DNA from: Longimicrobiales bacterium
GTDB taxonomy: Bacteria > Gemmatimonadota > Gemmatimonadetes > Longimicrobiales > Gaopeijiaceae
Assembly: GCA_965202805.1 (NCBI GenBank)
Contig: OZ241869.1
Location: 2,464,001 to 2,528,000 of the forward strand
Direction of reading: 5' to 3'
Length of the DNA stretch: 64,000 nucleotides
A program made the translations under genes and the position numbers. Of the stretch, positions 1-64,000 are shown piece by piece; the first letter of the stretch is position 1, and each line of letters begins with the position of its first letter. The notes below the pieces were generated by a model. The model ran no database searches. It was not told the origin of the DNA and saw only the letters and a program-made list of their open reading frames with translations.

Positions 1-150
1 GGTGGTGCCGGCGAAGTTGGCGGTCTTGCCGCGCATGCCGGTGAGCTGGTTGAAGAGCGTGGTCTTGCCCGCGTTGGGATTGCCCGCCAGCGCAACCGTG
101 ACCGGGACCGCGGCACGCGCGGGAAGAACCGGGAGGGAGACGGGGCTCAC
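1..150 (-). CDS. feoB: Ferrous iron transporter B, N-terminal fragment (runs off window)
   Basis: My own translation of the reverse strand from GTG at 150 gives [50 protein letters not shown], containing the FeoB G1 (GNPNAGKT) and G2 (NFAGTT) motifs. Lies directly downstream of feoA. Confidence 0.93.
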
Positions 151-163
151 GTGTCGTCCGGGC

Positions 164-481
164 TCACGCGCCCTGGTGCCGCTCATGGCACGGGACGCCG
201 TCGTCGGGACGCAGGAAGACGTGGCCCGCCAGCCGCCTCGCGATCCCCAGGCGTGTTCCCATGACGCTTACGATCATCGGATCGCCCGCCTTGATCACGT
301 GCAGGCGGCGTCCCAGGCACACGCCCATCGTCTTGAGGCGCTCGATGTCCTCATGATCCCCGTCGATGTCGCAGATCAGGCCGCACTCCCCGGCGGAGAG
401 CCGGGTGGCGGCGAGGCTCTGACCGGGATCCGGGACCTGCTCCGGGCCGGCTGGATGGATGGGCGCTTGGAGTGGGGGCAC
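164..481 (-). CDS. feoA: Ferrous iron transport protein A
   Basis: C-terminal part of ORF 164..958: [55 protein letters not shown], an SH3-like FeoA pattern. GTG start at 481 chosen because it lies downstream of the Fur-like box; start uncertain. Confidence 0.88.
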
Positions 482-506
482 GGTTGAGCTCGGCGTCGGG
501 TGAGTT

Positions 507-523
507 ATGAGAATCATTCTCAT
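507..523. promoter_or_regulatory. Fur-type operator upstream of feoAB
   Basis: ATGAGAAT-C-ATTCTCAT is a perfect 8-1-8 AT-rich inverted repeat resembling the Fur 7-1-7 consensus TGATAATnATTATCA, about 25 bp upstream of feoA. Confidence 0.8.
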
Positions 524-762
524 CCGCAGGGAGCGAAGAAGCAAGGGGTGGCGGTGCGGGCAGCCGCGGCGCGCGCGCATGTCGGCACGGGAACCGTGCG
601 GGCCCAACGCGCGACTCAGGCCTGCGGGCGTGCGGATGGCTGTGTGGGCACAATCGAGTGTCGCACGCCGCACCACAGCGCCGTAAGTTGCCCGGTTGAA
701 GGTGAGGCGCGCCGTGGACCGGGGTTGAAGCGCCATCATTGGGCCCTGACAGGGGGATTGAG

Positions 763-2394
763 ATGTCAGAGAAGAGAAAGAGCGGGATCGAGCGAAGGCG
801 TTTCCTGGGGATGGCCGCGGCAGGGGTCGCCGCCGGGGGCCTCCGCCCGGAGATCGTCCTGGGTGAGGAGCGTCTTCCGCCCGAAGCCGCGGCCCGGCTG
901 CTCCAGGAGGCCCAGGAACCTGAGCTGCCGCCGCTCGGCAACGGCGAGCCGCCGGCAACCCAGTTCCAGGCGTATCCCGGAGGCACGGGATCGCTGCTGG
1001 AGAAGCTGTGGAGGGACACTGGAGGGTCCCCCTTCGAGCGGCACGAGATCGAGATCGGGCCCTGGCCGGGACCGGCCCCGACCGATCCCCGGGAGATCGC
1101 CTTCCTTCCCGCGCATCGGCTGGGCGCCCTCATTCGCGAGCGCAAGATCACGTCCGAGGAACTCACCGAGATCTATCTGGACCGGATGAAACGTCACGAC
1201 CCGACGCTGTTGTGCGCGGTGAGCATCCTGGAGGACCGGGCCCGCGAGGAGGCGAAGCGCGCCGACGCCGATCTGCGCGCCGGACGCTGGCGGGGGCCGC
1301 TGCACGGGGTGCCGTGGGGCGTGAAGGATCTCTTCGCCGTGCGCGGAACCCGCACCACCTGGGGATCCGCCGATTTCCAGGATCAGGTGATCGACGAGGA
1401 CTCGGAGCTGGTGGTGCGGCTGCGCGAGGCGGGCGCCGTCCTGATCGCCAAGCTCGCGACCGGGCAGTTCGCATCGGGCGACAACTGGTACCGGGGCGAG
1501 ACGAAGAACCCTTGGAACCCCGAGCAGGGTTCGAGCGGTTCGTCGGCGGGACCGGGCTCTGCCACGGCGGCGGGGCTGGTCGGCTTTTCCATCGGCACCG
1601 AGACCCAGGGCTCGATCGTGAGCCCATCGCGGCGCAACGGGCTGAGCGGCCTGCGGCCGACCTTCGGACGCATCTCGCGTCACGGCGGCATGGTGCTCTC
1701 CTGGACGATGGACAAGCCCGGGCCCATGTGCCGCACCGTCGAGGACTGCGCGCTCGTGTTCAACGCCATCCACGGGGCGGACCCCAAGGATCCCGGGACG
1801 CTGACCGCGCCCTTCCGCTTCGAGCGCGACCCGGACCTGTCCCGGTTGCGCATCGGCTTCACCGAGGATGCGCCTGAAGCCTTCGTGGCGAAGCTGGCGG
1901 AACTCGGAGCCGACCCGCAGCCCATGGCGGAACTGCCCGAGGGCGGCTCCAACTCGCTCGGCGTCGAGTCGTCGGCCGCCTTCGACTTCCATGTGGCGCC
2001 CGGAGGCGTGCTGGAGCAGGTCCCCGAGCCCCAGGAGGGAGAGGAAGCCCGCCCGCCCCGGTTCCATCGCGGACGTGACATCCTGGCCCTCGACTACGTC
2101 CAGTCGCTCAGGCGCCGCCACATCCTGATGAAGGAGATGGCCGAGGCGATGGAGGGGTTCGACATGTTCGTAACCGGATCCGGCGAGGTGCGGCTCACGA
2201 ACCAGACCGGACATCCGGCTGTGGTGCTGCCCTACGACTTCGGCGACGGCAACACCGAGGACGACTTCGACCACGAACAGCCGATCTGCACCACGATCAT
2301 CGGCGACCTGTTCGCGGACGACAGGATTCTGAGCGTGGGGCACGCCTACCAGTCGGCGACCGACTGGCATCGGCTGCATCCGGATCTGGCGTAG
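763..2394 (+). CDS. Amidase-signature family enzyme with Tat signal
   Basis: N-terminal ERRRFLG twin-arginine motif; GVPWGVKD, GSSGSSAGPG and IGTETQGSIVSP amidase-signature motifs. Confidence 0.88.
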   Translation: MSEKRKSGIERRRFLGMAAAGVAAGGLRPEIVLGEERLPPEAAARLLQEAQEPELPPLGNGEPPATQFQAYPGGTGSLLEKLWRDTGGSPFERHEIEIGPWPGPAPTDPREIAFLPAHRLGALIRERKITSEELTEIYLDRMKRHDPTLLCAVSILEDRAREEAKRADADLRAGRWRGPLHGVPWGVKDLFAVRGTRTTWGSADFQDQVIDEDSELVVRLREAGAVLIAKLATGQFASGDNWYRGETKNPWNPEQGSSGSSAGPGSATAAGLVGFSIGTETQGSIVSPSRRNGLSGLRPTFGRISRHGGMVLSWTMDKPGPMCRTVEDCALVFNAIHGADPKDPGTLTAPFRFERDPDLSRLRIGFTEDAPEAFVAKLAELGADPQPMAELPEGGSNSLGVESSAAFDFHVAPGGVLEQVPEPQEGEEARPPRFHRGRDILALDYVQSLRRRHILMKEMAEAMEGFDMFVTGSGEVRLTNQTGHPAVVLPYDFGDGNTEDDFDHEQPICTTIIGDLFADDRILSVGHAYQSATDWHRLHPDLA

Positions 2395-2397
2395 GGA

Positions 2398-3261
2398 CTA
2401 CCAGCGGCGCCCGAGGGTCCGGGCGCGGGTTGCCCACAGCGAGCGGCTGGCCAGCCCGAGCAGCTTGCGGGTGATGAGTTCGCCGTCCAGGCGGATGGCG
2501 GCCAGGATCGCTGCGGCCTCGGCGGGGGAGAGTGCTTCCCCGCCTTCCAGGTCGACGACGGTCTCCTCTTCGCCGAGCATGCCCGGCGGCGCCATGATCT
2601 CGCCGGACTCGCCTTCGGCCCGGGTGTCGTCCCCGGTCAGTTCGGCGTCGGAGAAGGCTTCGCCCGTCTGGACCCCGCGACGCGCACCGGTGTCGAGGGA
2701 GTCGAGCATGCGGCGGGCGAAGGCGAGGTTCCACGCGGCCTCCTCGCGGCCCGGGCTCAGGCGCAGGGCGTTGCGGTTCTCCTCCATCGCGGCCACGACG
2801 TGGACCAGGGCGGAGTCGGAAGAGGGCGCGGCGATGGCGGCGCGCAGGCTGGCCACGCCCAGGTTGTACCAGGCGAGGGAGCGCAGTTCGTCGTCGGGGC
2901 TGGCCGCGCCGCGGGAGAGCCGGGCGCGGGCGTCGGGTGCATTGGCCAATTCGAGGAGGGTGGTGCCCAGGTTGTAGTGGAGGTGGGGGGCGGGAGGGGT
3001 TGCGGAGGGTGCCGGCCCCGTGTCGGGAGCCGGGTTTTCCGGCGCGGCGGGAGACTCGGCGGCAACGTCGCCCGGGGCCACCGCGGTTTCTTCCTGCAGG
3101 CGCGCGCGATAGATGCGGGCGGCCGTGCTCCAGTCGCCGCGGCGGTGCAGCCGGTTGGCGCGTTCCTCGCTGGCGCGCTCGGCGACGACGACCGCGGTGA
3201 GTGCGGCGGCCAGGGCGGCCGTGACCACCAGACGGGTGCGGGTGGTCATGGACGCAGCCAT
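2398..3261 (-). CDS. BatC-like TPR protein
   Basis: N-terminal TM segment; TPR-like repeats HYNLGTTLL, AWYNLGVA, AAWNLAFA; last gene of the MoxR/VWA operon. Confidence 0.7.
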   Translation of the reverse strand: MAASMTTRTRLVVTAALAAALTAVVVAERASEERANRLHRRGDWSTAARIYRARLQEETAVAPGDVAAESPAAPENPAPDTGPAPSATPPAPHLHYNLGTTLLELANAPDARARLSRGAASPDDELRSLAWYNLGVASLRAAIAAPSSDSALVHVVAAMEENRNALRLSPGREEAAWNLAFARRMLDSLDTGARRGVQTGEAFSDAELTGDDTRAEGESGEIMAPPGMLGEEETVVDLEGGEALSPAEAAAILAAIRLDGELITRKLLGLASRSLWATRARTLGRRW

Positions 3262-4307
3262 TGTGGAAGCCCGCGGGGACGGGGTCGCGGGACGGTCGCC
3301 GGCCGCAAGCGCGCGGTGCCCGGGCGGTCCATCAGCCCGTCGGCGGCGACCAGCACGAGCCCGAGGAGGATCAGCCAGGTCACCGGGTCGCCTGGGCCGC
3401 CGCTTCCTTCACCGTCCTCGGGAGCGCGACGGAAGCGGGCGGCCAGTTCGGCCAGGCCGCGGTCGTCGGATACGTCCAGGTAGCCGCCCCCGCCGGCGCG
3501 GGCGACACCCCGCAGCAGCCGTTCATTGAGCCGCGAGACCACCGGTGCCCCGCCCGCGTCCGTGACCGCAGCGCCCGCGCCGTCCCCTCCCAGCCCCGCC
3601 CCCTCCGCCGTGCCGATCCCCGCGACCCAGATGCTCAGGTCACCCGCCGCCGCCAGGGCCGCGCTGTCCGCCACGGCGAACTCGTCCTCGTGCGCCTCGC
3701 CGTCGGTCACCAGGAGGATTACGCGCTCCCTGCCCTCCTCGCGGCGCGCGTCGAGCTGCCGATGCGCCTCGCCGATGGCCGCGCTCACACGGGTGCCCTG
3801 GTCGCGCTCGCCCAGAAAGTTCTCCGCCAGCGAGTCGGCGAAGAAACGCACCACCTGCTGGTCCTCGGTAATCGGGGCGAGCGTGTGGGACCAGTCGGCG
3901 AACACCACCAGGCCGACGCGCTCGCCCGGAAGTGCGTCCAGGAGCGCGCCGACCACCTCCCTGGCGCGGCTCATCCGCCCGCCCGGCAGGTCCCGCGCCC
4001 CCATCGAAGCGGAAATGTCCAGCGCAACCACCACGTCCACCGGGCGCGAGGCGTTCAGGCTGATCCCGGGCCCGAAGCGGACCCCGGCGGCCGCGAGGAC
4101 CATCACGGTCACCGCCAGGCCGAGCACGCGGAGACGCCGTCGGGGAAAGTCCACCAGGACGCGGCTGGTGAGACGCCCGGCGGCCTCTGCTCCCCCGAAC
4201 CCCTCTGCCAGTCGGCGCAACCGCCGGGTCGTGCGGGCCAGCGCGAAAGCCGCCAGACCGAGCACGACCGGAAGGAGAAGCAGGAGCTCCGGGCGCGCGA
4301 AGGTCAT
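3246..4307 (-). CDS. BatB-like VWA domain membrane protein
   Basis: Start MTFARPELLLLL (Bat-type N-terminus); MIDAS motif DISASM; LVTDGE; C-terminal TM segment. Confidence 0.85.
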   Translation of the reverse strand: MTFARPELLLLLPVVLGLAAFALARTTRRLRRLAEGFGGAEAAGRLTSRVLVDFPRRRLRVLGLAVTVMVLAAAGVRFGPGISLNASRPVDVVVALDISASMGARDLPGGRMSRAREVVGALLDALPGERVGLVVFADWSHTLAPITEDQQVVRFFADSLAENFLGERDQGTRVSAAIGEAHRQLDARREEGRERVILLVTDGEAHEDEFAVADSAALAAAGDLSIWVAGIGTAEGAGLGGDGAGAAVTDAGGAPVVSRLNERLLRGVARAGGGGYLDVSDDRGLAELAARFRRAPEDGEGSGGPGDPVTWLILLGLVLVAADGLMDRPGTARLRPATVPRPRPRGLPQWLRP

Positions 4308-4314
4308 GGCGTCC

Positions 4315-5292
4315 TCACGGCAGCACCGCCCAGCGCGAGGCGCGCACCCCGACCGCCCCCAACAGCATCGCCAGCGCCCCGGCGACCAGCCAGAAGCGGA
4401 AGGGCACCAGGGCTGTGGTGAGGCGCATCTCTCGCGAGGTCGTCTCCAGGCGGTCGATCTCCAGGTAGATCGAGTCCAGCGCGACCACGTCCGCCGCCGA
4501 GAAGTAGCGCCCTCCCGTGATGCGCGCGGCCTGGGTGAGCACGGTCTCCATGCGCTGGCGCCGGGTTGGAGCGCTGGCGCCCCCCGCGGCGGTACCCGGC
4601 TCGGGGGGATCGGGCCGGCCGATCGCGACCGGGTAGATGCGCACGCCCACGGCCGCGGCCGCGCCCGCGGCCATCGCGGGCACCAGGCCGTCGCGGTTGT
4701 GCGCACCGTCGGTGACCAGCACCAGCACCTTCGAGTCGTGAGGGGCGGCATCCAGCAGCGCCGCGCCCGCGGCGATCGCGCCCGCGATGTCGGTGCCGTC
4801 GATGAGCAGCCCTACCTCCATCCCGTCCACGGCGTGTTCCACCAGATAGCGGTCGCGGGTGAGGGGCAGCCGGGTGAGCGCCTCGCCCGCGAAGGTGACC
4901 AGGCCGATGGCGTCATCGCGCCCCGCCACGAAGCGCTTGGCCGCGGCCTTGGCGGCCTCCAGCCGGGTGGCCGAGCCCTCCATGTCGTCGGCCCACATCG
5001 ACGTGGACAGATCCACCGCCACAACGATCCCCGTGCCGCCCTCCACCGGTTCTTCGTGGGCCGTGATCAGGCGCGGGTGGGCGAGCGCGACGATCAGGCA
5101 GGACAGCGCGGCGGCGCGAAGCACGCGCGGGAGTGCATCCACGGCGGCCCAGACCCGGCTCCCCCGCAACGGCACCAACCCGGCTGACGCCAGGAGCAAT
5201 CCGGAGGCGCGCCGCGCCCGGATCCACCACAGCCAGAGGGGCACGAGGGCCAGCAGAACCAGCCACTCCGGGCGCGCCAGCTGGATGCTCAT
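4315..5292 (-). CDS. BatA-like VWA domain membrane protein
   Basis: LARPEWL N-terminus; ALAHP; MIDAS motif DLSTSM; GTDIAGAI; LVTDG; ITGGRYF. Confidence 0.88.
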   Translation of the reverse strand: MSIQLARPEWLVLLALVPLWLWWIRARRASGLLLASAGLVPLRGSRVWAAVDALPRVLRAAALSCLIVALAHPRLITAHEEPVEGGTGIVVAVDLSTSMWADDMEGSATRLEAAKAAAKRFVAGRDDAIGLVTFAGEALTRLPLTRDRYLVEHAVDGMEVGLLIDGTDIAGAIAAGAALLDAAPHDSKVLVLVTDGAHNRDGLVPAMAAGAAAAVGVRIYPVAIGRPDPPEPGTAAGGASAPTRRQRMETVLTQAARITGGRYFSAADVVALDSIYLEIDRLETTSREMRLTTALVPFRFWLVAGALAMLLGAVGVRASRWAVLP

Positions 5293-6749
5293 TCGGGGCC
5301 TCCGGTCGAGCTCGCTTCGCCGGGGATGTCGCCGCCGGACCTGTCTGACGGGCCGTCCCGGTCCGGCTCGATCCCGGTCGACCGGTCGTCGCCGGCGACA
5401 TCTTCCGGATTCGTCGATCGCCCGCCATGGCTCGACCGTGGCTCGGTCACCGCCGTTCCATCGTCCGGTTCCCCCGCGATCTCATCCCGCATCCGCGCGA
5501 ACGCCGGTGCCTGCCCGGAGGCGTCGACCCACGCCCGCATCGTCGCCCAGTCGCGCTCGGCCGTGGCCGCGGCACCCTCGCGTACGCTCGCGGCGTCGTT
5601 CCGCACGGCGGCGGTTGCAGCAAACTTCGCCACCTCCCCCCGACCCATCGCGCGCGCCAGGGCGTCCGGGTCGGGCCAACCCGGCGCGGCGGAAAGGTCG
5701 CGCATGAGCTCCGTGCTGGTCCGGCTGCGATCCCAGGCGGGATCGAAGTGCGCCACGTATTCGCGCAACGCGTCGCCTGCTCCCTCGTAGAAGTCGCGCA
5801 GCCGTCCCGCCCGGTGGTGGCCGCGCGCACGCACCCGGTCGAGTTGGGCGAGCGCCCGGTCCCTCCACTCCTCCGGCGTCTCCGGCAGGGTCTCCACCTG
5901 AACCGCAGCCGCCGCGCGCGCCGCCAGCCACTCCCGCGCCTGCACCGTTCCCACGCCGAGCAGCAACAGGGACAGCAGCGAGGCGCCCAGCACGGCCGGG
6001 ACGTTCCAGCTGAAACCGACCACGTCGGCGGGCGGTCTCGGTTCGAGACCCCGTGCGATGTCGTCCAGCAGCACCGGAGAGGTCACGAACACCCGCCGGC
6101 CGGCGACCACCAGGCGGTCCCGCGGGCGCTCCTCCGCGCCTGAGGCCCCCTGGATGCCGGACGGTTCGCCCGCAGCGACCGCCTCGCCCGGTTCATCCGG
6201 ACTGGCCGGCTCCACCCCGCCAACCGCGTCTCGCGCACTCGGCCGCCGCTGGCCGGAGTCCGCACCGACCATCGGACCCGACCGGACGCCGTTCTGTGTA
6301 TTTTGCGTATTTTGCGTAATTTGTGTAATCTGGGTCCCAACCGGGTCGCCCTCTCGCGGCCCATCCTCCACGCCAACGCGCGCTCTGCCCACCTCCGCTT
6401 CCCCACTCGTCATCTCCAGTTGAGGCGTCGCCGCCAGCCCGATCTCGAAGGGAATCAGGTCGTACTCGAGCGCGACCTGGAGAGACCCGTCCCCCGCCTC
6501 CACCACATCGATCCGCACTGGCTGCAGGCTCTCGACGCCCCACTCGGGAAGAAGGGTTGCGGGCACCCGCAGATCCCCGCCGGGAGGCACGTAGACGCTC
6601 GTGTGGAGCGTGAAGGGATCCCCCAGTTCCACGGTGTCGGGGGACACGCGCACCGCCTGAACCGCCGCCCGCTCCTGCATGGCGTGCGCGCCCGCAGCCA
6701 ACATCCCCAGGGACGCGATCAAGGCCACCGCACCGACCCAGGCCTTCAT
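5289..6749 (-). CDS. Bat-operon accessory membrane protein (BatD/DUF4381-like) with low-complexity insertions
   Basis: Signal peptide; PDTVELGDPF N-domain; single TM segment followed by PEEWRDRALAQL..FYE..LREY..TSTEL..VAKFA; position upstream of BatA. Confidence 0.65.
   Translation of the reverse strand: MKAWVGAVALIASLGMLAAGAHAMQERAAVQAVRVSPDTVELGDPFTLHTSVYVPPGGDLRVPATLLPEWGVESLQPVRIDVVEAGDGSLQVALEYDLIPFEIGLAATPQLEMTSGEAEVGRARVGVEDGPREGDPVGTQITQITQNTQNTQNGVRSGPMVGADSGQRRPSARDAVGGVEPASPDEPGEAVAAGEPSGIQGASGAEERPRDRLVVAGRRVFVTSPVLLDDIARGLEPRPPADVVGFSWNVPAVLGASLLSLLLLGVGTVQAREWLAARAAAAVQVETLPETPEEWRDRALAQLDRVRARGHHRAGRLRDFYEGAGDALREYVAHFDPAWDRSRTSTELMRDLSAAPGWPDPDALARAMGRGEVAKFAATAAVRNDAASVREGAAATAERDWATMRAWVDASGQAPAFARMRDEIAGEPDDGTAVTEPRSSHGGRSTNPEDVAGDDRSTGIEPDRDGPSDRSGGDIPGEASSTGGPE
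6291..6335. repeat. AT-rich 9-nt tandem repeat x5 encoding TQITQITQNTQNTQN
   Basis: Units gttctgtgt / attttgcgt / attttgcgt / aatttgtgt / aatctgggt, in frame inside the 5289..6749 CDS. Confidence 0.85.
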
Positions 6750-6872
6750 GAAAACACCTGACCGTGAAAGGACGCGATGCGGACGCAAGTTCCGGCTCGG
6801 GATCGCTCAAGTGTGGGGTCAACCGCGGCCCGGTTCATACCTGAGAATGGCTAACCAGTCAGGGGTGCAGGG

Positions 6873-8060
6873 CTACCAGGACAAGAGCTCGTACTTGGCG
6901 ATTCGCCACGGAGGTATGCGCGGACTCAGCAACACATAGAGGTACCTGCCGCCGCCCAGCACCTTCGAATCCTCCGGCAATCGTACGTTCTCGAAGAGTT
7001 TTTGGCCCGTATGGCGATCGTAGGCTTCCACGGACACGTCGAGTGGCTCGAACGGGAACCAGGGCTTGGCCGGGTTCAGCCTGCCGACCGTCAACACGAG
7101 GCGGTTGCCGTCCACGATGTCCATGCTCGTGACGAGGTCGAAGCTCTCGATCAACCGCTTGATCCGATTGCCGGTTTGAGCCCCGGGTCCCTCTTCGGCG
7201 GTGAAGGCGAGTGCCCCCGGCTCAAGCTCCGGCACTCTGCGGAATCCTGCCGGCGGCGTCCCTATGGTTCCGACTGAATCGCCGGCCGCGTTCAGGATGG
7301 TCGCGGGGTACAGGAGGCCCGCCATCGCATACACGGAGTCCCCGGCAACCGCAGCGTGAGCTCGTCCCAGAGCATTCCAGTACGGCATGCTGGCAGCCAG
7401 CGTGTTCCAGTTGCTCCAGGCCACCGTGCCGTCGACCAGCCGATGATAGAGGCCATGCATGTCGGCTGCGTACATGTCCCGTCCAACCCCGCCGAACACG
7501 ATGTCAGGCCCGAAAGGAAGAACCGTCCCCGGCACATAGTTCTCGACCAGCAACATGCCATGGCGTGTCAGATCCGGAGCAAGAAAAGTCAGCGCCCCGC
7601 TCTGCGCGCCTGTCACGACGATGCGGCCGTCCGCCAGCTCCGCCACGCTCCGAATACGCCGGAACTCCCATGGTCCGTCGCCGAAGCGCCCGAACCCCGC
7701 CTCCAGCGAACCGTCCTCGCGGTAGGTCCGAACCCGGGGGAGCAGCCGGTCCCCGATCACGAAACCGCCGTCGCGCCGCTCGAAAAACTCACCCACGTCC
7801 GCGATGGAATCGGACGGATCCTCTCCCAGCTCGATGACTTCCACCAACTCGAAGACTTCTTCCAGGGGCGGCGAGGGCACCCGGGCCGGGTGCTTCTCGC
7901 AGGAGATGACAAGCAGCAGGGCGAGAGCCAGGGCCGTCCGTCGGCGGGGCAAGAGGTTGCCGGGTCGTGGTTGTCGGCCCGTCATCGGCCAACCGGCCCT
8001 CGACCGCAGCCGGGGCATCTCTCGCCTCGGGATCGGCCCTCGCGAGACCCATCGCTTCAT
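6873..8060 (-). CDS. Putative 6-bladed beta-propeller lipoprotein
   Basis: Lipobox-like LLLVISC; NHL/propeller-like blades (FGRFGDGPWEF, GDSVGTIG). ATG at 8060 overlaps the DUF58 stop (ATGA); an alternative start exists at MTGRQ. Confidence 0.65.
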   Translation of the reverse strand: MKRWVSRGPIPRREMPRLRSRAGWPMTGRQPRPGNLLPRRRTALALALLLVISCEKHPARVPSPPLEEVFELVEVIELGEDPSDSIADVGEFFERRDGGFVIGDRLLPRVRTYREDGSLEAGFGRFGDGPWEFRRIRSVAELADGRIVVTGAQSGALTFLAPDLTRHGMLLVENYVPGTVLPFGPDIVFGGVGRDMYAADMHGLYHRLVDGTVAWSNWNTLAASMPYWNALGRAHAAVAGDSVYAMAGLLYPATILNAAGDSVGTIGTPPAGFRRVPELEPGALAFTAEEGPGAQTGNRIKRLIESFDLVTSMDIVDGNRLVLTVGRLNPAKPWFPFEPLDVSVEAYDRHTGQKLFENVRLPEDSKVLGGGRYLYVLLSPRIPPWRIAKYELLSW

Positions 8061-9001
8061 CGGAACGCCCCTCCCCGCCTTCGACCCGGGGTCCGCTCGC
8101 GCGCCCGGAAGAACTCCGCCAGCACGGGCACGTAGTTCTCGTCCGAACCGACCTCCACGACCTCCAGTCCCAGCTCGCGGAAGAGACCGGTCAGTCGTTC
8201 GCGCGCCTCGCCGGTCTGCTTTGCATGGGCGGAGCGTGTTCCCTCGCGCCCGGTATCGACGATGCGACGCTCTCCCGACTCCGGGTCCACCACCCGCACC
8301 AGACCCACATCCGGAAGCCCCATCTGCCGGGAATCGTTGAGACGGATGGGCACGAGGTCGTGCTGGAAGCTGAAGCGGCTCGCGATGCGCGCCAGGCGGG
8401 GATCGGCCGCGAAATCGACCAGGAAGTCGCTGATGAGGAAGACGGCCGCGCGCCGCCGCAACACCTTCGCCAGGAACTCGAGCCCGGGCGACAGTTTCGT
8501 GCGCCGGCCCGTGGGCTTGAGCGAGAGCAGCTCGAAGATCAGCCGCAGCGCGTGCCGCCGGCCCGTGTCCGGCGGGATGAAGAGCTCCGTCTGATCGGTG
8601 ACCACCAGCAGCCCGACGTGGTCGTTGTTGCGCGCGGCGGAGAGTGCCAGGATGCAGGCGATCTCGCTCGCGATGCGGGCGTTGGACGCGAACCCGGTGC
8701 CGAAGTCCTGCGATCCCGAGAGATCCACCATGAGCATGGCGGTGAGCTCGCGCTCCTCCTCGTGCTGCCTGATGAAGAGGCGGCCCCGGCGCGCGGTCAC
8801 GTTCCAATCGATGGAGCGGATGTCGTCGCCGGGCTGGTACTCGCGCACCTCCGAGAATTCGAGCCCGCGCCCCTTGAACACCGAGCGGTACTCGCCGCTG
8901 AAGAGCGATTCCACCAGTCCGCGGGTGCGCAGTTCGATCTGCTTCACCCGCGCGGAAAAGACCCGGGGATGCTCGCGCGCGATGGACCGCCTCCCGGCCA
9001 C
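8057..9001 (-). CDS. DUF58 domain protein
   Basis: GRGLEFSEVREYQPGDDIRSIDWNVTAR, DLSGS and FLISDF motifs; follows moxR. Confidence 0.93.
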   Translation of the reverse strand: MAGRRSIAREHPRVFSARVKQIELRTRGLVESLFSGEYRSVFKGRGLEFSEVREYQPGDDIRSIDWNVTARRGRLFIRQHEEERELTAMLMVDLSGSQDFGTGFASNARIASEIACILALSAARNNDHVGLLVVTDQTELFIPPDTGRRHALRLIFELLSLKPTGRRTKLSPGLEFLAKVLRRRAAVFLISDFLVDFAADPRLARIASRFSFQHDLVPIRLNDSRQMGLPDVGLVRVVDPESGERRIVDTGREGTRSAHAKQTGEARERLTGLFRELGLEVVEVGSDENYVPVLAEFFRARERTPGRRRGGAFR

Positions 9002-9025
9002 GGCCGCCTCCCGCCTACCTCTGCC

Positions 9026-10042
9026 TCATGGCGAGGGCACCGCCTCCAGCACCCGGCGGACGACGTCGCCGGTGCCGACCCCGCGCGCGTCCGCCTCGTA
9101 GGTGGTGCGCAGCCGGTGCGGAAGGACCATCGGCGCCATCGCCTTGACGTCGTCGGGCAGCACGAAACTCCGCCCGCGAAGCCATGCCCGCGCCCGCGAA
9201 GTGCGCGCGAGGAAGATGGACGCTCGCGGCGACGTCCCGAAGTCGATCAGGCTCTCCAGCTCCTCGAGCCCGTACCCGGCCGGCTCGCGGGTGGCGAAGG
9301 CCAGCTCCACGATGTAGTCGAGCACGGCTTCCTCCACGTGCACCGCAGCGACCCGCTCGCGGGCGCGAAACACCTCTTCCGCGCCCGCCACCGGCTCGAG
9401 CGGGGTTCCGGCCCGGTCCCCCGCCCAGCGCACGATCTCCTTCTCCTCGCCGCGGGAGGGATATCCGATGTCCAGCTTCATGGCGAAGCGGTCCAGCTGG
9501 GCTTCGGCCAGCGGATAGGTTCCGTGCAGCTCCACCGGGTTCTGCGTGGCCAGGACCATGAAGGGATCGGCCAGCGGAAAGGTTTCGCCGGCGATCGACA
9601 CCTGGCGCTCCTCCATCGCCTCGAGCAGCGCCGCCTGCACCTTGGGCGGGGCGCGGTTGATCTCGTCGGCGAGCACGATGTTGGAGAAGACCGGCCCCTT
9701 GTGCACCCGGAACTCGCCCGTGCGCGCATCCAGGATCGGGGTGCCGGCTATGTCGCTCGGGAGCAGGTCGGGGGTGAACTGGATGCGGCTGAAGCCGGTG
9801 TCGATGGCGTTGGCCAGCGTGCGCACCATGAGCGTCTTGGCGAGCCCCGGAAGGCCTTCCAGCAGCACGTGACCGCCCGTGAGCAGCGCGATGAGCAGTG
9901 CTTCGACCGCCGCGTCCTGGCCCACCACGCGCTCGCGCACGGCGGCGGTGACCCGGTGGGAAAGGCCAAGGCCGACCTCCCCGTTGCCGCCCTCCCCGGC
10001 GCCGGCCTCCCGCGCCAGCACTCCCGCGGATTCGCCCGGCAT
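9026..10042 (-). CDS. moxR: MoxR family AAA+ ATPase
   Basis: GHVLLEGLPGLAKT (Walker A), RIQFTPDLLPSD, LADEINRAPPKVQAALLEAMEE, ATQNP, SPRA. Confidence 0.95.
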   Translation of the reverse strand: MPGESAGVLAREAGAGEGGNGEVGLGLSHRVTAAVRERVVGQDAAVEALLIALLTGGHVLLEGLPGLAKTLMVRTLANAIDTGFSRIQFTPDLLPSDIAGTPILDARTGEFRVHKGPVFSNIVLADEINRAPPKVQAALLEAMEERQVSIAGETFPLADPFMVLATQNPVELHGTYPLAEAQLDRFAMKLDIGYPSRGEEKEIVRWAGDRAGTPLEPVAGAEEVFRARERVAAVHVEEAVLDYIVELAFATREPAGYGLEELESLIDFGTSPRASIFLARTSRARAWLRGRSFVLPDDVKAMAPMVLPHRLRTTYEADARGVGTGDVVRRVLEAVPSP

Positions 10043-11766
10043 CAGGCCAGGTGCATCGTGCGCCCGCCGACCACGGTGCGGACGATGCCGATCTCCTGAA
10101 AGGCTTCGGGGTCGGTCTCGTGCGGATCCTCGGCGAGGATCACGAAGTCCGCCAGCTTGCCCGGGGTGATGGATCCCTTGAGGTGTTCCTCGTGGGAGGC
10201 GCGGGCGCCGTTGATGGTTGCGATGCGCAGGGCCTCGCTCACGGTCACGCGCTGGTTGGGCCCCCACACCCGGCCCTCGGAGTCGGTGCGGGTCACCATC
10301 GACTGCAGGGCCATCATCGGCTCGTAGGGCCCCGGCACGTAGTCGGAAGCTCCCGCCACGGGGATGTCGTAATCGAGGAAGGAGCGGTGCGCGAACATGA
10401 AGCGCATCTTCTCCTCGCCGTACTCGATCCACTTGTTGCCGTGGTAGTGGACGTAGGTCCAGAACGGGGTCGGCACCGAGCCGGTGTCGCGGATGCGGGC
10501 GAGCAACTCCGGGTTCACCAGCGTGCAGTGCTCGAGGCGATGGCGCGGATCGGGACGCGGCCACATGCGCTGCACCCGCTCGTAGGCGTTCAGCACCATG
10601 TCGATGGCCACGTCGCCGTTGCAGTGGATGCCGATCTGGAGGTCGTGGCGGTGCGCGTCCTCCACGACTTCGTGGATCTCCTCCTGGGTCATGGTGAGGA
10701 TGCCGAAGTCGTCCGGGCGGCCGATGTAGGGCGTGGTCATGGCCATGGTGCGCCCGGAGGCGGAGCCGTCGGCGGTGTACTTGACGCCGCCCACGCGCAC
10801 CCACTCGTCGCCCAGGCCGCTGTGGACGCCGGCCGCCTTCAGCCCGGGGGTCATCAGGCCCAGAGCGTACATGGCGATGCGGCAGCGCAGTTCGCCCGCC
10901 TTGTAGGCGTCCTGGTAGGCGATGGCGTAATCGGCGGTGCAGCCGGTGTCGTGGAGGGAGGTCAGGCCGGCCGCGGTCACGAGCTCGGAGATGAGCTTCA
11001 CCCCCGCCTGGCGCTCCTCGCGGGTGGAGCCGGAGGGGAGGAGCCCGTAAAAGAGGTCGTTGGCGTTCTCGGCCAGGAGCCCGTTCAGCTCGCCGCCGTC
11101 GAGGTAGATCTGGCCGCCCGGGGGCGACTCGGTCTCGGCGGTGATGCCCGCCAGCTCGAATGCGCGGCTGTTGTACCAGTAGAGGTGGCCGCCGCGGTGG
11201 GAGACCCGCACCGGGTGGTCGGGGACCCATTCGTCCAGGTCGCGGCGGGTGATGCGGCGGCCTTCGCGCACCTTGGTGTCGTCGTACTTGAAGGCCAGCA
11301 ACCATTCGCCCGGGGGCTTGCCGGCCGCGCCCTCGCGCAGCCGCTCCCCGATCTCGGCCATCGAGCGCACGTCCAGGTTGACCTCGGTGAGTTCGCGCAC
11401 GCCGCCCGAGGCGGGATGGAGGTGGGCGTCGATGAAGCCCGGGGTGACGGTCATGCCCTCCGCATCGATCACCTGGGTGCCGGGCCCGGCCAGGTTGCGG
11501 ATGTCGTCGCTTGACCCGACCGCGATGAAACGCGAGTTCTTGACCGCGAAGGCCTCGGCCTGCGGCAGGTCGTCGTCCACGGTGTAGACGCGGCCCCCGA
11601 CCAGAATCAGGTCCGGAGTGACGTCGCCCGCTTCCTGAAGCGGCGCCAGGGAGCGCGCGCGGGCGAGCCTCGCGTCCGATCCCCGCAGCTCGAAGTCGCC
11701 GATCCCGAAGCCGGTGGCGAGGGCAGCGCCGATACCGAGAAACTCTCCTCTCGAATAGCGGTTCAT
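10042..11766 (-). CDS. Amidohydrolase_3 (YtcJ-like) metal-dependent hydrolase with Tat-like signal
   Basis: PGFIDAHLH, KYTADGS, IHCNGD, RLEHC, GSITPGKLADFVIL; N-terminus SRGEFLG. Confidence 0.9.
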   Translation of the reverse strand: MNRYSRGEFLGIGAALATGFGIGDFELRGSDARLARARSLAPLQEAGDVTPDLILVGGRVYTVDDDLPQAEAFAVKNSRFIAVGSSDDIRNLAGPGTQVIDAEGMTVTPGFIDAHLHPASGGVRELTEVNLDVRSMAEIGERLREGAAGKPPGEWLLAFKYDDTKVREGRRITRRDLDEWVPDHPVRVSHRGGHLYWYNSRAFELAGITAETESPPGGQIYLDGGELNGLLAENANDLFYGLLPSGSTREERQAGVKLISELVTAAGLTSLHDTGCTADYAIAYQDAYKAGELRCRIAMYALGLMTPGLKAAGVHSGLGDEWVRVGGVKYTADGSASGRTMAMTTPYIGRPDDFGILTMTQEEIHEVVEDAHRHDLQIGIHCNGDVAIDMVLNAYERVQRMWPRPDPRHRLEHCTLVNPELLARIRDTGSVPTPFWTYVHYHGNKWIEYGEEKMRFMFAHRSFLDYDIPVAGASDYVPGPYEPMMALQSMVTRTDSEGRVWGPNQRVTVSEALRIATINGARASHEEHLKGSITPGKLADFVILAEDPHETDPEAFQEIGIVRTVVGGRTMHLA

Positions 11767-11882
11767 GGACTCCTCCGGGCCAAGTCGTTGATATTCTGCT
11801 AATTTCCACCCCATGTACGCCCGTGCAAGTACGGCAGGTGGCAGGTGCCGGCGGGCGCGGAGGGGTTGCAAGCGCGCGGGCA

Positions 11883-11925
11883 GGGTGGCCCGTCATGAGC
11901 GCGGGGTAGCCCGTCATGAGCCGCG
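11883..11925. repeat. Imperfect ~21-bp tandem duplication in a divergent intergenic region
   Basis: gggtggcccgtcatgagcgcg followed by gggtagcccgtcatgagccgcg. Confidence 0.6.
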
Positions 11926-12105
11926 CCGCGTATGCCGAAGCCATGCGGCCGCACACGGGGCAGGGCACGAACAGCAACGGAGGACAGATGGCTCTCGATT
12001 CTCAGTCCGGGGTCCGCCGGGGCCTGCGAAGTCTGCGGGAGGGGGAGCGGGTAACGCTCTCGGCGGTGCTTGGCCGCCGCTGAGCCCGGCGGAGGGAGCG
12101 CGGCC

Positions 12106-13467
12106 ATGACGCTGGCCCGCTCGCTGGCGGAGCACGAGGAGCGGCTGATGAGCTGCGTGCACTGCGGCTTCTGCCTGCCGGCCTGCCCCACCTACGTCCG
12201 CCTGGGCGACGAAGCCGACTCGCCTCGCGGCCGCCTCTACCTGATGCGCGCCGTGGTCGAGGGTCGGCTCGATCCCGCGTCGGACGCCTTCCAGACCCAC
12301 ATCGACCGCTGCCTGGGATGCCGGGCCTGCGAACCCGTCTGCCCGGCGGGGGTGGAGTACGGCTCGCTCCTCGAACACGCCCGCGAGGCGGCGGTCGAGG
12401 CCAGGCCCGCGGGGGGCGCGGCGCGGGCCGTCCTCTGGCTCTTCGCCCGGCGCAAGCTGCTCTTCGCGTTGATGGCGCTGGGGCGTCTCCTGCGCGCCAC
12501 CGGCATCCCCGCGCTGGGCGCGCGCTTCCTGCCCGCGCGGCTCGGTCGGGTGCGCCTGGGGCTCGGGATGCTGGCTTCGACCCGCCGGGGGCGCGCGGCC
12601 CGCAAGGCCACGTCATCCGCTTCCTCGCGGGAGGCGGAGGGCCCCGATCCCGCACGCAGCCCGCCGGGACCCCATCCGCTCGCCGGCACCCGCGTCGCGG
12701 TGCTGAACGGGTGTGTGCAGGCCGGCCTGCTGCGGCACGTCAACGACGCCACCCGCCGGGTCCTCCGGGCCAACGGAATGAACGTCGTGGACGCCTCGGG
12801 GCAGCGGTGCTGCGGTGCGCTTCACGCCCACGGAGGAGACCTCGAGGGCGCCCGCCGCCTTGCGCGCACCAATATCGACGCCATGCTGGGAGCCGGGGCC
12901 GAGATCATCGCGGTCAACGCCGCCGGATGCGGCGCGCAGCTCAAGGACTACGGAGAATTGCTCGCGGACGACGCGCGCTACGCGCGGCGGGCGGCGCGGG
13001 TGGCGGAGAAGGCGCGCGACATCTCCGAAATCCTGGCTGAGACCGGACCCCGCCAGGGGGCGCCGCTCCCGCTGTCGGTGACCTGGGATGCGCCCTGCCA
13101 TCTCCTCCACGCGCAAGGGGTTTCGGAGCCCCCGCTCCAGGTCCTGCGCTCGATTCCCGAACTTGAACTCATCCCCCTGCCCCGGGCCGACGAATGCTGC
13201 GGGGGCGCGGGCACCTACGGCATCACTCATCCGCGGCTCGGGGGCGAGATCGGGAAGGACAAGGTCGACGCGGTAGCAGGCACCGGCGCGAAGGTGGTCG
13301 CGACGGCCAACCCCGGGTGCATCATGCAGATCGGGGGAGGATTGCGCATGAAGGGCGCGCCGGTCGAGGCCTGCCACCCGGTCTCACTTCTCGACGAGAG
13401 CTACCGGGCGGCCGGATTCTACGACACTTCCGCGCATGGGATGGCGGGTCCGCGGGATGGCGGCTGA
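12106..13467 (+). CDS. glcF: GlcF-like Fe-S oxidoreductase (two 4Fe-4S motifs and two CCG domains)
   Basis: CVHCGFCLPACPT, CLGCRACEPVCP, QRCCGA, DECCGGAG, TANPGC; GGAGG RBS upstream. Confidence 0.85.
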   Translation: MTLARSLAEHEERLMSCVHCGFCLPACPTYVRLGDEADSPRGRLYLMRAVVEGRLDPASDAFQTHIDRCLGCRACEPVCPAGVEYGSLLEHAREAAVEARPAGGAARAVLWLFARRKLLFALMALGRLLRATGIPALGARFLPARLGRVRLGLGMLASTRRGRAARKATSSASSREAEGPDPARSPPGPHPLAGTRVAVLNGCVQAGLLRHVNDATRRVLRANGMNVVDASGQRCCGALHAHGGDLEGARRLARTNIDAMLGAGAEIIAVNAAGCGAQLKDYGELLADDARYARRAARVAEKARDISEILAETGPRQGAPLPLSVTWDAPCHLLHAQGVSEPPLQVLRSIPELELIPLPRADECCGGAGTYGITHPRLGGEIGKDKVDAVAGTGAKVVATANPGCIMQIGGGLRMKGAPVEACHPVSLLDESYRAAGFYDTSAHGMAGPRDGG

Positions 13468-14308
13468 TCCAGTGTCCCGGTGGACGATCCGTCCATTTCG
13501 GACCCATCGGGACTACGAGGCCTGCATCGCGCTGCAGGAGGCGACCTGGGGTGCCGGCTTCTCCGAGCGGGTGCCCATGGCGCTCATGATCGTGAGCCAG
13601 CGCCTGGGCGGGGTCGCCGCGGGCGCCTTCGACGACGACGGGTCCCTTGCCGGGTTCATCTTCGGCCTCTCCGGGATCGAGAACGGAATCCCGGTGCACT
13701 GGTCGGACATGCTGGCGGTGCGGACCGACTGCCAGGGGCAGGGCCTCGGCATCCGCCTCAAGAGCTACCAGCGCGACGCCGTCCTGGAGCATGGGATCCG
13801 GCGCATGTACTGGACCTTCGATCCGCTGGAGTCCCGCAACGCCTACATCAACCTGGCCAGGCTGGGCATCGTTGCGCGCGAGTACGTCGAGAACATGTAC
13901 GGCCAGACCGACTCTCCGCTCCATCGGGGCATCGGCACCGACCGGTTCGTGGCCCTCTGGCAGCTGGATGCTCGCCGGGTCGAGCGACGGTTGGCGGCAG
14001 AGCCGTCGCCTCCCGTGATCGAGGACCTGGCCGAGGTGCCGCGCGTGCTCGACTGCACGCCGGGGTCGCCTTCGGGCTGGCCCGAACCGGAGATCCGGGA
14101 CATGGCGGGGGCGAACGAAGTCCTGGCCGCAATCCCCTCCGACATCCAGGCGCTGAAGTCGGCTTCGCCCGAGCTCGCGGCGCGCTGGCGGGCGGCCACG
14201 CGCTCGGTCCTGCGGAGCTATCTTTCGAACGGGTACGAAGTTTGCGAACTCATTCGGGGAGCGCGCGTCTCACGCTATCTCCTGAGGAGAATCGAGAAGA
14301 ACCCATGA
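13457..14308 (+). CDS. GNAT acyltransferase (N-succinyltransferase-like, typically associated with NSAR/OSBS)
   Basis: HWSDMLAV, QGQGLGIRLK, WTFDPLESRNAYINLARLG, YVENMYG..TDRF motifs; operon context with an OSBS/NSAR gene. Confidence 0.85.
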   Translation: MAADPVSRWTIRPFRTHRDYEACIALQEATWGAGFSERVPMALMIVSQRLGGVAAGAFDDDGSLAGFIFGLSGIENGIPVHWSDMLAVRTDCQGQGLGIRLKSYQRDAVLEHGIRRMYWTFDPLESRNAYINLARLGIVAREYVENMYGQTDSPLHRGIGTDRFVALWQLDARRVERRLAAEPSPPVIEDLAEVPRVLDCTPGSPSGWPEPEIRDMAGANEVLAAIPSDIQALKSASPELAARWRAATRSVLRSYLSNGYEVCELIRGARVSRYLLRRIEKNP

Positions 14309-15540
14309 CCGAGAAGATGCTCGACGCTCCGCACGTGGCGATCATCGGCGCCGGTCCCGTGGGACTGGAGGCCGCACTCGCCGCTGCCGAGGCCGGGATG
14401 TCGTTCACCCTGTACGAAGCCGGTGCGCATGTCGGCAACAACGTCCTCTCGTGGGGACACGTCCGCCTGTTCACGGGCTGGGATCTGAACGTGTCGCCAC
14501 GGATGCGGCGGTGGCTGCGGGGCGCGGGGCGCGGGATGCCCTCCGGAGACGAGCCTCCGACCGGACAGGAGCTGGTCGGAAGAGTGCTTCAGCCGATCGC
14601 GGCCCTGCCCGTCATCGCCGAACGCCTGTCCCTCGGCACACGGGTGCTGTCGGTGGCCCGGGAAGGGCTCCTGAAGCACGAAGAGATCGCCAGCGCCGAA
14701 CGCGCCAGCCTGCCGTTCCGCCTTCTGGTGCGCAGCTCCGGCGGGGAGCGGATCGAGCGCGCGGACATGGTGGTCGACTGCACGGGCACCTGGGGCGTCC
14801 CCAACGCGCTTGGGGAGGGCGGCATTCCGGCTCCCGGGGAAGCGGCCGCGGAAGACAGGATCGTCCGGCACATTCCGGACATCGAGGGCAATCCCGGCGA
14901 ATGGGCCGGGAAGCGCATCCTGCTCGTCGGGGCAGGTCATTCGGGACAGACGGTCATGCGGTCGTTCGCCGCCCTCGCCCGGCGAGACCCCGCTACCCGG
15001 GTGACCTGGGCGCTGAGACATCCCGAACTGCGGCTGCGGCCGGTCGCCGGCGACCGCCTGCCCGCGCGCAGACGTCTCACCCTTGCCGCCCGGCAGTTGG
15101 CCACGAACGACGCGTCCGACGTCGAAGTCCTCCGGGGCTTCACGGTCAACGGAATGGAGCGCAACGGCGATGGCCTGAACGTGGTCCTCAGCCAGCGGGA
15201 CGGCTCCACCGTGGTGCGCCAGGTCGACCGGATCGTCTCCATGTGCGGCTACGTCGGCGACCACGACCTCTACCGGCAGCTCCAGGTCCACGAATGCTAC
15301 GCGACGGCGGCGCCGATGAAGCTGTCCGCGGCGCTGCTCGCCGGCTCCGCGAGCGACGACTGCATGGACCAGACGAGCTTCGGCGCGGGCACGCTCGCCA
15401 ACCCCGAACCCGGCTTCCTGATTCTGGGATCCAAGTCCTACGGCCGAAACAGCACCTTCCTCATGCGCGTCGGGTGGGAGCAGGTCGACGAGGTATTCGG
15501 CCCCCTGGGAGCACAGGTAAGGCCGAAGACGCCCTCGTGA
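14305..15540 (+). CDS. FAD/NAD(P)-dependent oxidoreductase (flavoprotein monooxygenase-like, ArsO-type family)
   Basis: IIGAGPVG, DCTGTW, VGAGHSG, LGSKSYGRNSTFLMRVGWEQV; ATGA overlap with the GNAT gene. Confidence 0.8.
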   Translation: MTEKMLDAPHVAIIGAGPVGLEAALAAAEAGMSFTLYEAGAHVGNNVLSWGHVRLFTGWDLNVSPRMRRWLRGAGRGMPSGDEPPTGQELVGRVLQPIAALPVIAERLSLGTRVLSVAREGLLKHEEIASAERASLPFRLLVRSSGGERIERADMVVDCTGTWGVPNALGEGGIPAPGEAAAEDRIVRHIPDIEGNPGEWAGKRILLVGAGHSGQTVMRSFAALARRDPATRVTWALRHPELRLRPVAGDRLPARRRLTLAARQLATNDASDVEVLRGFTVNGMERNGDGLNVVLSQRDGSTVVRQVDRIVSMCGYVGDHDLYRQLQVHECYATAAPMKLSAALLAGSASDDCMDQTSFGAGTLANPEPGFLILGSKSYGRNSTFLMRVGWEQVDEVFGPLGAQVRPKTPS

Positions 15541-16611
15541 AGATCGACGCCATCGAAGTCCGCGAAATCCGGCTCCCGCTGCGCGAGCGCTTCGAGATCT
15601 CGAGCGGATACTCCGAGGAACGACGCATCCTGCTGGTCAGGCTGCACGCCGACGGGGAGACCGGGTGGGCGGAATGCGTGGCCGGCGAGGACCCCGGGTA
15701 TTCGTACGAGACCACGGAAACCGCGTGGCACGTTCTTTCGCAGTTTCTCATTCCCGTGCTCCTGGGCGCACAGGTGGAGGGACCCGCGGACGTTGAGCGG
15801 CGACTCGCGCACGTCCGTGGCCATCCGATGGCCAGGGCGTGTCTGGAAATGGCGTGCTGGGACCTCGAAGCCAGGCGGCGCGGCCTCTCTCTCGCGGAGG
15901 CCGTGGGGGGCTCGGGTGACCCCGTGCCCGTGGGGGTGAGCGTCGGGCTGCAGCAAAGCGACGACCTCCTGATCGACAAGGTGGGCGGCTTCCTCGCCGC
16001 CGGTTACCGCAAGATCAAGCTCAAGATCAAGCCCGGGCGGGACGTGGAGATGGTGCGCGCCGTGCGCGAGGCCTTCCCCGACGCGCCGCTCATGGTGGAC
16101 GCCAACTCCGCCTATACGCCGGCCGACCGGGATCGCCTCGCGGAAATGGACGATCTCGACCTGCTGATGATCGAGCAGCCCCTCGCCTGGGATGACCTGT
16201 ACCAGCACGCGCGTCTCCAGGAGAGGCTCGAGACTCCGGTGTGCCTGGACGAGTCCATCCGCTCGGCCGGCGATGCGGAGCTGGCGCTGGCGCTGGGAAG
16301 CTGCCGCATCATCAACATCAAACCGGGCCGGGTGGGCGGCCTGGGCTCGTCGCGCCGCATTCACGACCTGTGCCGCGCGCGCGGTGTGCCGGTCTGGTGC
16401 GGCGGGATGCTCGAGTCGGGTGTCGGGAGGGCCTTCAACATCGCGCTCGCCACGCTGCCGGGCTTCACCATACCGGGCGACATCTCGGCCAGCCGGCGCT
16501 ACTGGGAGCGCGACATCGTGGACCCCGAGTTCGAGGTGGTGGGGGGGAAGATGACGCCTCCCCGCGGACCCGGGATCGGAGTGACGCCCGACGAGCGGCG
16601 CATCGACGAGC

Positions 16612-18420
<1,809 letters not shown>

Positions 18421-18552
18421 GCACGAAAGCTCGCCGTCCGGCGCGGGCGCTGGAATGGAAGAATGTGACCCGCCGGCGATCCGGTTGGTCCGCCAGGTCG
18501 GCTCGGTACGCCCGCCGGACCTGCGCGGACTACTCGGCCAGCCCGGCGAAGG

Positions 18553-19107
18553 CTACTCGGCGGGCCTCACGTCGATGGTGATCTGCACCGCCAGATGGCC
18601 CAGATCCGCGCGCGAGCGCACGGCTTCGCGGATCCGCGGCTCCAGCTTCCCGTAGGCCGCCATCACCCCGTTGCGCAGGTGGGTCCTCAGCAGGTTGAGC
18701 GCGTTCGCGTCCGGTCTGGTGGTCCGGGTCTGCTTGCGCACTTCCACGAGATCCGCGGGCACGATCTCGAAGGGCACGATGCCGATGTCGTCGTAGCGCT
18801 CCGAGTCCAGGTACTGGATGGAGACCGAGACATCCCCCCGCGCGTGGCAGTGGCTGATGTCGCCGATCGCACGGAATCGCGACGCCAGCCGCTTGATGTC
18901 CGTGCTCTGCGCCGCGGACATGTAGCCACGGTTGGTCAGACTGAAGATCCGGCGCAGCCGCTCGGTCGGGGTGGCGTCGGCTTCCGGCGTTTCGCTGTCG
19001 AGTTCGCGTCCGGTGGCCGCGCGCGCGTAGTGTTCCAGGTTCAGATCGCGGTTTCTCTGGCGATCGATGTTGTCCAGGATGCGGTCCGGATTGGTTCTGA
19101 AGCTCAT
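18553..19107 (-). CDS. Hypothetical protein
   Basis: 184-aa ORF with typical GC3 bias and a GGGAGAAG RBS; no recognised motif. Confidence 0.7.
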   Translation of the reverse strand: MSFRTNPDRILDNIDRQRNRDLNLEHYARAATGRELDSETPEADATPTERLRRIFSLTNRGYMSAAQSTDIKRLASRFRAIGDISHCHARGDVSVSIQYLDSERYDDIGIVPFEIVPADLVEVRKQTRTTRPDANALNLLRTHLRNGVMAAYGKLEPRIREAVRSRADLGHLAVQITIDVRPAE

Positions 19108-19230
19108 GCTTCTCCCTCATGCGTTTTTCCCGTTGGGCACCTGACGATAACGGGCACCGCGGCTACAGGCTATAATGGTTCGGCCGGCAGACGCGCCACG
19201 CGCCCACCCACCACACCGCAGGAGGATGCC

Positions 19231-19914
19231 ATGTCCGATTCATCGTCCCCGTCCCTGCCCTCGCTGCCCGGAAGAATCGTCGCGGTATTCGTCTCCCCGG
19301 GCAGGCTCTTCGAGCAACTGCGCGAGATGCCCGTGTGGGGGGCCACCATGCTCCTTCTGGTGATCCTGAACGTCATCATGATGTTCCTCCTCCCCGCGGA
19401 ACTCTTCGAGGAGCAGATCCGCCGGGGCATGGCGGATGCCGGAATGGGGGAGGACGAGATCGCCGTGGCGGCCACCGTCGGCCGCTACGCCGGCATTGCG
19501 ATGGCCGGCGTGATGGGGGCCGTGGGCAGTTTCATCATCGGCACGGTCCTGTTCTTCGTCTTCTCCACGCTGCTCGGCGACAACGGACGCTTTCGCCAGT
19601 ACCTTTCCGTCGTCGTGCACGCGCTGGTGATCTCGTCGATCGGCGCCCTGATCCAGGTGCCCCTGAAGAGGAGCGCGGGCGACATGGAGCTCGTGCTCAG
19701 CCTGGGGACCTTTGCTCCATTCCTGGAGGAGGGTTTCGTCCTGAGCTTCCTCGGCGCCATCGGACTCTTCGGCATCTGGTGCGCGATGCTGATGGCGATC
19801 GGGATCACCCGTATCCAGCCCACACGCAGCTGGGGCAGCGCGTTCTCGATCGTGATGGCGCTCTACTGCCTCTTCGCGCTGGGGACGGCGGGCATCAGGT
19901 CCATGGTCTCATGA
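19231..19914 (+). CDS. YIP1-family membrane protein
   Basis: VFVSPGRLFEQLRE N-terminal motif; about 5 TM helices; AGGAGG RBS; TATAAT at 19171-19176. Confidence 0.8.
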   Translation: MSDSSSPSLPSLPGRIVAVFVSPGRLFEQLREMPVWGATMLLLVILNVIMMFLLPAELFEEQIRRGMADAGMGEDEIAVAATVGRYAGIAMAGVMGAVGSFIIGTVLFFVFSTLLGDNGRFRQYLSVVVHALVISSIGALIQVPLKRSAGDMELVLSLGTFAPFLEEGFVLSFLGAIGLFGIWCAMLMAIGITRIQPTRSWGSAFSIVMALYCLFALGTAGIRSMVS

Positions 19915-20086
19915 CGGACGAGTTCGGCGCGTCCCTGCCTGCTGGCCTTCCTTCCCGCTGAGGGCTTTCTGCTGAGCTCCTGCACGAGCCGGGCATTGTG
20001 GCTGCTGCCCGCCCTGCCACTGGCGGCGGCGGCTTGAGACGCCATCTTATATCGGCTTCACCGCACTCACCCGGGATCCCTCCGCG

Positions 20087-21967
20087 ATGATCCGATCCAT
20101 CGTCCTCGCCATCGCCGTCACTGCGGCCTGCTACCACCTCTACGTGGCGGGAGTGGCGCCGTTCACCGCGCTCATCCAGCGGCCGGTCCACCTCGCGCTC
20201 ATGGCGTCGCTCGGTTTCCTGGGCCTCGGGGTGCGCGGCGGGCGCGGGTTGTATCGGAAGCCAGGCACCGTGGAGGATCCCGAGCGCGGCTTCGCGGTGC
20301 GGCACGTTATTTCCCTGGTGCTGCTGGTGGGCACGGTCCTCAGCTGCGCCTACCTGGTGTCGGAGAACGAGGCGCTGGTGAGCCGGTCGGCCAATCCGAC
20401 GACCCTCGACCTGATCGCGGCCGGCATCACGCTGGTGGCGGTGCTGGAACTCGCGCGCCGGGCCACGGGGTGGGGCATCGTGGCGGTGGCGATCCTGTCC
20501 ATCACGTACGCCCTCGCCGGGCCTTGGCTGCCCGGCATTCTGGCCCACCGGGGGTACGGCCCGCAGCGGCTGCTGGAGCAGCTCTATCTCTCCACCGAGG
20601 GCATCTGGGGCATTCCGCTGGGGGTGTCGGCGGACTTCGTCTACCTGTTCGTCTTCTTCGGGGCGGTGCTGGACATGGCGGGGGGAGGGGCGCTCCTGAT
20701 CGCGCTCGCCGACCGGGTCGCGGGGCGGACAAGGGGCGGGCCGGCAAAGACGGCGGCGGTCGCCAGCGCGTTCATGGGGTCCCTGTCGGGGAGCGCGGTG
20801 GCCAACGTGGTGACGACCGGCACCTTCACCATCCCGCTCATGCGGCGGGCGGGGTTCCGGCCCTTCTTCGCGGGCGCCATCGAGGCGGCGGCAAGCACGG
20901 GCGGCCAGCTCATGCCGCCGGTGATGGGGGCGGGCGCGTTCATCCTCGCGACCTGGACCAACATCCCCTACCGCACGGTCGCGCTGGCGGCGGCCATCCC
21001 GGCCATTCTCTACTACATGGCCCTCTTCGCCGCCATCCACTTCCGGGCGGAGCAGAAGGGGCTCGACCCGGTGATCGACAAGGACCGGCCCTCGGTCGTC
21101 AGCAAGCTGCACCTCCTTGTCCCGCTGCTGATCATCGTCGTGCTGCTGGCGCAGGGCCGTTCACCGATGCGCGCCGCGTTCTGGGGTGTAAGCACCGCGC
21201 TCCTGCTCTCGCTGGCGGTGCCGTCGACCCGGATGAAGCGCAGCGACTACCTGAAGGCGACGCTCGCCGGAGCCTCGGGGGCGGTTCAGGTGGCGGCGGC
21301 GTGCGCGGCGGCGGGGATCGTCGTGGGGGTGGCGTCGCTGACCGGGATCGGGCTGCGCATGTCGGAGTTCATCGTCGTCATCTCGCAGGGCCAGCTCTTC
21401 CCCGCCCTGCTGCTCACCGCGGCGGGCTCGATCATCCTGGGAATGGGGCTGCCGACGACCGCCGCGTACGTGGTGCTGGCCGCGCTCGGAGCTCCGGCGC
21501 TGGTCGAGCTGGGCGTGCCGCTGCTGGCCGCGCACCTGTTCATCTTCTACTTCGGCTGCATCTCCAACGTGACCCCACCGGTGTCGCTGGCGGCATACGC
21601 GGCAGCCGGGGTGGCATCCTCTCCGCCAATGCGAACGGCGCTTACGGCGATGTTGCTGGCGATGGCCGGTTTCCTGGTGCCCTTCCTGTTCGTGTACGCG
21701 CCGCCCCTCCTGCTGGAGGGATCTCTCGCGGAGATCCTGCTCACCTCGGGGACGGGCGCCCTCGGCATCAGCGCCCTGGCGGGAGCCGCGATCGGCTTCA
21801 TTCGAAGGCCGTTGGCGGTCTGGGAGCGCGCTGCGGTGATCGTCGCGGGCGCGGCGCTCTTCGGGCCCTCGCTGATACTCGACGTCGTCGGCGCGGTGCT
21901 GGGCATCGCGCTCTGGATCTGGCTGGGACGCAAGCCGGAGGCTTCCGCGCCGGCGCCTTCGGGCTGA
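20087..21967 (+). CDS. TRAP transporter fused 4TM/12TM permease (TAXI type)
   Basis: GIWGIPLGVSA, GGPAK, GSAVANVVTTGTFTIPLM, EAAASTGGQLMPPVMGAGAF, GMGLPTTAAY, TPPVSLAA. Confidence 0.95.
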   Translation: MIRSIVLAIAVTAACYHLYVAGVAPFTALIQRPVHLALMASLGFLGLGVRGGRGLYRKPGTVEDPERGFAVRHVISLVLLVGTVLSCAYLVSENEALVSRSANPTTLDLIAAGITLVAVLELARRATGWGIVAVAILSITYALAGPWLPGILAHRGYGPQRLLEQLYLSTEGIWGIPLGVSADFVYLFVFFGAVLDMAGGGALLIALADRVAGRTRGGPAKTAAVASAFMGSLSGSAVANVVTTGTFTIPLMRRAGFRPFFAGAIEAAASTGGQLMPPVMGAGAFILATWTNIPYRTVALAAAIPAILYYMALFAAIHFRAEQKGLDPVIDKDRPSVVSKLHLLVPLLIIVVLLAQGRSPMRAAFWGVSTALLLSLAVPSTRMKRSDYLKATLAGASGAVQVAAACAAAGIVVGVASLTGIGLRMSEFIVVISQGQLFPALLLTAAGSIILGMGLPTTAAYVVLAALGAPALVELGVPLLAAHLFIFYFGCISNVTPPVSLAAYAAAGVASSPPMRTALTAMLLAMAGFLVPFLFVYAPPLLLEGSLAEILLTSGTGALGISALAGAAIGFIRRPLAVWERAAVIVAGAALFGPSLILDVVGAVLGIALWIWLGRKPEASAPAPSG

Positions 21968-22045
21968 AGCAATCGCGAGTCACGCGGCAGGGTTATACTA
22001 TGTCGCGAGTTTTGCGGCGGGCCCCACAGCTTCGCAGGAGACCCA

Positions 22046-22990
22046 GTGAGCAGAAGAACCCTCATCGCGTGCGCTCTGATCGCGGCCCTGGCTGCCGCCG
22101 GATGTGGAGACGGATCCGGCGGAAGCAGGCAGTTCCGGAGCCTCGGCACCGCGGGGACCGGCGGCATCTACTATCCGCTGGGCGGCACCATCGCGAGCCG
22201 CCTCTCGGTACTTGACAGCACCAGCCAGTACACGGCGGAAGTGACGGGTGGATCGGTCGAGAACATCGCCCGCCTGAACGCCCGCCAGATGGATCTCGGC
22301 ATCGCCCTCTCGGTCACCATGTACGAGGCCTACCGCGGCATCGGGGATTACGACGCCCCGATCGAGGGGCTGCGCGTGGTCGCGCCTCTGTATCCGAACA
22401 TCACCCACGTGATGGTCCCGGAGGGATCCACGGTCACCGACGTCTCCGAACTGCGCGGAGGACGGGTGAGCGTGGGCTCCGCGGGAAGCGGCACCGAACA
22501 GTCCTCGCGCCAGCTGCTGCTCGCCCACGGGATCACCTACGACGACATCAACGTCCAGTACCTCACCTTCACCGAGTCGGCGAACGCGCTGCGGGACGGC
22601 GCCATCGACGGATCCATCATCTCGGTGGGGTACCCGGCCGCCGCCGTGCTCGAGGCGACCACCACCGGCGGGGCGCGCCTGCTCGCCCTCTCCGACGAGG
22701 CCATCGAGGCGATGACCTCCACCTACCCCTACTACGCGCGCGGATACCTGCCCGGGGGGATCTATCCGGGCGCGGACGAGCCGCTTCAGACCATCGCGAT
22801 GATGAACTGGATCATCTCCATGGATCACCTGGAGGCACCGGTGGTGAACCACGTGCTCGGGATTCTGGAGAACGAGAGGGAGATCCTGGTTCGGGTCAGC
22901 CGCATGGTCGAGCAGGTGGACTTCGCTTCGCTCGATCTGGCTCCCGTGCCGCTGCACTCTGCTACGGAGGAGTGGCTGGCCGATCGGTAG
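22046..22990 (+). CDS. TAXI-family TRAP solute-binding lipoprotein
   Basis: Lipobox AAAGC; GTAGTGGIYYPLG; TGGSVEN; VGSAGSGT; PVPLH. Confidence 0.93.
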   Translation: MSRRTLIACALIAALAAAGCGDGSGGSRQFRSLGTAGTGGIYYPLGGTIASRLSVLDSTSQYTAEVTGGSVENIARLNARQMDLGIALSVTMYEAYRGIGDYDAPIEGLRVVAPLYPNITHVMVPEGSTVTDVSELRGGRVSVGSAGSGTEQSSRQLLLAHGITYDDINVQYLTFTESANALRDGAIDGSIISVGYPAAAVLEATTTGGARLLALSDEAIEAMTSTYPYYARGYLPGGIYPGADEPLQTIAMMNWIISMDHLEAPVVNHVLGILENEREILVRVSRMVEQVDFASLDLAPVPLHSATEEWLADR

Positions 22991-23001
22991 CGGCCGCGCG
23001 C

Positions 23002-24660
23002 ATGGTGGTCCGGGCCCTCGCGCTGGCGACCCTCTTGGCGGCGGCGTGCGGCCGACCCGCGGGGGGGCCGGCGGATCTGATCCTCACGGGCGGGGATGTC
23101 CTGACCATGGGATCCGCCGGGGTGGTCGAGGCGCTCGCGGTCACGGGAGACCGGGTGGTGGCCGCCGGGACCTCGGAGGAGGTCGGCCGGCTGGCTGGGC
23201 CCGGGACGCGGGTGGTGGCGCTGGCGGGCCGCACGGTCCTGCCCGGGCTGACCGACAACCACTACCACGGCATCGGGGGCGGTCCCGGCGTCGACCTGTC
23301 CGGGGCGCGGTCGCTGGCGGACGTCATCGACCGGGTCGCGGTCGCCGCGCGCGAGACGCCGCCGGGCGAGGTGATCGTCACCAACTCGAACTGGCATGAA
23401 GGCCAGCTGGCCGAGCAGCGGCTCCCCTACCGCGACGATCTCGACCTGGCCGCGCCCGGGCATCCGGTCGTGGTGGTGCGCGGCGGCCACCAGTACGTGC
23501 TGAACAGCGCCGCGCTGGCGCACTGGCGGATCGACGAATCGACGCCGGAGGTCCCGGGTGGCCGCATCGGCCGCGGCCCGGACGGCCGCCTGAACGGGGA
23601 GCTGGTCGACCGCGCGAAGGATCTGGTCACGGTTCCGCCCGGACCCATTCCCGACCCCGCCACCCTCCTCGACGGCCTGGCCGACGAGCACGCCCGGCTG
23701 AACGCGCGCGGCCTGACCGGCATCCGCTACCCGGGCGGGTCCGTCGGCCAGTACCGCGCGATCGAACGCCTGAAGGAGCAGGGCCGGCTGAGCCTGCGCG
23801 TCGACTACCTGCTGCGTGGGCCGCGCGCGGGCGGCGTGGAGGGACTCGCCGAAGCCCTCGCGACCTGGCCTGCCATGGGCGAGGGCGACGAATGGCTCCG
23901 CGTGGGCGGCGTCAAGCTCGGAGTCGACGGGGGCTTCGAGGGCGGCCTCATGCGCGACCCGTACGAGGAGCCGTGGGGGGAGGGCGGCACCTTCCACGGC
24001 CTGCAGACCATGCCGACCGACGCCTACATCGCCACCGTCCGCGAACTCCACCGCCACGGCTGGCGGGTCGCCACCCACGCGGTGGGAGACGCCGCCATAG
24101 ACCTGGTCCTCGCCGGCTACGAGGCCGCCAACAGCGACGCGCCCATCGCCGGCCGGCGCTGGGTGATCGAGCACGGCTTCATCCCGCGCGACGACCAGTT
24201 CCCTCGCATGCGCAACCTCGGCCTCGCCGTCACCGCCCAGCACCACCTGTACGTCGCCGCCCCGAGCCTCGTGGAGTACTGGGGGGTGGACCGCACCGCG
24301 TGGACCACTCCGGTGCGCGCCTATCTCGACGCCGGCATCCCGGTCTCCCTGGGCAGCGACTCGCCCGTCGTCCCGTGGGACCCCTGGTCCGTGCTCCACC
24401 ACTTCACCACGCGGGGGACCATCAGCGCCGGCGTCCACGGCGCCTCGCAGCGCATCACCCGCGAGGAGGCCCTGCGCGCCATGACGGAGGGGTACGCCCA
24501 CCTCACCTTCGAGGAGGCCGACAAGGGCACGCTCGAGCCCGGCAGGCTCGCCGATCTGATCGTGACCGCCGAGCACTACCTCGACTGCGAAGATCCCTGC
24601 CTCGAAGCCATGCAGATCGACATGACGGTCGTGGGCGGAAGGGTGGTGTACGAGCGGTAG
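23002..24660 (+). CDS. Amidohydrolase_3 (YtcJ-like) lipoprotein
   Basis: LLAAAC lipobox; PGLTDNHYH; KLGVDG; THAVGD; IEH; GSD; GTLEPGRLADL. Confidence 0.9.
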   Translation: MVVRALALATLLAAACGRPAGGPADLILTGGDVLTMGSAGVVEALAVTGDRVVAAGTSEEVGRLAGPGTRVVALAGRTVLPGLTDNHYHGIGGGPGVDLSGARSLADVIDRVAVAARETPPGEVIVTNSNWHEGQLAEQRLPYRDDLDLAAPGHPVVVVRGGHQYVLNSAALAHWRIDESTPEVPGGRIGRGPDGRLNGELVDRAKDLVTVPPGPIPDPATLLDGLADEHARLNARGLTGIRYPGGSVGQYRAIERLKEQGRLSLRVDYLLRGPRAGGVEGLAEALATWPAMGEGDEWLRVGGVKLGVDGGFEGGLMRDPYEEPWGEGGTFHGLQTMPTDAYIATVRELHRHGWRVATHAVGDAAIDLVLAGYEAANSDAPIAGRRWVIEHGFIPRDDQFPRMRNLGLAVTAQHHLYVAAPSLVEYWGVDRTAWTTPVRAYLDAGIPVSLGSDSPVVPWDPWSVLHHFTTRGTISAGVHGASQRITREEALRAMTEGYAHLTFEEADKGTLEPGRLADLIVTAEHYLDCEDPCLEAMQIDMTVVGGRVVYER

Positions 24661-24734
24661 GGCCTGCCTGTTGTTGAACGGGACTCACCGAGCGCTCTCA
24701 ACCGCGCCATCCCTCAACAACCCACCCGTCCCCC

Positions 24735-25232
24735 TCACCACGAACTCCCGCCCACCCCGAAGGTGACGAAGCCCGTATCGAACGCGTAGCACTTCGGCCG
24801 GCTGACGATTTCGCCACCTCCTCCACCCCGGAAGGGGCGTAGAAGATGAACGGCATGGGCGATCTCCAGGGCCTCGAGACAGGACTTGACGGTGGGCCGG
24901 CTCAGCTCCGTCAGCCGTGAGAGCCGACTGTAGTCGACCTGGCCCGTGCTCCACCTCAGCAGCAGCAGCCGGTCGAGGTCCGCGATTCCGAACGGCTCTT
25001 CACAATCTTCCCAAAGCACCGGACACAAGTAGATGGCCCGTTTGCGTCCGGTCAGCGAGTCCCGGAACTTCCCGGTCGCGGCGAGCGTGGACGAACCGGT
25101 CGCCAGGATTCGAAGCTCCGGGTACTCGTCGGCGGCGATCTTGAGAAGCAGGCTGGGATCGGCGATGCGATGCACTTCATCGAACGCAAGCGACGTCCAC
25201 TGAGGAGGTGGCGCCGGGCCCTGGATCGGCAA
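24735..25232 (-). pseudogene. Decayed AAA_14/DUF4143 ATPase fragment
   Basis: Retains FDEVH (Walker B), LATGSS, DSLTGR, an HTH (LSRPTVKSCLEALE) and PKCYAFDTG. Lacks the Walker A N-terminus, the central GGxP segment and the C-terminal DUF4143 nuclease-like end. Confidence 0.7.
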
Positions 25233-25527
25233 CAGCCGTTAACAGCCTCCGCGCCGCCTCGAGTTCCCGCCCCTCAGTACGCCCCCACCGCGTCGCTCAC
25301 CGGCACGGGTCGCGGGCGCTTCGTTAACGTGCGCCCGGAACGCCTCTTGCATCAGTGCAGGCAGGGAGTGAGTCGATCGAGGGAGTCGCCGGAAGTCCCA
25401 GGGCCGCCTCGGTGCCCACGCAACACAGCCCGCCATGGAGGACCGGGCGCACCGCACCTCACCTCCCTGCCACATCAAGCGGTAAGCAACTGCGCCATAA
25501 GCAGTTGCGACCGAGGAGGCATAGATC

Positions 25528-26535
25528 ATGAACACCCGCGCTTACACCTTCAACACCCTCTTCATCACTACGGCGCTAGCGAGCGCGTCCTGCGACAGCG
25601 CACCCGTCACCCCCGAACTCGCCGAGACCACGGAGGTCCCGGTGCTCACCTCCCGGGACGCTTCAGGCCCGCCGGTGGGGATGGACGGCCAGACGCCCCA
25701 CCGATTCCAGTTCGATATCGCGCTGGTCAACGAAGGCGCGCAGGAACTCCGTTCCCAGATCCAGGCGCAAGCGGATCGGTGGGCCAGAGTCGTACAGGGC
25801 AGCGATCTCGAGGATGTCGAGTGGGAACCGGGCATAATCACCTGCGGAGGCCTCGAGTACGACTTCCAGAAGGATGTACTGGACGACCTGCTTCTCATGG
25901 TCGCCACAGTGGATCTGGACAACGGGCCCCGCGCCGGATCGACAATCACGTATTGCGGATACCGCGAGTCCTCGAAGTTACCCTTGATCGCGGCCCTCAA
26001 GCTCGACATTGACAGGGTGCCACAGGGCGATGTGAACGAAATGATCCTCCACGGGCTCGGACACCTGCTCGGGCTATCCGGCTATTCCTGGGAGATGATG
26101 GACCTGCTGCGAAACTCCTCGCACCACCACCCGGGTGCCGACACGCACTTCGTGGGTCCCAAGGCGATTGCGGCCTTCGTTTCCGCGGGAGGTGCCAGCT
26201 ACCAGGGCGCCAAGGTGCCGGTCGAGAACGATCCGACCTATGGCACCGTGGACAGCCACTGGCGGGAATCGGTATTCGGCAACGAACTGATGACGCCCAA
26301 TCTGGCGGCCGGGACCGACCACCTCAGCGCGATCACGATTCAAGCCCTGGCGGACATCGGCTATACGGTCAACCTGGAGGAGGCGGACAGGTTCGTCGTG
26401 GGGGCGGGCTCCAACGCTTCGGCGCACGCGGAGGAAGGCCGGCATGCCATCGATCTTTCCGATGACGTGGTGATCGGGACGGCCGTCTTCTACGACCGGC
26501 ACGGGCGCGTGGTGCGGGTGGTGCGACCGAACTGA
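25528..26535 (+). CDS. Leishmanolysin (peptidase M8)-like exported protein with HExxH changed to HGLGH
   Basis: ADRWARVV, DDLLL, ILHGLGHLLG, FVGPKA, VPVEN, DSHWRESVFGNELMT, LSAITIQALADIGYTV; GAGGAGG RBS. Confidence 0.85.
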   Translation: MNTRAYTFNTLFITTALASASCDSAPVTPELAETTEVPVLTSRDASGPPVGMDGQTPHRFQFDIALVNEGAQELRSQIQAQADRWARVVQGSDLEDVEWEPGIITCGGLEYDFQKDVLDDLLLMVATVDLDNGPRAGSTITYCGYRESSKLPLIAALKLDIDRVPQGDVNEMILHGLGHLLGLSGYSWEMMDLLRNSSHHHPGADTHFVGPKAIAAFVSAGGASYQGAKVPVENDPTYGTVDSHWRESVFGNELMTPNLAAGTDHLSAITIQALADIGYTVNLEEADRFVVGAGSNASAHAEEGRHAIDLSDDVVIGTAVFYDRHGRVVRVVRPN

Positions 26536-26732
26536 CCGTGCGGAACCGGCCCCGTGGAGGGGATGCGCCCCCGTTGCGGGGTGTTCCCCCCCACGGGCTG
26601 CCGGGCGGTCCGGGCCAGCCGTATGCCGACCGGCGGGTGTGGGCTACAATTGGTGGCCACATGCCGATGAGCGTCATGTCATCTGCCGGACAAAGTGCCC
26701 GGGACGCGCAGCGAGACACCCAAACACACCCC

Positions 26733-27902
26733 ATGACCCCACTCACCTGCCAGAAGTCCGCCTTCTCCCTCGACCCGGATATCCACTACATCAACTGCGC
26801 GTACCTGAGCCCGCTCGCTCGCTTGGTGGAGGAAGCCGGCATCCAGGGCATCCGCGCGAAGTGCGCACCCAGCGGGATCGGGCCCGCGGACTTCTTCGAC
26901 CCCTGCGACGAGCTCCGCCGCCGCTTCGGCCGCCTCGTCAACGCTCCCGCCGAGAACATCGCCATCATCCCGGCAGCCTCCTACGGAGTGGCGACCTGCG
27001 CCCGCAACATCGACCTGCAGCGAGGCGCCAACATCGTGCTCACCGCACGCCAGTTTCCCGGCAACGTGCACACCTGGCGCCGGCTTGCCCGCAAGCGGGG
27101 GGCTGAGGTGCGGATGGTGGATGCGCGCCCGGGCCCCGGCTGCGGCGAGCGCTGGAGCACCCGAATCCTGGAGGCCATCGACGCGGACACCGCAGTCGTC
27201 ACCATGGGCGTCGTCCACTGGACCGACGGCACCGTCTTCGACATCGACGCCATCGCCGCGCGCGCCCGGGAGGTCGGAGCGTACCTCATCATCGACGGCA
27301 CGCAGTCGGTGGGGGCAATGGACTTCGACGTGGCCCGCATCCGGCCCGACGCGCTCATCTGCTCCGGCTACAAGTGGCTGATGGGCCCCTACTCCATCGG
27401 TCTGGCCTGTTTCGGACCGCGCCTCCTGGACGGCATTCCGCTGGAGGAGACCTGGATCGGCCGCGAAGGCAGCCGCGACTTCGCCGGTCTCGCGGGCAAC
27501 TACCCTGACAGCTACGAGCCCGGCGCCACCCGCTACGACGTCGGCGAGCGCAGCAACTTCATCCTCGTGCCGATGATGAACGCCGCGCTCGAGTTGGTAC
27601 TCGAGTGGACGCCCGCCCGCATCGCCGAGTACTGCGGCCAACTCACCACAGAGTTGATCGAACGCGCACGCGAGGCCGGATTCGGGGTCGAGGACGAACC
27701 GTGGCGCGCCCCCCATCTCTTCGGGCTCCACTCGCCTCCGGGGCTCGACCCGAGGGCCGTGAGCGAAGCCCTGGCCGCCCGCAACGTGCACGTGTCGCTC
27801 CGCGGAAGCGCGCTGCGCATCTCGCCCCACGTCTACAACGACGAGGGAGATGTGGCCGCGCTCTGGGACGCGCTCCGGTCGGTGCTCCGTTTTGGCGGCT
27901 AG
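26733..27902 (+). CDS. Aminotransferase class V PLP-dependent enzyme
   Basis: YINCAYLSP, IDGTQSVGA, SGYKWLMGPYSIG (PLP lysine), LRISPHVYND. Confidence 0.92.
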   Translation: MTPLTCQKSAFSLDPDIHYINCAYLSPLARLVEEAGIQGIRAKCAPSGIGPADFFDPCDELRRRFGRLVNAPAENIAIIPAASYGVATCARNIDLQRGANIVLTARQFPGNVHTWRRLARKRGAEVRMVDARPGPGCGERWSTRILEAIDADTAVVTMGVVHWTDGTVFDIDAIAARAREVGAYLIIDGTQSVGAMDFDVARIRPDALICSGYKWLMGPYSIGLACFGPRLLDGIPLEETWIGREGSRDFAGLAGNYPDSYEPGATRYDVGERSNFILVPMMNAALELVLEWTPARIAEYCGQLTTELIERAREAGFGVEDEPWRAPHLFGLHSPPGLDPRAVSEALAARNVHVSLRGSALRISPHVYNDEGDVAALWDALRSVLRFGG

Positions 27903-28327
27903 TTCAGCAAGGTGCCCACCGCCTCGGGCGGGGCCTGGAAGTGGAAGCGCGGGATCGGAGCGCGGAACAGGGAGCCGTCCCGCCGCCGGAAGTGGTAGAA
28001 TCCCTCCATGTGGCCACTTGGACCGCGGAGTACGCAGAAGCTCTGGTAGCGGTGTGCCTCGCCCGGGCGCAATACCGGGAGCTCGCCCACGACACCTTCC
28101 CCTTCGACTTCGTGGTCGCCCGCCACGGGATCGTGGATCTGCCAGTGGCGCCAGAGGAGCTGCGCCGTCTCGCCGCCCACGTTCCTGATCGTGACGTCGT
28201 AGGTGAAGACGTACCGGAAGGCGCGCGGCTCGGAGTATCGGGTCGCGTACTCGGGACGCACCGTGATCGTAATCGCGTCCGTCTCCACCGGCGGGCGGGC
28301 ATCGGCGTTGGGCTGATTCGAGGACAC
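27899..28327 (-). CDS. apaG: ApaG protein
   Basis: YVFTYDVTIRN, QLLWRHWQI, VEGEGVVGELP, GHMEGFY, IPRF. Confidence 0.92.
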   Translation of the reverse strand: MSSNQPNADARPPVETDAITITVRPEYATRYSEPRAFRYVFTYDVTIRNVGGETAQLLWRHWQIHDPVAGDHEVEGEGVVGELPVLRPGEAHRYQSFCVLRGPSGHMEGFYHFRRRDGSLFRAPIPRFHFQAPPEAVGTLLN

Positions 28328-28461
28328 GCCGTTCCCCTCACCCGCCTGTTCCCGCCCGGGAGGTTCGCCAGGTCGATGGCTTCCCACGGTCGATCCGCGC
28401 TCGCTAGATTGGTTCGCTGACTTTCGCACCCATCACGGACCCTCGCACAGGACATGCGGAC

Positions 28462-28953
28462 ATGCAAGGCGCCATGCTTCTCCCTGAATTCGATCACGAG
28501 AGCCAAAACACGCGCCGGATGCTCGAGGCCATACCCGACGAGCATCTCGAGTACCGCCCTCATGAGAAGTCGTGGACCATGCGGGAACTCGCGACCCACG
28601 TCGCGACGGTGGGCGGCTGGACACGGCCCACCTTCGAGCAGGACGAGATCGACCTGTCCCAACCCTGGGAGCCGCAGCAGTTCGCAAGCGCCGCCGAGAT
28701 CGTCGCCGGGTACGACGCGACCATCGCCGACGCGCGCGAGGCCCTGGAAGCCGCCTCGGCGGAGACCTTTCAGGAGATGTGGACGCTCCGTTCCGGAGAC
28801 ACCGTCCACTTCACCATGCCCAAGGGCCTGGTTTTCCGCTTCTTCGTCATGAACCACATCGTGCACCACCGGGCCCAGCTCGCCGTCTATCTGCGCGAGT
28901 GTGACGCCCCCGTGCCGGGGATGTACGGGCCTTCGGCCGACGAAGGCTTCTGA
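28462..28953 (+). CDS. DinB family protein
   Basis: EFDHE..TRRML, PHEKS..ELATH, NHIVHHRAQL..YLR..VPGMYGPSADE. Confidence 0.92.
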   Translation: MQGAMLLPEFDHESQNTRRMLEAIPDEHLEYRPHEKSWTMRELATHVATVGGWTRPTFEQDEIDLSQPWEPQQFASAAEIVAGYDATIADAREALEAASAETFQEMWTLRSGDTVHFTMPKGLVFRFFVMNHIVHHRAQLAVYLRECDAPVPGMYGPSADEGF

Positions 28954-28996
28954 GGCGAGACCTGCGCACGAAACCACACCCTGGAAGGAGGCCGGC

Positions 28997-29410
28997 ATGA
29001 AGCGTTGGGGATTATGCATACTGAGAATCAGCACTGGATGGCTGCTGGTGATGTGGGGACTGGACAAGCTCGTCAACGTCGACCACGGAGTGGCGGTCGC
29101 CGACTCGTTCTACTTCGGGGTCGGCAACAGCGCCCTCTTCCTGAACGTGTTCGGCGTGCTGGAGGCGCTGCTCGGCGTCCTGGTGGTGCTCGGGCTTTGG
29201 CGCAGGCGCACCTACCCCGTGATGTTCCTCATCCTGGGCATCACCGCGGTCGCCGTGTGGCGGTCGGTGCTCGACCCCTGGGGCTGGTTCCTCGAGGGCG
29301 CGAACGTGCTCTTCTACCCCTCGATCATCATCGCCGCGGGCGCCGCCGTGCTGTGGGGCACGATGGATGAGGACCACATGACCCTCGACCACCGCATGGG
29401 CGCCGGCTGA
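28997..29410 (+). CDS. DoxX-family membrane protein
   Basis: LRISTGWLLVMWGLDK, LEALLG; 4 TM helices; AAGGAGG RBS. Confidence 0.78.
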   Translation: MKRWGLCILRISTGWLLVMWGLDKLVNVDHGVAVADSFYFGVGNSALFLNVFGVLEALLGVLVVLGLWRRRTYPVMFLILGITAVAVWRSVLDPWGWFLEGANVLFYPSIIIAAGAAVLWGTMDEDHMTLDHRMGAG

Positions 29411-29453
29411 AGCTGACGACGAACGACGGCCGACCGCCGGGAGCACGCGCGCA

Positions 29454-30701
29454 TTGGTCCGCCCGCCGGGTGAGCAGGGCCGGGAGTTGATCGGGCGCAC
29501 GGGTCCGGTCGCGTCCGGCGACCGCATCATTAGCCTGGATGTCCTGCGTGGCTTCGCCGTGCTCGGCATCCTGGTCATGAACATCCAGTCGTTCGCGATG
29601 CCGTCGGCGGCCTACACCAACCCCATGGCCTACGGCGACCTCACGGGGGCGAACCTGTTCACGTGGGTGGCCAGCCACCTGCTCGTCGACCAGAAGTTCA
29701 TGACGCTCTTTTCGTTCCTGTTCGGCGCGGGCGTCTGCCTGTTCGCGGAACGGGCCGAAGCCCGCCGCGGCCGTTCGGCCGGGCTGCACTATCGGCGCAT
29801 GTTCTGGCTGCTGCTCATCGGCCTCGCCCACGCCTACCTGCTCTGGCCGGGGGACGTGCTGGTGACCTACGCGGTGTGCGGCAGCCTCGTCTTCCTGCTG
29901 CGCAACCGCGCGCCCGCGACGCTGTTGGTCATGGGCCTGGTGGTCATGTCGGTGGCGAGCTTCCTGTCCGTCAGCTTCGGCCTGATCGCGCCCATGCTCC
30001 CCGAAGCGGAGACGGCGGACATCGCCGCCGCCTGGGCACCGGCCGCCGCCGAACTCGAGGCGCAACTGCTCGCCTATCGCGGCGCGTGGCTCGCCCAGCA
30101 GGGCCAGCGGGTCCCCGACGCCCTCATGATGCACACGACCGTCATTCCGGCGCTGCTTTTCTGGCGCGCCACCGGCGTCATGCTCATCGGCATGGCGCTC
30201 TATCGCTGGAAGGTCCTCGATGCGACCCGAAGCGACACCTTCCATCGCCGCCTGGCGCTCATCGGAGTCGGCGCCGGCTTCCCGGCGGCCGCCGCGGGAA
30301 TCTGGTGGAACTTCGACGGCGGCTGGAGCTGGGAGCGCTCCTTCTTTCTCGGCTCCCAGTTCAACTACTGGGGAAGCCTGGCGATGGCTTTGGGCTACAT
30401 CGGCCTCGTGATGCTGGCCATCCGCCACCGATGGCTCCCCGCCCTGCAGGCTCGCCTGGCCGCCGCCGGCCGCATGGCGTTCACCAACTACATCGCCCAG
30501 ACCGTCCTCTGTACGACCATCTTCTACGGGCACGGGTTGGGGCTGTTCGGAAGCGTTGCGCGCTGGCAGATGCTGCTTGTCGTGTTCGGCGTGTGGGGAC
30601 TCCAGCTCTGGTGGTCACCTCTGCTGTTGGCGCGGTACCGCTACGGCCCGCTGGAATGGGGCTGGCGGACGCTGACCTACGGGAGGATTCCGGGACGGTA
30701 G
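29454..30701 (+). CDS. DUF418 (YeiB-like) membrane protein
   Basis: RIISLDVLRGFAVLGILVMNI, KFMTLFSFLFG, GRMAFTNYIAQ, YGPLEWGWR; exact start uncertain (TTG at 29487 possible). Confidence 0.9.
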   Translation: MVRPPGEQGRELIGRTGPVASGDRIISLDVLRGFAVLGILVMNIQSFAMPSAAYTNPMAYGDLTGANLFTWVASHLLVDQKFMTLFSFLFGAGVCLFAERAEARRGRSAGLHYRRMFWLLLIGLAHAYLLWPGDVLVTYAVCGSLVFLLRNRAPATLLVMGLVVMSVASFLSVSFGLIAPMLPEAETADIAAAWAPAAAELEAQLLAYRGAWLAQQGQRVPDALMMHTTVIPALLFWRATGVMLIGMALYRWKVLDATRSDTFHRRLALIGVGAGFPAAAAGIWWNFDGGWSWERSFFLGSQFNYWGSLAMALGYIGLVMLAIRHRWLPALQARLAAAGRMAFTNYIAQTVLCTTIFYGHGLGLFGSVARWQMLLVVFGVWGLQLWWSPLLLARYRYGPLEWGWRTLTYGRIPGR

Positions 30702-30735
30702 GCGGGGCCATCGAGGGGTCTTCCGGAGACGCTTC

Positions 30736-32595
30736 ATGAGGGAGTCTGGATTCACGACACTCGCCGCGACCGGCCTGGTCGCCGGGGCTGCCCTGGTCTC
30801 CGCCTGCGCCCAACATGCGGGGCGCGCGGGTCAGGAGGCCGAGGAGCTGTTCGAGGAAGCCTGCGCCGGTTGCCACACCGCGGCCGGCGAGGGCCGCACA
30901 CCCGGGGCCATGCTCCTCGGAGCGCTGTCCCCGCGTGCGATCGTCGCCTCGCTCGAGGACGGCGTCATGCGGGTGGAGGGCGCCGACCTGACGCGGGAGC
31001 AGCGCATCGGGCTGGCCGAGTACCTGACCGGACGCGACCATGCGAGCGAGATTCTGCCCGCGTCGGCCTTTTGCGCCGACCACGGTTGGGGGGAGCTGGA
31101 TCTGGACGCGGTGGCCTCGATGGGATGGGGCGGAAACCTGGAGGCGACGGGATTCCAGTCCGGCGAACTGGCCGGCCTCAGCGCCGATGACCTTCCCGAT
31201 CTGGAGCTGCGCTGGGCCTTCGCATTCGCGGACGCGGGAGAGGTGCGGACCAGGCCCACCGTCATCGGGGACGCCGTGCTCGTGGGCGGGCCGTTCGGCG
31301 AGGTGCTGGCGCTCGATGCGGCCACCGGATGCGTGCGCTGGAGCTTCGAGGCGGACGCCGCCGTGCGGGGAGCGGTGCTGGCGGGGGAGGGCCCCGAGGG
31401 CCGGACGACCGCCTGGTTCGTCGACTACCGGACCAACGCCTACGCGCTCGACGTGGCCACCGGAACCGTCGTGTGGAAGTACCAGGTCGGCTGGCATTCG
31501 ACCTCGAACACCACGGGGAGTCCCGCCCTTCACGACGGCCGGCTCTTCGTCCCCATCTCCTCGCTGGAAGTCGTCGTCGCGGGCGATCCTCGCTACGAGT
31601 GCTGCACCGCCTCGGGAGCGGTGGCCGCTCTCGACGCGATGACGGGCGATGTCCTGTGGTATCATCGCGTCATTCCCGACTACCCGGAGGAGGCGGGAAC
31701 CAATGACATCGGCACAACGCTGTGGGCCCCTTCAGGCGCGCCGGTCTGGTCCAGCCCCACCGTCGATACGGCGCGCGGACTCGTCTACGCCGGGACGGGG
31801 GAGAACTATACGCGGCCGACCACGGCAAACAGCGACGCCATCATCGCAATCGACATCGACACGGGAGAGCTGGCGTGGTCGTTCCAGGCCACCTCGGACG
31901 ACGCCTTCACCATGGCCTGCACATCGTCCACGGCTCGCCAGAACTGCCCCGACCCGCCGGGTCCCGACTTCGATTTCGGCATGTCCCCGATGCTCGTCCG
32001 GCGGACCGACGGCAGGGAGATCCTCGTGGCCGGCCAGAAGTCCGGGGTGGTCTGGGCGCTCGATCCGGATGACGAGGGAGCGGTGCTCTGGTCGACGAGG
32101 GTGGGAAAGGGAAGCGTGCTCGGCGGGATTCACTGGGGCATGGCGACCGACGGCCGGTACGCCTACGCCCCCAACGCGGACCGGAACATCGTAATCGTGG
32201 ACGTGAATCCCGAACGGGCCCCGGCGCCGGGCATGTACGCCCTGGACCTGATCAGCGGCGAGATCGTCTGGAGCGTTCCGGCCCCGGAGGACTCGTGCGC
32301 GGGCAAGCGAAGGTGCTTCGCCGCCTTCTCCGCGGCACCCGCGGCGATTCCGGGAGTGGTCTTTTCGGGGGGACTGGACGGACACCTGCGGGCCTATGCG
32401 GCGGAGGACGGACGGGTCCTGTGGGATTTCGACACGACCGAGGTCGCCGAGACCTCCAACGGCGTGGAGGGCAGGGGCGGAGCCATCGACGGCCCGGGTC
32501 CGGTGGTCGCGGGCGGCATGTTGTTCGCCAACAGCGGCTACGCCCCGTTCGGCCAGATGCCCGGCAACCTGCTGCTGGCCTTCGGAGTCTGGTGA
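30736..32595 (+). CDS. Quinohemoprotein dehydrogenase (PVA-dehydrogenase-like; N-terminal cytochrome c plus PQQ beta-propeller)
   Basis: CAGCH heme motif; LRWAF; YECCTASG; GAPVWSSP; GPDFDFG; AGQKSG; GGIHWG; PGNLLLAF. Confidence 0.9.
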   Translation: MRESGFTTLAATGLVAGAALVSACAQHAGRAGQEAEELFEEACAGCHTAAGEGRTPGAMLLGALSPRAIVASLEDGVMRVEGADLTREQRIGLAEYLTGRDHASEILPASAFCADHGWGELDLDAVASMGWGGNLEATGFQSGELAGLSADDLPDLELRWAFAFADAGEVRTRPTVIGDAVLVGGPFGEVLALDAATGCVRWSFEADAAVRGAVLAGEGPEGRTTAWFVDYRTNAYALDVATGTVVWKYQVGWHSTSNTTGSPALHDGRLFVPISSLEVVVAGDPRYECCTASGAVAALDAMTGDVLWYHRVIPDYPEEAGTNDIGTTLWAPSGAPVWSSPTVDTARGLVYAGTGENYTRPTTANSDAIIAIDIDTGELAWSFQATSDDAFTMACTSSTARQNCPDPPGPDFDFGMSPMLVRRTDGREILVAGQKSGVVWALDPDDEGAVLWSTRVGKGSVLGGIHWGMATDGRYAYAPNADRNIVIVDVNPERAPAPGMYALDLISGEIVWSVPAPEDSCAGKRRCFAAFSAAPAAIPGVVFSGGLDGHLRAYAAEDGRVLWDFDTTEVAETSNGVEGRGGAIDGPGPVVAGGMLFANSGYAPFGQMPGNLLLAFGVW

Positions 32596-32629
32596 CCGGC
32601 CCGCCGTACCCTTGCCCGGAGGACAAGGA

Positions 32630-33472
32630 ATGACTGGATGCGGAAGGTTGGTCGCGCCCTTGCCGGCGGCCATGGTCGTGCTGATATCGGCCTGCGCCGG
32701 GAGCGACGGCATCCCCCGGACGGCGTCCGGCCACCCGGACATGAACGGCTTGTGGCAGGCGCTCGGAAACGCGCACTGGGACATCGAGCCGCACGCGGCC
32801 CGCCCGGCACTCGCCATGCAGCCCGGCCCGGTGGTCCCGGTTCCGGCGAACGAGGTCGTCGCCCTGGGTGCCGTCGGATCCGTCCCATCCGGCTACGGCG
32901 TCGTCGAAGGGGGCGAGATCCCCTACCTGCCCGAGGCGCTGGCGATGCGCGACGAGAACCGGGAGAGGTGGCTCGAGCGCGACCCCGAGATCAGGTGCTA
33001 CCTGCCGGGCGTGCCGCGGGCCACCTACATGCCCTTCCCCTTCCGCATCTTCCAGAGCGAGAGCAGGTTCTTCATCGCCTACGAGTACGCGGGCGCCATG
33101 CGCGACATCTACCTCGAGGACCCGGGGCCGCCGCAGGTGGATTCCTGGATGGGCCAGTCCCACGGCCGCTGGGAGGGCGACACCTTCGTGGTCGAGGTGA
33201 CCGGCTTCAACGGCCGGACGTGGCTGGATCGGGCCGGAAACCACCATGGGCCCGGCCTCAAGGTCACCGAACGCTACACGATGATCGGCCCCGACCACAT
33301 CATGTACGAGGCGGAGCTCGAAGACCCGGAGACGTTTTCCCGCCCCTGGACGCTGCGAATGCCGCTGTATCGCAACATCGACCCCAACGCCCGGCTGGGA
33401 CAGTTCAAGTGCGTCGAGTTCGTGGAGGAGCTGATGTATGGGCACCTGCGCAGGAACCCGATCCAGCGCTAA
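32630..33472 (+). CDS. Exported hypothetical protein (PRTxxGxPD family), putative lipoprotein
   Basis: LISAC; PRTASGHPDMNGLW; DPEIRCYLPGVPR; WMGQSHGRWEGDT; KVTERY; EDP; FKC. Confidence 0.8.
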   Translation: MTGCGRLVAPLPAAMVVLISACAGSDGIPRTASGHPDMNGLWQALGNAHWDIEPHAARPALAMQPGPVVPVPANEVVALGAVGSVPSGYGVVEGGEIPYLPEALAMRDENRERWLERDPEIRCYLPGVPRATYMPFPFRIFQSESRFFIAYEYAGAMRDIYLEDPGPPQVDSWMGQSHGRWEGDTFVVEVTGFNGRTWLDRAGNHHGPGLKVTERYTMIGPDHIMYEAELEDPETFSRPWTLRMPLYRNIDPNARLGQFKCVEFVEELMYGHLRRNPIQR

Positions 33473-33706
33473 CGGCGCCAACAACCCCGGCGGATTCTGG
33501 AAGGAACGGGAGCCAGCCCGGCCAGGACGCGGGAGATGCGTGGCTTGACGGCAGCTGCGGGAACCCCGCGAACGCGGAGATTTGACCTCAAATCGGGCCG
33601 GCGGATATCGTGGAGTATGAACCGTTTGGATCGCATTACCCTTGTGGGGCACGCGCGAAGTTCATTGGTGCTTGCGGGCGCGCACCGGGTCGGCGCGGAC
33701 GTCGCC

Positions 33707-34765
33707 ATGAGACCCGTGATGGTGCTGACGGCGACGCTCGCTCTGGCACTCGCCCCGTCTCTGCTCGCCTCTTCGTTGAGCGCCCAGCAGCCGGAGCCGG
33801 CGGCGGCGAACTGGACGATGCCGCGCACGCCCGCCGGACATCCCGACCTGCAGGGCAACTGGACCAACGCCACGGTCACCCCGATCCAGCGCCCGGAGGG
33901 ACAGGGGCCGGTTTTCACCCGGGAGGAGGTGGCGCGGATCGAAGGGCGCGTCCTCGAGTCGCGGGCGGAGGGCTACGCCGACAGCGACCCCAACCGGGAA
34001 GCCCCGCCCGTGGGTGGCGTCTTCACGGGCAACGCCCGCTTCGACGCCGCGACGGGAGGCACCGGCGGATACAACGCCTTCTACATCGATGCCGGCGAGC
34101 GCGTCGCGATCTTCAACGGCGAACCAAGGACTTCCCTGATCGTCGATCCGCCCGACGGACGAGTCCCGGAGCTGAACGACGAGGGCCGCGAGCTCGTCAC
34201 GGAGCGCCGCCGGCTCGCTCGACGGTTCGGCGCCTACGACAACCCCGAGAATCGGCCGCTCGGCGAGCGCTGCATCATGTCGTTCGGGTCGAACGCCGGG
34301 CCGCCGATGCTCCCGAACTACTTCTACAACAACAACTACACGATCGTGCAGACGCCGGACCACGTCATGATCATGACCGAGATGGTCCACGATGTCCGCG
34401 TCATCCGGCTCGGGGAGCCGAGGCGGCTGCCCCCGCATGTTCGTCCGTGGATGGGCGATTCGTGGGGGCGCTGGGAGGGAGACACCCTTGTCGTGGAGAC
34501 CACGAACCTCCACCCCAACCAGACCCTGCAGGGCATCCCCCCCTCCGGGGAGATGAAGGTCGTCGAGCGCTTCACGCGGGCCGGCGAGCGCACGATCAAC
34601 TACGAATTCACCGTCGAGGATCCGCGCATGCTCTCCCGGACCTGGAGCGGCGAAGTGCCGTTCACGCGGCTTGACGGGCTGGTCTACGAATACGCCTGTC
34701 ACGAGGGCAACTACTCGCTCGAGAACGTGCTTCGCGGCGCTCGGGCGCAGGAACGGAGGCAGTGA
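33707..34765 (+). CDS. Exported hypothetical protein, distant paralog of the upstream gene
   Basis: PRTPAGHPDLQGNW; ERCI..GPPM; WMGDSWGRWEGDTLVVET; VVERF; EDP; YEYACHEGN; start uncertain. Confidence 0.8.
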   Translation: MRPVMVLTATLALALAPSLLASSLSAQQPEPAAANWTMPRTPAGHPDLQGNWTNATVTPIQRPEGQGPVFTREEVARIEGRVLESRAEGYADSDPNREAPPVGGVFTGNARFDAATGGTGGYNAFYIDAGERVAIFNGEPRTSLIVDPPDGRVPELNDEGRELVTERRRLARRFGAYDNPENRPLGERCIMSFGSNAGPPMLPNYFYNNNYTIVQTPDHVMIMTEMVHDVRVIRLGEPRRLPPHVRPWMGDSWGRWEGDTLVVETTNLHPNQTLQGIPPSGEMKVVERFTRAGERTINYEFTVEDPRMLSRTWSGEVPFTRLDGLVYEYACHEGNYSLENVLRGARAQERRQ

Positions 34766-34766
34766 G

Positions 34767-35267
34767 ATGGGCTGGATGGATGGGGGCTCGGCCGGAGGCG
34801 GAGATATCGCAGGCAATGCGCGGCTCGGCGCGACGCTATTGGCGGCCGTCGTCGCGCTGACGGTGGTGGTCGCGGCCCCGCTGGTCGCCCACCATGCCTT
34901 CGGCGCCGAATTCGACCGCAACGCGCCGATCAGGCTGCAGGGCCGGATCGTGAGGCTGGAGTGGGTGAACCCCCACACCTGGATTCACCTGGAGATCGAG
35001 AACGAGGACGGATCCTCCGAGGTCTGGGCCGTGGAGGGCGGCACCCCCAACGTGCTGCTCAGACGGGGGCTGCGCAGGGACTGCCTTCAGCCCGGCACGG
35101 AGATCATCGTGGACGGCTACCAGGCCAAGGACCACTCCCTCAGGCGCGCCAACGGACGCGACGTGACCTTCACCGACGGCAGCAAGATCTTCCTGGGTTC
35201 GTCGGGGACGGGCGCGCCGTACGATGAGGACCTGATCAGGGCTCGGCGGGAACGGGGGCGGTGTTAA
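34767..35267 (+). CDS. DUF6152 family protein
   Basis: Signal peptide followed by AHHAFGAEFD; LEWVNPH; WAVEGGTP. Confidence 0.8.
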   Translation: MGWMDGGSAGGGDIAGNARLGATLLAAVVALTVVVAAPLVAHHAFGAEFDRNAPIRLQGRIVRLEWVNPHTWIHLEIENEDGSSEVWAVEGGTPNVLLRRGLRRDCLQPGTEIIVDGYQAKDHSLRRANGRDVTFTDGSKIFLGSSGTGAPYDEDLIRARRERGRC

Positions 35268-35279
35268 CATCAACCCCAT

Positions 35280-35750
35280 TTACGAAAACCCGATCCACCT
35301 CCCCGCCGCCGCCACGGTGAACCACAGCGCCAGCGATACCGCGCCGACGATGCGGCCGGTCGCGCCGGGGTCGTCCGCTTCGCGACGCGCCACCCGCTCC
35401 CGCACCGCGAAGGTGAAGGCGAGCGCCAGCGGCAACGTGCACATCTTGACCCAGAACGAAGTGTTGTAGTAGGCCCTTATCGCCTCGGAGAGGAAGAGCG
35501 GCACGCCGGTGGCGGCCATGACCACCAGGCTTCCGACCAGCCACGGACGCGCGTTGCGTGCCAGCCGGGCCACCGGCTGGGAGGTGAGGCCCAGGCCGAG
35601 CAGCCGGAGATCCACGACCAGCAGGGCGCCCCCGAGGACGCAGAGCCCGATGAGGTGCACCGCCTCGAGGATCGGGAAGGCCCACACCGATTCGGCGACC
35701 GCCCGGCCGACCAGCGTCGACTCGCACCACCGGAAGAAGGGTTCGAGCAC
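35280..35750 (-). CDS. DUF6644 family membrane protein
   Basis: WAFPILEAVHLIG, VDLRLLG, TGVPLF, YYNTSFWVKM, AAGRWIGF. Confidence 0.8.
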   Translation of the reverse strand: MLEPFFRWCESTLVGRAVAESVWAFPILEAVHLIGLCVLGGALLVVDLRLLGLGLTSQPVARLARNARPWLVGSLVVMAATGVPLFLSEAIRAYYNTSFWVKMCTLPLALAFTFAVRERVARREADDPGATGRIVGAVSLALWFTVAAAGRWIGFS

Positions 35751-35756
35751 GGTCGT

Positions 35757-36323
35757 CTACTCCGCCCCGACGGCACCCACGGCGCACCCCGCCAGCCGGT
35801 TCACCCACGCGGGCTGCGGCTGAAGGTCGCAGTCGAACCAGTTGTAGGCGATCAGGCGGCCGGCGACCACGATGACCGCCCAGGCCGTGAGGGACACCGC
35901 GCCCGCAATCCGCGCGGCACGAGGGGGCGTTGCGTCCTCGTCCCAGTCGCCCGCGTCGCGGTGCACGCCGGCGTGGAAGATCGCCGCGTTGGCGCCGGCC
36001 AGGACCAGCACGGCAACCTTCGCCCGGAAGAAGAGGTTGTGGTAGTAGCGGAGCGGTTGCGAATAGAAGAGGAGGAGGCCCGTCACCGTCATGATGGCGA
36101 AGCCGATCCGCGTCCACGGAAGCAGCCGCCCGGTAAACGCCGTAACGGGCACCCGGCGGAATGCGATTCCGACGAGGCGCAGGTCCATCATGACCGTGGT
36201 GCCCACGAACAGGCCGAGCGTGAGGACATGCGTCGATTCCACCAGGGGCCACACGTACAGCGACTCCAGCAGAGCCACGCTCCAGGACGTCTCGCCGAGC
36301 CAGCCCAGAAAGCGCTCGATCAC
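35757..36323 (-). CDS. DUF6644 family membrane protein
   Basis: VWPLVESTHVL, MDLRLVG, TGLLLF, YYHNLFFRAK, AGRLIAY. Confidence 0.8.
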   Translation of the reverse strand: MIERFLGWLGETSWSVALLESLYVWPLVESTHVLTLGLFVGTTVMMDLRLVGIAFRRVPVTAFTGRLLPWTRIGFAIMTVTGLLLFYSQPLRYYHNLFFRAKVAVLVLAGANAAIFHAGVHRDAGDWDEDATPPRAARIAGAVSLTAWAVIVVAGRLIAYNWFDCDLQPQPAWVNRLAGCAVGAVGAE

Positions 36324-36360
36324 GGACAGCGCTCGATCACAGGACAGCGCTCGGTCACGG
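36311..36360. repeat. Triplicated 17-18 nt unit covering the DUF6644 start codon
   Basis: agcgctcgatcacggac / agcgctcgatcacaggac / agcgctcggtcacgg. Confidence 0.8.
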
Positions 36361-36371
36361 GGCGTCCCGGG

Positions 36372-36857
36372 TCACGGGACTTCCGGGCCCGCGTCGTAGG
36401 AGGGGCGCAGGGTCTCGGCGGCGTAGACGGCGTGGCACCCGGTGCAGACGAGGTACACGTCGCCCCCCGCCTCGAAGACGGCGTCGGGATCGCGGGCCTG
36501 GGCCGCCGCGACCGCGCGTCTTCCGATCTCGATCATGGAGCGGGACATCGCCGTCCAGCGGTCCCGGCCCCGGGCGCGATCCTCAAGCAGCAGGAGGTTG
36601 CCGGACTCCGCCAGCACGAAAGCCGCGTTTTCCACCGCCTCCCACTCCTCCTCGGTGCGGGGCTCGATGTGGCGCGTGCCCTCCTCGTCCATGATCACGC
36701 CCACTGCATCCCAGTACACCTCCGCCGCCGGCTCGATGACCGACAGCATGAGCTGGCGCGAGTCGGCCACCGCTGCGAAGGGAGCCGGCTCGGGCGAGTC
36801 GGCGCAGCCGAGCAGGGCGAGCAGGCTCAGGGCGAAGATCGGGTCGTGCGTCGTCAT
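36372..36857 (-). CDS. Cytochrome c'-like monoheme lipoprotein
   Basis: Lipobox ALLGC; helical core (WEAVENAA..LAESGNLL); C-terminal CTGCH. Confidence 0.78.
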   Translation of the reverse strand: MTTHDPIFALSLLALLGCADSPEPAPFAAVADSRQLMLSVIEPAAEVYWDAVGVIMDEEGTRHIEPRTEEEWEAVENAAFVLAESGNLLLLEDRARGRDRWTAMSRSMIEIGRRAVAAAQARDPDAVFEAGGDVYLVCTGCHAVYAAETLRPSYDAGPEVP

Positions 36858-36970
36858 GGCCCGCAAACTTGCCCGGGCGGAACGGTCGCGAAAGGGGACC
36901 GCCACGGCCATGTTGTCCCCAGCGGCATCCCGTCCGCCCGGGACCACACCCACACCGAACCGGCAACCCC

Positions 36971-38263
36971 ATGAAGCTGACGTCGAACAATGCGCCGCGC
37001 GCCGCGCCGCGTTCCCTCTCCACGCGTTCCCTCTCCATCGCTCTCTTCGTTGCGCTGGCCGCGACCCTCCTGGCCCTTTCCGCCGGATCACGGCAACAGT
37101 GGACCACGGCCGAGCCGGAAGAGGTCGGCATGTCCAGCGAGGTGCTCGCCCGCATCGCGCCAACCATGCAGCGGTTGATCGACCGCAACGGAACGGCGGG
37201 AATCATGACCCTGGTGTCCCGCAGGGGCGAGATCGTGCACTGGAACGCGCAGGGTTGGCGCATCCGCGGCGACGACCCCCTCGAGCCCGACGACATCTTC
37301 CGCATCTACTCCATGACCAAACCGGTGACGAGCGTCGCGGCGATGATCCTCGTCGACGACGGGCTTCTCTCGCTGGACGACGAACTCGGGAGCGTCCTCC
37401 CGGATTTCGCCGGCGTCCAGGTCTACGAGAACGGAGGAACCCGGCCGCCCAGCCGACCCATCCTCATCCGCGACCTGCTCACGCACACGTCGGGGCTCAC
37501 CTACGGATTCTTCGGCGACAGCCCCGTCGACTCGATGTACAACCGCGAGCTGAACGCGCTTCCCGAAGGCCCGGGCGGCGACCTGGAAGAGAGAGTCGCC
37601 ACCATCGCGTCGCTGCCCCTGATCGACGATCCCGGCGCGCGCTGGAACTACAGCGTGTCCACGGACGTGCTCGGCCGCGTCGTGGAGGTGGTATCGGGCC
37701 AGTCCCTGAACGACTTCTTCCGCGAGCGCATCTTCGAGCCGCTGGGCATGGAGGATACCGGGTTTCGCGTTCCGGTGGGCAAACTCGATCGCTTCACCGC
37801 AATGTACCGCCGCAGCGGCGACGGCCTCGGCCCGGCGGGAATCCCCGGCGACGGCCCCTTCACCCGTCCCCCGACCTGGCTCTCCGGCGGCGGCGGCCTG
37901 GTTTCGACGGCCGGCGATTACCTCCGCTTCTGCCGAATGCTGCTGGGCGGGGGCGAACTCGACGGCGTGAGGCTCCTGCGGCCCGGGACGGTTCGCCTCA
38001 TGACCGGCAACTATCTGCCCGACGAGATGATCCCCATCCTGCCGGGACTCGACGACCAGGGGTTCGGCCTGGGCTTCGCCGTCTCGGTCGGAGTGAACGC
38101 GGGAAGCTACTGGTGGTCGGGCATTGCCAACACGTATTTCTGGGTGGATCCCCGCGAGGAGATCGTCGCAATGGCGTGGACGCAGCTTCAGCCCTACGGC
38201 GCGGCGCCGCTCGACCGCCTTCTGAGACCACTCGTGTACGAGGCCATCATCGACCGGGAATGA
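36971..38263 (+). CDS. Serine hydrolase, beta-lactamase class C-like family
   Basis: FRIYSMTK (SxxK), LLTHTSG, WNYS, IFEPLGM, GGGGLVST, FWVDP. Confidence 0.92.
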   Translation: MKLTSNNAPRAAPRSLSTRSLSIALFVALAATLLALSAGSRQQWTTAEPEEVGMSSEVLARIAPTMQRLIDRNGTAGIMTLVSRRGEIVHWNAQGWRIRGDDPLEPDDIFRIYSMTKPVTSVAAMILVDDGLLSLDDELGSVLPDFAGVQVYENGGTRPPSRPILIRDLLTHTSGLTYGFFGDSPVDSMYNRELNALPEGPGGDLEERVATIASLPLIDDPGARWNYSVSTDVLGRVVEVVSGQSLNDFFRERIFEPLGMEDTGFRVPVGKLDRFTAMYRRSGDGLGPAGIPGDGPFTRPPTWLSGGGGLVSTAGDYLRFCRMLLGGGELDGVRLLRPGTVRLMTGNYLPDEMIPILPGLDDQGFGLGFAVSVGVNAGSYWWSGIANTYFWVDPREEIVAMAWTQLQPYGAAPLDRLLRPLVYEAIIDRE

Positions 38264-38389
38264 CGAACGCGAGCCCGCTCGCAGTTTGCACCGCAGAACG
38301 ATTCACGGCCCCCGGGCACGCTACCGGTAGTAGTAGGGGCACATCGGCATACCATAGGTAGTAGTGCGCAACTTCCGCGGCGCAGACTC

Positions 38390-38932
38390 CTAGGTCCCGA
38401 ACACGATCTCCGCCTGGGCCCCGACCTCGATCTCCATCAGCGCGAACCAGCCCTGCGGCACCTCCAGCGCGAACATGGCCGGGCCGGAGGACGTGTGCAT
38501 GCGGGTGGTCTCGGGCTCCATCTGCTGGATATCGATGATGCGGGCATTCGCGTCCAGATAGGCGATGTCGAGCGGGATGAAGGTATCCTGCATCCAGAAG
38601 GACCGAACATCTTCGTCGTCGAACACGAAGATCATCCCCGATCCAGCGGCCAGATGGTCGCGGTTGCTCAGCCCCCGGCCGCGTTCGGTCGGGGTCCGTG
38701 CGATTTCCGCCACCACCGTGTCCGCGCCGAAGATCACCCAGGCGAGGTCGCGGCCGGGTCCCGCCGGCATGACCGCCTCCGACGCCTCGGGCACGGACTG
38801 GGCATCGCCCCCGGATCCGTTGCAGCCCAGGAGCGGCACAGCCAGGAGAAGCGCGGGGAGAAGCAGTTGGCCGAGACGCGGCGAGAGACTCCGGTGTCGG
38901 TCGTGCGGGGGAGAATGCGGGGGTGAGGACAT
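38390..38932 (-). CDS. DUF192 domain lipoprotein
   Basis: LLGC lipobox; EIARTP.ER.RGL; GMIFVF; FWMQDTFIPLDIAY; ALEVPQG. Confidence 0.9.
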   Translation of the reverse strand: MSSPPHSPPHDRHRSLSPRLGQLLLPALLLAVPLLGCNGSGGDAQSVPEASEAVMPAGPGRDLAWVIFGADTVVAEIARTPTERGRGLSNRDHLAAGSGMIFVFDDEDVRSFWMQDTFIPLDIAYLDANARIIDIQQMEPETTRMHTSSGPAMFALEVPQGWFALMEIEVGAQAEIVFGT

Positions 38933-39107
38933 CTATCGCCTGCCGGGAACAAGGTGGATCGTCGCATTCCGCGACGAGCGGGTGTCCCGTCCCCGGGCGC
39001 CGCCGGGTGGACGGGCGTTTCCATCGATTCACCTGCAATGATAACTTACGGGCGTCTCCCAGGAAGGATCCCGATCTTCGGGAACCGCGACGGAAACCAG
39101 GAAGCGC

Positions 39108-39362
39108 ATGCTCGACCCGGAACTCCTCGACATCCTCGTCTGCCCGGAAGCGCGCACCGCGCTGCGCATGGCCGACGACGATCTGTTGAGGGCACTCAAC
39201 CGGGCCGTCGAAGGAGGCGCGGTACGGAACCGGCGCGGCGAACTCCTGACCGACCCGGTGACGGCGGGCCTGGTCCGGGAGGACGGCACCGTCCTGTACC
39301 CCATACGGGACGGCATTCCCATCATGCTCATCGACGAGGCCGTCCCCGTCGGCAACCTCTGA
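39108..39362 (+). CDS. Trm112-family protein
   Basis: LLDILVCP ... YPIRDGIPIML. Confidence 0.88.
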   Translation: MLDPELLDILVCPEARTALRMADDDLLRALNRAVEGGAVRNRRGELLTDPVTAGLVREDGTVLYPIRDGIPIMLIDEAVPVGNL

Positions 39363-39437
39363 CGCATCGGACGCGCTTCAGCCATCACTCGAAGGCGCTC
39401 GGCTCCTAACGGCGCGCCGGGGGAACCACACCATCTC

Positions 39438-39641
39438 ATGTCCCTGATCGGGTTCCACCGCTTTCTCATCTACTCGGGCATCATCTTCTGCCTGGCCTTC
39501 TCGGGCTACGAGTTCGTTCAGTACTCCCGCTCGTCCTCCCTCGGAGATCTCCTGCTCGGGATCGTCTTTCTGACGCTGGGCATCCTGCTCGCCTACTACC
39601 TGTCGCGGCTGGCCGACTTTCTCGCGGGCAAGGGACGATAA
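39438..39641 (+). CDS. Small 2-TM membrane protein
   Basis: 67-aa ORF beginning MSLIGFHRFLI with two hydrophobic helices; co-oriented with its neighbours. Confidence 0.65.
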   Translation: MSLIGFHRFLIYSGIIFCLAFSGYEFVQYSRSSSLGDLLLGIVFLTLGILLAYYLSRLADFLAGKGR

Positions 39642-39783
39642 CGCCCTCATCCAGCTCCCTGCCGGGAGCCTGACGCGCGAGGCAGTCGTCTCGCGGACGG
39701 CCCGTGACCTGCGTACTCTTCAGGAAAGCCGGTCACGCCGCTGCCGTCCGGCAACTTCAGGGAATTCAGGGGAGGAACGACCC

Positions 39784-41538
39784 ATGCGCGGCTTCACTAT
39801 TCCACTCGCCATCCTGCTCGCCATCGCCGTCCATCCCCTCACCGCCCGGGCTCAGTCCTTCGACCTGCTGATTCGAGGGGGACGGGTGCTGGACGGCACT
39901 GGCAATCCCGCGTTCGTCGCGGATGTGGGCGTCTCCGGAGGCGAGATCGTCGCGGTGGGGGATCTGGCCGGTGCGAGCGCGGCCCGCGAGATCGACGCGA
40001 CCGGGCTCCACGTCACGCCCGGCTTCATCGACATGCACTCGCATGCCGACCGCAGCCTGTTCAACGGGGACATCGAGATCCGGCGCGCGTCCAATCTCGT
40101 CGCCCAGGGAATCACGACCGTCGTGTTCGGGCCGGACGGACGAAATCCCGTTTGGCCCCTGGAAGCCGAGATCGCGGGGTACGAGAACGGGGGCACGGCG
40201 CTGAACGTGATTCCGATGGTCGGCCACGCCACGGTTCGCACCGTCGCGATGGGCTACGACTACGAGCGCCACGCGACTCCGGAGGAGATCGCGGTGATGG
40301 TCGCCGAGGTCCGCCAGGGGATGGAGGCCGGAGCCTGGGGGCTGGGCGCCGGACCCGAGTACCGGCCCGGGCGCTTCTCCACGACCGAGGAGATCATCGC
40401 CCTGGCACACGTCGTCGCCGACTACGACGGCTTCTACTACTCCCACCAGCGCAGCCAGTCCCCGCTTCCGCTCTGGCTCACCCCGAGCATCGTGGACGAG
40501 TACACGCCGCCTCCGACCTGGCCGCGGGGCTGGAGGCTCACGGCCACCGACGGCATGGGCGAGACCATTCGCATCGGGCGCGAAACCGGCATCCGCGTGG
40601 TGGGCACCCACATCAAGGCGAAAGGTCCGACCACATGGGGCCAGTCGGCGACCGACGTGGCCGCAATCAAGCGTGCCCGCGCCGAGGGCATCCAGGTCTA
40701 CCTCGACCAGTACCCCTACGAGACCTTCGGCGGTGGTTCAGCGGAGGTGATTCCGGCGTGGTACTATGCGCCGCCGGGCGAGAGCCGCGCCGGCGGGCTG
40801 GACGACCCGAAGTGGCGGGTCATCAACAGCGAGCTCTTCGCGAACTACAAGGACAACCTTCGCGCCCACCTGGGCGATCCGGAGATCTACCCCGAGATGG
40901 TCGCGGACATCGAGTACATGCTCGATCTTCAGGGCGGGGCCGCCCGGCACGTAATCGTCATCTCGCCTCAGGACGAGTCACTGGTCGGACACACCCTCGA
41001 GGAAGTGGCGAAGAAGAACGGCGTAACGCCGGTCGATCAGCTCATCCAGTTCGCGCTCGACAGCGAGCCGTCCGTCCGCTCCGGAGTGCGCTTCCGTCCG
41101 CTGGCCGGAAGCCCCGAAGATGTCGAGCGCTACATGCGGCAGGACTTTACCGCGACCGGCACGGATGGTGGAATCGTGCCGAACCCGGGTCCGGGGCGGC
41201 ATCCACGGTACTACGGGACGTATCCACACAAGATCGCGACCTACGTCCGCGACAAGGGCACCATCACGCTGCCGTTCTTCGTCCGCTCCTCGACCGGCCT
41301 GCCCGCCCAGATCATCGGGCTCCCCGACCGCGGGTACATCCGCCCGGGACAGAAGGCCGACCTGGTCGCCTTCGATTATCCGCGGGTGCAGGACCACGCG
41401 ACGATCATCAATCCGGGCGGCGGCAACGAGGGCATCGAGTACGTGTTCGTGAACGGTGAGGCGGTGGTCGACGGAGGCGAGCTGACGGGAGCCCTCCCCG
41501 GCCGGGTGCTACGGCGGCACGAGGCGCGCGGGCGGTAG
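39784..41538 (+). CDS. N-acyl-D-amino-acid deacylase family amidohydrolase (exported)
   Basis: PGFIDMHSH, QGITT, SHQR, THIK, DQYPY, HPRYYG, RGYIRPGQKADLV; signal peptide. Confidence 0.88.
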   Translation: MRGFTIPLAILLAIAVHPLTARAQSFDLLIRGGRVLDGTGNPAFVADVGVSGGEIVAVGDLAGASAAREIDATGLHVTPGFIDMHSHADRSLFNGDIEIRRASNLVAQGITTVVFGPDGRNPVWPLEAEIAGYENGGTALNVIPMVGHATVRTVAMGYDYERHATPEEIAVMVAEVRQGMEAGAWGLGAGPEYRPGRFSTTEEIIALAHVVADYDGFYYSHQRSQSPLPLWLTPSIVDEYTPPPTWPRGWRLTATDGMGETIRIGRETGIRVVGTHIKAKGPTTWGQSATDVAAIKRARAEGIQVYLDQYPYETFGGGSAEVIPAWYYAPPGESRAGGLDDPKWRVINSELFANYKDNLRAHLGDPEIYPEMVADIEYMLDLQGGAARHVIVISPQDESLVGHTLEEVAKKNGVTPVDQLIQFALDSEPSVRSGVRFRPLAGSPEDVERYMRQDFTATGTDGGIVPNPGPGRHPRYYGTYPHKIATYVRDKGTITLPFFVRSSTGLPAQIIGLPDRGYIRPGQKADLVAFDYPRVQDHATIINPGGGNEGIEYVFVNGEAVVDGGELTGALPGRVLRRHEARGR

Positions 41539-41543
41539 GCCCC

Positions 41544-42500
41544 TCAGGCCGTCCTGTCCAGCGGGTTCGCGGCGAAGGCGGCGCGCAGCTTCGGGTGCTT
41601 GCGCCACAGGTAGTAGCCCATCCCGCCCGCCGCCAGCACGTTCGCGAAGGCGATCGACGTCCAGGCCAGGGGACCGAGCAGGAACTCCGCCCCGATCGCG
41701 ATGAAGCCCATGAAGGCGGCCTCGAACCCCACGAAGAGCAGGACCGCACCGAGCAGCAGGGGCGGCGCCTCCTCCGCCTGGGTCAGGACCGCCGACGCGA
41801 CCACCCCCATCACCGCGAACGCGCCAAGGTGCAGGGCGGAGTAACCCACCACCGCCCCCATGTGGATCGAGACGGCGTCGAGGTCGGTGACCCCGAGGAA
41901 CAGGGCGGAGCCCAGCGCGCTCGGCGTGAACAAGGGCTGGCCCGAGACCACGTCGAAGATCAGGAACCAGACCGCCACTACGCCCGCGCCGATCAGACCC
42001 GAAACGATCCCCTCCATCAGGATGTGCTGGCGGCGCATGATCGACCACCAGTGCACCTCCGGCGTCGCGCCCATCATGTGCAGATAGCCCACCATGGTGA
42101 CCCCGGCGATCAGGTTGCCGGTCAGGTACTCCGGCCAGCCCAGGCTCTCGACGATGTCCACCCCGGTGACCGAGACGCTCGCGAAGAACACGAGTTCGTA
42201 CAGAATGAAGCCGACGATCAGCCCCGCGAGTATGTTGGGCACCGCCCTGATCCGGCCCAGAAGCCAGGCCACCGCCACCCCGGCCAGCGCGAAGAGCACC
42301 AGGTGAATCACCGAGTAGACCGCGATGTTGCCCGGAGCCACCGAGACCGTCTCCCGGCCCAGAATGGCGGCCTCCAGGAACGCCGGAGTGCGGAAGGGCT
42401 GGCCCCGCGAGGCATCGATGGCCAGGAACCACAGCGCCATCGCAACGGCGCCGAGCATCCCCGACAGGGCCCCGGGATAGAAAAACCGCTTCACGAACAT
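41544..42500 (-). CDS. Internally duplicated multi-TM membrane protein
   Basis: Two homologous halves (G..GA..VA.WFL..D...GQP..TP..L..A; YS..HL..F), about 8 TM helices; AGGAGG RBS. Confidence 0.8.
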   Translation of the reverse strand: MFVKRFFYPGALSGMLGAVAMALWFLAIDASRGQPFRTPAFLEAAILGRETVSVAPGNIAVYSVIHLVLFALAGVAVAWLLGRIRAVPNILAGLIVGFILYELVFFASVSVTGVDIVESLGWPEYLTGNLIAGVTMVGYLHMMGATPEVHWWSIMRRQHILMEGIVSGLIGAGVVAVWFLIFDVVSGQPLFTPSALGSALFLGVTDLDAVSIHMGAVVGYSALHLGAFAVMGVVASAVLTQAEEAPPLLLGAVLLFVGFEAAFMGFIAIGAEFLLGPLAWTSIAFANVLAAGGMGYYLWRKHPKLRAAFAANPLDRTA

Positions 42501-42780
42501 GGACCGCCTCCTTCAGTTGGGCCGGAGGGAACCGGCGTCCCCGAACGCGCGACATAGCCCATGGCTATCCGTGAGGTTGGGCCCGGACGCCCCGGTGCCG
42601 CAAGTGTGGCCAGGGCCGGGTGAGTCACTGGAACTGCAATTGTCGGCGCGCGGGATTGCGGGAGAGTCCACGAGCGAGAAAGCCCTGACCGCCGCATCGG
42701 GCACGGTCAGGGCTTTGCCCAGCTGTTGGAGAGAGGGCGGCCCGGCTCGCTTCGGCCGGCGGCCCCTGGCGGTCAGCCGA

Positions 42781-43047
42781 TCAGAACTCCGTCAGCACGG
42801 CGATCACCAGGATCACCGCCAGCGGCAGCGGGCTCGCGGCCAGGATCCACAGCCGTTTGGGCTCGAACTTCAGGTGCATGTAGTAGAGCGCCACCAGCAG
42901 GGCCTTCCAGAGCGCCATGAGGATCAGACCCGTGGCGAGCAGCCACTGCGGGAGGGCGAGAAACGCGTACCCCACCTCGGCCATCGTCAGAACGAAAAGT
43001 ATGAACCAGATCAGGAAGTATCTGGGTTCTTGCCCGTTGCCTGCCAT
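42781..43047 (-). CDS. ctaF: Cytochrome c oxidase subunit IV (CtaF-like)
   Basis: Y..IW..L.VLT..EV ... KALLVALYYMHLKFE; follows subunit III. Confidence 0.88.
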   Translation of the reverse strand: MAGNGQEPRYFLIWFILFVLTMAEVGYAFLALPQWLLATGLILMALWKALLVALYYMHLKFEPKRLWILAASPLPLAVILVIAVLTEF

Positions 43048-43090
43048 CCGGGTGTCTCCTTGGTTTCCAGGCGGCGGTCCGCCCCGATGA

Positions 43091-43726
43091 TCAGATCAGG
43101 TAAACGATGGTGAACAGGATGATCCAGACCAGATCGACGAAGTGCCAGTAGAGACCCATGATCTCCACCGCCCCGTAGTTGTCCGCCGAGTACTTGCCCT
43201 GCCACGCGCGGTAGAGCACGAACCACATGCACAGAATCCCGATCGTGACGTGGGTGCCGTGGAATCCCGTCATCGTATAGAAGGTGGCTCCGTACAGGGC
43301 GGCTCCCTCGATCTCGTGCGCCACGCCGTACAGCTCCACCATGGGCACGAAGCCCTCCTGCGCCAGCAGGATGTACTCGACCACCTGAACCCCGACAAAG
43401 AAGGTGCCGAGCAGGATCGTCACCAGGAGCCAGAATCTGAGCCCCTTCTGATCGCCCTGCGTGATCGCGGCGTAGGCCTTGACCATCGACACGCTCGAGC
43501 AAATCAGCACGAACGTGTTGAAGGCCGTGAGCGGCACGTTCAGCACCGCACCGGGCTCGGCGAAATGATCCGGGTGGGCGAATCGCAGGATGATGTAGGA
43601 CCCGATCAGGGCCGTGAAGAACATCACTTCCGACAGCAGGAAGATCCACATTCCCAGCTTTACGTTGTAGACCATCATCCCGGGCATGGGATGCCGGTCG
43701 GCTGTCGATGCGGCTGGTTGGCTCAT
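43091..43726 (-). CDS. ctaE: Cytochrome c oxidase subunit III
   Basis: GMWIFLLSEVMFF, NTFVLICSS, Q..EY, FYTMTGFHGTHV, GLYWHFVDLVW. Confidence 0.96.
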   Translation of the reverse strand: MSQPAASTADRHPMPGMMVYNVKLGMWIFLLSEVMFFTALIGSYIILRFAHPDHFAEPGAVLNVPLTAFNTFVLICSSVSMVKAYAAITQGDQKGLRFWLLVTILLGTFFVGVQVVEYILLAQEGFVPMVELYGVAHEIEGAALYGATFYTMTGFHGTHVTIGILCMWFVLYRAWQGKYSADNYGAVEIMGLYWHFVDLVWIILFTIVYLI

Positions 43727-43803
43727 GCGTCAGCTATCTCCTGAAGTTCCAGATCACTGGAGGGAATGCGGTTCGGCCGGCGAAACGAAGACGGGCATCG
43801 GGT

Positions 43804-45564
43804 CTAGTCCGCTACCGGCTGGGGTTCGAGCGCGGGCGCAGCGGTCTCGCTGGGCGGCGGAGTATCCTGCAACCAGTAGTCCTCTTCCACGTCGGGCGCG
43901 GAGTACTCGTACGGCCCGCGGTAGACGATGGGCACCAGCTCGAAGTTTCCGTGCGGCGGCGGCGACGGCACCGTCCACTCCAGGGAGTTGGCCTTCCACG
44001 GGTTGTTGCCGGCCTTTTTCCCCTTCCAGATGCTGATGATGAAGTTGAGGGCGTAGATCGCCTGAACCGCCACCAGCGCGAAGACGGCCATCGTGATGAA
44101 CTCGTTGATGGGCTGCAGGGGCTGCAGGAACTCGTACTGCGTGGGGTCGTAGATGCGCCGCATGTGACCCTGGATCCCGATCGAGTGCATGGGCCAGAAC
44201 ACGATGTTGTAGAGGATCATGGTCAGCCAGAAGTGGATCTTGCCCCACTTCTCGCTCATGAGCCGGCCGAACATCTTCGGATACCAGAACGTGACGCCGG
44301 CGAAGATCGCGAACAGGCTGCCGCCGAAGAGCACGTAGTGGATGTGCGCCACGATGAAGTAGGTGTCGTGGATGTAGACGTCGACCGGGGTCGAGGCCAT
44401 GAACACGCCCGAGAGCCCGCCGATGATGAACATCGACACGAAGCCCAGTGCGTGCAGCATGGGGGTGTGCAGGTGGATGTTCCCCTTGTAGATGGTCCCC
44501 AGCCAGTTGAACACCTTGATGGCGGACGGGACCGCGATGACCATGGTCGTGATCATGAAGGTGGTGCCGAGCATCGGGTTCATCCCGCTCTGGAACATGT
44601 GGTGCCCCCACACGATCCACGACAGGAAGGCGATGGAGACGATCGCCAGCACCATGGCGTGGTAGCCGAAGACCGGCTTGCGCGCGCCGTTGGCCAGCAC
44701 GTCCGAGGTGATGCCCATGGCGGGCAGGATGAGGATGTAGACCTCCGGGTGCCCGAAGAACCAGAACAGGTGCTGCCAGAGGAGCGGCTCGCCGTCGCTG
44801 GCCGGCAGGAAGAACCCGGTCCCGATGGTCTGGTCGAAGAGCAGCATGATCAGCGCGCCCGCCAGAATCGGGATCGCCAGCAGGATCAGGATCGCGGTGA
44901 TGAAGAGCGCCCAGGTGGCCAGCGGCATCCGGAACCAGGTCATCCCGGGCGCGCGCATGTTGATGATGGTCGTGATGTAGTTGACCGCGCCCGCCAGTGA
45001 CGCGAAGCCCAGGATGGTGAGGCTGATCAGCCAGAGCTGCTGCCCGAGGTAGACGCCGGTGTATTCCCCGCTTGCGCTGAGCGGGGCGTAGGACGTCCAG
45101 CCGGCTCCGGCCGCGCCTCCCTCGACCGCGAAGCTCGCGAGCATCAGCAGCCCGGCCGGGAACGCCATCCAGAACGACGCCATGTTGAGGCGCGGGAAGG
45201 CCATGTCGTCGGCACCGATCTGAAGCGGGATCAGCAGGTTGCCGAAGACCCCCACCAGCAGCGGCATGATCGCGAAGAAGATCATGATGGTGCCGTGCAT
45301 GGTGACCAGCGAGTTGTAGAACTCGGGCAGCATGATGGCGCCGGCGGGCGTGGGCGCCATCATCTCGTCGGGCAGGAGCATGCCTCCGGGCATGGGCTCG
45401 CTCGGGAAGCCCAGTTGCCACCGGATCATCATCGCCAGCAATCCCCCTACGACGAGGAAGAACAGGCTCATCAGGAGGAACTGGATGGCGATGATCTTGT
45501 GGTCGGTCGAGAAGACGTAACGCCGAATCCACGGCATCTCGTGGGCGTGCGCGTGCGCGTCCAT
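43804..45564 (-). CDS. ctaD: Cytochrome c oxidase subunit I, A1-type heme-copper oxidase
   Basis: STDHK, TMHG, DMAFPRLN (D channel), WFFGHPEVY (A1 signature), VWGHH, AVPSAIK (K channel), HDTYFIVAHIHY, MRRIY. Confidence 0.97.
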   Translation of the reverse strand: MDAHAHAHEMPWIRRYVFSTDHKIIAIQFLLMSLFFLVVGGLLAMMIRWQLGFPSEPMPGGMLLPDEMMAPTPAGAIMLPEFYNSLVTMHGTIMIFFAIMPLLVGVFGNLLIPLQIGADDMAFPRLNMASFWMAFPAGLLMLASFAVEGGAAGAGWTSYAPLSASGEYTGVYLGQQLWLISLTILGFASLAGAVNYITTIINMRAPGMTWFRMPLATWALFITAILILLAIPILAGALIMLLFDQTIGTGFFLPASDGEPLLWQHLFWFFGHPEVYILILPAMGITSDVLANGARKPVFGYHAMVLAIVSIAFLSWIVWGHHMFQSGMNPMLGTTFMITTMVIAVPSAIKVFNWLGTIYKGNIHLHTPMLHALGFVSMFIIGGLSGVFMASTPVDVYIHDTYFIVAHIHYVLFGGSLFAIFAGVTFWYPKMFGRLMSEKWGKIHFWLTMILYNIVFWPMHSIGIQGHMRRIYDPTQYEFLQPLQPINEFITMAVFALVAVQAIYALNFIISIWKGKKAGNNPWKANSLEWTVPSPPPHGNFELVPIVYRGPYEYSAPDVEEDYWLQDTPPPSETAAPALEPQPVAD

Positions 45565-46266
45565 CTACTGGTCCTCCTGATCGTCAGCGTCGTCGGCGTC
45601 GTCGGCGTCCGCGCTCCGGGAGGCGACCCACGCCTGGAAGTCGGCATCCTCGTACACGTTGAGTGTCCCGCCCATGGTCGTATGCAGGTTTCCGCACAGC
45701 TCCGCGCATCCGATGGGATACGCGCCCGCGGTGGTCGCTTCGAACCAGACGGTGATGTCCATCCCCGGCACGGCATCCTGCTTCACCCGCATCTCGGGCA
45801 GGAAGAACGAGTGCAGCACGTCCTCGGACCGGAGGGTGATGTTGACCGCCTGGTTCACCGGGACATGCATGATGTTGATCGTCGAGATGTCGTCGGCGGT
45901 GCCGGTGACCCCGTCCGTGCCGGCGTAGGTGATCTCCCACTCGAACTGCTTCGCGTTGACGATGTAGTCGAGGGCGTCGGCGGGCACGCTGTCCGGATTC
46001 TTCATCTGGTTCCACGACGGAATGCTGATGAAGGCCAGCCCCAGAACGGCGATGAAGGGGACGGTGGTCCAGACGATCTCCGCCTTCGTCGACCCGTGGA
46101 TGTAGGTGGCCTTCCGCCCTTCGCGGCGCCGGTAGCGGATGACGAAATAGACCAGGAGCGCCTCGGTGACCACGAAAACGATTCCCGTGACCACGAGGAT
46201 CGCATAGTAGAGGAAGTCGACGTCCGGCCCAAAGGTGGAATAACTGTCGGGGAGGAGCCAGCTCAT
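45565..46266 (-). CDS. ctaC: Cytochrome c oxidase subunit II (CuA), no fused cytochrome c
   Basis: 2 TM helices; EIVWT; QFEW; DVLHSF; KQDAVPG; CAELCGNLHTTM. Confidence 0.95.
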   Translation of the reverse strand: MSWLLPDSYSTFGPDVDFLYYAILVVTGIVFVVTEALLVYFVIRYRRREGRKATYIHGSTKAEIVWTTVPFIAVLGLAFISIPSWNQMKNPDSVPADALDYIVNAKQFEWEITYAGTDGVTGTADDISTINIMHVPVNQAVNITLRSEDVLHSFFLPEMRVKQDAVPGMDITVWFEATTAGAYPIGCAELCGNLHTTMGGTLNVYEDADFQAWVASRSADADDADDADDQEDQ

Positions 46267-46380
46267 GTTGGTGTTCTCCTGCTCGCTGCCGGGGATGATT
46301 CCGTGCGGGCTGGATGCCCGGTCGCGTACCGGACCGGCGCCCCAGCGGGGAGGCGCCGGCCCGTCCTCGGCGCTTCGTGT

Positions 46381-47259
46381 CTAATGGGTCGCGGGAGCGA
46401 GGGCGTGGGCTCCGGCACCGTGGGGATCGATCGGCTCGCCCATCGGCACCACGGCGTTCGCCGCCATCGCCTCCGAGAAGGAGAAGCTCACCATTGCGGT
46501 CTCGCCGGTGGTGACGGTGACGCTGGCGGTCTGCGTTCCGTAGCGCTCGTGCCATGCCTCGACCACGTACTCACCGGGCGGGAGCATGCCCAGGTCGGCG
46601 CCTCCCTCCATGTCCGTGACCCCGTGGAAGGGGTGGTCCAGCACGCCCACGTAGGCGCCCATCCAGCCATGCACGTCACAGCGCACCGGGACCATCACCT
46701 CCGCCAGCGGGAAGTTGCGGTTGGTGTCCATGTTCACCGGCTGGCTGATGTTGAAGCCGCGGTTTTCGCTGGGCGAGGCGTTGATGTTGTGGGGCAGGCC
46801 GTCCGAGTTGCGGAAGGTGAGGTCCTGTCCCGCCTGCACGCCCACGACCCTGGGCACGTAGCGGCAGCCGACCTGGTCCATGACCACCGCGCCGCCGGGC
46901 GTGGGGAAGCTCATGCCCGCGTCGAGGCCTTCCCGGACGTAGACGAAGACGTTGGCGAGGCCGCCGCCGTCGCCCACCACGACCTCCTCGGTCATCGGGG
47001 TGTCGGTGTACCGCGCCGCGCAATCCGGCTCGGACGCCATGTCGATCGCATCCATTTCGGGCGCCATGCCCTCGAACATCACCATCGCGTTGATGCCGCC
47101 CGCCGTGGCCATGTCGACGGGAGAGGCCATCTCCTCGCCGGCGGCCTCTTCCTCCATGCCGCCGCCGGCCTCACCTCCGCCGCCGCCACCGCACGCGATC
47201 GCGAATACCGCCGCCGTCGCCATCACCATGGCCCGGCCGCATCCAAACAGGTCTCTCAT
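46381..47259 (-). CDS. Lipoprotein with a cupredoxin (type-1 Cu) domain and a carboxypeptidase-regulatory-like beta domain
   Basis: Lipobox FAIAC; DQVGCRYVP; NSDGLPHNI; CDVHGWM (His..C-x2-H-x2-M, amicyanin spacing); PGEYVVEAWHE. Confidence 0.8.
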   Translation of the reverse strand: MRDLFGCGRAMVMATAAVFAIACGGGGGGEAGGGMEEEAAGEEMASPVDMATAGGINAMVMFEGMAPEMDAIDMASEPDCAARYTDTPMTEEVVVGDGGGLANVFVYVREGLDAGMSFPTPGGAVVMDQVGCRYVPRVVGVQAGQDLTFRNSDGLPHNINASPSENRGFNISQPVNMDTNRNFPLAEVMVPVRCDVHGWMGAYVGVLDHPFHGVTDMEGGADLGMLPPGEYVVEAWHERYGTQTASVTVTTGETAMVSFSFSEAMAANAVVPMGEPIDPHGAGAHALAPATH

Positions 47260-47293
47260 TCCTTCCTCCGTGGTGCTATTTGAACTTCGATGT

Positions 47294-48964
47294 CTACGCG
47301 TCGCCTTCATCCGGGCCCTCGGCGCCTTCCCGCTCGCGCTTCTGCGCCCGGGCCACCACCAGGACGCCCAGCCCGGCGGTGAGCAGCGTCGCGATCAGCG
47401 GCGCGACCACCACGGTGGCTGGCGTCGGTTCCTGCAGGAAAATGTAATGCCATGAACTGATCGAGCCCCTGGTCCCGGATTCGCCGTTGTCGCCGTCCCA
47501 GGCGGCGAAGCCGACGGGCACCGGTTCGCCCACGCGGAACTGCAGATCACCCGGATCCTCGGTCTCAAGAGCGCGGCGGAACATAACAGCCCAGCGTCCC
47601 GCCGAAAACGCCGCCTCCGATACGAGCGACTGGCTGGCGTCGCCCTGAGGGGCCATGGTGCCCAGCCCGCGGGCGTCCCCCTCCTGCGCGGCGCCCGCCG
47701 TGCTCTCCCAGTTCCACAGGTACACCGGGTTGAGGGGATCCCCCATGAGGAAGTAGGGCTTGTCCATTCCCTCGGGGATTTCCATGGGGAACTGAACGTA
47801 CAGGGCGTCGGGTCTCGGACCCGGTTCCATGTCGCCCTCGTCGGGTCCCACCACCTCGAGAATCCGGGCCTGGAAGTCGGCCCAGGCGGTGTCGGGGCTC
47901 TCGGAGTGGTCGCTCCAGGAGACGTGCACCGCGAGTTCGCCGCCGTCGTGCAGGGCGCGCACCCACAGCCCGCTCACCTGCGGGACGAACCAGCGCGGGC
48001 TCTCGATGATCTGTCCGCCCATGGGAATGTAGAACGCCTCCGCGGACTCCCACATCGGGTCGTCCACACCCTGCGGCAGGGGCGCATCCTCCACCAGACC
48101 GGCCCGGATCACCTCGGTGATGCCCGGCGGGTCCTCGGGCGCGAAGCTGCGCACGTAGTGGGAGAGGTTCCACAACTGTTCGTCGGTGATGACGCCGGCG
48201 TCGATGAGGTCGGTGAACGACGGCATCGGCGTCCCGTCCAGGCCGGTGCGCAGCCGCTGGTAGATGTCCTCCACCGTGCCGCCGCCGTTGAAGAACCAGT
48301 TCTCGGTCAGGTCCACCGAGTAGATCGGCATGCCGGTGTCGTCCACCAGCGTCGGCGACGAGGTGCCGTCGCCCCGTCCATCGGCGCCGTGGCAGCGGTT
48401 GCACTCGATGAGCTCGTAAACCTGCTGTCCGTCTGCGAGGGCTTCCTCGGTCGCCCGGGTCGGGCTGCTGAAGGTCATGGGCTCAGGGGCCTCGCCGGCG
48501 GCGAAGAAGCGCGAAAAACTCTTCAGGTAGTCGACGAGCGCCAGTCGCTCTTCGAGGCTGAGCTCTTCCTCCCATCCGGGCATCGTCGTGCCCGGCATGC
48601 CTTCGTTGATGACGCGCATGATGTCGTCGTCGGTGGGAAGCTGCCCGCTCGCCGTGGTGCGGATCTGGTAGAGCGCCTGGGTGAAGTCGCGCGGGCGCGG
48701 CAGCATGTACTCCGCCGCGTAGCCGTCGCCGAGACCTTCGTACCCGTGGCAGGACGCGCACCAGCGGTCGTAGACGTCCCGCCCGAGCGCGTTCTCTTCC
48801 TGGGCGTCCTGCGCGATCAGGGGCACCGGGCCGGCGCACACGATCGCCGCGACGAGAACGCTCGCCGCCGCCATCCCGAACGCAGCCCGGGTACGGACCC
48901 TCCGGGCGCGTCGCCGGGTGCCGCGTCCGTCTCTCTCCGCCGTTTCCATCGCCCGCGCCCGCAT
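47294..48964 (-). CDS. Diheme cytochrome c fused to an ethylbenzene-dehydrogenase gamma (EbdC/NxrC-like) heme-b domain
   Basis: CASCH..G.GDG..PRPRDFT; GMPGTTMP; CNRCH; GLDGTPMP; C-terminal VRALHDG..VSWSD, D..YVQFP, LMGDP..PVYLWNW, FAAWDG; C-terminal TM segment. Confidence 0.85.
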   Translation of the reverse strand: MRARAMETAERDGRGTRRRARRVRTRAAFGMAAASVLVAAIVCAGPVPLIAQDAQEENALGRDVYDRWCASCHGYEGLGDGYAAEYMLPRPRDFTQALYQIRTTASGQLPTDDDIMRVINEGMPGTTMPGWEEELSLEERLALVDYLKSFSRFFAAGEAPEPMTFSSPTRATEEALADGQQVYELIECNRCHGADGRGDGTSSPTLVDDTGMPIYSVDLTENWFFNGGGTVEDIYQRLRTGLDGTPMPSFTDLIDAGVITDEQLWNLSHYVRSFAPEDPPGITEVIRAGLVEDAPLPQGVDDPMWESAEAFYIPMGGQIIESPRWFVPQVSGLWVRALHDGGELAVHVSWSDHSESPDTAWADFQARILEVVGPDEGDMEPGPRPDALYVQFPMEIPEGMDKPYFLMGDPLNPVYLWNWESTAGAAQEGDARGLGTMAPQGDASQSLVSEAAFSAGRWAVMFRRALETEDPGDLQFRVGEPVPVGFAAWDGDNGESGTRGSISSWHYIFLQEPTPATVVVAPLIATLLTAGLGVLVVARAQKREREGAEGPDEGDA

Positions 48965-49767
48965 CAGTGCTCCTCCCCTTCGGCGCCCTCTTCCTCCCAG
49001 GTGCGCGGCTCCCAGCCGGTCTGCTCGTAGAGATAGATGATCACCTGCCAGATCTCCTCGGCGGTAAGCAGGTCCTCCCAGGCGGGCATCGCCGAGTCCC
49101 AGGGCGTGGCCTCGCGGGGCAGCCCGGGACCACCCTTCGCGATGCGCCAGAAGACGAAGCTCTCCGTAAGCTGAACGATGGTGCCCGGATCCTGGAAGCT
49201 GAGCGGCGCGGGGTTGAAGGCGCTCGCGAAGTGTCCCTGCCCGTCCAGGGCGTCGCCATGGCAGGCCATGCAGTTCTGGACGTAGACGCGCTTGCCTTCC
49301 TCGTAATGCTCGTTGAAGTCGCCCTCGTGCCGGAGCGGGTTCTCGAGCCCATCCAGGACCATGGTCTCTCCCCGGAAGTCGATCTGACCCGGGGGCGCCG
49401 GATGCACCGAGCGCAGCGCGGCGGGTGCCGACACCGTGGGCCGTACCCTGTCGAAGGTCATGAAGGCTACCAGCAGGGGAATGGTGACCATGAGCGCCGT
49501 GCGCAGAACCTTCTGGCGCGGATCGACCATGACCCGGTGGATCGGGGCCTTGAACTGCTTCCAGCGCTCCTCGGAGTCGCTGACCCAGATCAGGACGCCC
49601 ACCACCACCGTTCCCATGTATTGCAGAACCACGGTGGCGGGGACCGGGGCGCTGGCGACCCCGAACAGGGGCGGCAGGAGCCAGATTCCCCATTCGAAGA
49701 GGAGGTACGCCAGCACGACGACGATGGCCGCCTGGCCCAGCGGATGCTTCCAGGGCTTGGTGTTCAT
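48964..49767 (-). CDS. Membrane-anchored monoheme cytochrome c
   Basis: Three N-terminal TM segments; RSVHPAPP; CMACHG; FWRIAKGGPGLP; SAMPAW. Confidence 0.88.
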   Translation of the reverse strand: MNTKPWKHPLGQAAIVVVLAYLLFEWGIWLLPPLFGVASAPVPATVVLQYMGTVVVGVLIWVSDSEERWKQFKAPIHRVMVDPRQKVLRTALMVTIPLLVAFMTFDRVRPTVSAPAALRSVHPAPPGQIDFRGETMVLDGLENPLRHEGDFNEHYEEGKRVYVQNCMACHGDALDGQGHFASAFNPAPLSFQDPGTIVQLTESFVFWRIAKGGPGLPREATPWDSAMPAWEDLLTAEEIWQVIIYLYEQTGWEPRTWEEEGAEGEEH

Positions 49768-49795
49768 CGATTCTCCTCCCTCACCGGCGCCTCTC

Positions 49796-50605
49796 CTATC
49801 TCTGCGATGCGAGGAATTGCACGATCGCCTCGAGTTGGCCGGCGGTCAGCATGTCACCGAAGGTCGCCGGCATGGTCCCGGCAAAGGTCTCGTATCCCTC
49901 GGTGATCTCGGCATTCGGATCCAGGATCGATGTACGAATCTCGTCGGCCGTCATGCGCGATCCTATCCCGTCGAAGGGAGGGGCGAGCCGCACGGGCATC
50001 TCCATGGCGGCGGGCAGATGGCACGCCGTGCAGGTATTGACCTGCAACAGCATCTCCGGATCAAGGGTCGCGCCCCCGGCGCCCGGGGCGGCTGGCGTCA
50101 CCGCAGCCAGGCCGGCGGCAGGCGCGGCGTCACCGCCGTCCGCGAAGTCCGCCCCGGTAACCGTCACCACCCCTCCCATGGACTGCAGGTAGGCGACCAG
50201 CGCCCAGATCTGCACGGAGGAGAGGGTGCGGCTGGCGTCCAGCATGATCGGCGCGAACCCTTCGACCAGGTAGGCGTTGGGGTCCACCATCGACGTATGC
50301 AGGTACTGCTTGCAGTCCTCGCCCGGCACGCGGTTCGCGCAGCGTTGGCCGATGAGCCCGGTGCCCGCGTGGTCGGTGAGCAGGTTCGGGGCGCGCTCGC
50401 CCAGACCGTGGCAGGCCGTGCAGCCGCCCCCGCCGTTGTACAGTTCCTCGCCCGCCGCGACGAGTTCCTCGGGGCTGACGTCGTCCGACAATACCAGGTC
50501 CTCGGGCACGTCCGACTGGATCTGCGGAATGGCGTTGGCGACCCAGGTGAACACGCCCAGGCAGCCGATCACCACCGCCAGGATACTCAGGTTGGTCTTT
50601 AGCAT
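49796..50605 (-). CDS. Membrane-anchored diheme cytochrome c
   Basis: N-terminal TM segment; IPQ; CTACH twice; S..DPNA..M in each domain. Confidence 0.9.
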   Translation of the reverse strand: MLKTNLSILAVVIGCLGVFTWVANAIPQIQSDVPEDLVLSDDVSPEELVAAGEELYNGGGGCTACHGLGERAPNLLTDHAGTGLIGQRCANRVPGEDCKQYLHTSMVDPNAYLVEGFAPIMLDASRTLSSVQIWALVAYLQSMGGVVTVTGADFADGGDAAPAAGLAAVTPAAPGAGGATLDPEMLLQVNTCTACHLPAAMEMPVRLAPPFDGIGSRMTADEIRTSILDPNAEITEGYETFAGTMPATFGDMLTAGQLEAIVQFLASQR

Positions 50606-50614
50606 CTGCCTCCC

Positions 50615-52420
50615 CTATCCCTCGCTGGGTGCCGGCTGAAGTTCGCTCTGCATCCCGCCGGCGGCCGAAGCCTGCCCCACCGACGAGATCACGGGTTTCT
50701 CGGCCAGCGAGCCGAGCCAGAAGATGAAGGCCACCAGTCCGAAGAAGATGAGCACGCACGCGGAGATGACCACCGACGAATAGCCGAGCGCGGGGGTGGC
50801 CGCCCACGGGCTGGTGTCGCGAATCACCTCGAACACATGCCAGTGCTGGCGGATGCCGCTGCGGGCGAAGCCCATGAGGCCCATCAGCCAGGTGAAGGTC
50901 ACCGCCAGGATGAAGAGCGCGTACTGGGAGCGGTCCGGCATGCGGCCCCACTGGATCTCGCCTCTGGAGCTGGCGCCGCGCAGCATCAGCAGATCGATGG
51001 TGATCACGCCGATGATGCAGGCGAGCACGGTAAGCACCTGGTAGACCGAGAAGCTGATGCGCACGAGAGTCGGTACCATGTAGCCGTAGATCCCGTAGAA
51101 CAGCACGATCGCCGAGGCCACCACGAAGATCGCGCCCTGCACGATCGTGCCCGTGCGCGCCCACGACACCACCGGTTCCTTGTTGGCGCGCCGGTAGAGC
51201 AGGAACGACAGGAAGGTGGTCAGGATCATGAAGTTGACCGCCGTGTTCTTGCCGCTCATCAGCCCGAGGACGCTGAGGAAGGGGTGGTGCGTGCCGCCCA
51301 TCGCCGCGAACTCCTCGCGGCTGGCGATCATGGTGTTGGGGGTCGCCCACACGATCACGCCCACGATGAGCACCGCCAGCATGTACTTCGTGTAGGGCAT
51401 GAAGCGCTCTGCCCCGGGTATTCGCCCCATCCCCATCCAGAGGTAGTAGTTGCCGGCCAGGAAGAGCACCCCGATGAGGAAGGCCTGAATGATCCACAGC
51501 CAACTCATGAAGCCGCCCATCATGGTGATGCCCATCTGCTGGTTGAACTCGTAGATCTCCCGGCCCAGCCAGTAGCCGGCGAAGGGCAGGATGATGAGCG
51601 CGCCGATGGCGATCATGTTGCCCACGTAGCCCATCCAGTCGTAGTGGGCGCGCTCCTCGTCGCTCTTCGCCGCCAGGAAGCGGTACGCGGCATAGGCGCC
51701 GACCACCGCCCCCCCGAACACCACGTTGGCGATCAGCCGGTGGATGTTGATCGGCATCCAGGTCGCGTTGGTGAGCGCCGACCACAGCTGCACCATCTGG
51801 GGAGCCGTGTCGACGGTGACCTCGGCCGGCGGGCTCATCATGTAGGTCAGCCAGCCGTTGGCGATGAACATGACGATCGTGCCCCACACGTTCAGCGCGA
51901 TGCCCAGCCCCCAGTGGAACCACTTGGCGCGCCCCTTCTTCCACCGGTCCCAGCCGTAGTAGTACAGGTACAGCGTGAAGGACTCGAAGAAGAAGAGCCC
52001 CACGTAGACCCACATCGACAGGTTGAAGATCTGGGCGAGATAGCCGAACAGGGTGGGATAGATGGTGATCAGCAGGAAGAGCAGGATGCCGCCCCAGATG
52101 GCGGTGGCGGAGTAGGCGACCAGAAGGAGCCGGGTGAACTCCTTGGACAGCTTGTCGTAGCGCTCGTCGCCCCCGAACATGCCGATGGCCTCGGTGACCA
52201 CCGCGAACATGGGCACGCCCAGAACGAAGGCCGCGAAGAGCAGGTGCACCTGGGCGGCGATCCACACCGCGGCCCGTCCGCCGATTACGGGGAAGTCGCC
52301 GTAGTCGCGACCGGCGGGCACCTGGGCGAACGCAGGCTCGGCCATCACCAGGAGGGCGAGCACGCCCAGCAGCAGGAGCGGTCCGACGCCCACGCGCCAG
52401 GTCATTCCGGGTTTCGCCAC
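50615..52420 (-). CDS. Cytochrome bd-type subunit I-like (CydA superfamily, non-canonical)
   Basis: QVHLLFAAFVLG (H19 equivalent), FFFES..Y.Y.W (E107 equivalent), ANGW..MMSP, NIHRL (H186 equivalent), MGFARSGIRQHW (GRQPW-like). GTG start at 52420 follows GGAGAG; alternative starts at 52456 and 52405. Confidence 0.85.
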   Translation of the reverse strand: MAKPGMTWRVGVGPLLLLGVLALLVMAEPAFAQVPAGRDYGDFPVIGGRAAVWIAAQVHLLFAAFVLGVPMFAVVTEAIGMFGGDERYDKLSKEFTRLLLVAYSATAIWGGILLFLLITIYPTLFGYLAQIFNLSMWVYVGLFFFESFTLYLYYYGWDRWKKGRAKWFHWGLGIALNVWGTIVMFIANGWLTYMMSPPAEVTVDTAPQMVQLWSALTNATWMPINIHRLIANVVFGGAVVGAYAAYRFLAAKSDEERAHYDWMGYVGNMIAIGALIILPFAGYWLGREIYEFNQQMGITMMGGFMSWLWIIQAFLIGVLFLAGNYYLWMGMGRIPGAERFMPYTKYMLAVLIVGVIVWATPNTMIASREEFAAMGGTHHPFLSVLGLMSGKNTAVNFMILTTFLSFLLYRRANKEPVVSWARTGTIVQGAIFVVASAIVLFYGIYGYMVPTLVRISFSVYQVLTVLACIIGVITIDLLMLRGASSRGEIQWGRMPDRSQYALFILAVTFTWLMGLMGFARSGIRQHWHVFEVIRDTSPWAATPALGYSSVVISACVLIFFGLVAFIFWLGSLAEKPVISSVGQASAAGGMQSELQPAPSEG

Positions 52421-52439
52421 GTTTCTCTCCGAGGTTGTG

Positions 52440-53888
52440 TCAACTCCGGGGAACATCGTCATCCCCCGGAATTCCGTCGCGCGATACGGCCGCGGACATC
52501 TGTTTGCGTAGGAAGAAAGGGAGTCGCCTGGAGAAATCAACCGGCATGCCGCGGCGCACCTCCGCCATCACCTCGGCGGTCACGGCGGCGTACCCCTGCT
52601 TGCGAGCGAACGACTCCACGCGGTCGGACACCACGCCGCGCACGAAGCTGGGCACGACGGACAGGCGCGCGCGCGCCTCTTCGGTCCAGGGGAGGCCGGG
52701 GGCGGTGTCGTCGCCGTACACGACCTCGCGCCGCGGCTCGATCACGGCCCGGTCGCCGGCCGGATCGTAGGCGCAGGAGTCGTCGGGTCCGAGCAGGTCG
52801 CCGGTCAGGGCGTGGGCGCGCGCGCGACAGCCCCCGCACACCGCGCGGTACTCGCAGCGCCCGCACCGCCCCCCCAGCTCCCCGCCGCGCAGGCGGGCGA
52901 AGACCGGGGATGACTCCCACACCTGGCGGAAGGGGGTGGTGGTGAGGTCGCCTGCCACCACCGGCGTGTAGGGACAGGGAGTGACCTTGCCTTCCGGGGT
53001 GATGCGGCAGTAGTGGACGCCGCACGGACAGCGCGTGCCGTAGTTCAGGAGCGGCGACTCCTCCCCGCCCTCGATCACGTGGCGCATGATCTGCGGCTGG
53101 CACTTGGAGCGGACCATCATGCGGCCCCGGTACTCGCGCTCGAGCTCCACGAGCTCGGCCAGCACGGCCTCGTTCTCCTCCGGGGAGAGGCCCTGCATGC
53201 GCTCCCCCCGCCCGGTGGGAACCAGAAAGTACAGGTTGAACGAAACCGCGCCCCGGCTCTCCGCCCAGCTCGCGATATCGGCCACCTCCGCCCGGTTGCC
53301 CCGGGTTACGCTGGTCTGGACGATGAAGTCCAGGCGGTGCGCCGCGAGCCGGTCCACCGCGTCCAGCGTGTCGGAGAGCGCCCCGGACCCGTGGCGAAAG
53401 CGGTCGTGGTAGGTGTCGACGAGCGAGTCCACGCTCACCGCGACCCCCTTTACCCCCGCCTCCATGAGCGACTCGATTCGCCGGTCGGTGAGGCGGGTGC
53501 CGTTGGTGCCCACCACCACGGTGGCCCCGCCGGCGCTCGCCCGGGCCGCGATCTCCTCCAGGTCGTCGCGCAGAAGCGGTTCCCCGCCCGAGAGGATGAG
53601 CACCGGATTCGGGTTGACCTCCAGAATCTGGTCGAGCACGCGATGACACTCCGCGGTGGAGAGCTCGGTCTCGGCCAGGTGCCACGACCCCGCGGAGATG
53701 TAGCAGTGCGCGCACTCCAGATTACAGCGCCGGGTGAGGTTCCACGCGATGATGTGAGGGAGCCCGGGCGCCGCCCCCGAATCCGCCGACACGCCTTCCG
53801 CGACCCAGCGGAGGGAGGGGGTGGTCGAGGGTTCGGAGAAGCCGTCCCGCCCCAGGGTGGGGAGAACGGCGGTGGACGGATCGGCCAT
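52440..53888 (-). CDS. Radical SAM/SPASM enzyme (NirJ/Ahb-like) with C-terminal PCP_red domain
   Basis: AWNLTRRCNLECAHC, LSGGEPLLR, GTNG, PTGRG; SPASM CPCG..PCPY..CGRCEY..CGGCRARA..C; tail WTEEARARL..VPSFVR..VE.FA..G..VT.EVM. Confidence 0.9.
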   Translation of the reverse strand: MADPSTAVLPTLGRDGFSEPSTTPSLRWVAEGVSADSGAAPGLPHIIAWNLTRRCNLECAHCYISAGSWHLAETELSTAECHRVLDQILEVNPNPVLILSGGEPLLRDDLEEIAARASAGGATVVVGTNGTRLTDRRIESLMEAGVKGVAVSVDSLVDTYHDRFRHGSGALSDTLDAVDRLAAHRLDFIVQTSVTRGNRAEVADIASWAESRGAVSFNLYFLVPTGRGERMQGLSPEENEAVLAELVELEREYRGRMMVRSKCQPQIMRHVIEGGEESPLLNYGTRCPCGVHYCRITPEGKVTPCPYTPVVAGDLTTTPFRQVWESSPVFARLRGGELGGRCGRCEYRAVCGGCRARAHALTGDLLGPDDSCAYDPAGDRAVIEPRREVVYGDDTAPGLPWTEEARARLSVVPSFVRGVVSDRVESFARKQGYAAVTAEVMAEVRRGMPVDFSRRLPFFLRKQMSAAVSRDGIPGDDDVPRS

Positions 53889-56008
53889 CAGGCCTCTTCC
53901 CGGCGCATGAACTGCTCGACGGCGGCCTTCGCGTCGGCGGGGCTGACGGTCTTGAAGTCGACGGGGCAGTCGTCGGCCTGCTCGGCCACGTCGCGGATCG
54001 GGCAGCGGGTCACGCCCGACTCCCTGGCCTCCTCGATGAACTTGCGCATCTCCGGGGTCAGTCCGTCGACACCCTCGGCGGCGGCCTTGAGCTGCTTGGT
54101 CTGCAGCTCCCGGAACATCACCAGCATGGTGTCGGTGTCGAAGGTGTCCGCCTCCATCATGGCCTGCTTGTTCTCGTCCATGACCCGCGTGGTGATGCGC
54201 CAGAAATCGTGGTCGCGGGCGAAGCGCTCCACCGTGTTGCGGGCCAGGGGGCGGGCGATGAGCGGCACCGCGCCCAGGCGGTCGAAGGCCTCCTCCGTCC
54301 ACACCACCGGGTCGGCCGCCGTGCGCACCCGCTCATGCACGTGCCCGGTGTAGGGGCACTTCGTTTCGATGGTCGGGTTGGCGGGCACGGGATCGGCGTC
54401 GTTGCCCTCCACCACTGTGCGCTTCATGGCCTCTCCCGCCTTCACCTCGGCGAGGGCGAGCTCCTCGGCCGTGCCGATCCCCATGATGAGCTGCATGTGG
54501 GTGGGCAGCAGCTTGGCGATCGCCTCGTCCAGCCACTCGCTGGTCACCATGGGCAGGGTGCCGCCGGTGTCCCGCCCGGGCTCCAGAAGCGGCGGTTCGG
54601 CTCCACCGGATCCGTTCGCGCGCGCGGCCGAGGCGCCATTTGCGCGAGCCCCGTTGGCGCCGCCGGATCCGTTGGCGGAGGGCTCGGGCGCCTCCTCCCG
54701 CGGGCGCCAGTTCTCCAGCACGTATTCCTCCACCGCCTTGCGGGCGATGCCGAGCGCGAAGGGCGGGACGCGCAGGATGCGGACCTCCGCCTCCGGAGCC
54801 CACTCGAGCCCCATCTCGCCGTCTTCCTCGATCCAGGGAATCTCCTCGGGACGAACGTCGGTGGTGCCGATGAGGAGGATGTTCGCGTCCGACTGCCTGA
54901 GCAGATTGTGCGCCTGGGATCCCAGGTCCGTGCCTTCGATGCGGTGCGCTCCGTGGCGCGCGAGGATGAGCAGGCCGGGGTCGACTTCCTCGGCCCACTG
55001 CAGGATGACCTGGAAGGGCTTGCCGATGAGCACCTGGGTCTCCACTTCGACCTCCGGATACTCCTCCGCCATGATGCGCGCCCGCTTCACGTTCGCCTGC
55101 GCGAGCTTCAGCAGGCCCTTGTCGATGATGTTGTTGTGAAGCTCTTCCTGCTCCTCGAACTTGAAGATCTTCGAAGCCTGCACCGAGAGCACGTCCTTGA
55201 TGTTGCCGAAGACCGCGTGATGGTACTCGACATCGAAGGATGAGCCCACATAGAGCTTCGCCCCGTACTCCGACGCCATCTCCAGGGCGAGGCGCATGGC
55301 CTTGTAGCTGTACGCGGAGCCGTCCACGCACACCATGAAGCTGCCCCCGGCGAGCGGCCGCTCGTTCCGCACCACGAAGGCGTCCTTGTCCACCTTCTGC
55401 AGCACGCGCGCCACTACGCCGCCGAGCTGGGAGAAGGGCTGATGGCCGATGCCGTGCGCCCCGATCACCATCAGGTCGTAGTCGCGGCCGCTCGATCCGG
55501 CCAGCTTCTCGTCGTGATCCTCGTCCTCGGCGACGATGCGCCCGTCTTCGCCGAGGCGGACGTCGCTGCGCACCTTGTCGCCCCCGTCGTAGCTCGAGGC
55601 GATGTTCGGATCGAAGCCGATGAGGCTCGGCAGGTGGCCCTCACCCGAGTTCACCTCGCTCACGATCTCCTCGTAGTTGATGCCTTCCAGCAGCTGGCGC
55701 GTCAGCGGCACGCCGGCATCCCGGCAGCGGCGGTCGACCTGGTCGAGGAAGGAATCGGAGATGAGCTGCAGCCCCTTCTCGATCAGCTTGTCGTGGATCT
55801 TGCGCTGGCGCTTGATCTCGGCCTCGGTCTGAAACTGGGCGGGAAGCCCGGTCTCGAGCTGGCGGAAGCGGATGTCGTGCAGGCGCGCGGCGTAGACGTG
55901 GTTGCCGGTAACGTTTCCGTCGGAGCGCGAAGCGAGTTCGATGGCGCGATCCACCGCCCAGTCCGACCAGGGCGAGTTGTCCACCGGAACGAAGATCTCA
56001 CGATACAT
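53888..56008 (-). CDS. Tandem universal stress protein domains plus two PCP_red domains
   Basis: IFVPVDNS / VIGAHG..LGGV and VCVDGS / LARHG..LGS (two USP folds); WAPEAEVRI.RVPPF and WTEEAFDRL..VPLIAR. Confidence 0.88.
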   Translation of the reverse strand: MYREIFVPVDNSPWSDWAVDRAIELASRSDGNVTGNHVYAARLHDIRFRQLETGLPAQFQTEAEIKRQRKIHDKLIEKGLQLISDSFLDQVDRRCRDAGVPLTRQLLEGINYEEIVSEVNSGEGHLPSLIGFDPNIASSYDGGDKVRSDVRLGEDGRIVAEDEDHDEKLAGSSGRDYDLMVIGAHGIGHQPFSQLGGVVARVLQKVDKDAFVVRNERPLAGGSFMVCVDGSAYSYKAMRLALEMASEYGAKLYVGSSFDVEYHHAVFGNIKDVLSVQASKIFKFEEQEELHNNIIDKGLLKLAQANVKRARIMAEEYPEVEVETQVLIGKPFQVILQWAEEVDPGLLILARHGAHRIEGTDLGSQAHNLLRQSDANILLIGTTDVRPEEIPWIEEDGEMGLEWAPEAEVRILRVPPFALGIARKAVEEYVLENWRPREEAPEPSANGSGGANGARANGASAARANGSGGAEPPLLEPGRDTGGTLPMVTSEWLDEAIAKLLPTHMQLIMGIGTAEELALAEVKAGEAMKRTVVEGNDADPVPANPTIETKCPYTGHVHERVRTAADPVVWTEEAFDRLGAVPLIARPLARNTVERFARDHDFWRITTRVMDENKQAMMEADTFDTDTMLVMFRELQTKQLKAAAEGVDGLTPEMRKFIEEARESGVTRCPIRDVAEQADDCPVDFKTVSPADAKAAVEQFMRREEA

Positions 56009-56249
56009 GGCTGCCTCGATTGGGGGTGCTCGAGGGATCTGGCGCGTGTGGTTCAGCCATGCAACTCGCGAGCGGCGGACGCATGTCCGCCAAGGCAGGA
56101 AGAGAGCAGGAGGCAGTCCACTTGGTTCGGCAAGTCAGGCAGGGCCAAGTCCCCGAAGGCGGTCGCCGAAAGGTCGGCGTACATAACATAAGCGGGCACC
56201 CGGGCCCGCTCGTCAGATCTCATGTGTCGGCCCCTGCGGAGCCGGGCAA

Positions 56250-56279
56250 ATTATACCGGAAATCGCCAATCGATGTCAA
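56250..56279 (-). promoter_or_regulatory. Consensus sigma70 promoter TTGACA-N18-TATAAT driving the USP-radical SAM-cydA-like-cox genes
   Basis: Plus-strand ATTATA at 56250-56255 and TGTCAA at 56274-56279 read as exact -10 and -35 hexamers on the minus strand, 18 bp apart. Confidence 0.8.
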
Positions 56280-56350
56280 ACGCCGCGGAGGGGCGCGGAG
56301 GCGCCCGCGCAAAGGCTCGGATCCACTCCGGGAAACCGCCCCGCCTCGAG

Positions 56351-56803
56351 TCAGAGATCCCATCCGGCGCGCGCCAGCATCCACAGGTTGATGACGATGA
56401 CGACGATGGCCGTGAGGTAGAACCCCGGGGGCAGCGCGGCGTCGGGTCCGGGCAGGAACGCGCCTTCGATCATGCTGGGCAGGCGCAGCGCATGCAGCGC
56501 CCAGATCCCCCGGGCGAGCCAGACGCTCCGCCGGAACCAGAGCCCCCAGAAGACGAGCGCCACGATGGCCGCCCCGAGCAGCAGCCAGAGCACGATGGGC
56601 CCGCGGATGGGGTTGACGAGCCCGTTGCGCCACATGGCGACCACGGCGGCCTCGTAGAGCAGCCCGACGTGCAGGTACCAGAAGGCGGCCTGCCGGAACT
56701 TGCGGGCGCGTGCGCCGGCGTTCTTCGGCGCGGGTCCCTGCTGCTGCCGCATCGTGGGAGCGGACACGGAATCGCGGGCGGCGTCCCGGCCTGACCCGGT
56801 CAC
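56351..56803 (-). CDS. Hypothetical 4-TM membrane protein
   Basis: RARKFRQAAFWYLHVGLLYE ... WMLARAGWDL; GTGA overlap with the upstream gene and a GGAGG RBS. Confidence 0.75.
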   Translation of the reverse strand: MTGSGRDAARDSVSAPTMRQQQGPAPKNAGARARKFRQAAFWYLHVGLLYEAAVVAMWRNGLVNPIRGPIVLWLLLGAAIVALVFWGLWFRRSVWLARGIWALHALRLPSMIEGAFLPGPDAALPPGFYLTAIVVIVINLWMLARAGWDL

Positions 56804-57252
56804 ATTTCCTCCAGTCCCAGGTCCGAGCGCGCCGTGTCCATGACCTCCGGGGTCATGCGGTCGATGCCTCGTTGGCGGGCGTAGTCGGTGTAGATGCGCT
56901 TCACCATGCCGCGCACGAAGGACGGCACCCGGCCCAGCCGATCCACCGCGGCCGGGGTCCACTCTACCCGGCCGGGGCGGGCGGGAGCGGGGGGCTCCTC
57001 CTCCACGAAGGCGTCCTGCCGTCCTCCCTCCAGGTTGCCCCGCACCAGTTCCATGGGCTGCTCGGGCACCGTCCGGCCTCCGATTTCGATGCCCATGCTG
57101 CTCACCAGCCGGGTCTCCATGGGGTTGGTGAGCATGGCGATGTCGAGCCCGCACGCCGAGCACTCGAACACCGCCGCCAGGGTGCCGTCCCCGGGCAGCT
57201 GGCGTTCCGCGAAGGCCATGATGTGATCGCACTGGATGCAGAGGAACTTCAT
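56800..57252 (-). CDS. Zn-ribbon plus PCP_red domain protein
   Basis: MKFLCIQC..FECSAC..TNPMET; C-terminal WTPAAVDRLGRVPSFVRGMVKR..YA..G..TPEVMD. Confidence 0.85.
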   Translation of the reverse strand: MKFLCIQCDHIMAFAERQLPGDGTLAAVFECSACGLDIAMLTNPMETRLVSSMGIEIGGRTVPEQPMELVRGNLEGGRQDAFVEEEPPAPARPGRVEWTPAAVDRLGRVPSFVRGMVKRIYTDYARQRGIDRMTPEVMDTARSDLGLEEM

Positions 57253-58157
57253 CGGCCATCCTCCTTCCCCGTCCCCCCGAGGCCGGCAAGCCTCCCCGCC
57301 AGCGCCCGGAAGGCGCGCGCGCTCGGCGAGTCTTCTCCTGCGGCGACGACGGGAGTGCCGCGGTCGGAGGTCTCGCCCAGACGGGGGTCGAAGGGGATCC
57401 TGCCCCAGATCTCCAGACCGGTGGCGCCGGCCAGGCGCGCGACGCCGTCTCCGGGAAAGAGGGGATCCGAGTGGCCGCAACACGGGCAGACGTATTCGGT
57501 CATGTTCGCGACCAGCCCCACCGTCGGGATTCCCTGTTCACGCGCCAGGCGCGCCGCCCGGGCCACCACCCGGCGCGACATCTCGGACGGAGTCGTCACC
57601 AGAAGCAGCGTCGCGAGCCCGGGCAGGAGCTGGAAGACACGCTCCATCTTGTCGGTACCCGGCGGCAGGTCCAACAGAAGGAAGTCGAGCTCGCCCCACG
57701 CCACATCCGACAGAAACTCGCGCACGGCCCCGGTCTCCATCGAACTCTGCCACAGGAAGCCGTCACCGGAGGGCGCACGCCAGCGCAGGGGAGCGTCGGC
57801 GTCGTTCTGCAGCAGCTCCATCGACATCACCCGGACCCCGCACGCGGCCGGCGCCGGAACCACGCCCTCGGCCCCGTCCACCAGCCGTTCCCCGGACGCG
57901 CCCAGCATGCGGGCCAGCGACGGGCCGTTCAGGTCGGCGTCCAGCGCGCCCACCGAACACCCCTCTCCGGCGAGGGCGGCGGCCAGGTTTGCCGTCACCA
58001 GGCTCTTGCCCACTCCGCCCTTGCCGCTTCCGACCGCGACCAGGTTGCGAATCCCCGCCAGCCGGCCGTCGAGCCGCCGCCGCTGGCCCCTGATCTGATC
58101 CACGAGCAGGTCGCCCGTCTGCGACTCCACCTCGTGGTAGGTGCGGATCTTTCTCAT
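57249..58157 (-). CDS. Mrp/NBP35 Fe-S carrier ATPase
   Basis: GSGKGGVGKS, LDADLNGPS, WGELDFLLLDLPPGT, ANM..CPCC, IPFDP. Confidence 0.92.
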   Translation of the reverse strand: MRKIRTYHEVESQTGDLLVDQIRGQRRRLDGRLAGIRNLVAVGSGKGGVGKSLVTANLAAALAGEGCSVGALDADLNGPSLARMLGASGERLVDGAEGVVPAPAACGVRVMSMELLQNDADAPLRWRAPSGDGFLWQSSMETGAVREFLSDVAWGELDFLLLDLPPGTDKMERVFQLLPGLATLLLVTTPSEMSRRVVARAARLAREQGIPTVGLVANMTEYVCPCCGHSDPLFPGDGVARLAGATGLEIWGRIPFDPRLGETSDRGTPVVAAGEDSPSARAFRALAGRLAGLGGTGKEDGR

Positions 58158-58181
58158 GGGTCCCGGGGCCTGCGGAGCCGG

Positions 58182-58427
58182 TCAGGGCAGGAGTTGCGTG
58201 CCGTCGGAATCGAGCACGGAAATCGCGTCCACGGGACACTCGTCGCAGGCATCCAGCAGGGTTTGGCGGTCCACCTCGTCGATGCCCTCCCTGAACACGG
58301 CGATCCCCTCGTCATCCAACTCGAACGCGGCTTCCGCGGCCTCGATGCAGTCACCGAATCCCACGCAGAGGTTGCGGTCGATCCGGATCCGCAGGTCTCC
58401 GACCCGTCGCTCCTGAATGTCGCTCAC
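58182..58427 (-). CDS. Single-cluster ferredoxin, likely [3Fe-4S]
   Basis: IDRNLCVGFGDC ... ACDECPVDAI (CxxFxxC..CP; the second Cys is replaced by Phe). Confidence 0.85.
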   Translation of the reverse strand: MSDIQERRVGDLRIRIDRNLCVGFGDCIEAAEAAFELDDEGIAVFREGIDEVDRQTLLDACDECPVDAISVLDSDGTQLLP

Positions 58428-58510
58428 CGGGATCCCGTTGCTGAGGTGAAGTCCTCGCCGGCGTCGACGTGGACGGGTGAACATCTCCACGCCCGCAAAG
58501 CCGGGCAAGG

Positions 58511-58542
58511 TTGAAGGCGTGCGGTATCGACAACTATTATCA
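58511..58542 (+). promoter_or_regulatory. Putative hemA promoter with an overlapping Fur-like half site
   Basis: TTGAAG (58511) - N18 - TATTAT (58535); CGACAAC-T-ATTATCA at 58528-58542 has one perfect Fur half site. Confidence 0.4.
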
Positions 58543-58627
58543 TCTTCTGCCTGCCCGCTTTTCGCGAAAGGCCCGGGACTCGCCCGGGACGGATCGGGCC
58601 GGCACGACGCTTCAATCCAGGGAGACC

Positions 58628-59947
58628 GTGGAACTCCTGGTATTCGGTACCAACCACAGGGTCGCCCCGGCCGCGGCCCGGGACCGTCTGGCGCTTTCCG
58701 GCGAGGAAACGCGCGAGCTGCTCGGAACGCTCGTCGACGGCGCGCACGGCGACCGCCTGATTCGCGAGAGCGTGGTCCTTTCGACCTGCACGCGGACCGA
58801 GGTCTTCGCCTGGACGCGGGAGCCGGTTCGGGCCATCGAGCTGGTGCGCCACAAACTGCGCGACGTCAAGGACAACGACGCCGTATCCACCGAACGTCAC
58901 ACCTTCTCGCTGAGCGGACGCGAGGGGGCTCATCATCTCTTCCGCGTGGCGGCCGGGCTCGACTCGCTCATGATCGGCGAGCCCCAGGTGCTGGGACAGG
59001 TGCGGCAGGCCTACGCGCTGGCGGAGGAGGAGGGAACGTGCGGGCCGTATCTGACCCGCCTGTTCCAGTCGGCCGTGCGCACCGGCAAGCGCGCGCGCGC
59101 GGAAACGGATATCGGCAAGGGATCGGCGTCGGTGGCGTTCGCCGCGGTGCGACTGGCCACCAACATCCTTTCCGACCTCTCCGACCAGGCCGTGCTGGTG
59201 GTGGGCGCGGGACGCACCGGCGCCCAGGCCACACGCAACTTCGCCGCGAAGAAGCCCCGCAGCCTGACCATCGTCAACCGCACCGCCGGCCGCGCGCAGG
59301 CGGTGGCGGACGAGTGCGGCGGGACCGCGCGGCCGTTCGACGAACTCCACGCCGCGCTGAAACAGGCAAGCGTCGTGGTGACCGCAACCTCCGCCCCGAA
59401 TCCGGTGATCACCGCCGCGACCCTCTGCGCCATAATGCGCGAGCGGGGCGGAAGACCGCTGGTGATCATCGACATCGCCAATCCCAGGGACGTCGAATCC
59501 AGCGCCGGGCGGATTCCCAACGTCTTCCTGCGCGACCTGGACAGCCTGGGCGACATCGTGCAGGAGAACCTGATCCGCCGCAGCAAACAGATTCCCCACG
59601 TCGAGCGCATCGTCGAGGAGGAACTCCAGAACTTCGTCGACTGGTTCGACACGCTGCAGGTGGTCCCGGTGCTCCGGTCGCTGCGCGAGAGCTTCTACCG
59701 GATCGCGGACGAGGAAGTGCGCCGGCACCTGGGCAGCTTCGACGAGTCCAGCCGCGACCGCCTGGAACGCTACACGCGCTCCCTGGTGGCGCGGCTGCTG
59801 CACCAGCCCACATGCCACCTGCGCGAGCTCGACCTGGAGACGTCCGAGGGGGTTTCGAGCCTGGCCGCGGTCAAGGAGATCTTCCAGTTGACGCCGGACG
59901 AGCCTGCCGGGTCCAACGGCGAGCAGGCGCGCAACGGCGCCGGCTGA
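58628..59947 (+). CDS. hemA: Glutamyl-tRNA reductase
   Basis: GTNHR, LSTCTRTE, HLFRVAAGLDSLMIGEPQVLGQ, VVGAG, VNRT, DIANPRDVE, LLHQP. Confidence 0.96.
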   Translation: MELLVFGTNHRVAPAAARDRLALSGEETRELLGTLVDGAHGDRLIRESVVLSTCTRTEVFAWTREPVRAIELVRHKLRDVKDNDAVSTERHTFSLSGREGAHHLFRVAAGLDSLMIGEPQVLGQVRQAYALAEEEGTCGPYLTRLFQSAVRTGKRARAETDIGKGSASVAFAAVRLATNILSDLSDQAVLVVGAGRTGAQATRNFAAKKPRSLTIVNRTAGRAQAVADECGGTARPFDELHAALKQASVVVTATSAPNPVITAATLCAIMRERGGRPLVIIDIANPRDVESSAGRIPNVFLRDLDSLGDIVQENLIRRSKQIPHVERIVEEELQNFVDWFDTLQVVPVLRSLRESFYRIADEEVRRHLGSFDESSRDRLERYTRSLVARLLHQPTCHLRELDLETSEGVSSLAAVKEIFQLTPDEPAGSNGEQARNGAG

Positions 59948-59995
59948 GCGCCGCGACGGACGGCCCTTCCCGCAAAACGGCGGCATTCCCGACGC

Positions 59996-60979
59996 ATGGC
60001 CTATCCGCAGCACCGCCTCCGCCGCCTCCGGCAGTCGCCGGCCTGGCGGCGCCTGGTACGCGAGAGCACGCTCCGGGCCGGCGACCTGGTGTATCCGCTC
60101 TTCGTGGTGCCGGGGGAGGAACGGCGCGAGCCCGTGCCCAGCATGCCCGGCGTACACCGCCTCTCCCCGAGGCTGCTGGTCGAGGAGGCCGGGGCGGCCG
60201 TGGACGCGGGGGTGGGCGCCGTGCTCCTCTTCGGGGTGCCCGACCGCAAGGACGCGCTCGGAACCGGCGCCTACGCCGACGACGGCATCGTACCCCGGGC
60301 GGTGCGCGAACTCAAGGCGCACTACCCCGGCCTTCTGGTGTGGACCGACGTGTGTCTCTGCCAGTACAACGACCACGGCCACTGCGGCGTGCTGGCGCCG
60401 GACGGCACCCTGGACGAGGAAGCCACTCTCCCCCTGCTCGCGCGGGCGGCGGTTTCGCACGCTCGCGCGGGAGCGGACGCCGTGGCCCCGAGCGACATGC
60501 TGGACGGGCGCGTGGGCGTGATCCGCGCGGCCCTGGACGAGGCCGGCCACGGCCTGACCCCCATCGTGTCGTACGCCGCCAAGTACGCGTCCGCCTTCTA
60601 CGGTCCCTTCCGTGACGCCGCCCACTCGGCGCCCTCGCACGGCGACCGCCGCACCCACCAGATGGACCCCGCCAACAGCGACGAGGCGCTGCGCGAGGTG
60701 CAGGCCGACCTGGAGGAGGGCGCGGACGTCGTGATGGTCAAGCCGGCGGGCCCGTGCCTGGACGTGATCCGGCGGGTCAGGGATACCTTCGGCGTGCCCA
60801 CCGCGGCGTACCAGGTTTCCGGCGAGTTCAGCATGCTGCGGGCTGCGGGCAAACGCGGCTGGATCGACGAGAAGGCGGTGGCGCTGGAGAGCCTGGGCGC
60901 CATCAGGCGGGCGGGCGCGGACATCATCGTCACCTACTACGCCGTGGAGGCCGCACGCTGGCTGCGCGAAGACGCCTGA
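59996..60979 (+). CDS. hemB: Porphobilinogen synthase
   Basis: RLRRLR, DVCLCQYNDHGHCG, APSDMLDG, SYAAKYASAFYGPFRDA, MVKP, AYQVSGE. Confidence 0.97.
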   Translation: MAYPQHRLRRLRQSPAWRRLVRESTLRAGDLVYPLFVVPGEERREPVPSMPGVHRLSPRLLVEEAGAAVDAGVGAVLLFGVPDRKDALGTGAYADDGIVPRAVRELKAHYPGLLVWTDVCLCQYNDHGHCGVLAPDGTLDEEATLPLLARAAVSHARAGADAVAPSDMLDGRVGVIRAALDEAGHGLTPIVSYAAKYASAFYGPFRDAAHSAPSHGDRRTHQMDPANSDEALREVQADLEEGADVVMVKPAGPCLDVIRRVRDTFGVPTAAYQVSGEFSMLRAAGKRGWIDEKAVALESLGAIRRAGADIIVTYYAVEAARWLREDA

Positions 60980-61665
60980 CGATCCGCCCGGAGAACCGGG
61001 TTCCGGCCGCGCTGGTGGGCATCATCGTGGTCCTGGCCGTCGCGCTTGTGACCATGTCGTTCAACCGGCCCGGGGTCGAAGCCTACGTTCCGACGCCCCC
61101 GAACCCCTCCGAAGCCGGCGAGACGCTGGTCGGCCCCGTCGAGTACACCGTGGATGCCACGTCGACCGACGCGTGGCAGTTCTTCGACTTCTCGCGCGGG
61201 TCGGTGGTGGGAGACCCCGGGGCCCGCGACTGGGACCTGGCCTTCCGGCGCTTCCACATCATCGCCAACGGCGGCCCCGGCTTTTCCGGTGACGGCGGGA
61301 TCATCCGTCTGGAGGACGCCGACTTCGACGCGGTCTCGGAGCTGCCCGACGCACCCTACGTGGAGACCAGGGTCCGGCGCGATTCGGTCAACGCCGCCAT
61401 CGAGCGCTGGTATGCCTACGGCTGGACCAGCCATCTGCTGACGCCGCACCCCGCCGTCTACGCGGTCAGGACCGCGGACGGACGCTACGCCAAGGTGCAG
61501 CTGCTGGGGTACTACTGCCCGGGCGCCCAGCCCGGCTGCCTGACCTTCCGCTATGTCTACCAGGGTGCGGGGGGACGCGCGCTCGGGGCGCCCGGGGAAG
61601 CCGGCACGGTCGTGAATCGCGAGCCGGACACCCGGGATCCACCCCCCTCCGCGGGCGAGCGATGA
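60976..61665 (+). CDS. HmuY-family heme-binding protein with N-terminal membrane anchor
   Basis: VDAT...W.FFDF, WDLAFRR..I..NGG, WYAY, VYAVRTADGRYAKVQLLGYY, TFRY; start codon uncertain (CTG 60976 or GTG 61015). Confidence 0.8.
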   Translation: MTIRPENRVPAALVGIIVVLAVALVTMSFNRPGVEAYVPTPPNPSEAGETLVGPVEYTVDATSTDAWQFFDFSRGSVVGDPGARDWDLAFRRFHIIANGGPGFSGDGGIIRLEDADFDAVSELPDAPYVETRVRRDSVNAAIERWYAYGWTSHLLTPHPAVYAVRTADGRYAKVQLLGYYCPGAQPGCLTFRYVYQGAGGRALGAPGEAGTVVNREPDTRDPPPSAGER

Positions 61666-62051
61666 CACCCATCCCGGCACCGGACGCGGGGGACCGCAGC
61701 CGGGAGTTGCGCCGAACGCTCCGGGAGCGACTGGCGCGGGGCATCTACGAGCGCGAGAAGGCCCGCGACCCGACCCGGAGCAAGCGCCAGTCCTCGTGGG
61801 ACGACCTGAACGCCGGCCGCCGCGCCACGCGCCTGAACTACGCCGACGAACTGCTCACCACCCTTGCGGGGGCCCTTGACGTCGACTGGGCGACGGTCGA
61901 AAGCCTGGAAGCCTGTGCGGAGGCGGCGCTTGCGGCGGGAGGCGGGGATCGCGAGAGGGTTGCGGCCGGCACGCGGGAACTGGCCGAAGTGCTTGCCGCG
62001 CTGGTGCCGAAACCCGCGGGCGAGGCCCGGGGCAAGAGCGGATCAGTTTAG
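61662..62051 (+). CDS. Hypothetical protein
   Basis: 129-aa ORF translationally coupled (ATGA) to the hmuY-like gene; no recognised motif. Confidence 0.55.
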   Translation: MTPIPAPDAGDRSRELRRTLRERLARGIYEREKARDPTRSKRQSSWDDLNAGRRATRLNYADELLTTLAGALDVDWATVESLEACAEAALAAGGGDRERVAAGTRELAEVLAALVPKPAGEARGKSGSV

Positions 62052-62074
62052 CTAAACTAATCGGACTAAGTCCG
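62045..62074. other. Two adjacent palindromes between convergent genes (possible terminator or protein-binding site)
   Basis: AGTTTAGCTAAACT (perfect 14-mer) and CGGACT-A-AGTCCG. Confidence 0.45.
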
Positions 62075-62094
62075 GTCAGCCTCCAGCCGCTCTT

Positions 62095-63381
62095 TCAGGC
62101 GATGCGACGCTGCTTGCGCCTGAGGAAGTCCATCATGATGTACTGCCCCAGGGTGAGCGAACTCGTGAAGTAGGCCTTTCCGCGCGAGATCTCGGCCACT
62201 TCGCGCACGAACCGCACGAGGTAGGGATCGCGGGCCAGCATGAAGGTGTTGATGTGGACGCCCGCGTTCCGGCACGCCGCCACTTCGCGGAAGGTCCTCC
62301 GCAGAATCAGGCCGTCGGGCGCGCCCGAGTTCTTGTAGATGCGCCCGTTGGGAAGGGTCACCGCGGAGGGCTTGCCGTCGGTGATCATGATGATCTGCAT
62401 CATGTCCTTCTTCTGCGCCTTGAGCAGGCGGCGCGCGATCAGGAGGCCTTCCGCGGTGTTGGTGTGGAACGGCCCCACCTGCGCCCGAGCCAGCTGCGAC
62501 AGCGGGATCTCCGTCGCGCGGTCGCCGAAGGTCACGACCTTGAGGACATCGCCCGGGAACTGCGTGCGGATCAGGTGGGTCAGCGCCAGGGCAACCTGCT
62601 TGGCCGGACCGAAGCGGTCCTCGCCGTAGAGGATCATCGAGTGCGACACGTCGAGCATGAGCACCGTGGCACAGGAGGACCGGTACTCGGTCTGGTGCAC
62701 CATGAGGTCCTGGTAGTCGAGCTCGATGGGGATGGACAGCCCTTCCCGCTCGATCGCGCTCCGGAGGGTGGCGGGAATGTCGAGGTTGAGGACGTCGCCG
62801 TACTCGTAGGGGCGGCTCGCCGCGTCGGCCTCGACGCCGGTGGCCAGCTTCGGGGTTTCATGGGAACCGAAGCTGGAGGTCCCGCTGGCCGAGAGCAGGT
62901 TGCGCAGGGCGCGATACCCCAGGAAATCCATCCCCTTGCGCGTGAGACCGAAGTTCACGCTGCGGGCGGCGTCCCTGGCCTCGTCGATGTGCCCCTGGCC
63001 GGTCATCTCCTGCGTAGGCGGCATGGCCTTGCCGCCCTCCAGCGTCAGGTAGCCCTCTTCCACGAGCTTCTGGACGATGTCGTCGATGAGCTGCGCGATG
63101 CGGCGCTGGACCTCCTCGTCGCCCTCGCCCTCGCCGCGGAGCTCCTCCAGCATCTCCGGGGTGAACTGCCCGCTCTCGATGAGGGCGTCGAGGATCGCCC
63201 GCTGGAGGGCGTCGTAGGAGCTCGTGTCCTCGGTCCCGGACCATCCCCAGTAGGGATGGAAGTGCGGGCCGCCGGCAAAGCCGCCGTCCATCAGGAAGTC
63301 GGTCAGGTGCTCGAGCAGGGCCTCGAGGTTCAGGGCGTCGAGCAGGCCGGGCCGGTACTTTGTGTAGGTCGTGAAGCGCAT
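62095..63381 (-). CDS. VWA domain-containing protein
   Basis: [51 protein letters not shown]. Confidence 0.9.
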
Positions 63382-63470
63382 CGCCCTGCCCTCGCGGAGT
63401 GAGCGTCCGATCACGCCCGCCGGTCGGTCACCTGGAGCGCCCGGCGGCGCGGCCAGCCATCCACAGGAGA

Positions 63471-64000
63471 ATGGAAGCCATCCACGAAAGACTGCTCGCG
63501 TGGTTCGACGCGCACAAGCGGGACCTTCTCTGGCGCGGCGTCGGCGACCCCTACGCGGTGTGGGTCTCCGAGGTCATGCTGCAGCAGACGCGAGCCGGCT
63601 CCGTGGTCCCCTACTACCGGCGCTGGATGGAGCGGTTCCCGGATGTTGACGCTCTTGCCGACGCCGACCTGGAGGAGGTGCTGCGGCTTTGGCGGGGGCT
63701 GGGGTACTACGCCCGCGCGCGCAATGCACACCGGTGTGCGCAGCGGGTGCGCGACGCGTGCGGCGGCGCTTTCCCGTCGTCGGCGGACGGCCTGAAGAAG
63801 CTCCCGGGAATCGGGCCTTACACCGCCGCCGCCGTGGCGAGCATTGCCTTCGGGGAGGCGGTGCCGGCCGTGGACGGCAACGTGCGCCGCGTGGTGGCGC
63901 GGCTGTTCGACCTCCCCGATCCGCCGTTCGCGGAGGTGCGTAACCGCGCGGCGGACCTGATGGACACGGCCCGCCCCGGTGACTTCAACGAGGCGATGAT
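63471..64000 (+). CDS. mutY: A/G-specific adenine glycosylase (partial, runs off window)
   Basis: My own translation: MEAIHERLLAWFD..RDLLWR..DPYAVWVSEVMLQQT..W.GLGYYARARN..LPGIGPYTAAAVASIAF..VDGNVRRV..PGDFNEAM; AGGAG RBS. Confidence 0.95.
   Translation, partial: MEAIHERLLAWFDAHKRDLLWRGVGDPYAVWVSEVMLQQTRAGSVVPYYRRWMERFPDVDALADADLEEVLRLWRGLGYYARARNAHRCAQRVRDACGGAFPSSADGLKKLPGIGPYTAAAVASIAFGEAVPAVDGNVRRVVARLFDLPDPPFAEVRNRAADLMDTARPGDFNEAM

Follow-up and report, generated by a model that had tools for sequence, protein, structure and literature searches.

A predicted bd-like membrane complex with c-type cytochromes and a cupredoxin, encoded in one conserved string with an A1-type aa3 oxidase in a marine Gemmatimonadota bacterium

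In the window, a stretch of 64,000 nucleotides from the complete 4.02 Mb genome of a marine Gemmatimonadota bacterium, a block of 14 co-oriented genes was identified (Table 1). Nine of them had been reported in the original prediction, coding for a CydA-like protein, a dihaem cytochrome c (c2), a monohaem cytochrome c (c1), a dihaem cytochrome c/EB_dh fusion (cE), a cupredoxin and CtaC, CtaD, CtaE and CtaF. The conserved string reaches further upstream to position 58508 and additionally comprises genes for a ferredoxin, an Mrp Fe-S loader, three PCP_red-domain proteins and an AhbD/NirJ-like radical SAM enzyme. Pfam was searched with the minus-strand ORFs of the window. Together with motifs and conserved ligands, this confirmed the nine contiguous co-oriented genes with their c-haem sites, the EB_dh-type domain, the cupredoxin and ctaCDEF, as well as the absence of Rieske, cytochrome b and ActB/ActC genes from the block. 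Five CxxCH motifs were found across the whole block, none of them in the CydA-like protein. According to the ORF coordinates, the spacers from the CydA-like gene to ctaF measure 9, 28, -1, -17, 114, 0, 77, and 43 bases. The sequence GHPEV in CtaD, read by eye, is taken here as the A1 motif.

Table 1. Genes and predicted promoter of the block, with their positions in the window.
Feature	Positions	Strand	Basis
Small 4Fe-4S ferredoxin	58182..58508	-	Pfam Fer4_15 and Fer4_13
Mrp/NUBPL-type Fe-S cluster carrier ATPase	57249..58157	-	Pfam ParA (NUBPL iron-transfer P-loop NTPase), 231 bits
227-aa protein with PCP_red domain at its end (start codon uncertain; ORF overlaps the preceding gene)	56800..57483	-	PF08369, 49 bits
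Sigma-70-like promoter, predicted	56250..56279	-	TTGACA, 18-base spacer, TATAAT
706-aa protein with two Usp and two PCP_red domains	53888..56008	-	Pfam Usp 99.6 bits, PCP_red
AhbD/NirJ2-like radical SAM/SPASM enzyme, C-terminal PCP_red	52440..53900	-	Pfam Radical_SAM, SPASM, PCP_red
CydA-like 'bd-like' haem protein, fits OR-N1/N2 type	50615..52456	-	Cyt_bd_oxida_I (PF01654), 77.7 bits (cut-off 26.2)
Membrane-anchored dihaem cytochrome c (c2)	49796..50605	-	Two Pfam cytochrome c domains
Monohaem cytochrome c (c1), three N-terminal membrane segments	48964..49767	-	One Pfam cytochrome c domain
Dihaem cytochrome c/EB_dh fusion (cE), C-terminal membrane anchor	47294..48964	-	Two cytochrome c domains; Pfam EB_dh, 60.2 bits (cut-off 33.3)
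Type-1 cupredoxin, CarboxypepD_reg-like beta-sandwich, probable lipoprotein	46381..47310	-	Conserved ligands, fold match
CtaC, subunit II, CuA site, without cytochrome c domain	45565..46266	-	Pfam COX2, COX2_TM
CtaD, subunit I, A-family	43804..45564	-	Pfam COX1, 504 bits
CtaE, subunit III	43091..43726	-	Pfam COX3
CtaF, subunit IV	42781..43047	-	Pfam COX4_pro

The CydA-like gene is the most conserved of the block, with a median identity of 74.8% over 80 Gemmatimonadota loci. Close orthologues of its product are 613 amino acids long, which fits the ATG at position 52456 and not the GTG at 52420. The protein carries a signal peptide and 13 long helices and has, according to its AlphaFold model (pLDDT 82, pTM 0.84), the full CydA fold with the 9-helix core. 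VIA-align gave Z 28-32 against every solved CydA chain over model residues 40-582, with Z 30-32 over about 345 aligned residues for subunit I of E. coli bd-I and Geobacillus bd (PDB 6rx4, 5doq). In a MAFFT alignment, His59, Glu146, His227 and Arg524-Gln-x-Trp fall on His19, Glu107, His186 and Arg448-Gln-x-Trp of E. coli CydA, residues with roles known from the literature. However, residues 266-435 with extra transmembrane helices occupy the location of the Q-loop, and Glu99 and Glu445 are replaced by Tyr139 and Leu515. The protein also differs from CydAB in being partnered with c-type cytochromes. PF02322 (CydB) was not found anywhere in the complete genome, which holds a single PF01654 match, so that the predicted orphan state of the CydA-like protein extends to the entire genome. 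Judged by its sequence, the protein is not a canonical quinol oxidase. Since Met393 falls on Val462 in the same alignment and both glutamates are lost, a canonical three-haem O2 site is not supported, which counts against reading the complex as a bd-like reductase.

By the class features described in passages of the OR-N preprint, the protein fits the OR-N (N1/N2) 'bd-like' class (Murali, Gennis and Hemp, 2021, 10.1101/2021.01.16.426971). Shared are the missing quinol site, the absence of CxxCH from subunit I, about 14 predicted helices and the equivalent of His19, and as in OR-N2 no second CydA-like gene lies alongside. Gemmatimonadota do not occur in the main-text passages of the preprint, whose supplementary distribution tables may list the phylum. 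The nearest named relative, from Nitrospira/Manganitrophaceae, shows 40% identity, and in three relatives (P0122, P0124, P0136) the CydA-like protein is naturally fused to a dihaem cytochrome c.

The sites for c-haem and copper are conserved. Both CxxCH motifs, Met121 and Met245 of c2 are kept at 95% or more in 110 homologues; the CxxCH motif and Met227 of c1 are conserved in 118 and both CxxCH motifs of cE in 107. His174, Cys211, His214, and Met217 of the cupredoxin do not vary across 93 homologues. Down to 25-30% identity, all these CxxCH motifs and copper ligands are thus retained in 93-118 homologues. For the cupredoxin, Pfam gave a CarboxypepD_reg match and a Copper-bind match (E 0.0098) that lies under its cut-off; amicyanin, pseudoazurin, and plastocyanin are structural matches of its AlphaFold model (pLDDT 83.7), so that invariant ligands and fold uphold the predicted type-1 copper site in spite of the weak profile. 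The sequence FAIAC, read by eye, is presumably the lipobox.

The complex model of the CydA-like protein and c1 reached an ipSAE of 0.68 (runs 0.71, 0.64, and 0.68) versus 0.00 for the best control. Among solved complexes 116 of 157 attain this mark, among mismatched pairs 2 of 215, counts which apply only roughly here because own alignments were used. At least 57% of the contacts are common to all runs, and the partner pLDDT is at least 75. In the predicted interface, residues 307-382 of the CydA-like protein, among them the nearly invariant Trp328, Pro361, and Glu370, meet residues 28-69 of c1. The model supports a docking of c1 onto the helices replacing the Q-loop, which would clamp its membrane hairpin.

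The cE protein also matches TIGR03477, a family of type II DMSO reductase gamma subunits, with 85 bits, under the cut-off of 169.85. The relatedness of the EB_dh domain to these subunits points to an electron-entry module, in which the domain would dock a putative periplasmic dehydrogenase as NxrC docks NxrAB and the c-haems would relay substrate electrons to aa3, to the bd-like haems or to both. In line with this, homologous clusters are located in nxr gene clusters, as stated in passages of two papers (PMC6606698; PMC3578206), and elsewhere in the genome a molybdopterin enzyme is encoded along with a NarJ-like chaperone (L009). However, a catalytic alpha/beta subunit gene was found in or adjoining the block in none of 80 loci, and the L009 molybdoenzyme comes with an Fe-S/NrfD membrane subunit of its own. 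Moreover, no Met or Lys of the EB_dh domain reaches 60% conservation, a level attained among the residues screened by His339 and three Tyr positions alone. Haem b binding by this domain is putative, with ligand conservation counting against it, and an electron-entry role seems very improbable.

The original prediction had regarded the arrangement as undescribed, which does not hold for the module from the CydA-like protein to the cupredoxin. By its gene set, the five-gene module matches the 'bd-like oxidase' clusters described in passages on Nitrospira, Nitrospina gracilis, and the anammox bacterium Kuenenia stuttgartiensis, with a bd-like protein, monohaem and dihaem cytochromes c, an alternative NxrC, which is a c-haem/haem-b protein, and cupredoxins (Lücker et al., 2013, PMC3578206; Mundinger et al., 2019, PMC6606698). 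As far as these passages describe the clusters, both share a 14-helix CydA-like protein that has helices instead of the Q-loop and lacks the quinol residues, two membrane cytochromes c (one dihaem, one monohaem), one cupredoxin, and a protein of about 60 kDa combining two c-haem motifs with a DMSO-reductase-type haem-b domain and a membrane helix. In contrast, the block described here lacks nxrAB, the host phylum is described as heterotrophic, and the module lies in one co-oriented string with ctaCDEF and a radical SAM/PCP_red cassette.

Of 80 related loci, 56 have the ferredoxin gene of this cassette, invariably upstream of the block and in its orientation, while the Mrp/NUBPL-type gene was found in 57 and that of the 227-aa protein in 59. 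The Usp, radical SAM and CydA-like genes are adjacent in 69 of the 80 Gemmatimonadota loci, ten being cut and one rearranged. The best NCBIfam matches of the radical SAM enzyme, spanning its full radical SAM/SPASM core, are AhbD and NirJ2 (TIGR04545, TIGR04055; 271.9 and 271.3 bits). It differs from both in that about 272 bits stand against cut-offs of 500, in its extra C-terminal PCP_red domain and in a host genome that also encodes ChdC separately. An orthologue was not found in five of five non-carrier genomes, and all four PCP_red matches of the genome lie inside the block. The Usp/PCP_red and rSAM/PCP_red genes also accompany the module in four distant loci, three of which (L152, L153, L164) lack cta genes, while L208 has just one divergent COX2-like gene. 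The promoter, about 240 bases upstream of the Usp gene, agrees with the consensus at 12 of 12 positions; it is a consensus match only, with two such sites in 18 kb versus 1.6 expected. Ferredoxin, Mrp loader, PCP_red proteins and radical SAM enzyme may finish, tailor or deliver haem for the bd-like complex.

Of 80 species-level Gemmatimonadota loci, 54 keep the string intact as far as ctaF and the other 26 are all cut by contig ends, without a single exception, so that the linkage of module and ctaCDEF is conserved. Gene order is kept in all 19 orthologue loci among 20 stretches fetched, and order and orientation are constant in at least six families. Among 301 phylum genomes searched, 85 carry the CydA-like gene, 82 a CtaD orthologue (at least 65% identity) and 79 both; in five of the six carriers lacking a CtaD match, the contig ends 5.4-6.0 kb from the CydA-like gene. 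Family f8 (G069, G127, G154) possesses the orthologous aa3 operon without the module, which shows that the two are not obligate partners, and the module occurs without cta genes in L050, L150, L152, and L153. The core order D-c2-c1-cE (D, the CydA-like protein) recurs in metagenome loci with a G+C content of 0.37-0.69. Here the neighbours vary: SCO1 and COX3-COX4-COX2-COX1, in a different gene order, lie beside the CydA-like gene in L219, SCO1 and COX2 are near it in L208, where an ActB-like gene lies directly upstream, and two CCP/MauG genes were found near the module in L150 and L153.

Contigs from sponge and coral metatranscriptomes (three studies), libraries in which DNA carry-over is possible, cover relatives' genes at 90-99% identity and span the junctions D/c2, c2/c1, c1/cE, ctaD/ctaC, and ctaE/ctaD. 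The cupredoxin/ctaC spacer is bridged by none of the 32 RNA contigs listed out of 524; listed contigs begin or end inside it. This spacer is the largest of the string and lies exactly between its two halves. Together with the separate occurrence of each half, this speaks for module plus cassette and aa3 operon being independent neighbours with a common location, without shared electron path or contact. Such a chance vicinity is nevertheless unlikely in view of the invariable order and orientation, the joint gain and loss of the halves in the genomes sampled and the second CydA-like/HCO neighbourhood in L219.

It had also been predicted that the module may replace complex III. Genes for ActC of the alternative complex III (ACIII) were found in 290 of the 301 genomes of the phylum and in 84 of the 85 module carriers, and a full ACIII-like operon lies about 33-37 kb from the block. 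Carriers hence do not generally lack ACIII, which weakens this claim, as do the solitary aa3 operon of family f8 and the modules without cta genes in other taxa. In ACIII-caa3/aa3 operons a donor module with several c-haems likewise precedes the genes of a cytochrome c oxidase, and a supercomplex of this kind is known from Flavobacterium johnsoniae (PDB 6btm), whereas ActB/ActC are missing from the block described here.

A complex III-like role may still apply, in which the bd-like protein would have a non-canonical site for exchanging electrons with the quinone pool and would pass them over c-haems and cupredoxin to CuA of aa3, with the reverse direction in nitrite oxidisers and anammox bacteria. 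Parallel terminal oxidases are usually encoded in separate operons, donor-acceptor pairs such as ACIII-caa3 often in one, so that the tandem arrangement fits a serial role at least as well. The module takes a common donor-complex place directly upstream of ctaC wherever contigs are complete, and a constant module with varying high-potential partners (aa3, two CCP/MauG, NXR in the literature) is expected of a general quinone-to-periplasm coupling device. The ActB-like gene of L208 agrees with this, and so does the resemblance of the CydA-like model to ActC and PsrC, quinone-binding subunits of the NrfD family (Z 15-19.5, fold likeness only). A complex III-like or ACIII-like role has already been proposed for nitrite oxidisers in passages of two papers (PMC3578206; PMC6606698). 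According to one of them, the module occurs in strictly anaerobic anammox bacteria (PMC3578206), where O2 reduction is unlikely to be its main role; this favours the complex III-like role and counts against a reductase. On the other hand, helices take the place of the Q-loop, the family is described in passages as lacking a quinol site (10.1101/2021.01.16.426971; PMC3578206), and no alternative quinone site was identified. The nearly universal ACIII would make a second such complex redundant, and the aa3 operon of family f8 manages without the module. On balance a complex III-like role is possible but doubtful.

The reading adopted here as the best one, although tentatively, sees in the module a bd-like terminal reductase that receives electrons from cytochrome c and cupredoxin, has a haem-maturation cassette of its own and is encoded together with a dedicated aa3 oxidase. 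It corresponds to the alternative offered by the original prediction, in which a second terminal reductase fed by cytochrome c is expressed jointly with the A1 oxidase; of this, the joint string is confirmed and the function stays provisional. Oxygen-related neighbours count in its favour, namely aa3 in this block, SCO1/COX in L219 and L208, and CCP/MauG in L150 and L153. Passages of the literature class OR-N proteins as oxygen reductases (10.1101/2021.01.16.426971) and state that some cultivated Nitrospirales have no other oxidase (PMC12342949). The island would consist of three parts: the maturation cassette, a bd-like membrane complex of OR-N1/N2 type that is linked to cytochrome c, and the A1-type aa3 oxidase; the originally predicted physical supercomplex of the latter two is hypothetical. 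Electrons from the quinone pool would reach c-type carriers through the ACIII encoded elsewhere in the genome and enter a periplasmic wire, in which c2, c1, cE, and the blue-copper lipoprotein would line up five c-haems and one copper. This wire may supply two jointly produced terminal enzymes, namely the proton-pumping aa3 oxidase and, as a second reductase fed by cytochrome c, the bd-like complex, whose acceptor would most likely be O2.

Pfam searches confirmed the nine minus-strand genes of the original prediction at window 42781-52420 and revealed a longer block, as further co-oriented genes lie upstream (see table). In the following, the CydA-like protein, the cytochromes c2, c1 and cE and the cupredoxin are referred to as the module, and the ferredoxin, the Mrp loader, the PCP_red proteins and the radical SAM enzyme as the cassette. 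The module contains the five expected CxxCH motifs, none of which lies within the CydA-like protein, and neighbouring genes among the nine overlap or lie close together, the exception being a spacer of 114 bases 5' of ctaC (46267-46380). The predicted absence of ActB and ActC genes from the block was also found by Pfam. That of cydB holds for the complete genome (4.02 Mb, one contig, 97.98% completeness, about 69% G+C), in which PF02322 gave no match and the CydA-like gene is single-copy; a control search with PF02322 was positive in 9 of 14 reference genomes.

Features of the island, its surroundings and related loci (window coordinates unless a contig or locus is named; G000 is the genome of the Longimicrobiales bacterium)
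Feature	Position	Strand	Description
Island	42781-58508	minus	14 co-oriented genes, ferredoxin through ctaF
Ferredoxin		minus	upstream, co-oriented (Pfam)
Mrp/NUBPL ATPase		minus	upstream, co-oriented (Pfam)
PCP_red protein		minus	227 aa; upstream, co-oriented (Pfam)
Gap between PCP_red gene and Usp gene	56009-56799		790 bases
Sigma-70-like promoter	56279-56250		12/12 consensus match, upstream of Usp gene
Terminator-like hairpin	56211-56190		downstream of promoter, within the ~240-base leader of Usp gene
Usp/PCP_red protein		minus	706 aa, two Usp and two PCP_red domains; upstream, co-oriented (Pfam)
Radical SAM/SPASM enzyme		minus	C-terminal PCP_red; upstream, co-oriented (Pfam)
CydA-like protein	probable start codon 52456	minus	PF01654, 77.7 bits (cut-off 26.2); start consistent with 613-aa close orthologues
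c2		minus	dihaem cytochrome c (Pfam)
c1		minus	monohaem cytochrome c (Pfam)
cE		minus	dihaem cytochrome c fused to EB_dh; PF09459, 60.2 bits (cut-off 33.3)
COX2, COX1, COX3, COX4_pro		minus	3' of the fifth module gene (Pfam; COX1 504 bits)
Membrane protein	41544-42500	minus	318 aa, two similar halves by tblastn
DUF6644 membrane proteins	35280-36323	minus	two side by side
hemA, hemB	58511-60979	plus	glutamyl-tRNA reductase, ALA dehydratase; divergent, adjoining the ferredoxin end
ACIII-like operon	G000 C1:2549165-2556784		complete, ~33-37 kb from the block
Cytochrome b/FlpD fusion and second oxidase	G000 C1:2082173-2086447; L007:6174-7715, L007:8166-10447	L007: minus, plus	divergent
Molybdoenzyme cluster	G000 C1:3960777-3967829 (L009:6778-13829)		
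HEAT-repeat proteins (PBS-lyase-type)	L150:4761-7223; L153:1286-3514	minus; plus	large, next to the cupredoxin gene

The 318-aa membrane protein had no match in Pfam or NCBIfam; in many related loci it is encoded 3' of ctaF or near the block.

Matches of the CydA-like protein to PDB sequences by phmmer were confined to residues 43-175 (5doq) and 53-291 (9r2g), so that a comparison of folds was needed for the rest. The AlphaFold model (pLDDT 82, pTM 0.84, 35-row alignment) comprises 13 long helices besides a signal-like one. Its top ten Foldseek matches were CydA chains only (E 3e-8 to 3.5e-5), and about 345 residues could be aligned with CydA chains by VIA-align (Z 28-32, rmsd about 4 Å). As this alignment spans residues 40-582 of the model and 5-510 of the chains, the whole nine-helix CydA core is present in the model. 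Judged by its subunit I profile and predicted fold, the protein belongs to the cytochrome bd superfamily. The next structural matches were the NrfD-family, quinone-binding ActC of alternative complex III (ACIII; Z 18-19.5, about 320 residues) and PsrC (Z 15).

In a MAFFT alignment, His59, Glu146, His227 and Arg524-Gln-x-Trp correspond to His19, Glu107, His186 and Arg448-Gln-x-Trp of E. coli CydA, and the sites of E. coli Glu99, Met393 and Glu445 are occupied by Tyr139, Val462 and Leu515, the C-terminal half of the alignment being weak. We take E. coli His19, His186, Met393, Glu445, Glu99 and Glu107 to be haem ligands or proton-channel residues. According to MAFFT and AlphaFold, the place of the Q-loop is taken by residues 266-435, which are modelled as transmembrane helices. 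The protein is thus, as had been presumed, no canonical qOR (CydAB), since both a CydB partner and the periplasmic Q-loop with its quinol-binding residues are absent. The CxxCH motif inside subunit I that marks OR-C is also absent. Having neither a quinol site nor a haem c motif and about 14 helices, the protein shows the traits of OR-N (N1/N2), a class set here by published descriptions and features. A preprint (10.1101/2021.01.16.426971) describes the OR-N1 and OR-N2 subfamilies as 14-helix proteins and OR-N2 as often occurring without a second CydA-like gene. The closest named relative is found in a Nitrospira/Manganitrophaceae cluster (40% identity), and the 'bd-like oxidase' of nitrite oxidisers, as portrayed in PMC3578206, fits the protein described here.

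The module as such is therefore not undescribed, as the original prediction had it. PMC3578206 and PMC6606698 report it for nitrite oxidisers and anammox bacteria with a gene set common to the block, namely a bd-like protein, a dihaem c, a monohaem c, a c-haem/EB_dh protein with membrane helix and a cupredoxin. In nitrite oxidisers it sits in the nxrAB cluster, whereas both the block and its flanks are devoid of molybdopterin and Fe-S subunit genes; in 80 related loci, tblastn with the block genes as only queries showed none either. A separate molybdoenzyme cluster elsewhere in the genome encodes a 4Fe-4S/NrfD fusion (521 aa), a 976-aa molybdopterin subunit, a NarJ/TorD-like chaperone and a sulfate-permease-family transporter. 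Our literature search found no paper on the Gemmatimonadota form of the module, such OR-N proteins being possibly listed in the tables of Murali et al., and none on a radical SAM cassette with a bd-like module.

A contact between the CydA-like protein and c1 was predicted with an ipSAE of 0.68 (0.71, 0.64 and 0.68 in the single runs), while the best control reached 0.00. The mark applied is one that 116 of 157 solved complexes attain, against 2 of 215 mismatched pairs, own alignments being used and the counts being only rough. At least 57% of the contacts were common to the runs, and the partner pLDDT was at least 75. The modelled interface joins the membrane segments of c1 (residues 28-69) to residues 307-382 of the CydA-like protein, i.e., helices and a loop in place of the Q-loop, including the nearly invariant Trp328, Pro361 and Glu370. 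This model lends support to a putative binding of c1 to the CydA-like protein. In some relatives of the latter, one or two cytochrome c domains form part of the same polypeptide (P0122, P0124, P0136).

The fifth module protein scored below the cut-off of the Pfam Copper-bind profile (16.7 vs. 21.2 bits). Its assignment as a type-1 cupredoxin is nevertheless upheld by the copper site His174, Cys211, His214 and Met217, which does not vary among 93 homologues with identities as low as 25%, and by the fold of its model (pLDDT 83.7), which matches amicyanin, pseudoazurin and plastocyanin (probability 1.0, target-normalised TM 0.5-0.73). The EB_dh domain of cE reached 85 bits against TIGR03477 (cut-off 169.85). 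In EbdC, the gamma subunit of type II DMSO reductases, Met and Lys are presumably the axial haem b ligands. As no Met or Lys of the EB_dh domain reaches 60% conservation among 107 homologues, a haem b in this domain is not claimed.

The oxidase encoded by ctaC to ctaF is, by its sequence, an A1-type haem-copper oxidase (aa3), as all of COX1-4 are there and both GHPEV in CtaD and Cys-x3-Cys-x3-His-x2-Met in CtaC are present, which we take to be the A1 marker and the CuA site, respectively. A dependence of this aa3 on the module was also considered on the ground that CtaC carries no cytochrome c domain; it was rejected, since unlinked operons of two non-carriers (G064, G079) share that absence.

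In the cassette, the radical SAM enzyme has its best NCBIfam matches in AhbD (271.9 bits) and NirJ2 (271.3 bits), both with cut-offs of 500. It does not qualify as an equivalog of either and can be placed only in the wider radical SAM/SPASM haem-modifying group. All four PCP_red matches of the genome lie inside the block, and ChdC is encoded separately. The divergent hemA and hemB genes adjoin the block in only four of the related loci (L060, L063, L093, L099). An Rfam scan of 55900-56900 (1 kb, leader and intergenic region) gave nothing up to E 1.

Metatranscriptome contigs from sponges and corals (runs X1, X2, X3 and X6 of three studies) match most of the block at 90-99% identity and therefore derive from relatives. 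The pieces listed bridge the junctions CydA-like/c2, c2/c1, c1/cE, ctaD/ctaC and ctaE/ctaD, with DNA in the libraries possible, and the cupredoxin/ctaC spacer is unbridged among these pieces (32 of 524). Because contigs of other organisms add depth, the pieces are partly listed and DNA carry-over is possible, neither this gap nor the low cover over 55975-57567 nor the greater word depth over the cta genes is interpretable.

Of the 301 genomes sampled from the phylum, 85, termed carriers, encode an orthologue of the CydA-like protein (at least 70% identity); this count, like those for ActC and CtaD, includes the unpublished genome G181. Its distribution is patchy: 22 of 23 genomes of family f7 have it, for instance, and none of the 19 of genus g2, which belongs to the same family as the window. 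Among 20 stretches from 19 carriers, the order Usp, radical SAM, CydA-like, c2, c1, cE, cupredoxin, ctaC, ctaD, ctaE, ctaF was found in all 19 orthologue loci, the twentieth being a Gemmatimonadota paralogue cluster (L050, 52% identity) with cytochromes, two cupredoxins and no cta genes. A scan of species-level GTDB loci, seeded with eight closer sequences, bore out the predicted linkage: the full string to ctaF is present in 54 of 80 loci, cut by contig ends in 26 and deviating in none. As these best 80 loci are all from Gemmatimonadota, the scan is uninformative on other phyla. The string Usp-radical SAM-CydA-like is intact in 69 of them, cut in 10 and rearranged in one. The best-conserved gene of the block is the CydA-like one (median identity 74.8%; CtaD 69.5%).

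CtaD orthologues (at least 65% identity) are encoded in 82 of the 301 genomes, 79 of them carriers. Six carriers have no CtaD match, five of which have a contig end 5.4-6.0 kb from the CydA-like gene. An orthologous ctaCDEF operon and no module is found in three genomes, which all belong to family f8; tblastn on two of these loci (G069, G154) showed the operon without any module gene beside it, and the gene upstream of ctaC in G069 is divergently oriented. Five non-carriers have a CtaD of only 48-49% identity, encoded in a different operon, and yielded no orthologue of the radical SAM enzyme. The island is gained or lost largely as a unit, and the aa3 is able to exist without the module.

A metagenome scan seeded with distant relatives yielded loci with a G+C content of 0.37 to 0.69, which retain the core order CydA-like, c2, c1, cE, the CydA-like proteins being 44-57% identical. 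Usp/PCP_red and radical SAM/PCP_red genes adjoin this core in L152, L153, L164 and L208, three of which (L152, L153, L208) additionally contain a FAD amine-oxidase (HemY-like) gene. Cupredoxin homologues with identical copper ligands are present in L147, L150, L152, L153, L155 and L179. The neighbours of the module vary, comprising two CCP/MauG genes in L150 and L153, an ActB-like gene, SCO1 and COX2 in L208, and SCO1 with COX3-COX4-COX2-COX1 in differing gene order in L219. By these loci, it is the bd-like module and not the aa3 that the cassette accompanies. At least one arrangement of other gene order again places the module next to a haem-copper oxidase. Module and aa3 are separable units, which Gemmatimonadota hold in tandem. 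The HEAT-repeat proteins are encoded beside the bd-like module in low-G+C metagenome loci; together with the PCP_red proteins they hint at tetrapyrrole handling.

The proposal that the module stands in for complex III was not supported. The search for ActC of ACIII was positive in 290 of the 301 genomes (a count that also includes the unpublished G096 and G057); 84 of the 85 carriers were among them, with a miss in the 130-contig assembly G184. Therefore, the island is no replacement for ACIII. The ACIII-like operon of the genome under study encodes a multihaem c, a 1006-aa ActB-like protein, an NrfD-type ActC, a monohaem c and a 432-aa protein. Two Rieske-domain genes are both distant from the gene of a cytochrome b/FlpD fusion. 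This 513-aa fusion consists of a cytochrome b N-terminal domain, a 4Fe-4S dicluster and FlpD (methyl-viologen-reducing hydrogenase delta), and a second, distant haem-copper oxidase (COX2-like, 187 aa; COX1-like, 573 aa, 196 bits) diverges from it.

We rank first, at somewhat less than an even chance, a bd-like terminal reductase, most likely of O2, that is fed by cytochrome c and cupredoxin, comes with a haem-maturation cassette of its own and is co-produced with a dedicated aa3. ACIII would reduce the electron carriers on which both the bd-like reductase and the aa3 would draw, and the cassette would serve haem maturation of the bd-like complex. A complex III-like role of the module is unlikely, yet remains a serious alternative: donor-acceptor pairs are typically co-operonic, the module is constant while its partners vary and anammox bacteria possess it, but the quinol site is missing, ACIII is near-universal and the aa3 of family f8 stands alone. 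Quite unlikely as a whole is a joint reading, by which OR-N proteins would be cytochrome c oxidoreductases whose Q-loop-replacing helices dock a membrane cytochrome c. A dedicated O2-independent tetrapyrrole-tailoring system (AhbD/NirJ-like radical SAM enzyme with PCP_red tetrapyrrole-binding domain, PCP_red carriers, Mrp loader and ferredoxin) would make or insert a special haem for the active site, functionally equivalent to haem d, and the Gemmatimonadota complex would be joined physically to the aa3 via the cupredoxin. If true, this would be a two-oxidase terminal supercomplex in Gemmatimonadota.

In Nitrospira, the bd-like (OR-N) proteins are presumed to act as the terminal oxidases, and Nitrospina and anammox bacteria have conserved them as well; to our knowledge, none has been purified or assayed to date. 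Here, the module occurs without NXR, tied to an ordinary aa3 and to a radical SAM cassette of haem type, in a phylum that has heterotrophs amenable to cultivation, which separates it from nitrite oxidation. With a candidate maturation system named and a predicted cytochrome c docking site, Gemmatimonadota may offer a tractable route to a question of nitrifier and anammox bioenergetics, namely whether the bd-like complex works as an oxidase or connects to the quinone pool.

Follow-up and report, generated by a model that had tools for sequence, protein, structure and literature searches.

The locus described here raises the question of why PCP_red, a domain known from DPOR BchB/ChlB, should recur in a block of genes beside a bd-like complex, and what such a block does. 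The genes and domains given below with coordinates all lie on the minus strand of a 64,000-nucleotide window (the whole stretch of DNA that was analysed). Our preferred answer, to which we give a probability of roughly one half when it is taken as a whole, is that the block would be a cytoplasmic module dedicated to maturing cofactors of the bd-like membrane complex of OR-N type, working in four steps.

The block begins with an 81-aa single-cluster ferredoxin (58182..58427; PF13459, 41.9 bits), a dedicated paralogue of the Mrp/NBP35-family ATPases (57249..58157; PF10609, 231 bits) and a 150-aa protein made of a Cys4 Zn ribbon, a linker and PCP_red (56800..57252), the predicted adaptor of the Mrp dimer, whose gene overlaps the Mrp stop by 4 nt. 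Clustering with an Mrp ATPase and a ferredoxin had been reported in an earlier note on this DNA, and the profile scores bear it out. The next gene (56351..56803), which that note left unnamed, encodes a 150-aa membrane protein of uncertain start with no Pfam/NCBIfam match; it is a variable member, seen in 19 of 48 Gemmatimonadota loci. A perfect match to the sigma-70-type promoter consensus (56250..56279; 12/12, 18-nt spacer) is predicted about 240 nt before the gene for a tandem USP protein of 706 aa (53888..56008), which has helical inserts, a pair of PCP_red copies and, at its C-terminus, a helical tail. The USP stop is overlapped by 1 nt by the start of a 482-aa AhbD/NirJ2-like radical SAM/SPASM enzyme with a C-terminal PCP_red (52440..53888), and the end of that gene is overlapped by 17 nt by the start of a CydA-like membrane subunit of the bd-like, OR-N type (50615..52456; PF01654, 77 bits). 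Three c-type cytochrome genes follow (47294..50605; 2, 1 and 2 CxxCH motifs; the last gene also encodes an EB_dh haem-b domain). Farther downstream, and read in the same direction, are a cupredoxin-like lipoprotein-type gene and coxB, coxA, coxC and coxD of an aa3-type oxidase (42781..47310), a cupredoxin-cox order that is kept in Gemmatimonadota loci. As predicted, the promoter would split the module into ferredoxin, Mrp and adaptor on one side and USP, radical SAM enzyme, bd-like subunit, cytochromes and cox on the other. At least 9 of the 12 consensus positions were matched in 64 of 71 Gemmatimonadota loci, compared with 0/68 coding controls and 5/71 shuffles, and this conservation suggests that the USP and radical SAM genes head the oxidase operon.

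The module travels with a CydB-less bd-like subunit in several bacterial phyla. In its own phylum, 58 of 201 genomes have the bd-like subunit, and all 58 also have the radical SAM enzyme, the Zn-ribbon protein and PCP_red. Among 251 genomes of a second phylum, 18 are bd-like-positive; USP and adaptor were each found in 17 of these, the radical SAM enzyme in 18, and neither USP nor adaptor was found outside the 18. Co-occurrence elsewhere, which the earlier note had set as a check, is seen in both phyla (58/58 and 17-18 of 18), although the gain or loss of linked genes as one block suffices to produce such counts and kin are not independent, points that weigh against our preferred reading. That note had proposed a pathway dedicated to a bd-like/cox complex; the bd-like half is supported, but the cox link belongs mainly to Gemmatimonadota, with 38 of 48 loci; in the second phylum, cox genes are near in 2 of 15 regions and lie on the other strand. 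Radical SAM relatives are also present in 17 bd-like-negative genomes of the second phylum; these are weaker and shorter (36-41% identity, frames of 354-411 aa) and form a separate group. Two sets of loci also count against our reading: 50 Nitrospira-type loci keep the PCP_red-bearing USP and radical SAM enzyme with no bd-like gene seen in their flanks, and 12 Nitrospina-type loci have the USP without a radical SAM gene alongside.

A PF08369 profile search confirmed that PCP_red occurs four times in three unrelated proteins, at the places previously given, with the W codons (52688, 56961, 54301 and 54802) correct to within 1 base. Whole-protein scores were 55.4, 49.0 and 47.6 bits, all above the gathering cut-off of 32.5. 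Three single copies also exceed it: those of the adaptor (56827..56961; 52.9 bits), of USP residues 570-614 (54167..54301; 39.1 bits) and of radical SAM residues 401-445, at the C-terminus (52554..52688; 59.3 bits). The remaining copy (54509..54802; USP residues 403 to about 500) falls below on its own, with 22.3 bits over profile positions 1-31 only (54710-54802). In the AlphaFold model a low-complexity, low-confidence insert (residues 446-481) breaks it in two: residues 403-433 form the first strand and a pair of helices, and residues 488-500 supply a strand and a helix that could complete the fold. W403 and P415 are invariant. These four are the only PF08369 matches in the 4.02 Mb genome (98% complete), and the search was positive in 1 of 14 control genomes (Synechococcus). 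The module copies share sequence and fold with the DPOR domain, which has stand-alone structures (2KRU, 2L09) and is resolved in 2YNM. Unlike in DPOR, three unrelated proteins carry them, the genome has no match to the nitrogenase-like catalytic subunits of DPOR (PF00148), the copy number per USP ranges from 0 to 6 in relatives, and one copy here is insert-split.

The adaptor copy, modelled as a three-helix fold with a small sheet, matched 2KRU (Foldseek E 4e-4 for this copy only; Z 8.1, rmsd 2.3, 58 aligned), and the radical SAM copy matched ChlB in 2XDQ (E 2.4e-7). After 2KRU and 2L09, the 50 matches listed, classed by entry title, included 31 AAA+ ATPases and 4 stand-alone docking domains of replication proteins, such as the N-domains of PolD DP1 (2KXE) and Pol alpha p68 (2KEB/4E2I). 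The modelled fold is therefore consistent with that of an AAA+ lid, which stand-alone docking domains use too, but the matches are middling, which tells against our preferred reading: Z is 3.2-4.8, and 50-59 residues superpose with an rmsd that is mostly about 3 A. Unlike AAA+ lids, PCP_red has no attached ATPase core, and its sequence kinship to sigma-54 lids is within shuffled controls: a conserved Arg falls in the predicted sensor 2 register, but the profile probability was 1.6%, and 2 of 30 column shuffles scored higher with only 7 lid sequences used. PCP_red might instead be a tetrapyrrole-binding lid, each copy capping a porphyrin and the substrate being passed along the array. BchB/ChlB, its only characterised host, is a tetrapyrrole enzyme, and related loci also have the domain joined to PNPOx-like split-barrel proteins, whose fold has haem-binding proteins among its members. 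We consider this very unlikely: the copy classes have no conserved His, Cys, Tyr or Met in common in the first half of the domain, where only W, A and P, with F and R in most cases, are common to them, and by fold the domain belongs with ATPase lids and docking domains.

If PCP_red is a docking domain, its partner has to be considered. The earlier note had it recruit Mrp or the ferredoxin. Read in this way, each copy could bind the Mrp dimer (or ferredoxin), much as BchL may be bound by the BchB domain, and Mrp would visit the tagged proteins in turn. In the module Mrp, the deviant Walker A SGKGGVGKS (S44-S52) and DLPPG of the Mrp/ApbC/NBP35 Fe-S carrier ATPases are invariant. It is a second paralogue with a dedicated adaptor, 36% identical to the housekeeping Mrp elsewhere in the genome; it lacks the N-terminal domain of the latter but carries an RTY..Q extension of its own at the N-terminus, as well as 10 inserted residues at the WRGP-type motif. 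The adaptor's C5, C8, C31 and C34 are invariant in 50/50 sequences. A model of the Mrp dimer with this protein scored 0.66 (best control, 0.01), a mark reached by 116 of 157 solved pairs and 2 of 215 mismatched pairs; runs had at least 86% of contacts in common, with partner pLDDT of at least 74. Based on this model, the Zn-ribbon protein is predicted to be an adaptor that binds the Mrp dimer. The interface includes the Mrp extension and insert, both missing from the housekeeping Mrp. The modelled contacts are mostly made by Zn ribbon and linker; the majority of them, with all 25 best-defined pairs, involve adaptor residues 66-82, outside PCP_red, and only four PCP_red residues, including the invariant F112 and M116, touch Mrp. 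The model, which covers the adaptor copy, suggests that PCP_red is not what grips the ATPase. Two findings speak against the modelled interface, and with it our reading: the conservation of its Mrp residues does not exceed the average (0.60 vs 0.61), and up to 14 of 50 adaptor orthologues have lost residues in the stretch 76-85.

Mrp is present in 48/48 Gemmatimonadota loci and 12/15 second-phylum regions (adaptor and Mrp genes are adjacent in 12/12 regions showing either), and the BchL-bound DPOR complex 2YNM is the one DPOR entry among the fold matches listed, all of which, with the four touching residues, would suit docking on Mrp. However, outside Gemmatimonadota only 1 of 22 metagenome loci with good flanks has Mrp close by, whereas 18 have the radical SAM gene, and Nitrospira-type loci have Mrp in 1 of 50 within the fetched flanks. 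The ferredoxin is lineage-limited (47/48 Gemmatimonadota loci; 0/22 well-flanked loci outside; 1/15 second-phylum regions); it is a candidate electron donor conserved only in Gemmatimonadota-type loci. Together with the variable USP copy number and the use of residues 66-82, these data make docking of every copy on Mrp quite unlikely. The docking idea of the earlier note would thus have to change: in the form given there, recruitment of Mrp or the ferredoxin by PCP_red is not supported.

The radical SAM enzyme carries CxxxCxxC at 55-62 and eight SPASM cysteines (C263, 287, 305, 342, 345, 351, 354 and 372). The AhbD motif, CX3CX2C with the SPASM pattern CX20-33CX17CX36-37CX2CX5CX2CX17-35C (PMC10452713), is complete in its SPASM part in 66 of 69 orthologues; the window enzyme has the whole motif. 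AhbD or NirJ2 was the best NCBIfam model in 13/13 proteins scanned (window enzyme: TIGR04545, 270.9 bits; TIGR04055, 270.4 bits), yet none reached the AhbD cut-off of 500 (246-352 bits, all 12 relatives included). A tetrapyrrole-modifying role, as claimed earlier, is favoured by this closeness to haem-pathway enzymes and weakened by the scores. Since 0/13 reach the cut-off and non-haem enzymes share the SPASM pattern, haem is a candidate substrate only, which also tells against our preferred reading. Compared with AhbD and NirJ2, the enzyme adds PCP_red and a conserved tail and is tied to a bd-like complex, in a genome where, for the sirohaem-dependent (Ahb) pathway, AhbA/B (PF17805) was not found and a search with the enzyme as query found no second close radical SAM protein that could be AhbC. 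It could alternatively modify a protein or peptide, such as a subunit of the bd-like complex, with the USP hub as a nucleotide-sensing regulator and haem not the substrate. The closest solved structures, SPASM enzymes such as PqqE, SkfB and anSME, and the closest USP folds, tandem USPs such as Rv2623 and TTHA0350, would fit, but peptide-maturase models gave at most 150 bits against 271 for AhbD/NirJ2, and haem genes adjoin the module (hemA, hemB and hmuY in the window; a HemY-like oxidase in 5 metagenome loci). We regard peptide modification as most improbable.

The genome already holds HemE, HemH, HemY, HemQ, CtaA and CtaB, another point against our reading, and its coproporphyrin-type genes with HemQ, and no AhbA/B match, suit another account. 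The enzyme could simply decarboxylate coprohaem without oxygen and stand in for HemQ when oxygen is low, with Mrp and ferredoxin loading and reducing its clusters and with PCP_red and USP incidental or regulatory. AhbD is found in coproporphyrin-type organisms without other Ahb enzymes (PMC13564367), as would apply here, and its cysteine pattern is present. Nevertheless, a general back-up need not follow one membrane complex so strictly, the AhbD scores are low, and the relatives in the 17 bd-like-negative second-phylum genomes belong to the separate, shorter group. Low oxygen leaves the level of an abundant 699-aa Nitrospira marina USP, identified by its length alone, unchanged (fold 0.99); USP homologues in Nitrospira look constitutive. 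In Mrp/ApbC Fe-S carriers the C-terminal CxxC provides required cluster ligands; the window Mrp has it, as do 44 of 68 orthologues (41 by a stricter pattern), but it is gone in about a third (21 clean deletions, 3 substitutions). Weighing these points, we find the back-up role unlikely, while leaving it a real share of our expectation.

Returning to the maturation module, the USP shares two USP folds with tandem USPs (Rv2623, TTHA0350, UspE) and differs from them in its His-bearing helical inserts, PCP_red array, Cys-Pro tail and predicted place at the head of a respiratory operon. The ATP-binding USP motif is G-2X-G-9X-G-(S/T). In domain 1, G183, G186 and G196 are invariant and position 197 is S/T in 34/40 sequences (G in the window copy); in domain 2, G353 and G363 are invariant and position 350 is G in 34/40 (A in the window copy). 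Each domain has a His pair with a spacing of 28 residues, H44/H72 in the first and H263/H291 in the second, and these His are invariant in 40/40 and 81/81 sequences. Cys-Pro motifs at C551, C669 and C681 each occur in 45/45 Gemmatimonadota-type sequences, in which 136 were seen against 10.6 expected from shuffling. The haem regulatory motif has a Cys-Pro core, usually with a basic residue before and a hydrophobic one after (PMC4127239); K-C551-P-Y, R-C669-P-I and C681-P-V fit this definition by sequence and are candidate haem regulatory motifs. Their scarcity in distant (13/36) and metagenome (10/78) USPs counts against our reading. A Cys-Pro-Phe in 11/12 second-phylum adaptors may not be a haem motif, because it coincides, as placed by eye, with the modelled Mrp-contact proline P66.

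The presumed client has a single-copy CydA-like subunit in a genome where CydB (PF02322) was not found, and the three c-type cytochrome genes are the rest of the bd-like complex. Its operon with c-type cytochromes matches the OR-N2 description, and a crude hydropathy scan gave 11 hydrophobic segments against 14 transmembrane helices of OR-N2; we assign it to the OR-N type, with the OR-N2 label applied by analogy from the family description. In the passages concerned, the OR-N family of the cytochrome bd superfamily (Murali, Gennis, Hemp; bioRxiv 10.1101/2021.01.16.426971) and the Nitrospira bd-like_3/alt_NxrC_2 cluster (PMC6606698) likewise combine a CydA-like subunit without CydB, c-type cytochromes and an EB_dh-type subunit; here an aa3-type oxidase then follows. 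Maturation genes are not named in those passages.

The analysis shows domain content, co-distribution, gene coupling, promoter conservation and residue conservation for a module whose proteins probably finish or deliver the haem of the bd-like complex, with the Zn-ribbon protein as predicted Mrp adaptor. First, the AhbD-like enzyme would act on a haem-type substrate: it could decarboxylate coprohaem locally, or it could tailor a haem for use in the CydA-like subunit. Second, the USP, under the same promoter, would bind nucleotide as carrier and hub, and its His pairs and Cys-Pro motifs would hold or sense haem or metal. Third, as the model supports, the Zn-ribbon protein would bind a paralogue-specific surface of the Mrp dimer by ribbon and linker, so that Mrp too would carry PCP_red, in trans; Mrp may serve in ATP-driven cluster loading or remodelling, and the ferredoxin as a lineage-specific electron donor. 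Fourth, PCP_red would be a free-standing AAA+-lid-like docking domain that brings the tagged proteins to a common partner. This partner is probably not Mrp; they may dock on one another, on the USP core or on the oxidase at its cytoplasmic face.

In its boldest form, which we offer as an unlikely extension, the module would be an undescribed haem-tailoring/insertion machine for the OR-N family. The radical SAM enzyme would make a haem new to bd-type enzymes, and the USP, with its two pseudo-symmetric His pairs and Cys-Pro motifs, would be a nucleotide-gated haem chaperone. The free-standing, AAA+-lid-like PCP_red domains would then serve as a shared address label, bringing together enzyme, chaperone and, by way of the Zn-ribbon adaptor, an Mrp ATPase that in many lineages has ceased to bind a cluster itself.

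Our analysis suggests, with a probability that we put at about one half, that a group of minus-strand genes encoding a ferredoxin, an Mrp ATPase, a Zn-ribbon protein, a USP protein and a radical SAM enzyme is a dedicated system for finishing haem and delivering it to the adjacent bd-like complex. Complexes of this type are catalogued as OR-N (bioRxiv 10.1101/2021.01.16.426971 and PMC10839748, as far as the consulted sections go), and for Nitrospira, Nitrospina and their relatives they have been proposed to serve as terminal oxidases or as hubs of electron transfer, roles described as experimentally unconfirmed (consulted sections of PMC10839748 and PMC6606698). By analogy, the complex described here could be labelled OR-N2. 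The module is real and conserved, every part of it belongs to a known family, and we regard it as a variant among cofactor-maturation modules. It is apparently undescribed, as no published account was found in the literature searched, which takes in few subscription journals.

The module is marked by PCP_red (PF08369), the small domain of the DPOR subunit BchB/ChlB. Four PCP_red motifs had been pointed out in the earlier note, and these proved to be real, with PF08369 matches in all three proteins named. Whole-protein scores were 55.4 bits for the radical SAM enzyme, 47.6 bits for the USP protein (over two stretches) and 49.0 bits for the Zn-ribbon protein, where the cut-off is 32.5 bits. The copies lie on the minus strand at 52554-52688 in the radical SAM enzyme, 56827-56961 in the Zn-ribbon protein, and 54167-54301 (full copy) and 54710-54802 (partial match) in the USP protein. 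In an AlphaFold model, the partial copy is interrupted by a low-confidence insert (residues 446-481), and its absent strand and helix are placed at residues 488-500. Searched in six frames, the entire 4.02 Mb genome yielded exactly four PF08369 matches, all within this block. Since no nitrogenase-like subunit was found in the genome, the four copies are not DPOR remnants. Close homologues carried Gemmatimonadota or Longimicrobiales labels, which points to this group as the likely host. A protein atlas search returned PCP_red clusters alone.

The minus-strand order is ferredoxin, Mrp, Zn-ribbon-PCP_red protein, a small membrane protein, a 342-nt gap, USP with its two PCP_red copies, radical SAM-PCP_red and a CydA-like subunit, followed by three c-type cytochrome genes, a cupredoxin-like gene and coxBACD; hemA, hemB and hmuY lie just upstream of the module on the opposite strand. 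The Mrp and Zn-ribbon genes overlap by 4 nt, the USP and radical SAM genes by 1 nt, and the radical SAM and CydA-like genes by 17 nt. A sigma-70 consensus (12/12) is present within the gap at 56279-56250, and 64 of 71 Gemmatimonadota loci have a site matching at least 9/12 no more than 400 nt from the USP start (at least 10 in 41); such a site is found in 0 of 68 coding controls and in 5 of 71 shuffled sequences. The conservation of this consensus suggests that the USP and radical SAM genes probably head the oxidase operon, with the ferredoxin, Mrp and Zn-ribbon genes upstream of the predicted promoter. A leader of about 240 nt (56009-56249) with a terminator-like hairpin (56211-56190) separates the predicted promoter from the USP start; leaders in relatives range from about 25 to 360 nt. 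No Rfam match to a structured RNA was obtained within window positions 41000-64000, leader included, and visual inspection of the aligned promoters revealed no shared operator around them. An FNR-type box was rejected (8 matches in the window versus 5.1 by chance). Four metatranscriptome contig sets contained just 0.08-0.12 of the words, mostly at 90-95% identity and thus from relatives, and gave no strand, start or level. Two neighbouring genes recur in the phylum. An HmuY-family haem-binding gene follows hemB (60979-61665), and many Gemmatimonadota loci have a homologue immediately upstream of the module; a 318-aa membrane protein after coxD (41544-42500), internally repeated-looking and with no Pfam or NCBIfam match, has a homologue near the module in several such loci. 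The genome also holds one cytochrome b-type match and two NrfD-type matches.

Co-occurrence of the module with the CydA-like subunit, which the earlier note had proposed to measure, was seen in two phyla. CydA-like subunits, counted at E below 1e-60, are present in 58 of 201 genomes of its own phylum. All 58 encode the radical SAM enzyme (E below 1e-139), the Zn-ribbon N-domain and PCP_red, the last in at least three copies in 57 genomes and in two copies in one. PCP_red occurs in nine more genomes of the phylum: in G032 the module is present and the contig stops inside the radical SAM gene; G087 has a divergent module and no CydA-like match at E below 1e-60; the domains of G135 and G124 look BchB-type; and the other five, with similar scores, are presumably the same. 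A weak radical SAM match (37%) was found in G062, outside the 58-genome set. The second phylum, entered via a record titled Acidobacteriota, comprised 251 genomes. Eighteen had the CydA-like subunit, with the radical SAM enzyme in 18/18 and the USP and Zn-ribbon proteins in 17/18 each. Neither of the latter was found in the other 233 genomes, and weaker, shorter radical SAM relatives (36-41%) were present in 17 of them. Three unpublished genomes (G206, G279, G376) each contribute one positive to these tallies. Because linked genes travel together and related genomes are not independent samples, this co-distribution speaks for a unit, not for a mechanism. Second, remoter bd-like clusters (~52% identity) were seen at L175 (G095:C8:56000-74000) and L176 (G157:C1:2106000-2124000); two or three cupredoxin-like genes come before them, and the fetched stretch has no gene of the PCP_red module. 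In a genome titled Acidobacteriota, a Gemmatimonadota-type module with ferredoxin (L201, G227:C8:15000-34900; USP 74%) occurs together with a CydA-like gene of the remoter type (57%) on another contig, a mix that reflects either transfer or mis-binning.

The radical SAM enzyme has a CxxxCxxC motif and the full eight-cysteine SPASM spacing, found in 66 of 69 orthologues; this spacing is that given for AhbD in the consulted portion of PMC10452713. AhbD or NirJ2 was the best NCBIfam model for 13/13 radical SAM proteins scanned (246-352 bits), and none of the 13 reached the AhbD cut-off of 500. Judged by sequence, the enzyme would work like a relative of AhbD, and we do not file it as AhbD. The genome encodes HemE, HemH, HemY and HemQ in one cluster, and also CtaA and CtaB; no match to AhbA/B was found in it. 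The radical SAM enzyme might be a plain back-up for HemQ, given that AhbD may replace HemQ in such organisms according to the consulted part of PMC13564367; we consider this rather unlikely. That the enzyme acts on a non-haem substrate is, in our estimate, most improbable.

The earlier note had cast PCP_red as a shared docking tag recruiting Mrp or ferredoxin to the radical SAM enzyme. We modelled the full-length Zn-ribbon protein with an Mrp dimer and ATP, together with three controls. The model scored 0.66 and the best control 0.01; the score mark is reached by 116 of 157 solved pairs versus 2 of 215 mismatched ones, rates that are only rough for these alignments and ligand. Runs shared at least 86% of contacts, and partner pLDDT was at least 74. 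The model supports predicted binding of the Zn-ribbon protein to the Mrp dimer. The predicted interface comprises Zn-ribbon residues 1-60 and 66-85 (the 25 best-defined contact pairs all involve 66-82) and, on Mrp, an N-terminal extension and a 10-residue insert, both absent from housekeeping Mrp; invariant E147 and D151 of Mrp face P66-V70. Mrp also directly precedes the Zn-ribbon gene in 12/12 second-phylum regions showing either, which agrees with the modelled binding. Counting against it, the mean conservation of interface residues does not exceed that of the remainder, and up to 14 of 50 orthologues lack part of the Zn-ribbon linker. Of 68 Mrp orthologues, 24 are missing the cluster-binding CxxC, and the case for Mrp as purely an Fe-S loader is weaker for it. 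The model does not support PCP_red as the grip on Mrp, since the modelled contacts lie mainly outside the domain and only four of its residues (112, 115, 116 and 119) touch. On our reading of the model, the Zn-ribbon protein would be an adaptor giving Mrp a PCP_red in trans, so that the radical SAM enzyme, USP and Mrp would each present the domain, whose partner would likely be something else. A tag for Mrp or ferredoxin thus seems unlikely. The idea that the adaptor split off from longer USPs was discarded: an HMM of its N-domain matched 0 of 319 stored proteins, longer forms of its PCP_red part occurred in just 3 proteins, and the rubredoxin-like knuckles of long USPs are of another type.

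PCP_red has been described as a domain of unknown function. Structure comparison of the adaptor model gave Z 8.1 with 2KRU and 5.4 with 2L09. Among the 50 matches listed, 31 were AAA+ ATPases and four were stand-alone docking domains of replication proteins, as counted from titles, the former over the same residues and both at Z 3.2-4.8. This signal, uniform but middling, suggests an AAA+-lid-like fold, and the stand-alone domains offer a precedent, by analogy, for docking by PCP_red. That the domain instead acts as a lid over a porphyrin we think very unlikely. Sequence proof of a sensor-2 role for its conserved Arg was rejected: a profile comparison with seven sigma-54 lids aligned the Arg with that position, yet the hhalign score fell within shuffles. 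A role of PCP_red in DPOR was not found in the consulted portions of PMC13474568 or PMC12022308.

The model of the USP protein (pLDDT 82, pTM 0.65) shows two USP folds, for which Rv2623 and TTHA0350 are the nearest structural matches. A helical insert in each fold carries two invariant His residues spaced 28 residues apart (H44/H72 in one, H263/H291 in the other). Every one of three Cys-Pro motifs is present in 45/45 Gemmatimonadota-type sequences (136 observed versus 10.6 expected from shuffles), and they occur in 13 of 36 distant USPs. These motifs agree with the definition of the haem regulatory motif given in the consulted part of PMC4127239. The Cys-Pro and His conservation shows selection; haem binding is only predicted. 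In two long USPs (P0317, P0318), a disordered linker has repeats of G-C-P-V-H-H or C-P-V-D-H, which are close to classic haem regulatory motifs.

Parts of the module also occur outside Gemmatimonadota. Among the best 80 of 580 candidate metagenome loci, a Nitrospira/Nitrospiria-labelled group of 50 had USP and radical SAM genes in 41, Mrp and adaptor in one and CydA-like in none; 12 Nitrospina-type loci had USP alone; and the other 18 were mostly beside bd-like genes where the contig extends that far. The 22 of these 80 loci with 4 kb on both sides included radical SAM in 18, CydA-like in 4, Mrp in 1, adaptor in 1 and ferredoxin in 0, and the 48 Gemmatimonadota loci had 48, 47, 48, 48 and 47, respectively. 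USP homologues bearing as many as six PCP_red copies carried Nitrospinota, Manganitrophus, SAR324, Mariprofundaceae and Acidobacteriota labels. Nitrospira moscoviensis NITMOv2_0500 to 0496 fit the Nitrospira-type order and gene lengths, and on this synteny and length match its USP and radical SAM genes ranked 152nd and 748th in transcription during steady growth (consulted part of PMC6606698). A 699-aa N. marina USP, matched by length only, had ~120 spectral counts, unchanged at low oxygen (consulted part of PMC8115632). In Nitrospira-type loci (L103:7356-9801, L093:13392-13901), a UbiE methyltransferase and a B12-type radical SAM gene precede USP and a CopD/DUF4149 membrane gene follows the radical SAM gene; in N. 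marina, the UbiE pair is seemingly unlinked from the long USP. At a Nitrospiria-type locus (L099:17078-18037 and 18049-18738), a 320-aa protein of four PCP_red domains adjoins Mrp and an adaptor with two. Some PNPOx-like split-barrel proteins carry PCP_red too, either on their own next to the module or as part of a USP fusion (L159:9017-9961, P0137, P0148). Elsewhere, at L144:18155-22742, the module and bd-like cluster are followed by Rieske and 3Fe-4S molybdopterin genes (arsenite-oxidase-like) and by di-haem peroxidase-type genes, and some loci (L149, L160, L168, L211) have SCO1/SenC-type copper chaperone genes next to the module or the bd-like genes.

In conclusion, a maturation module that tracks the bd-like complexes would tell which genes to co-express for a loaded complex and provides a candidate enzyme for its haem. 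For PCP_red, a domain with structures and no assigned role, the module offers a testable function outside photosynthesis.
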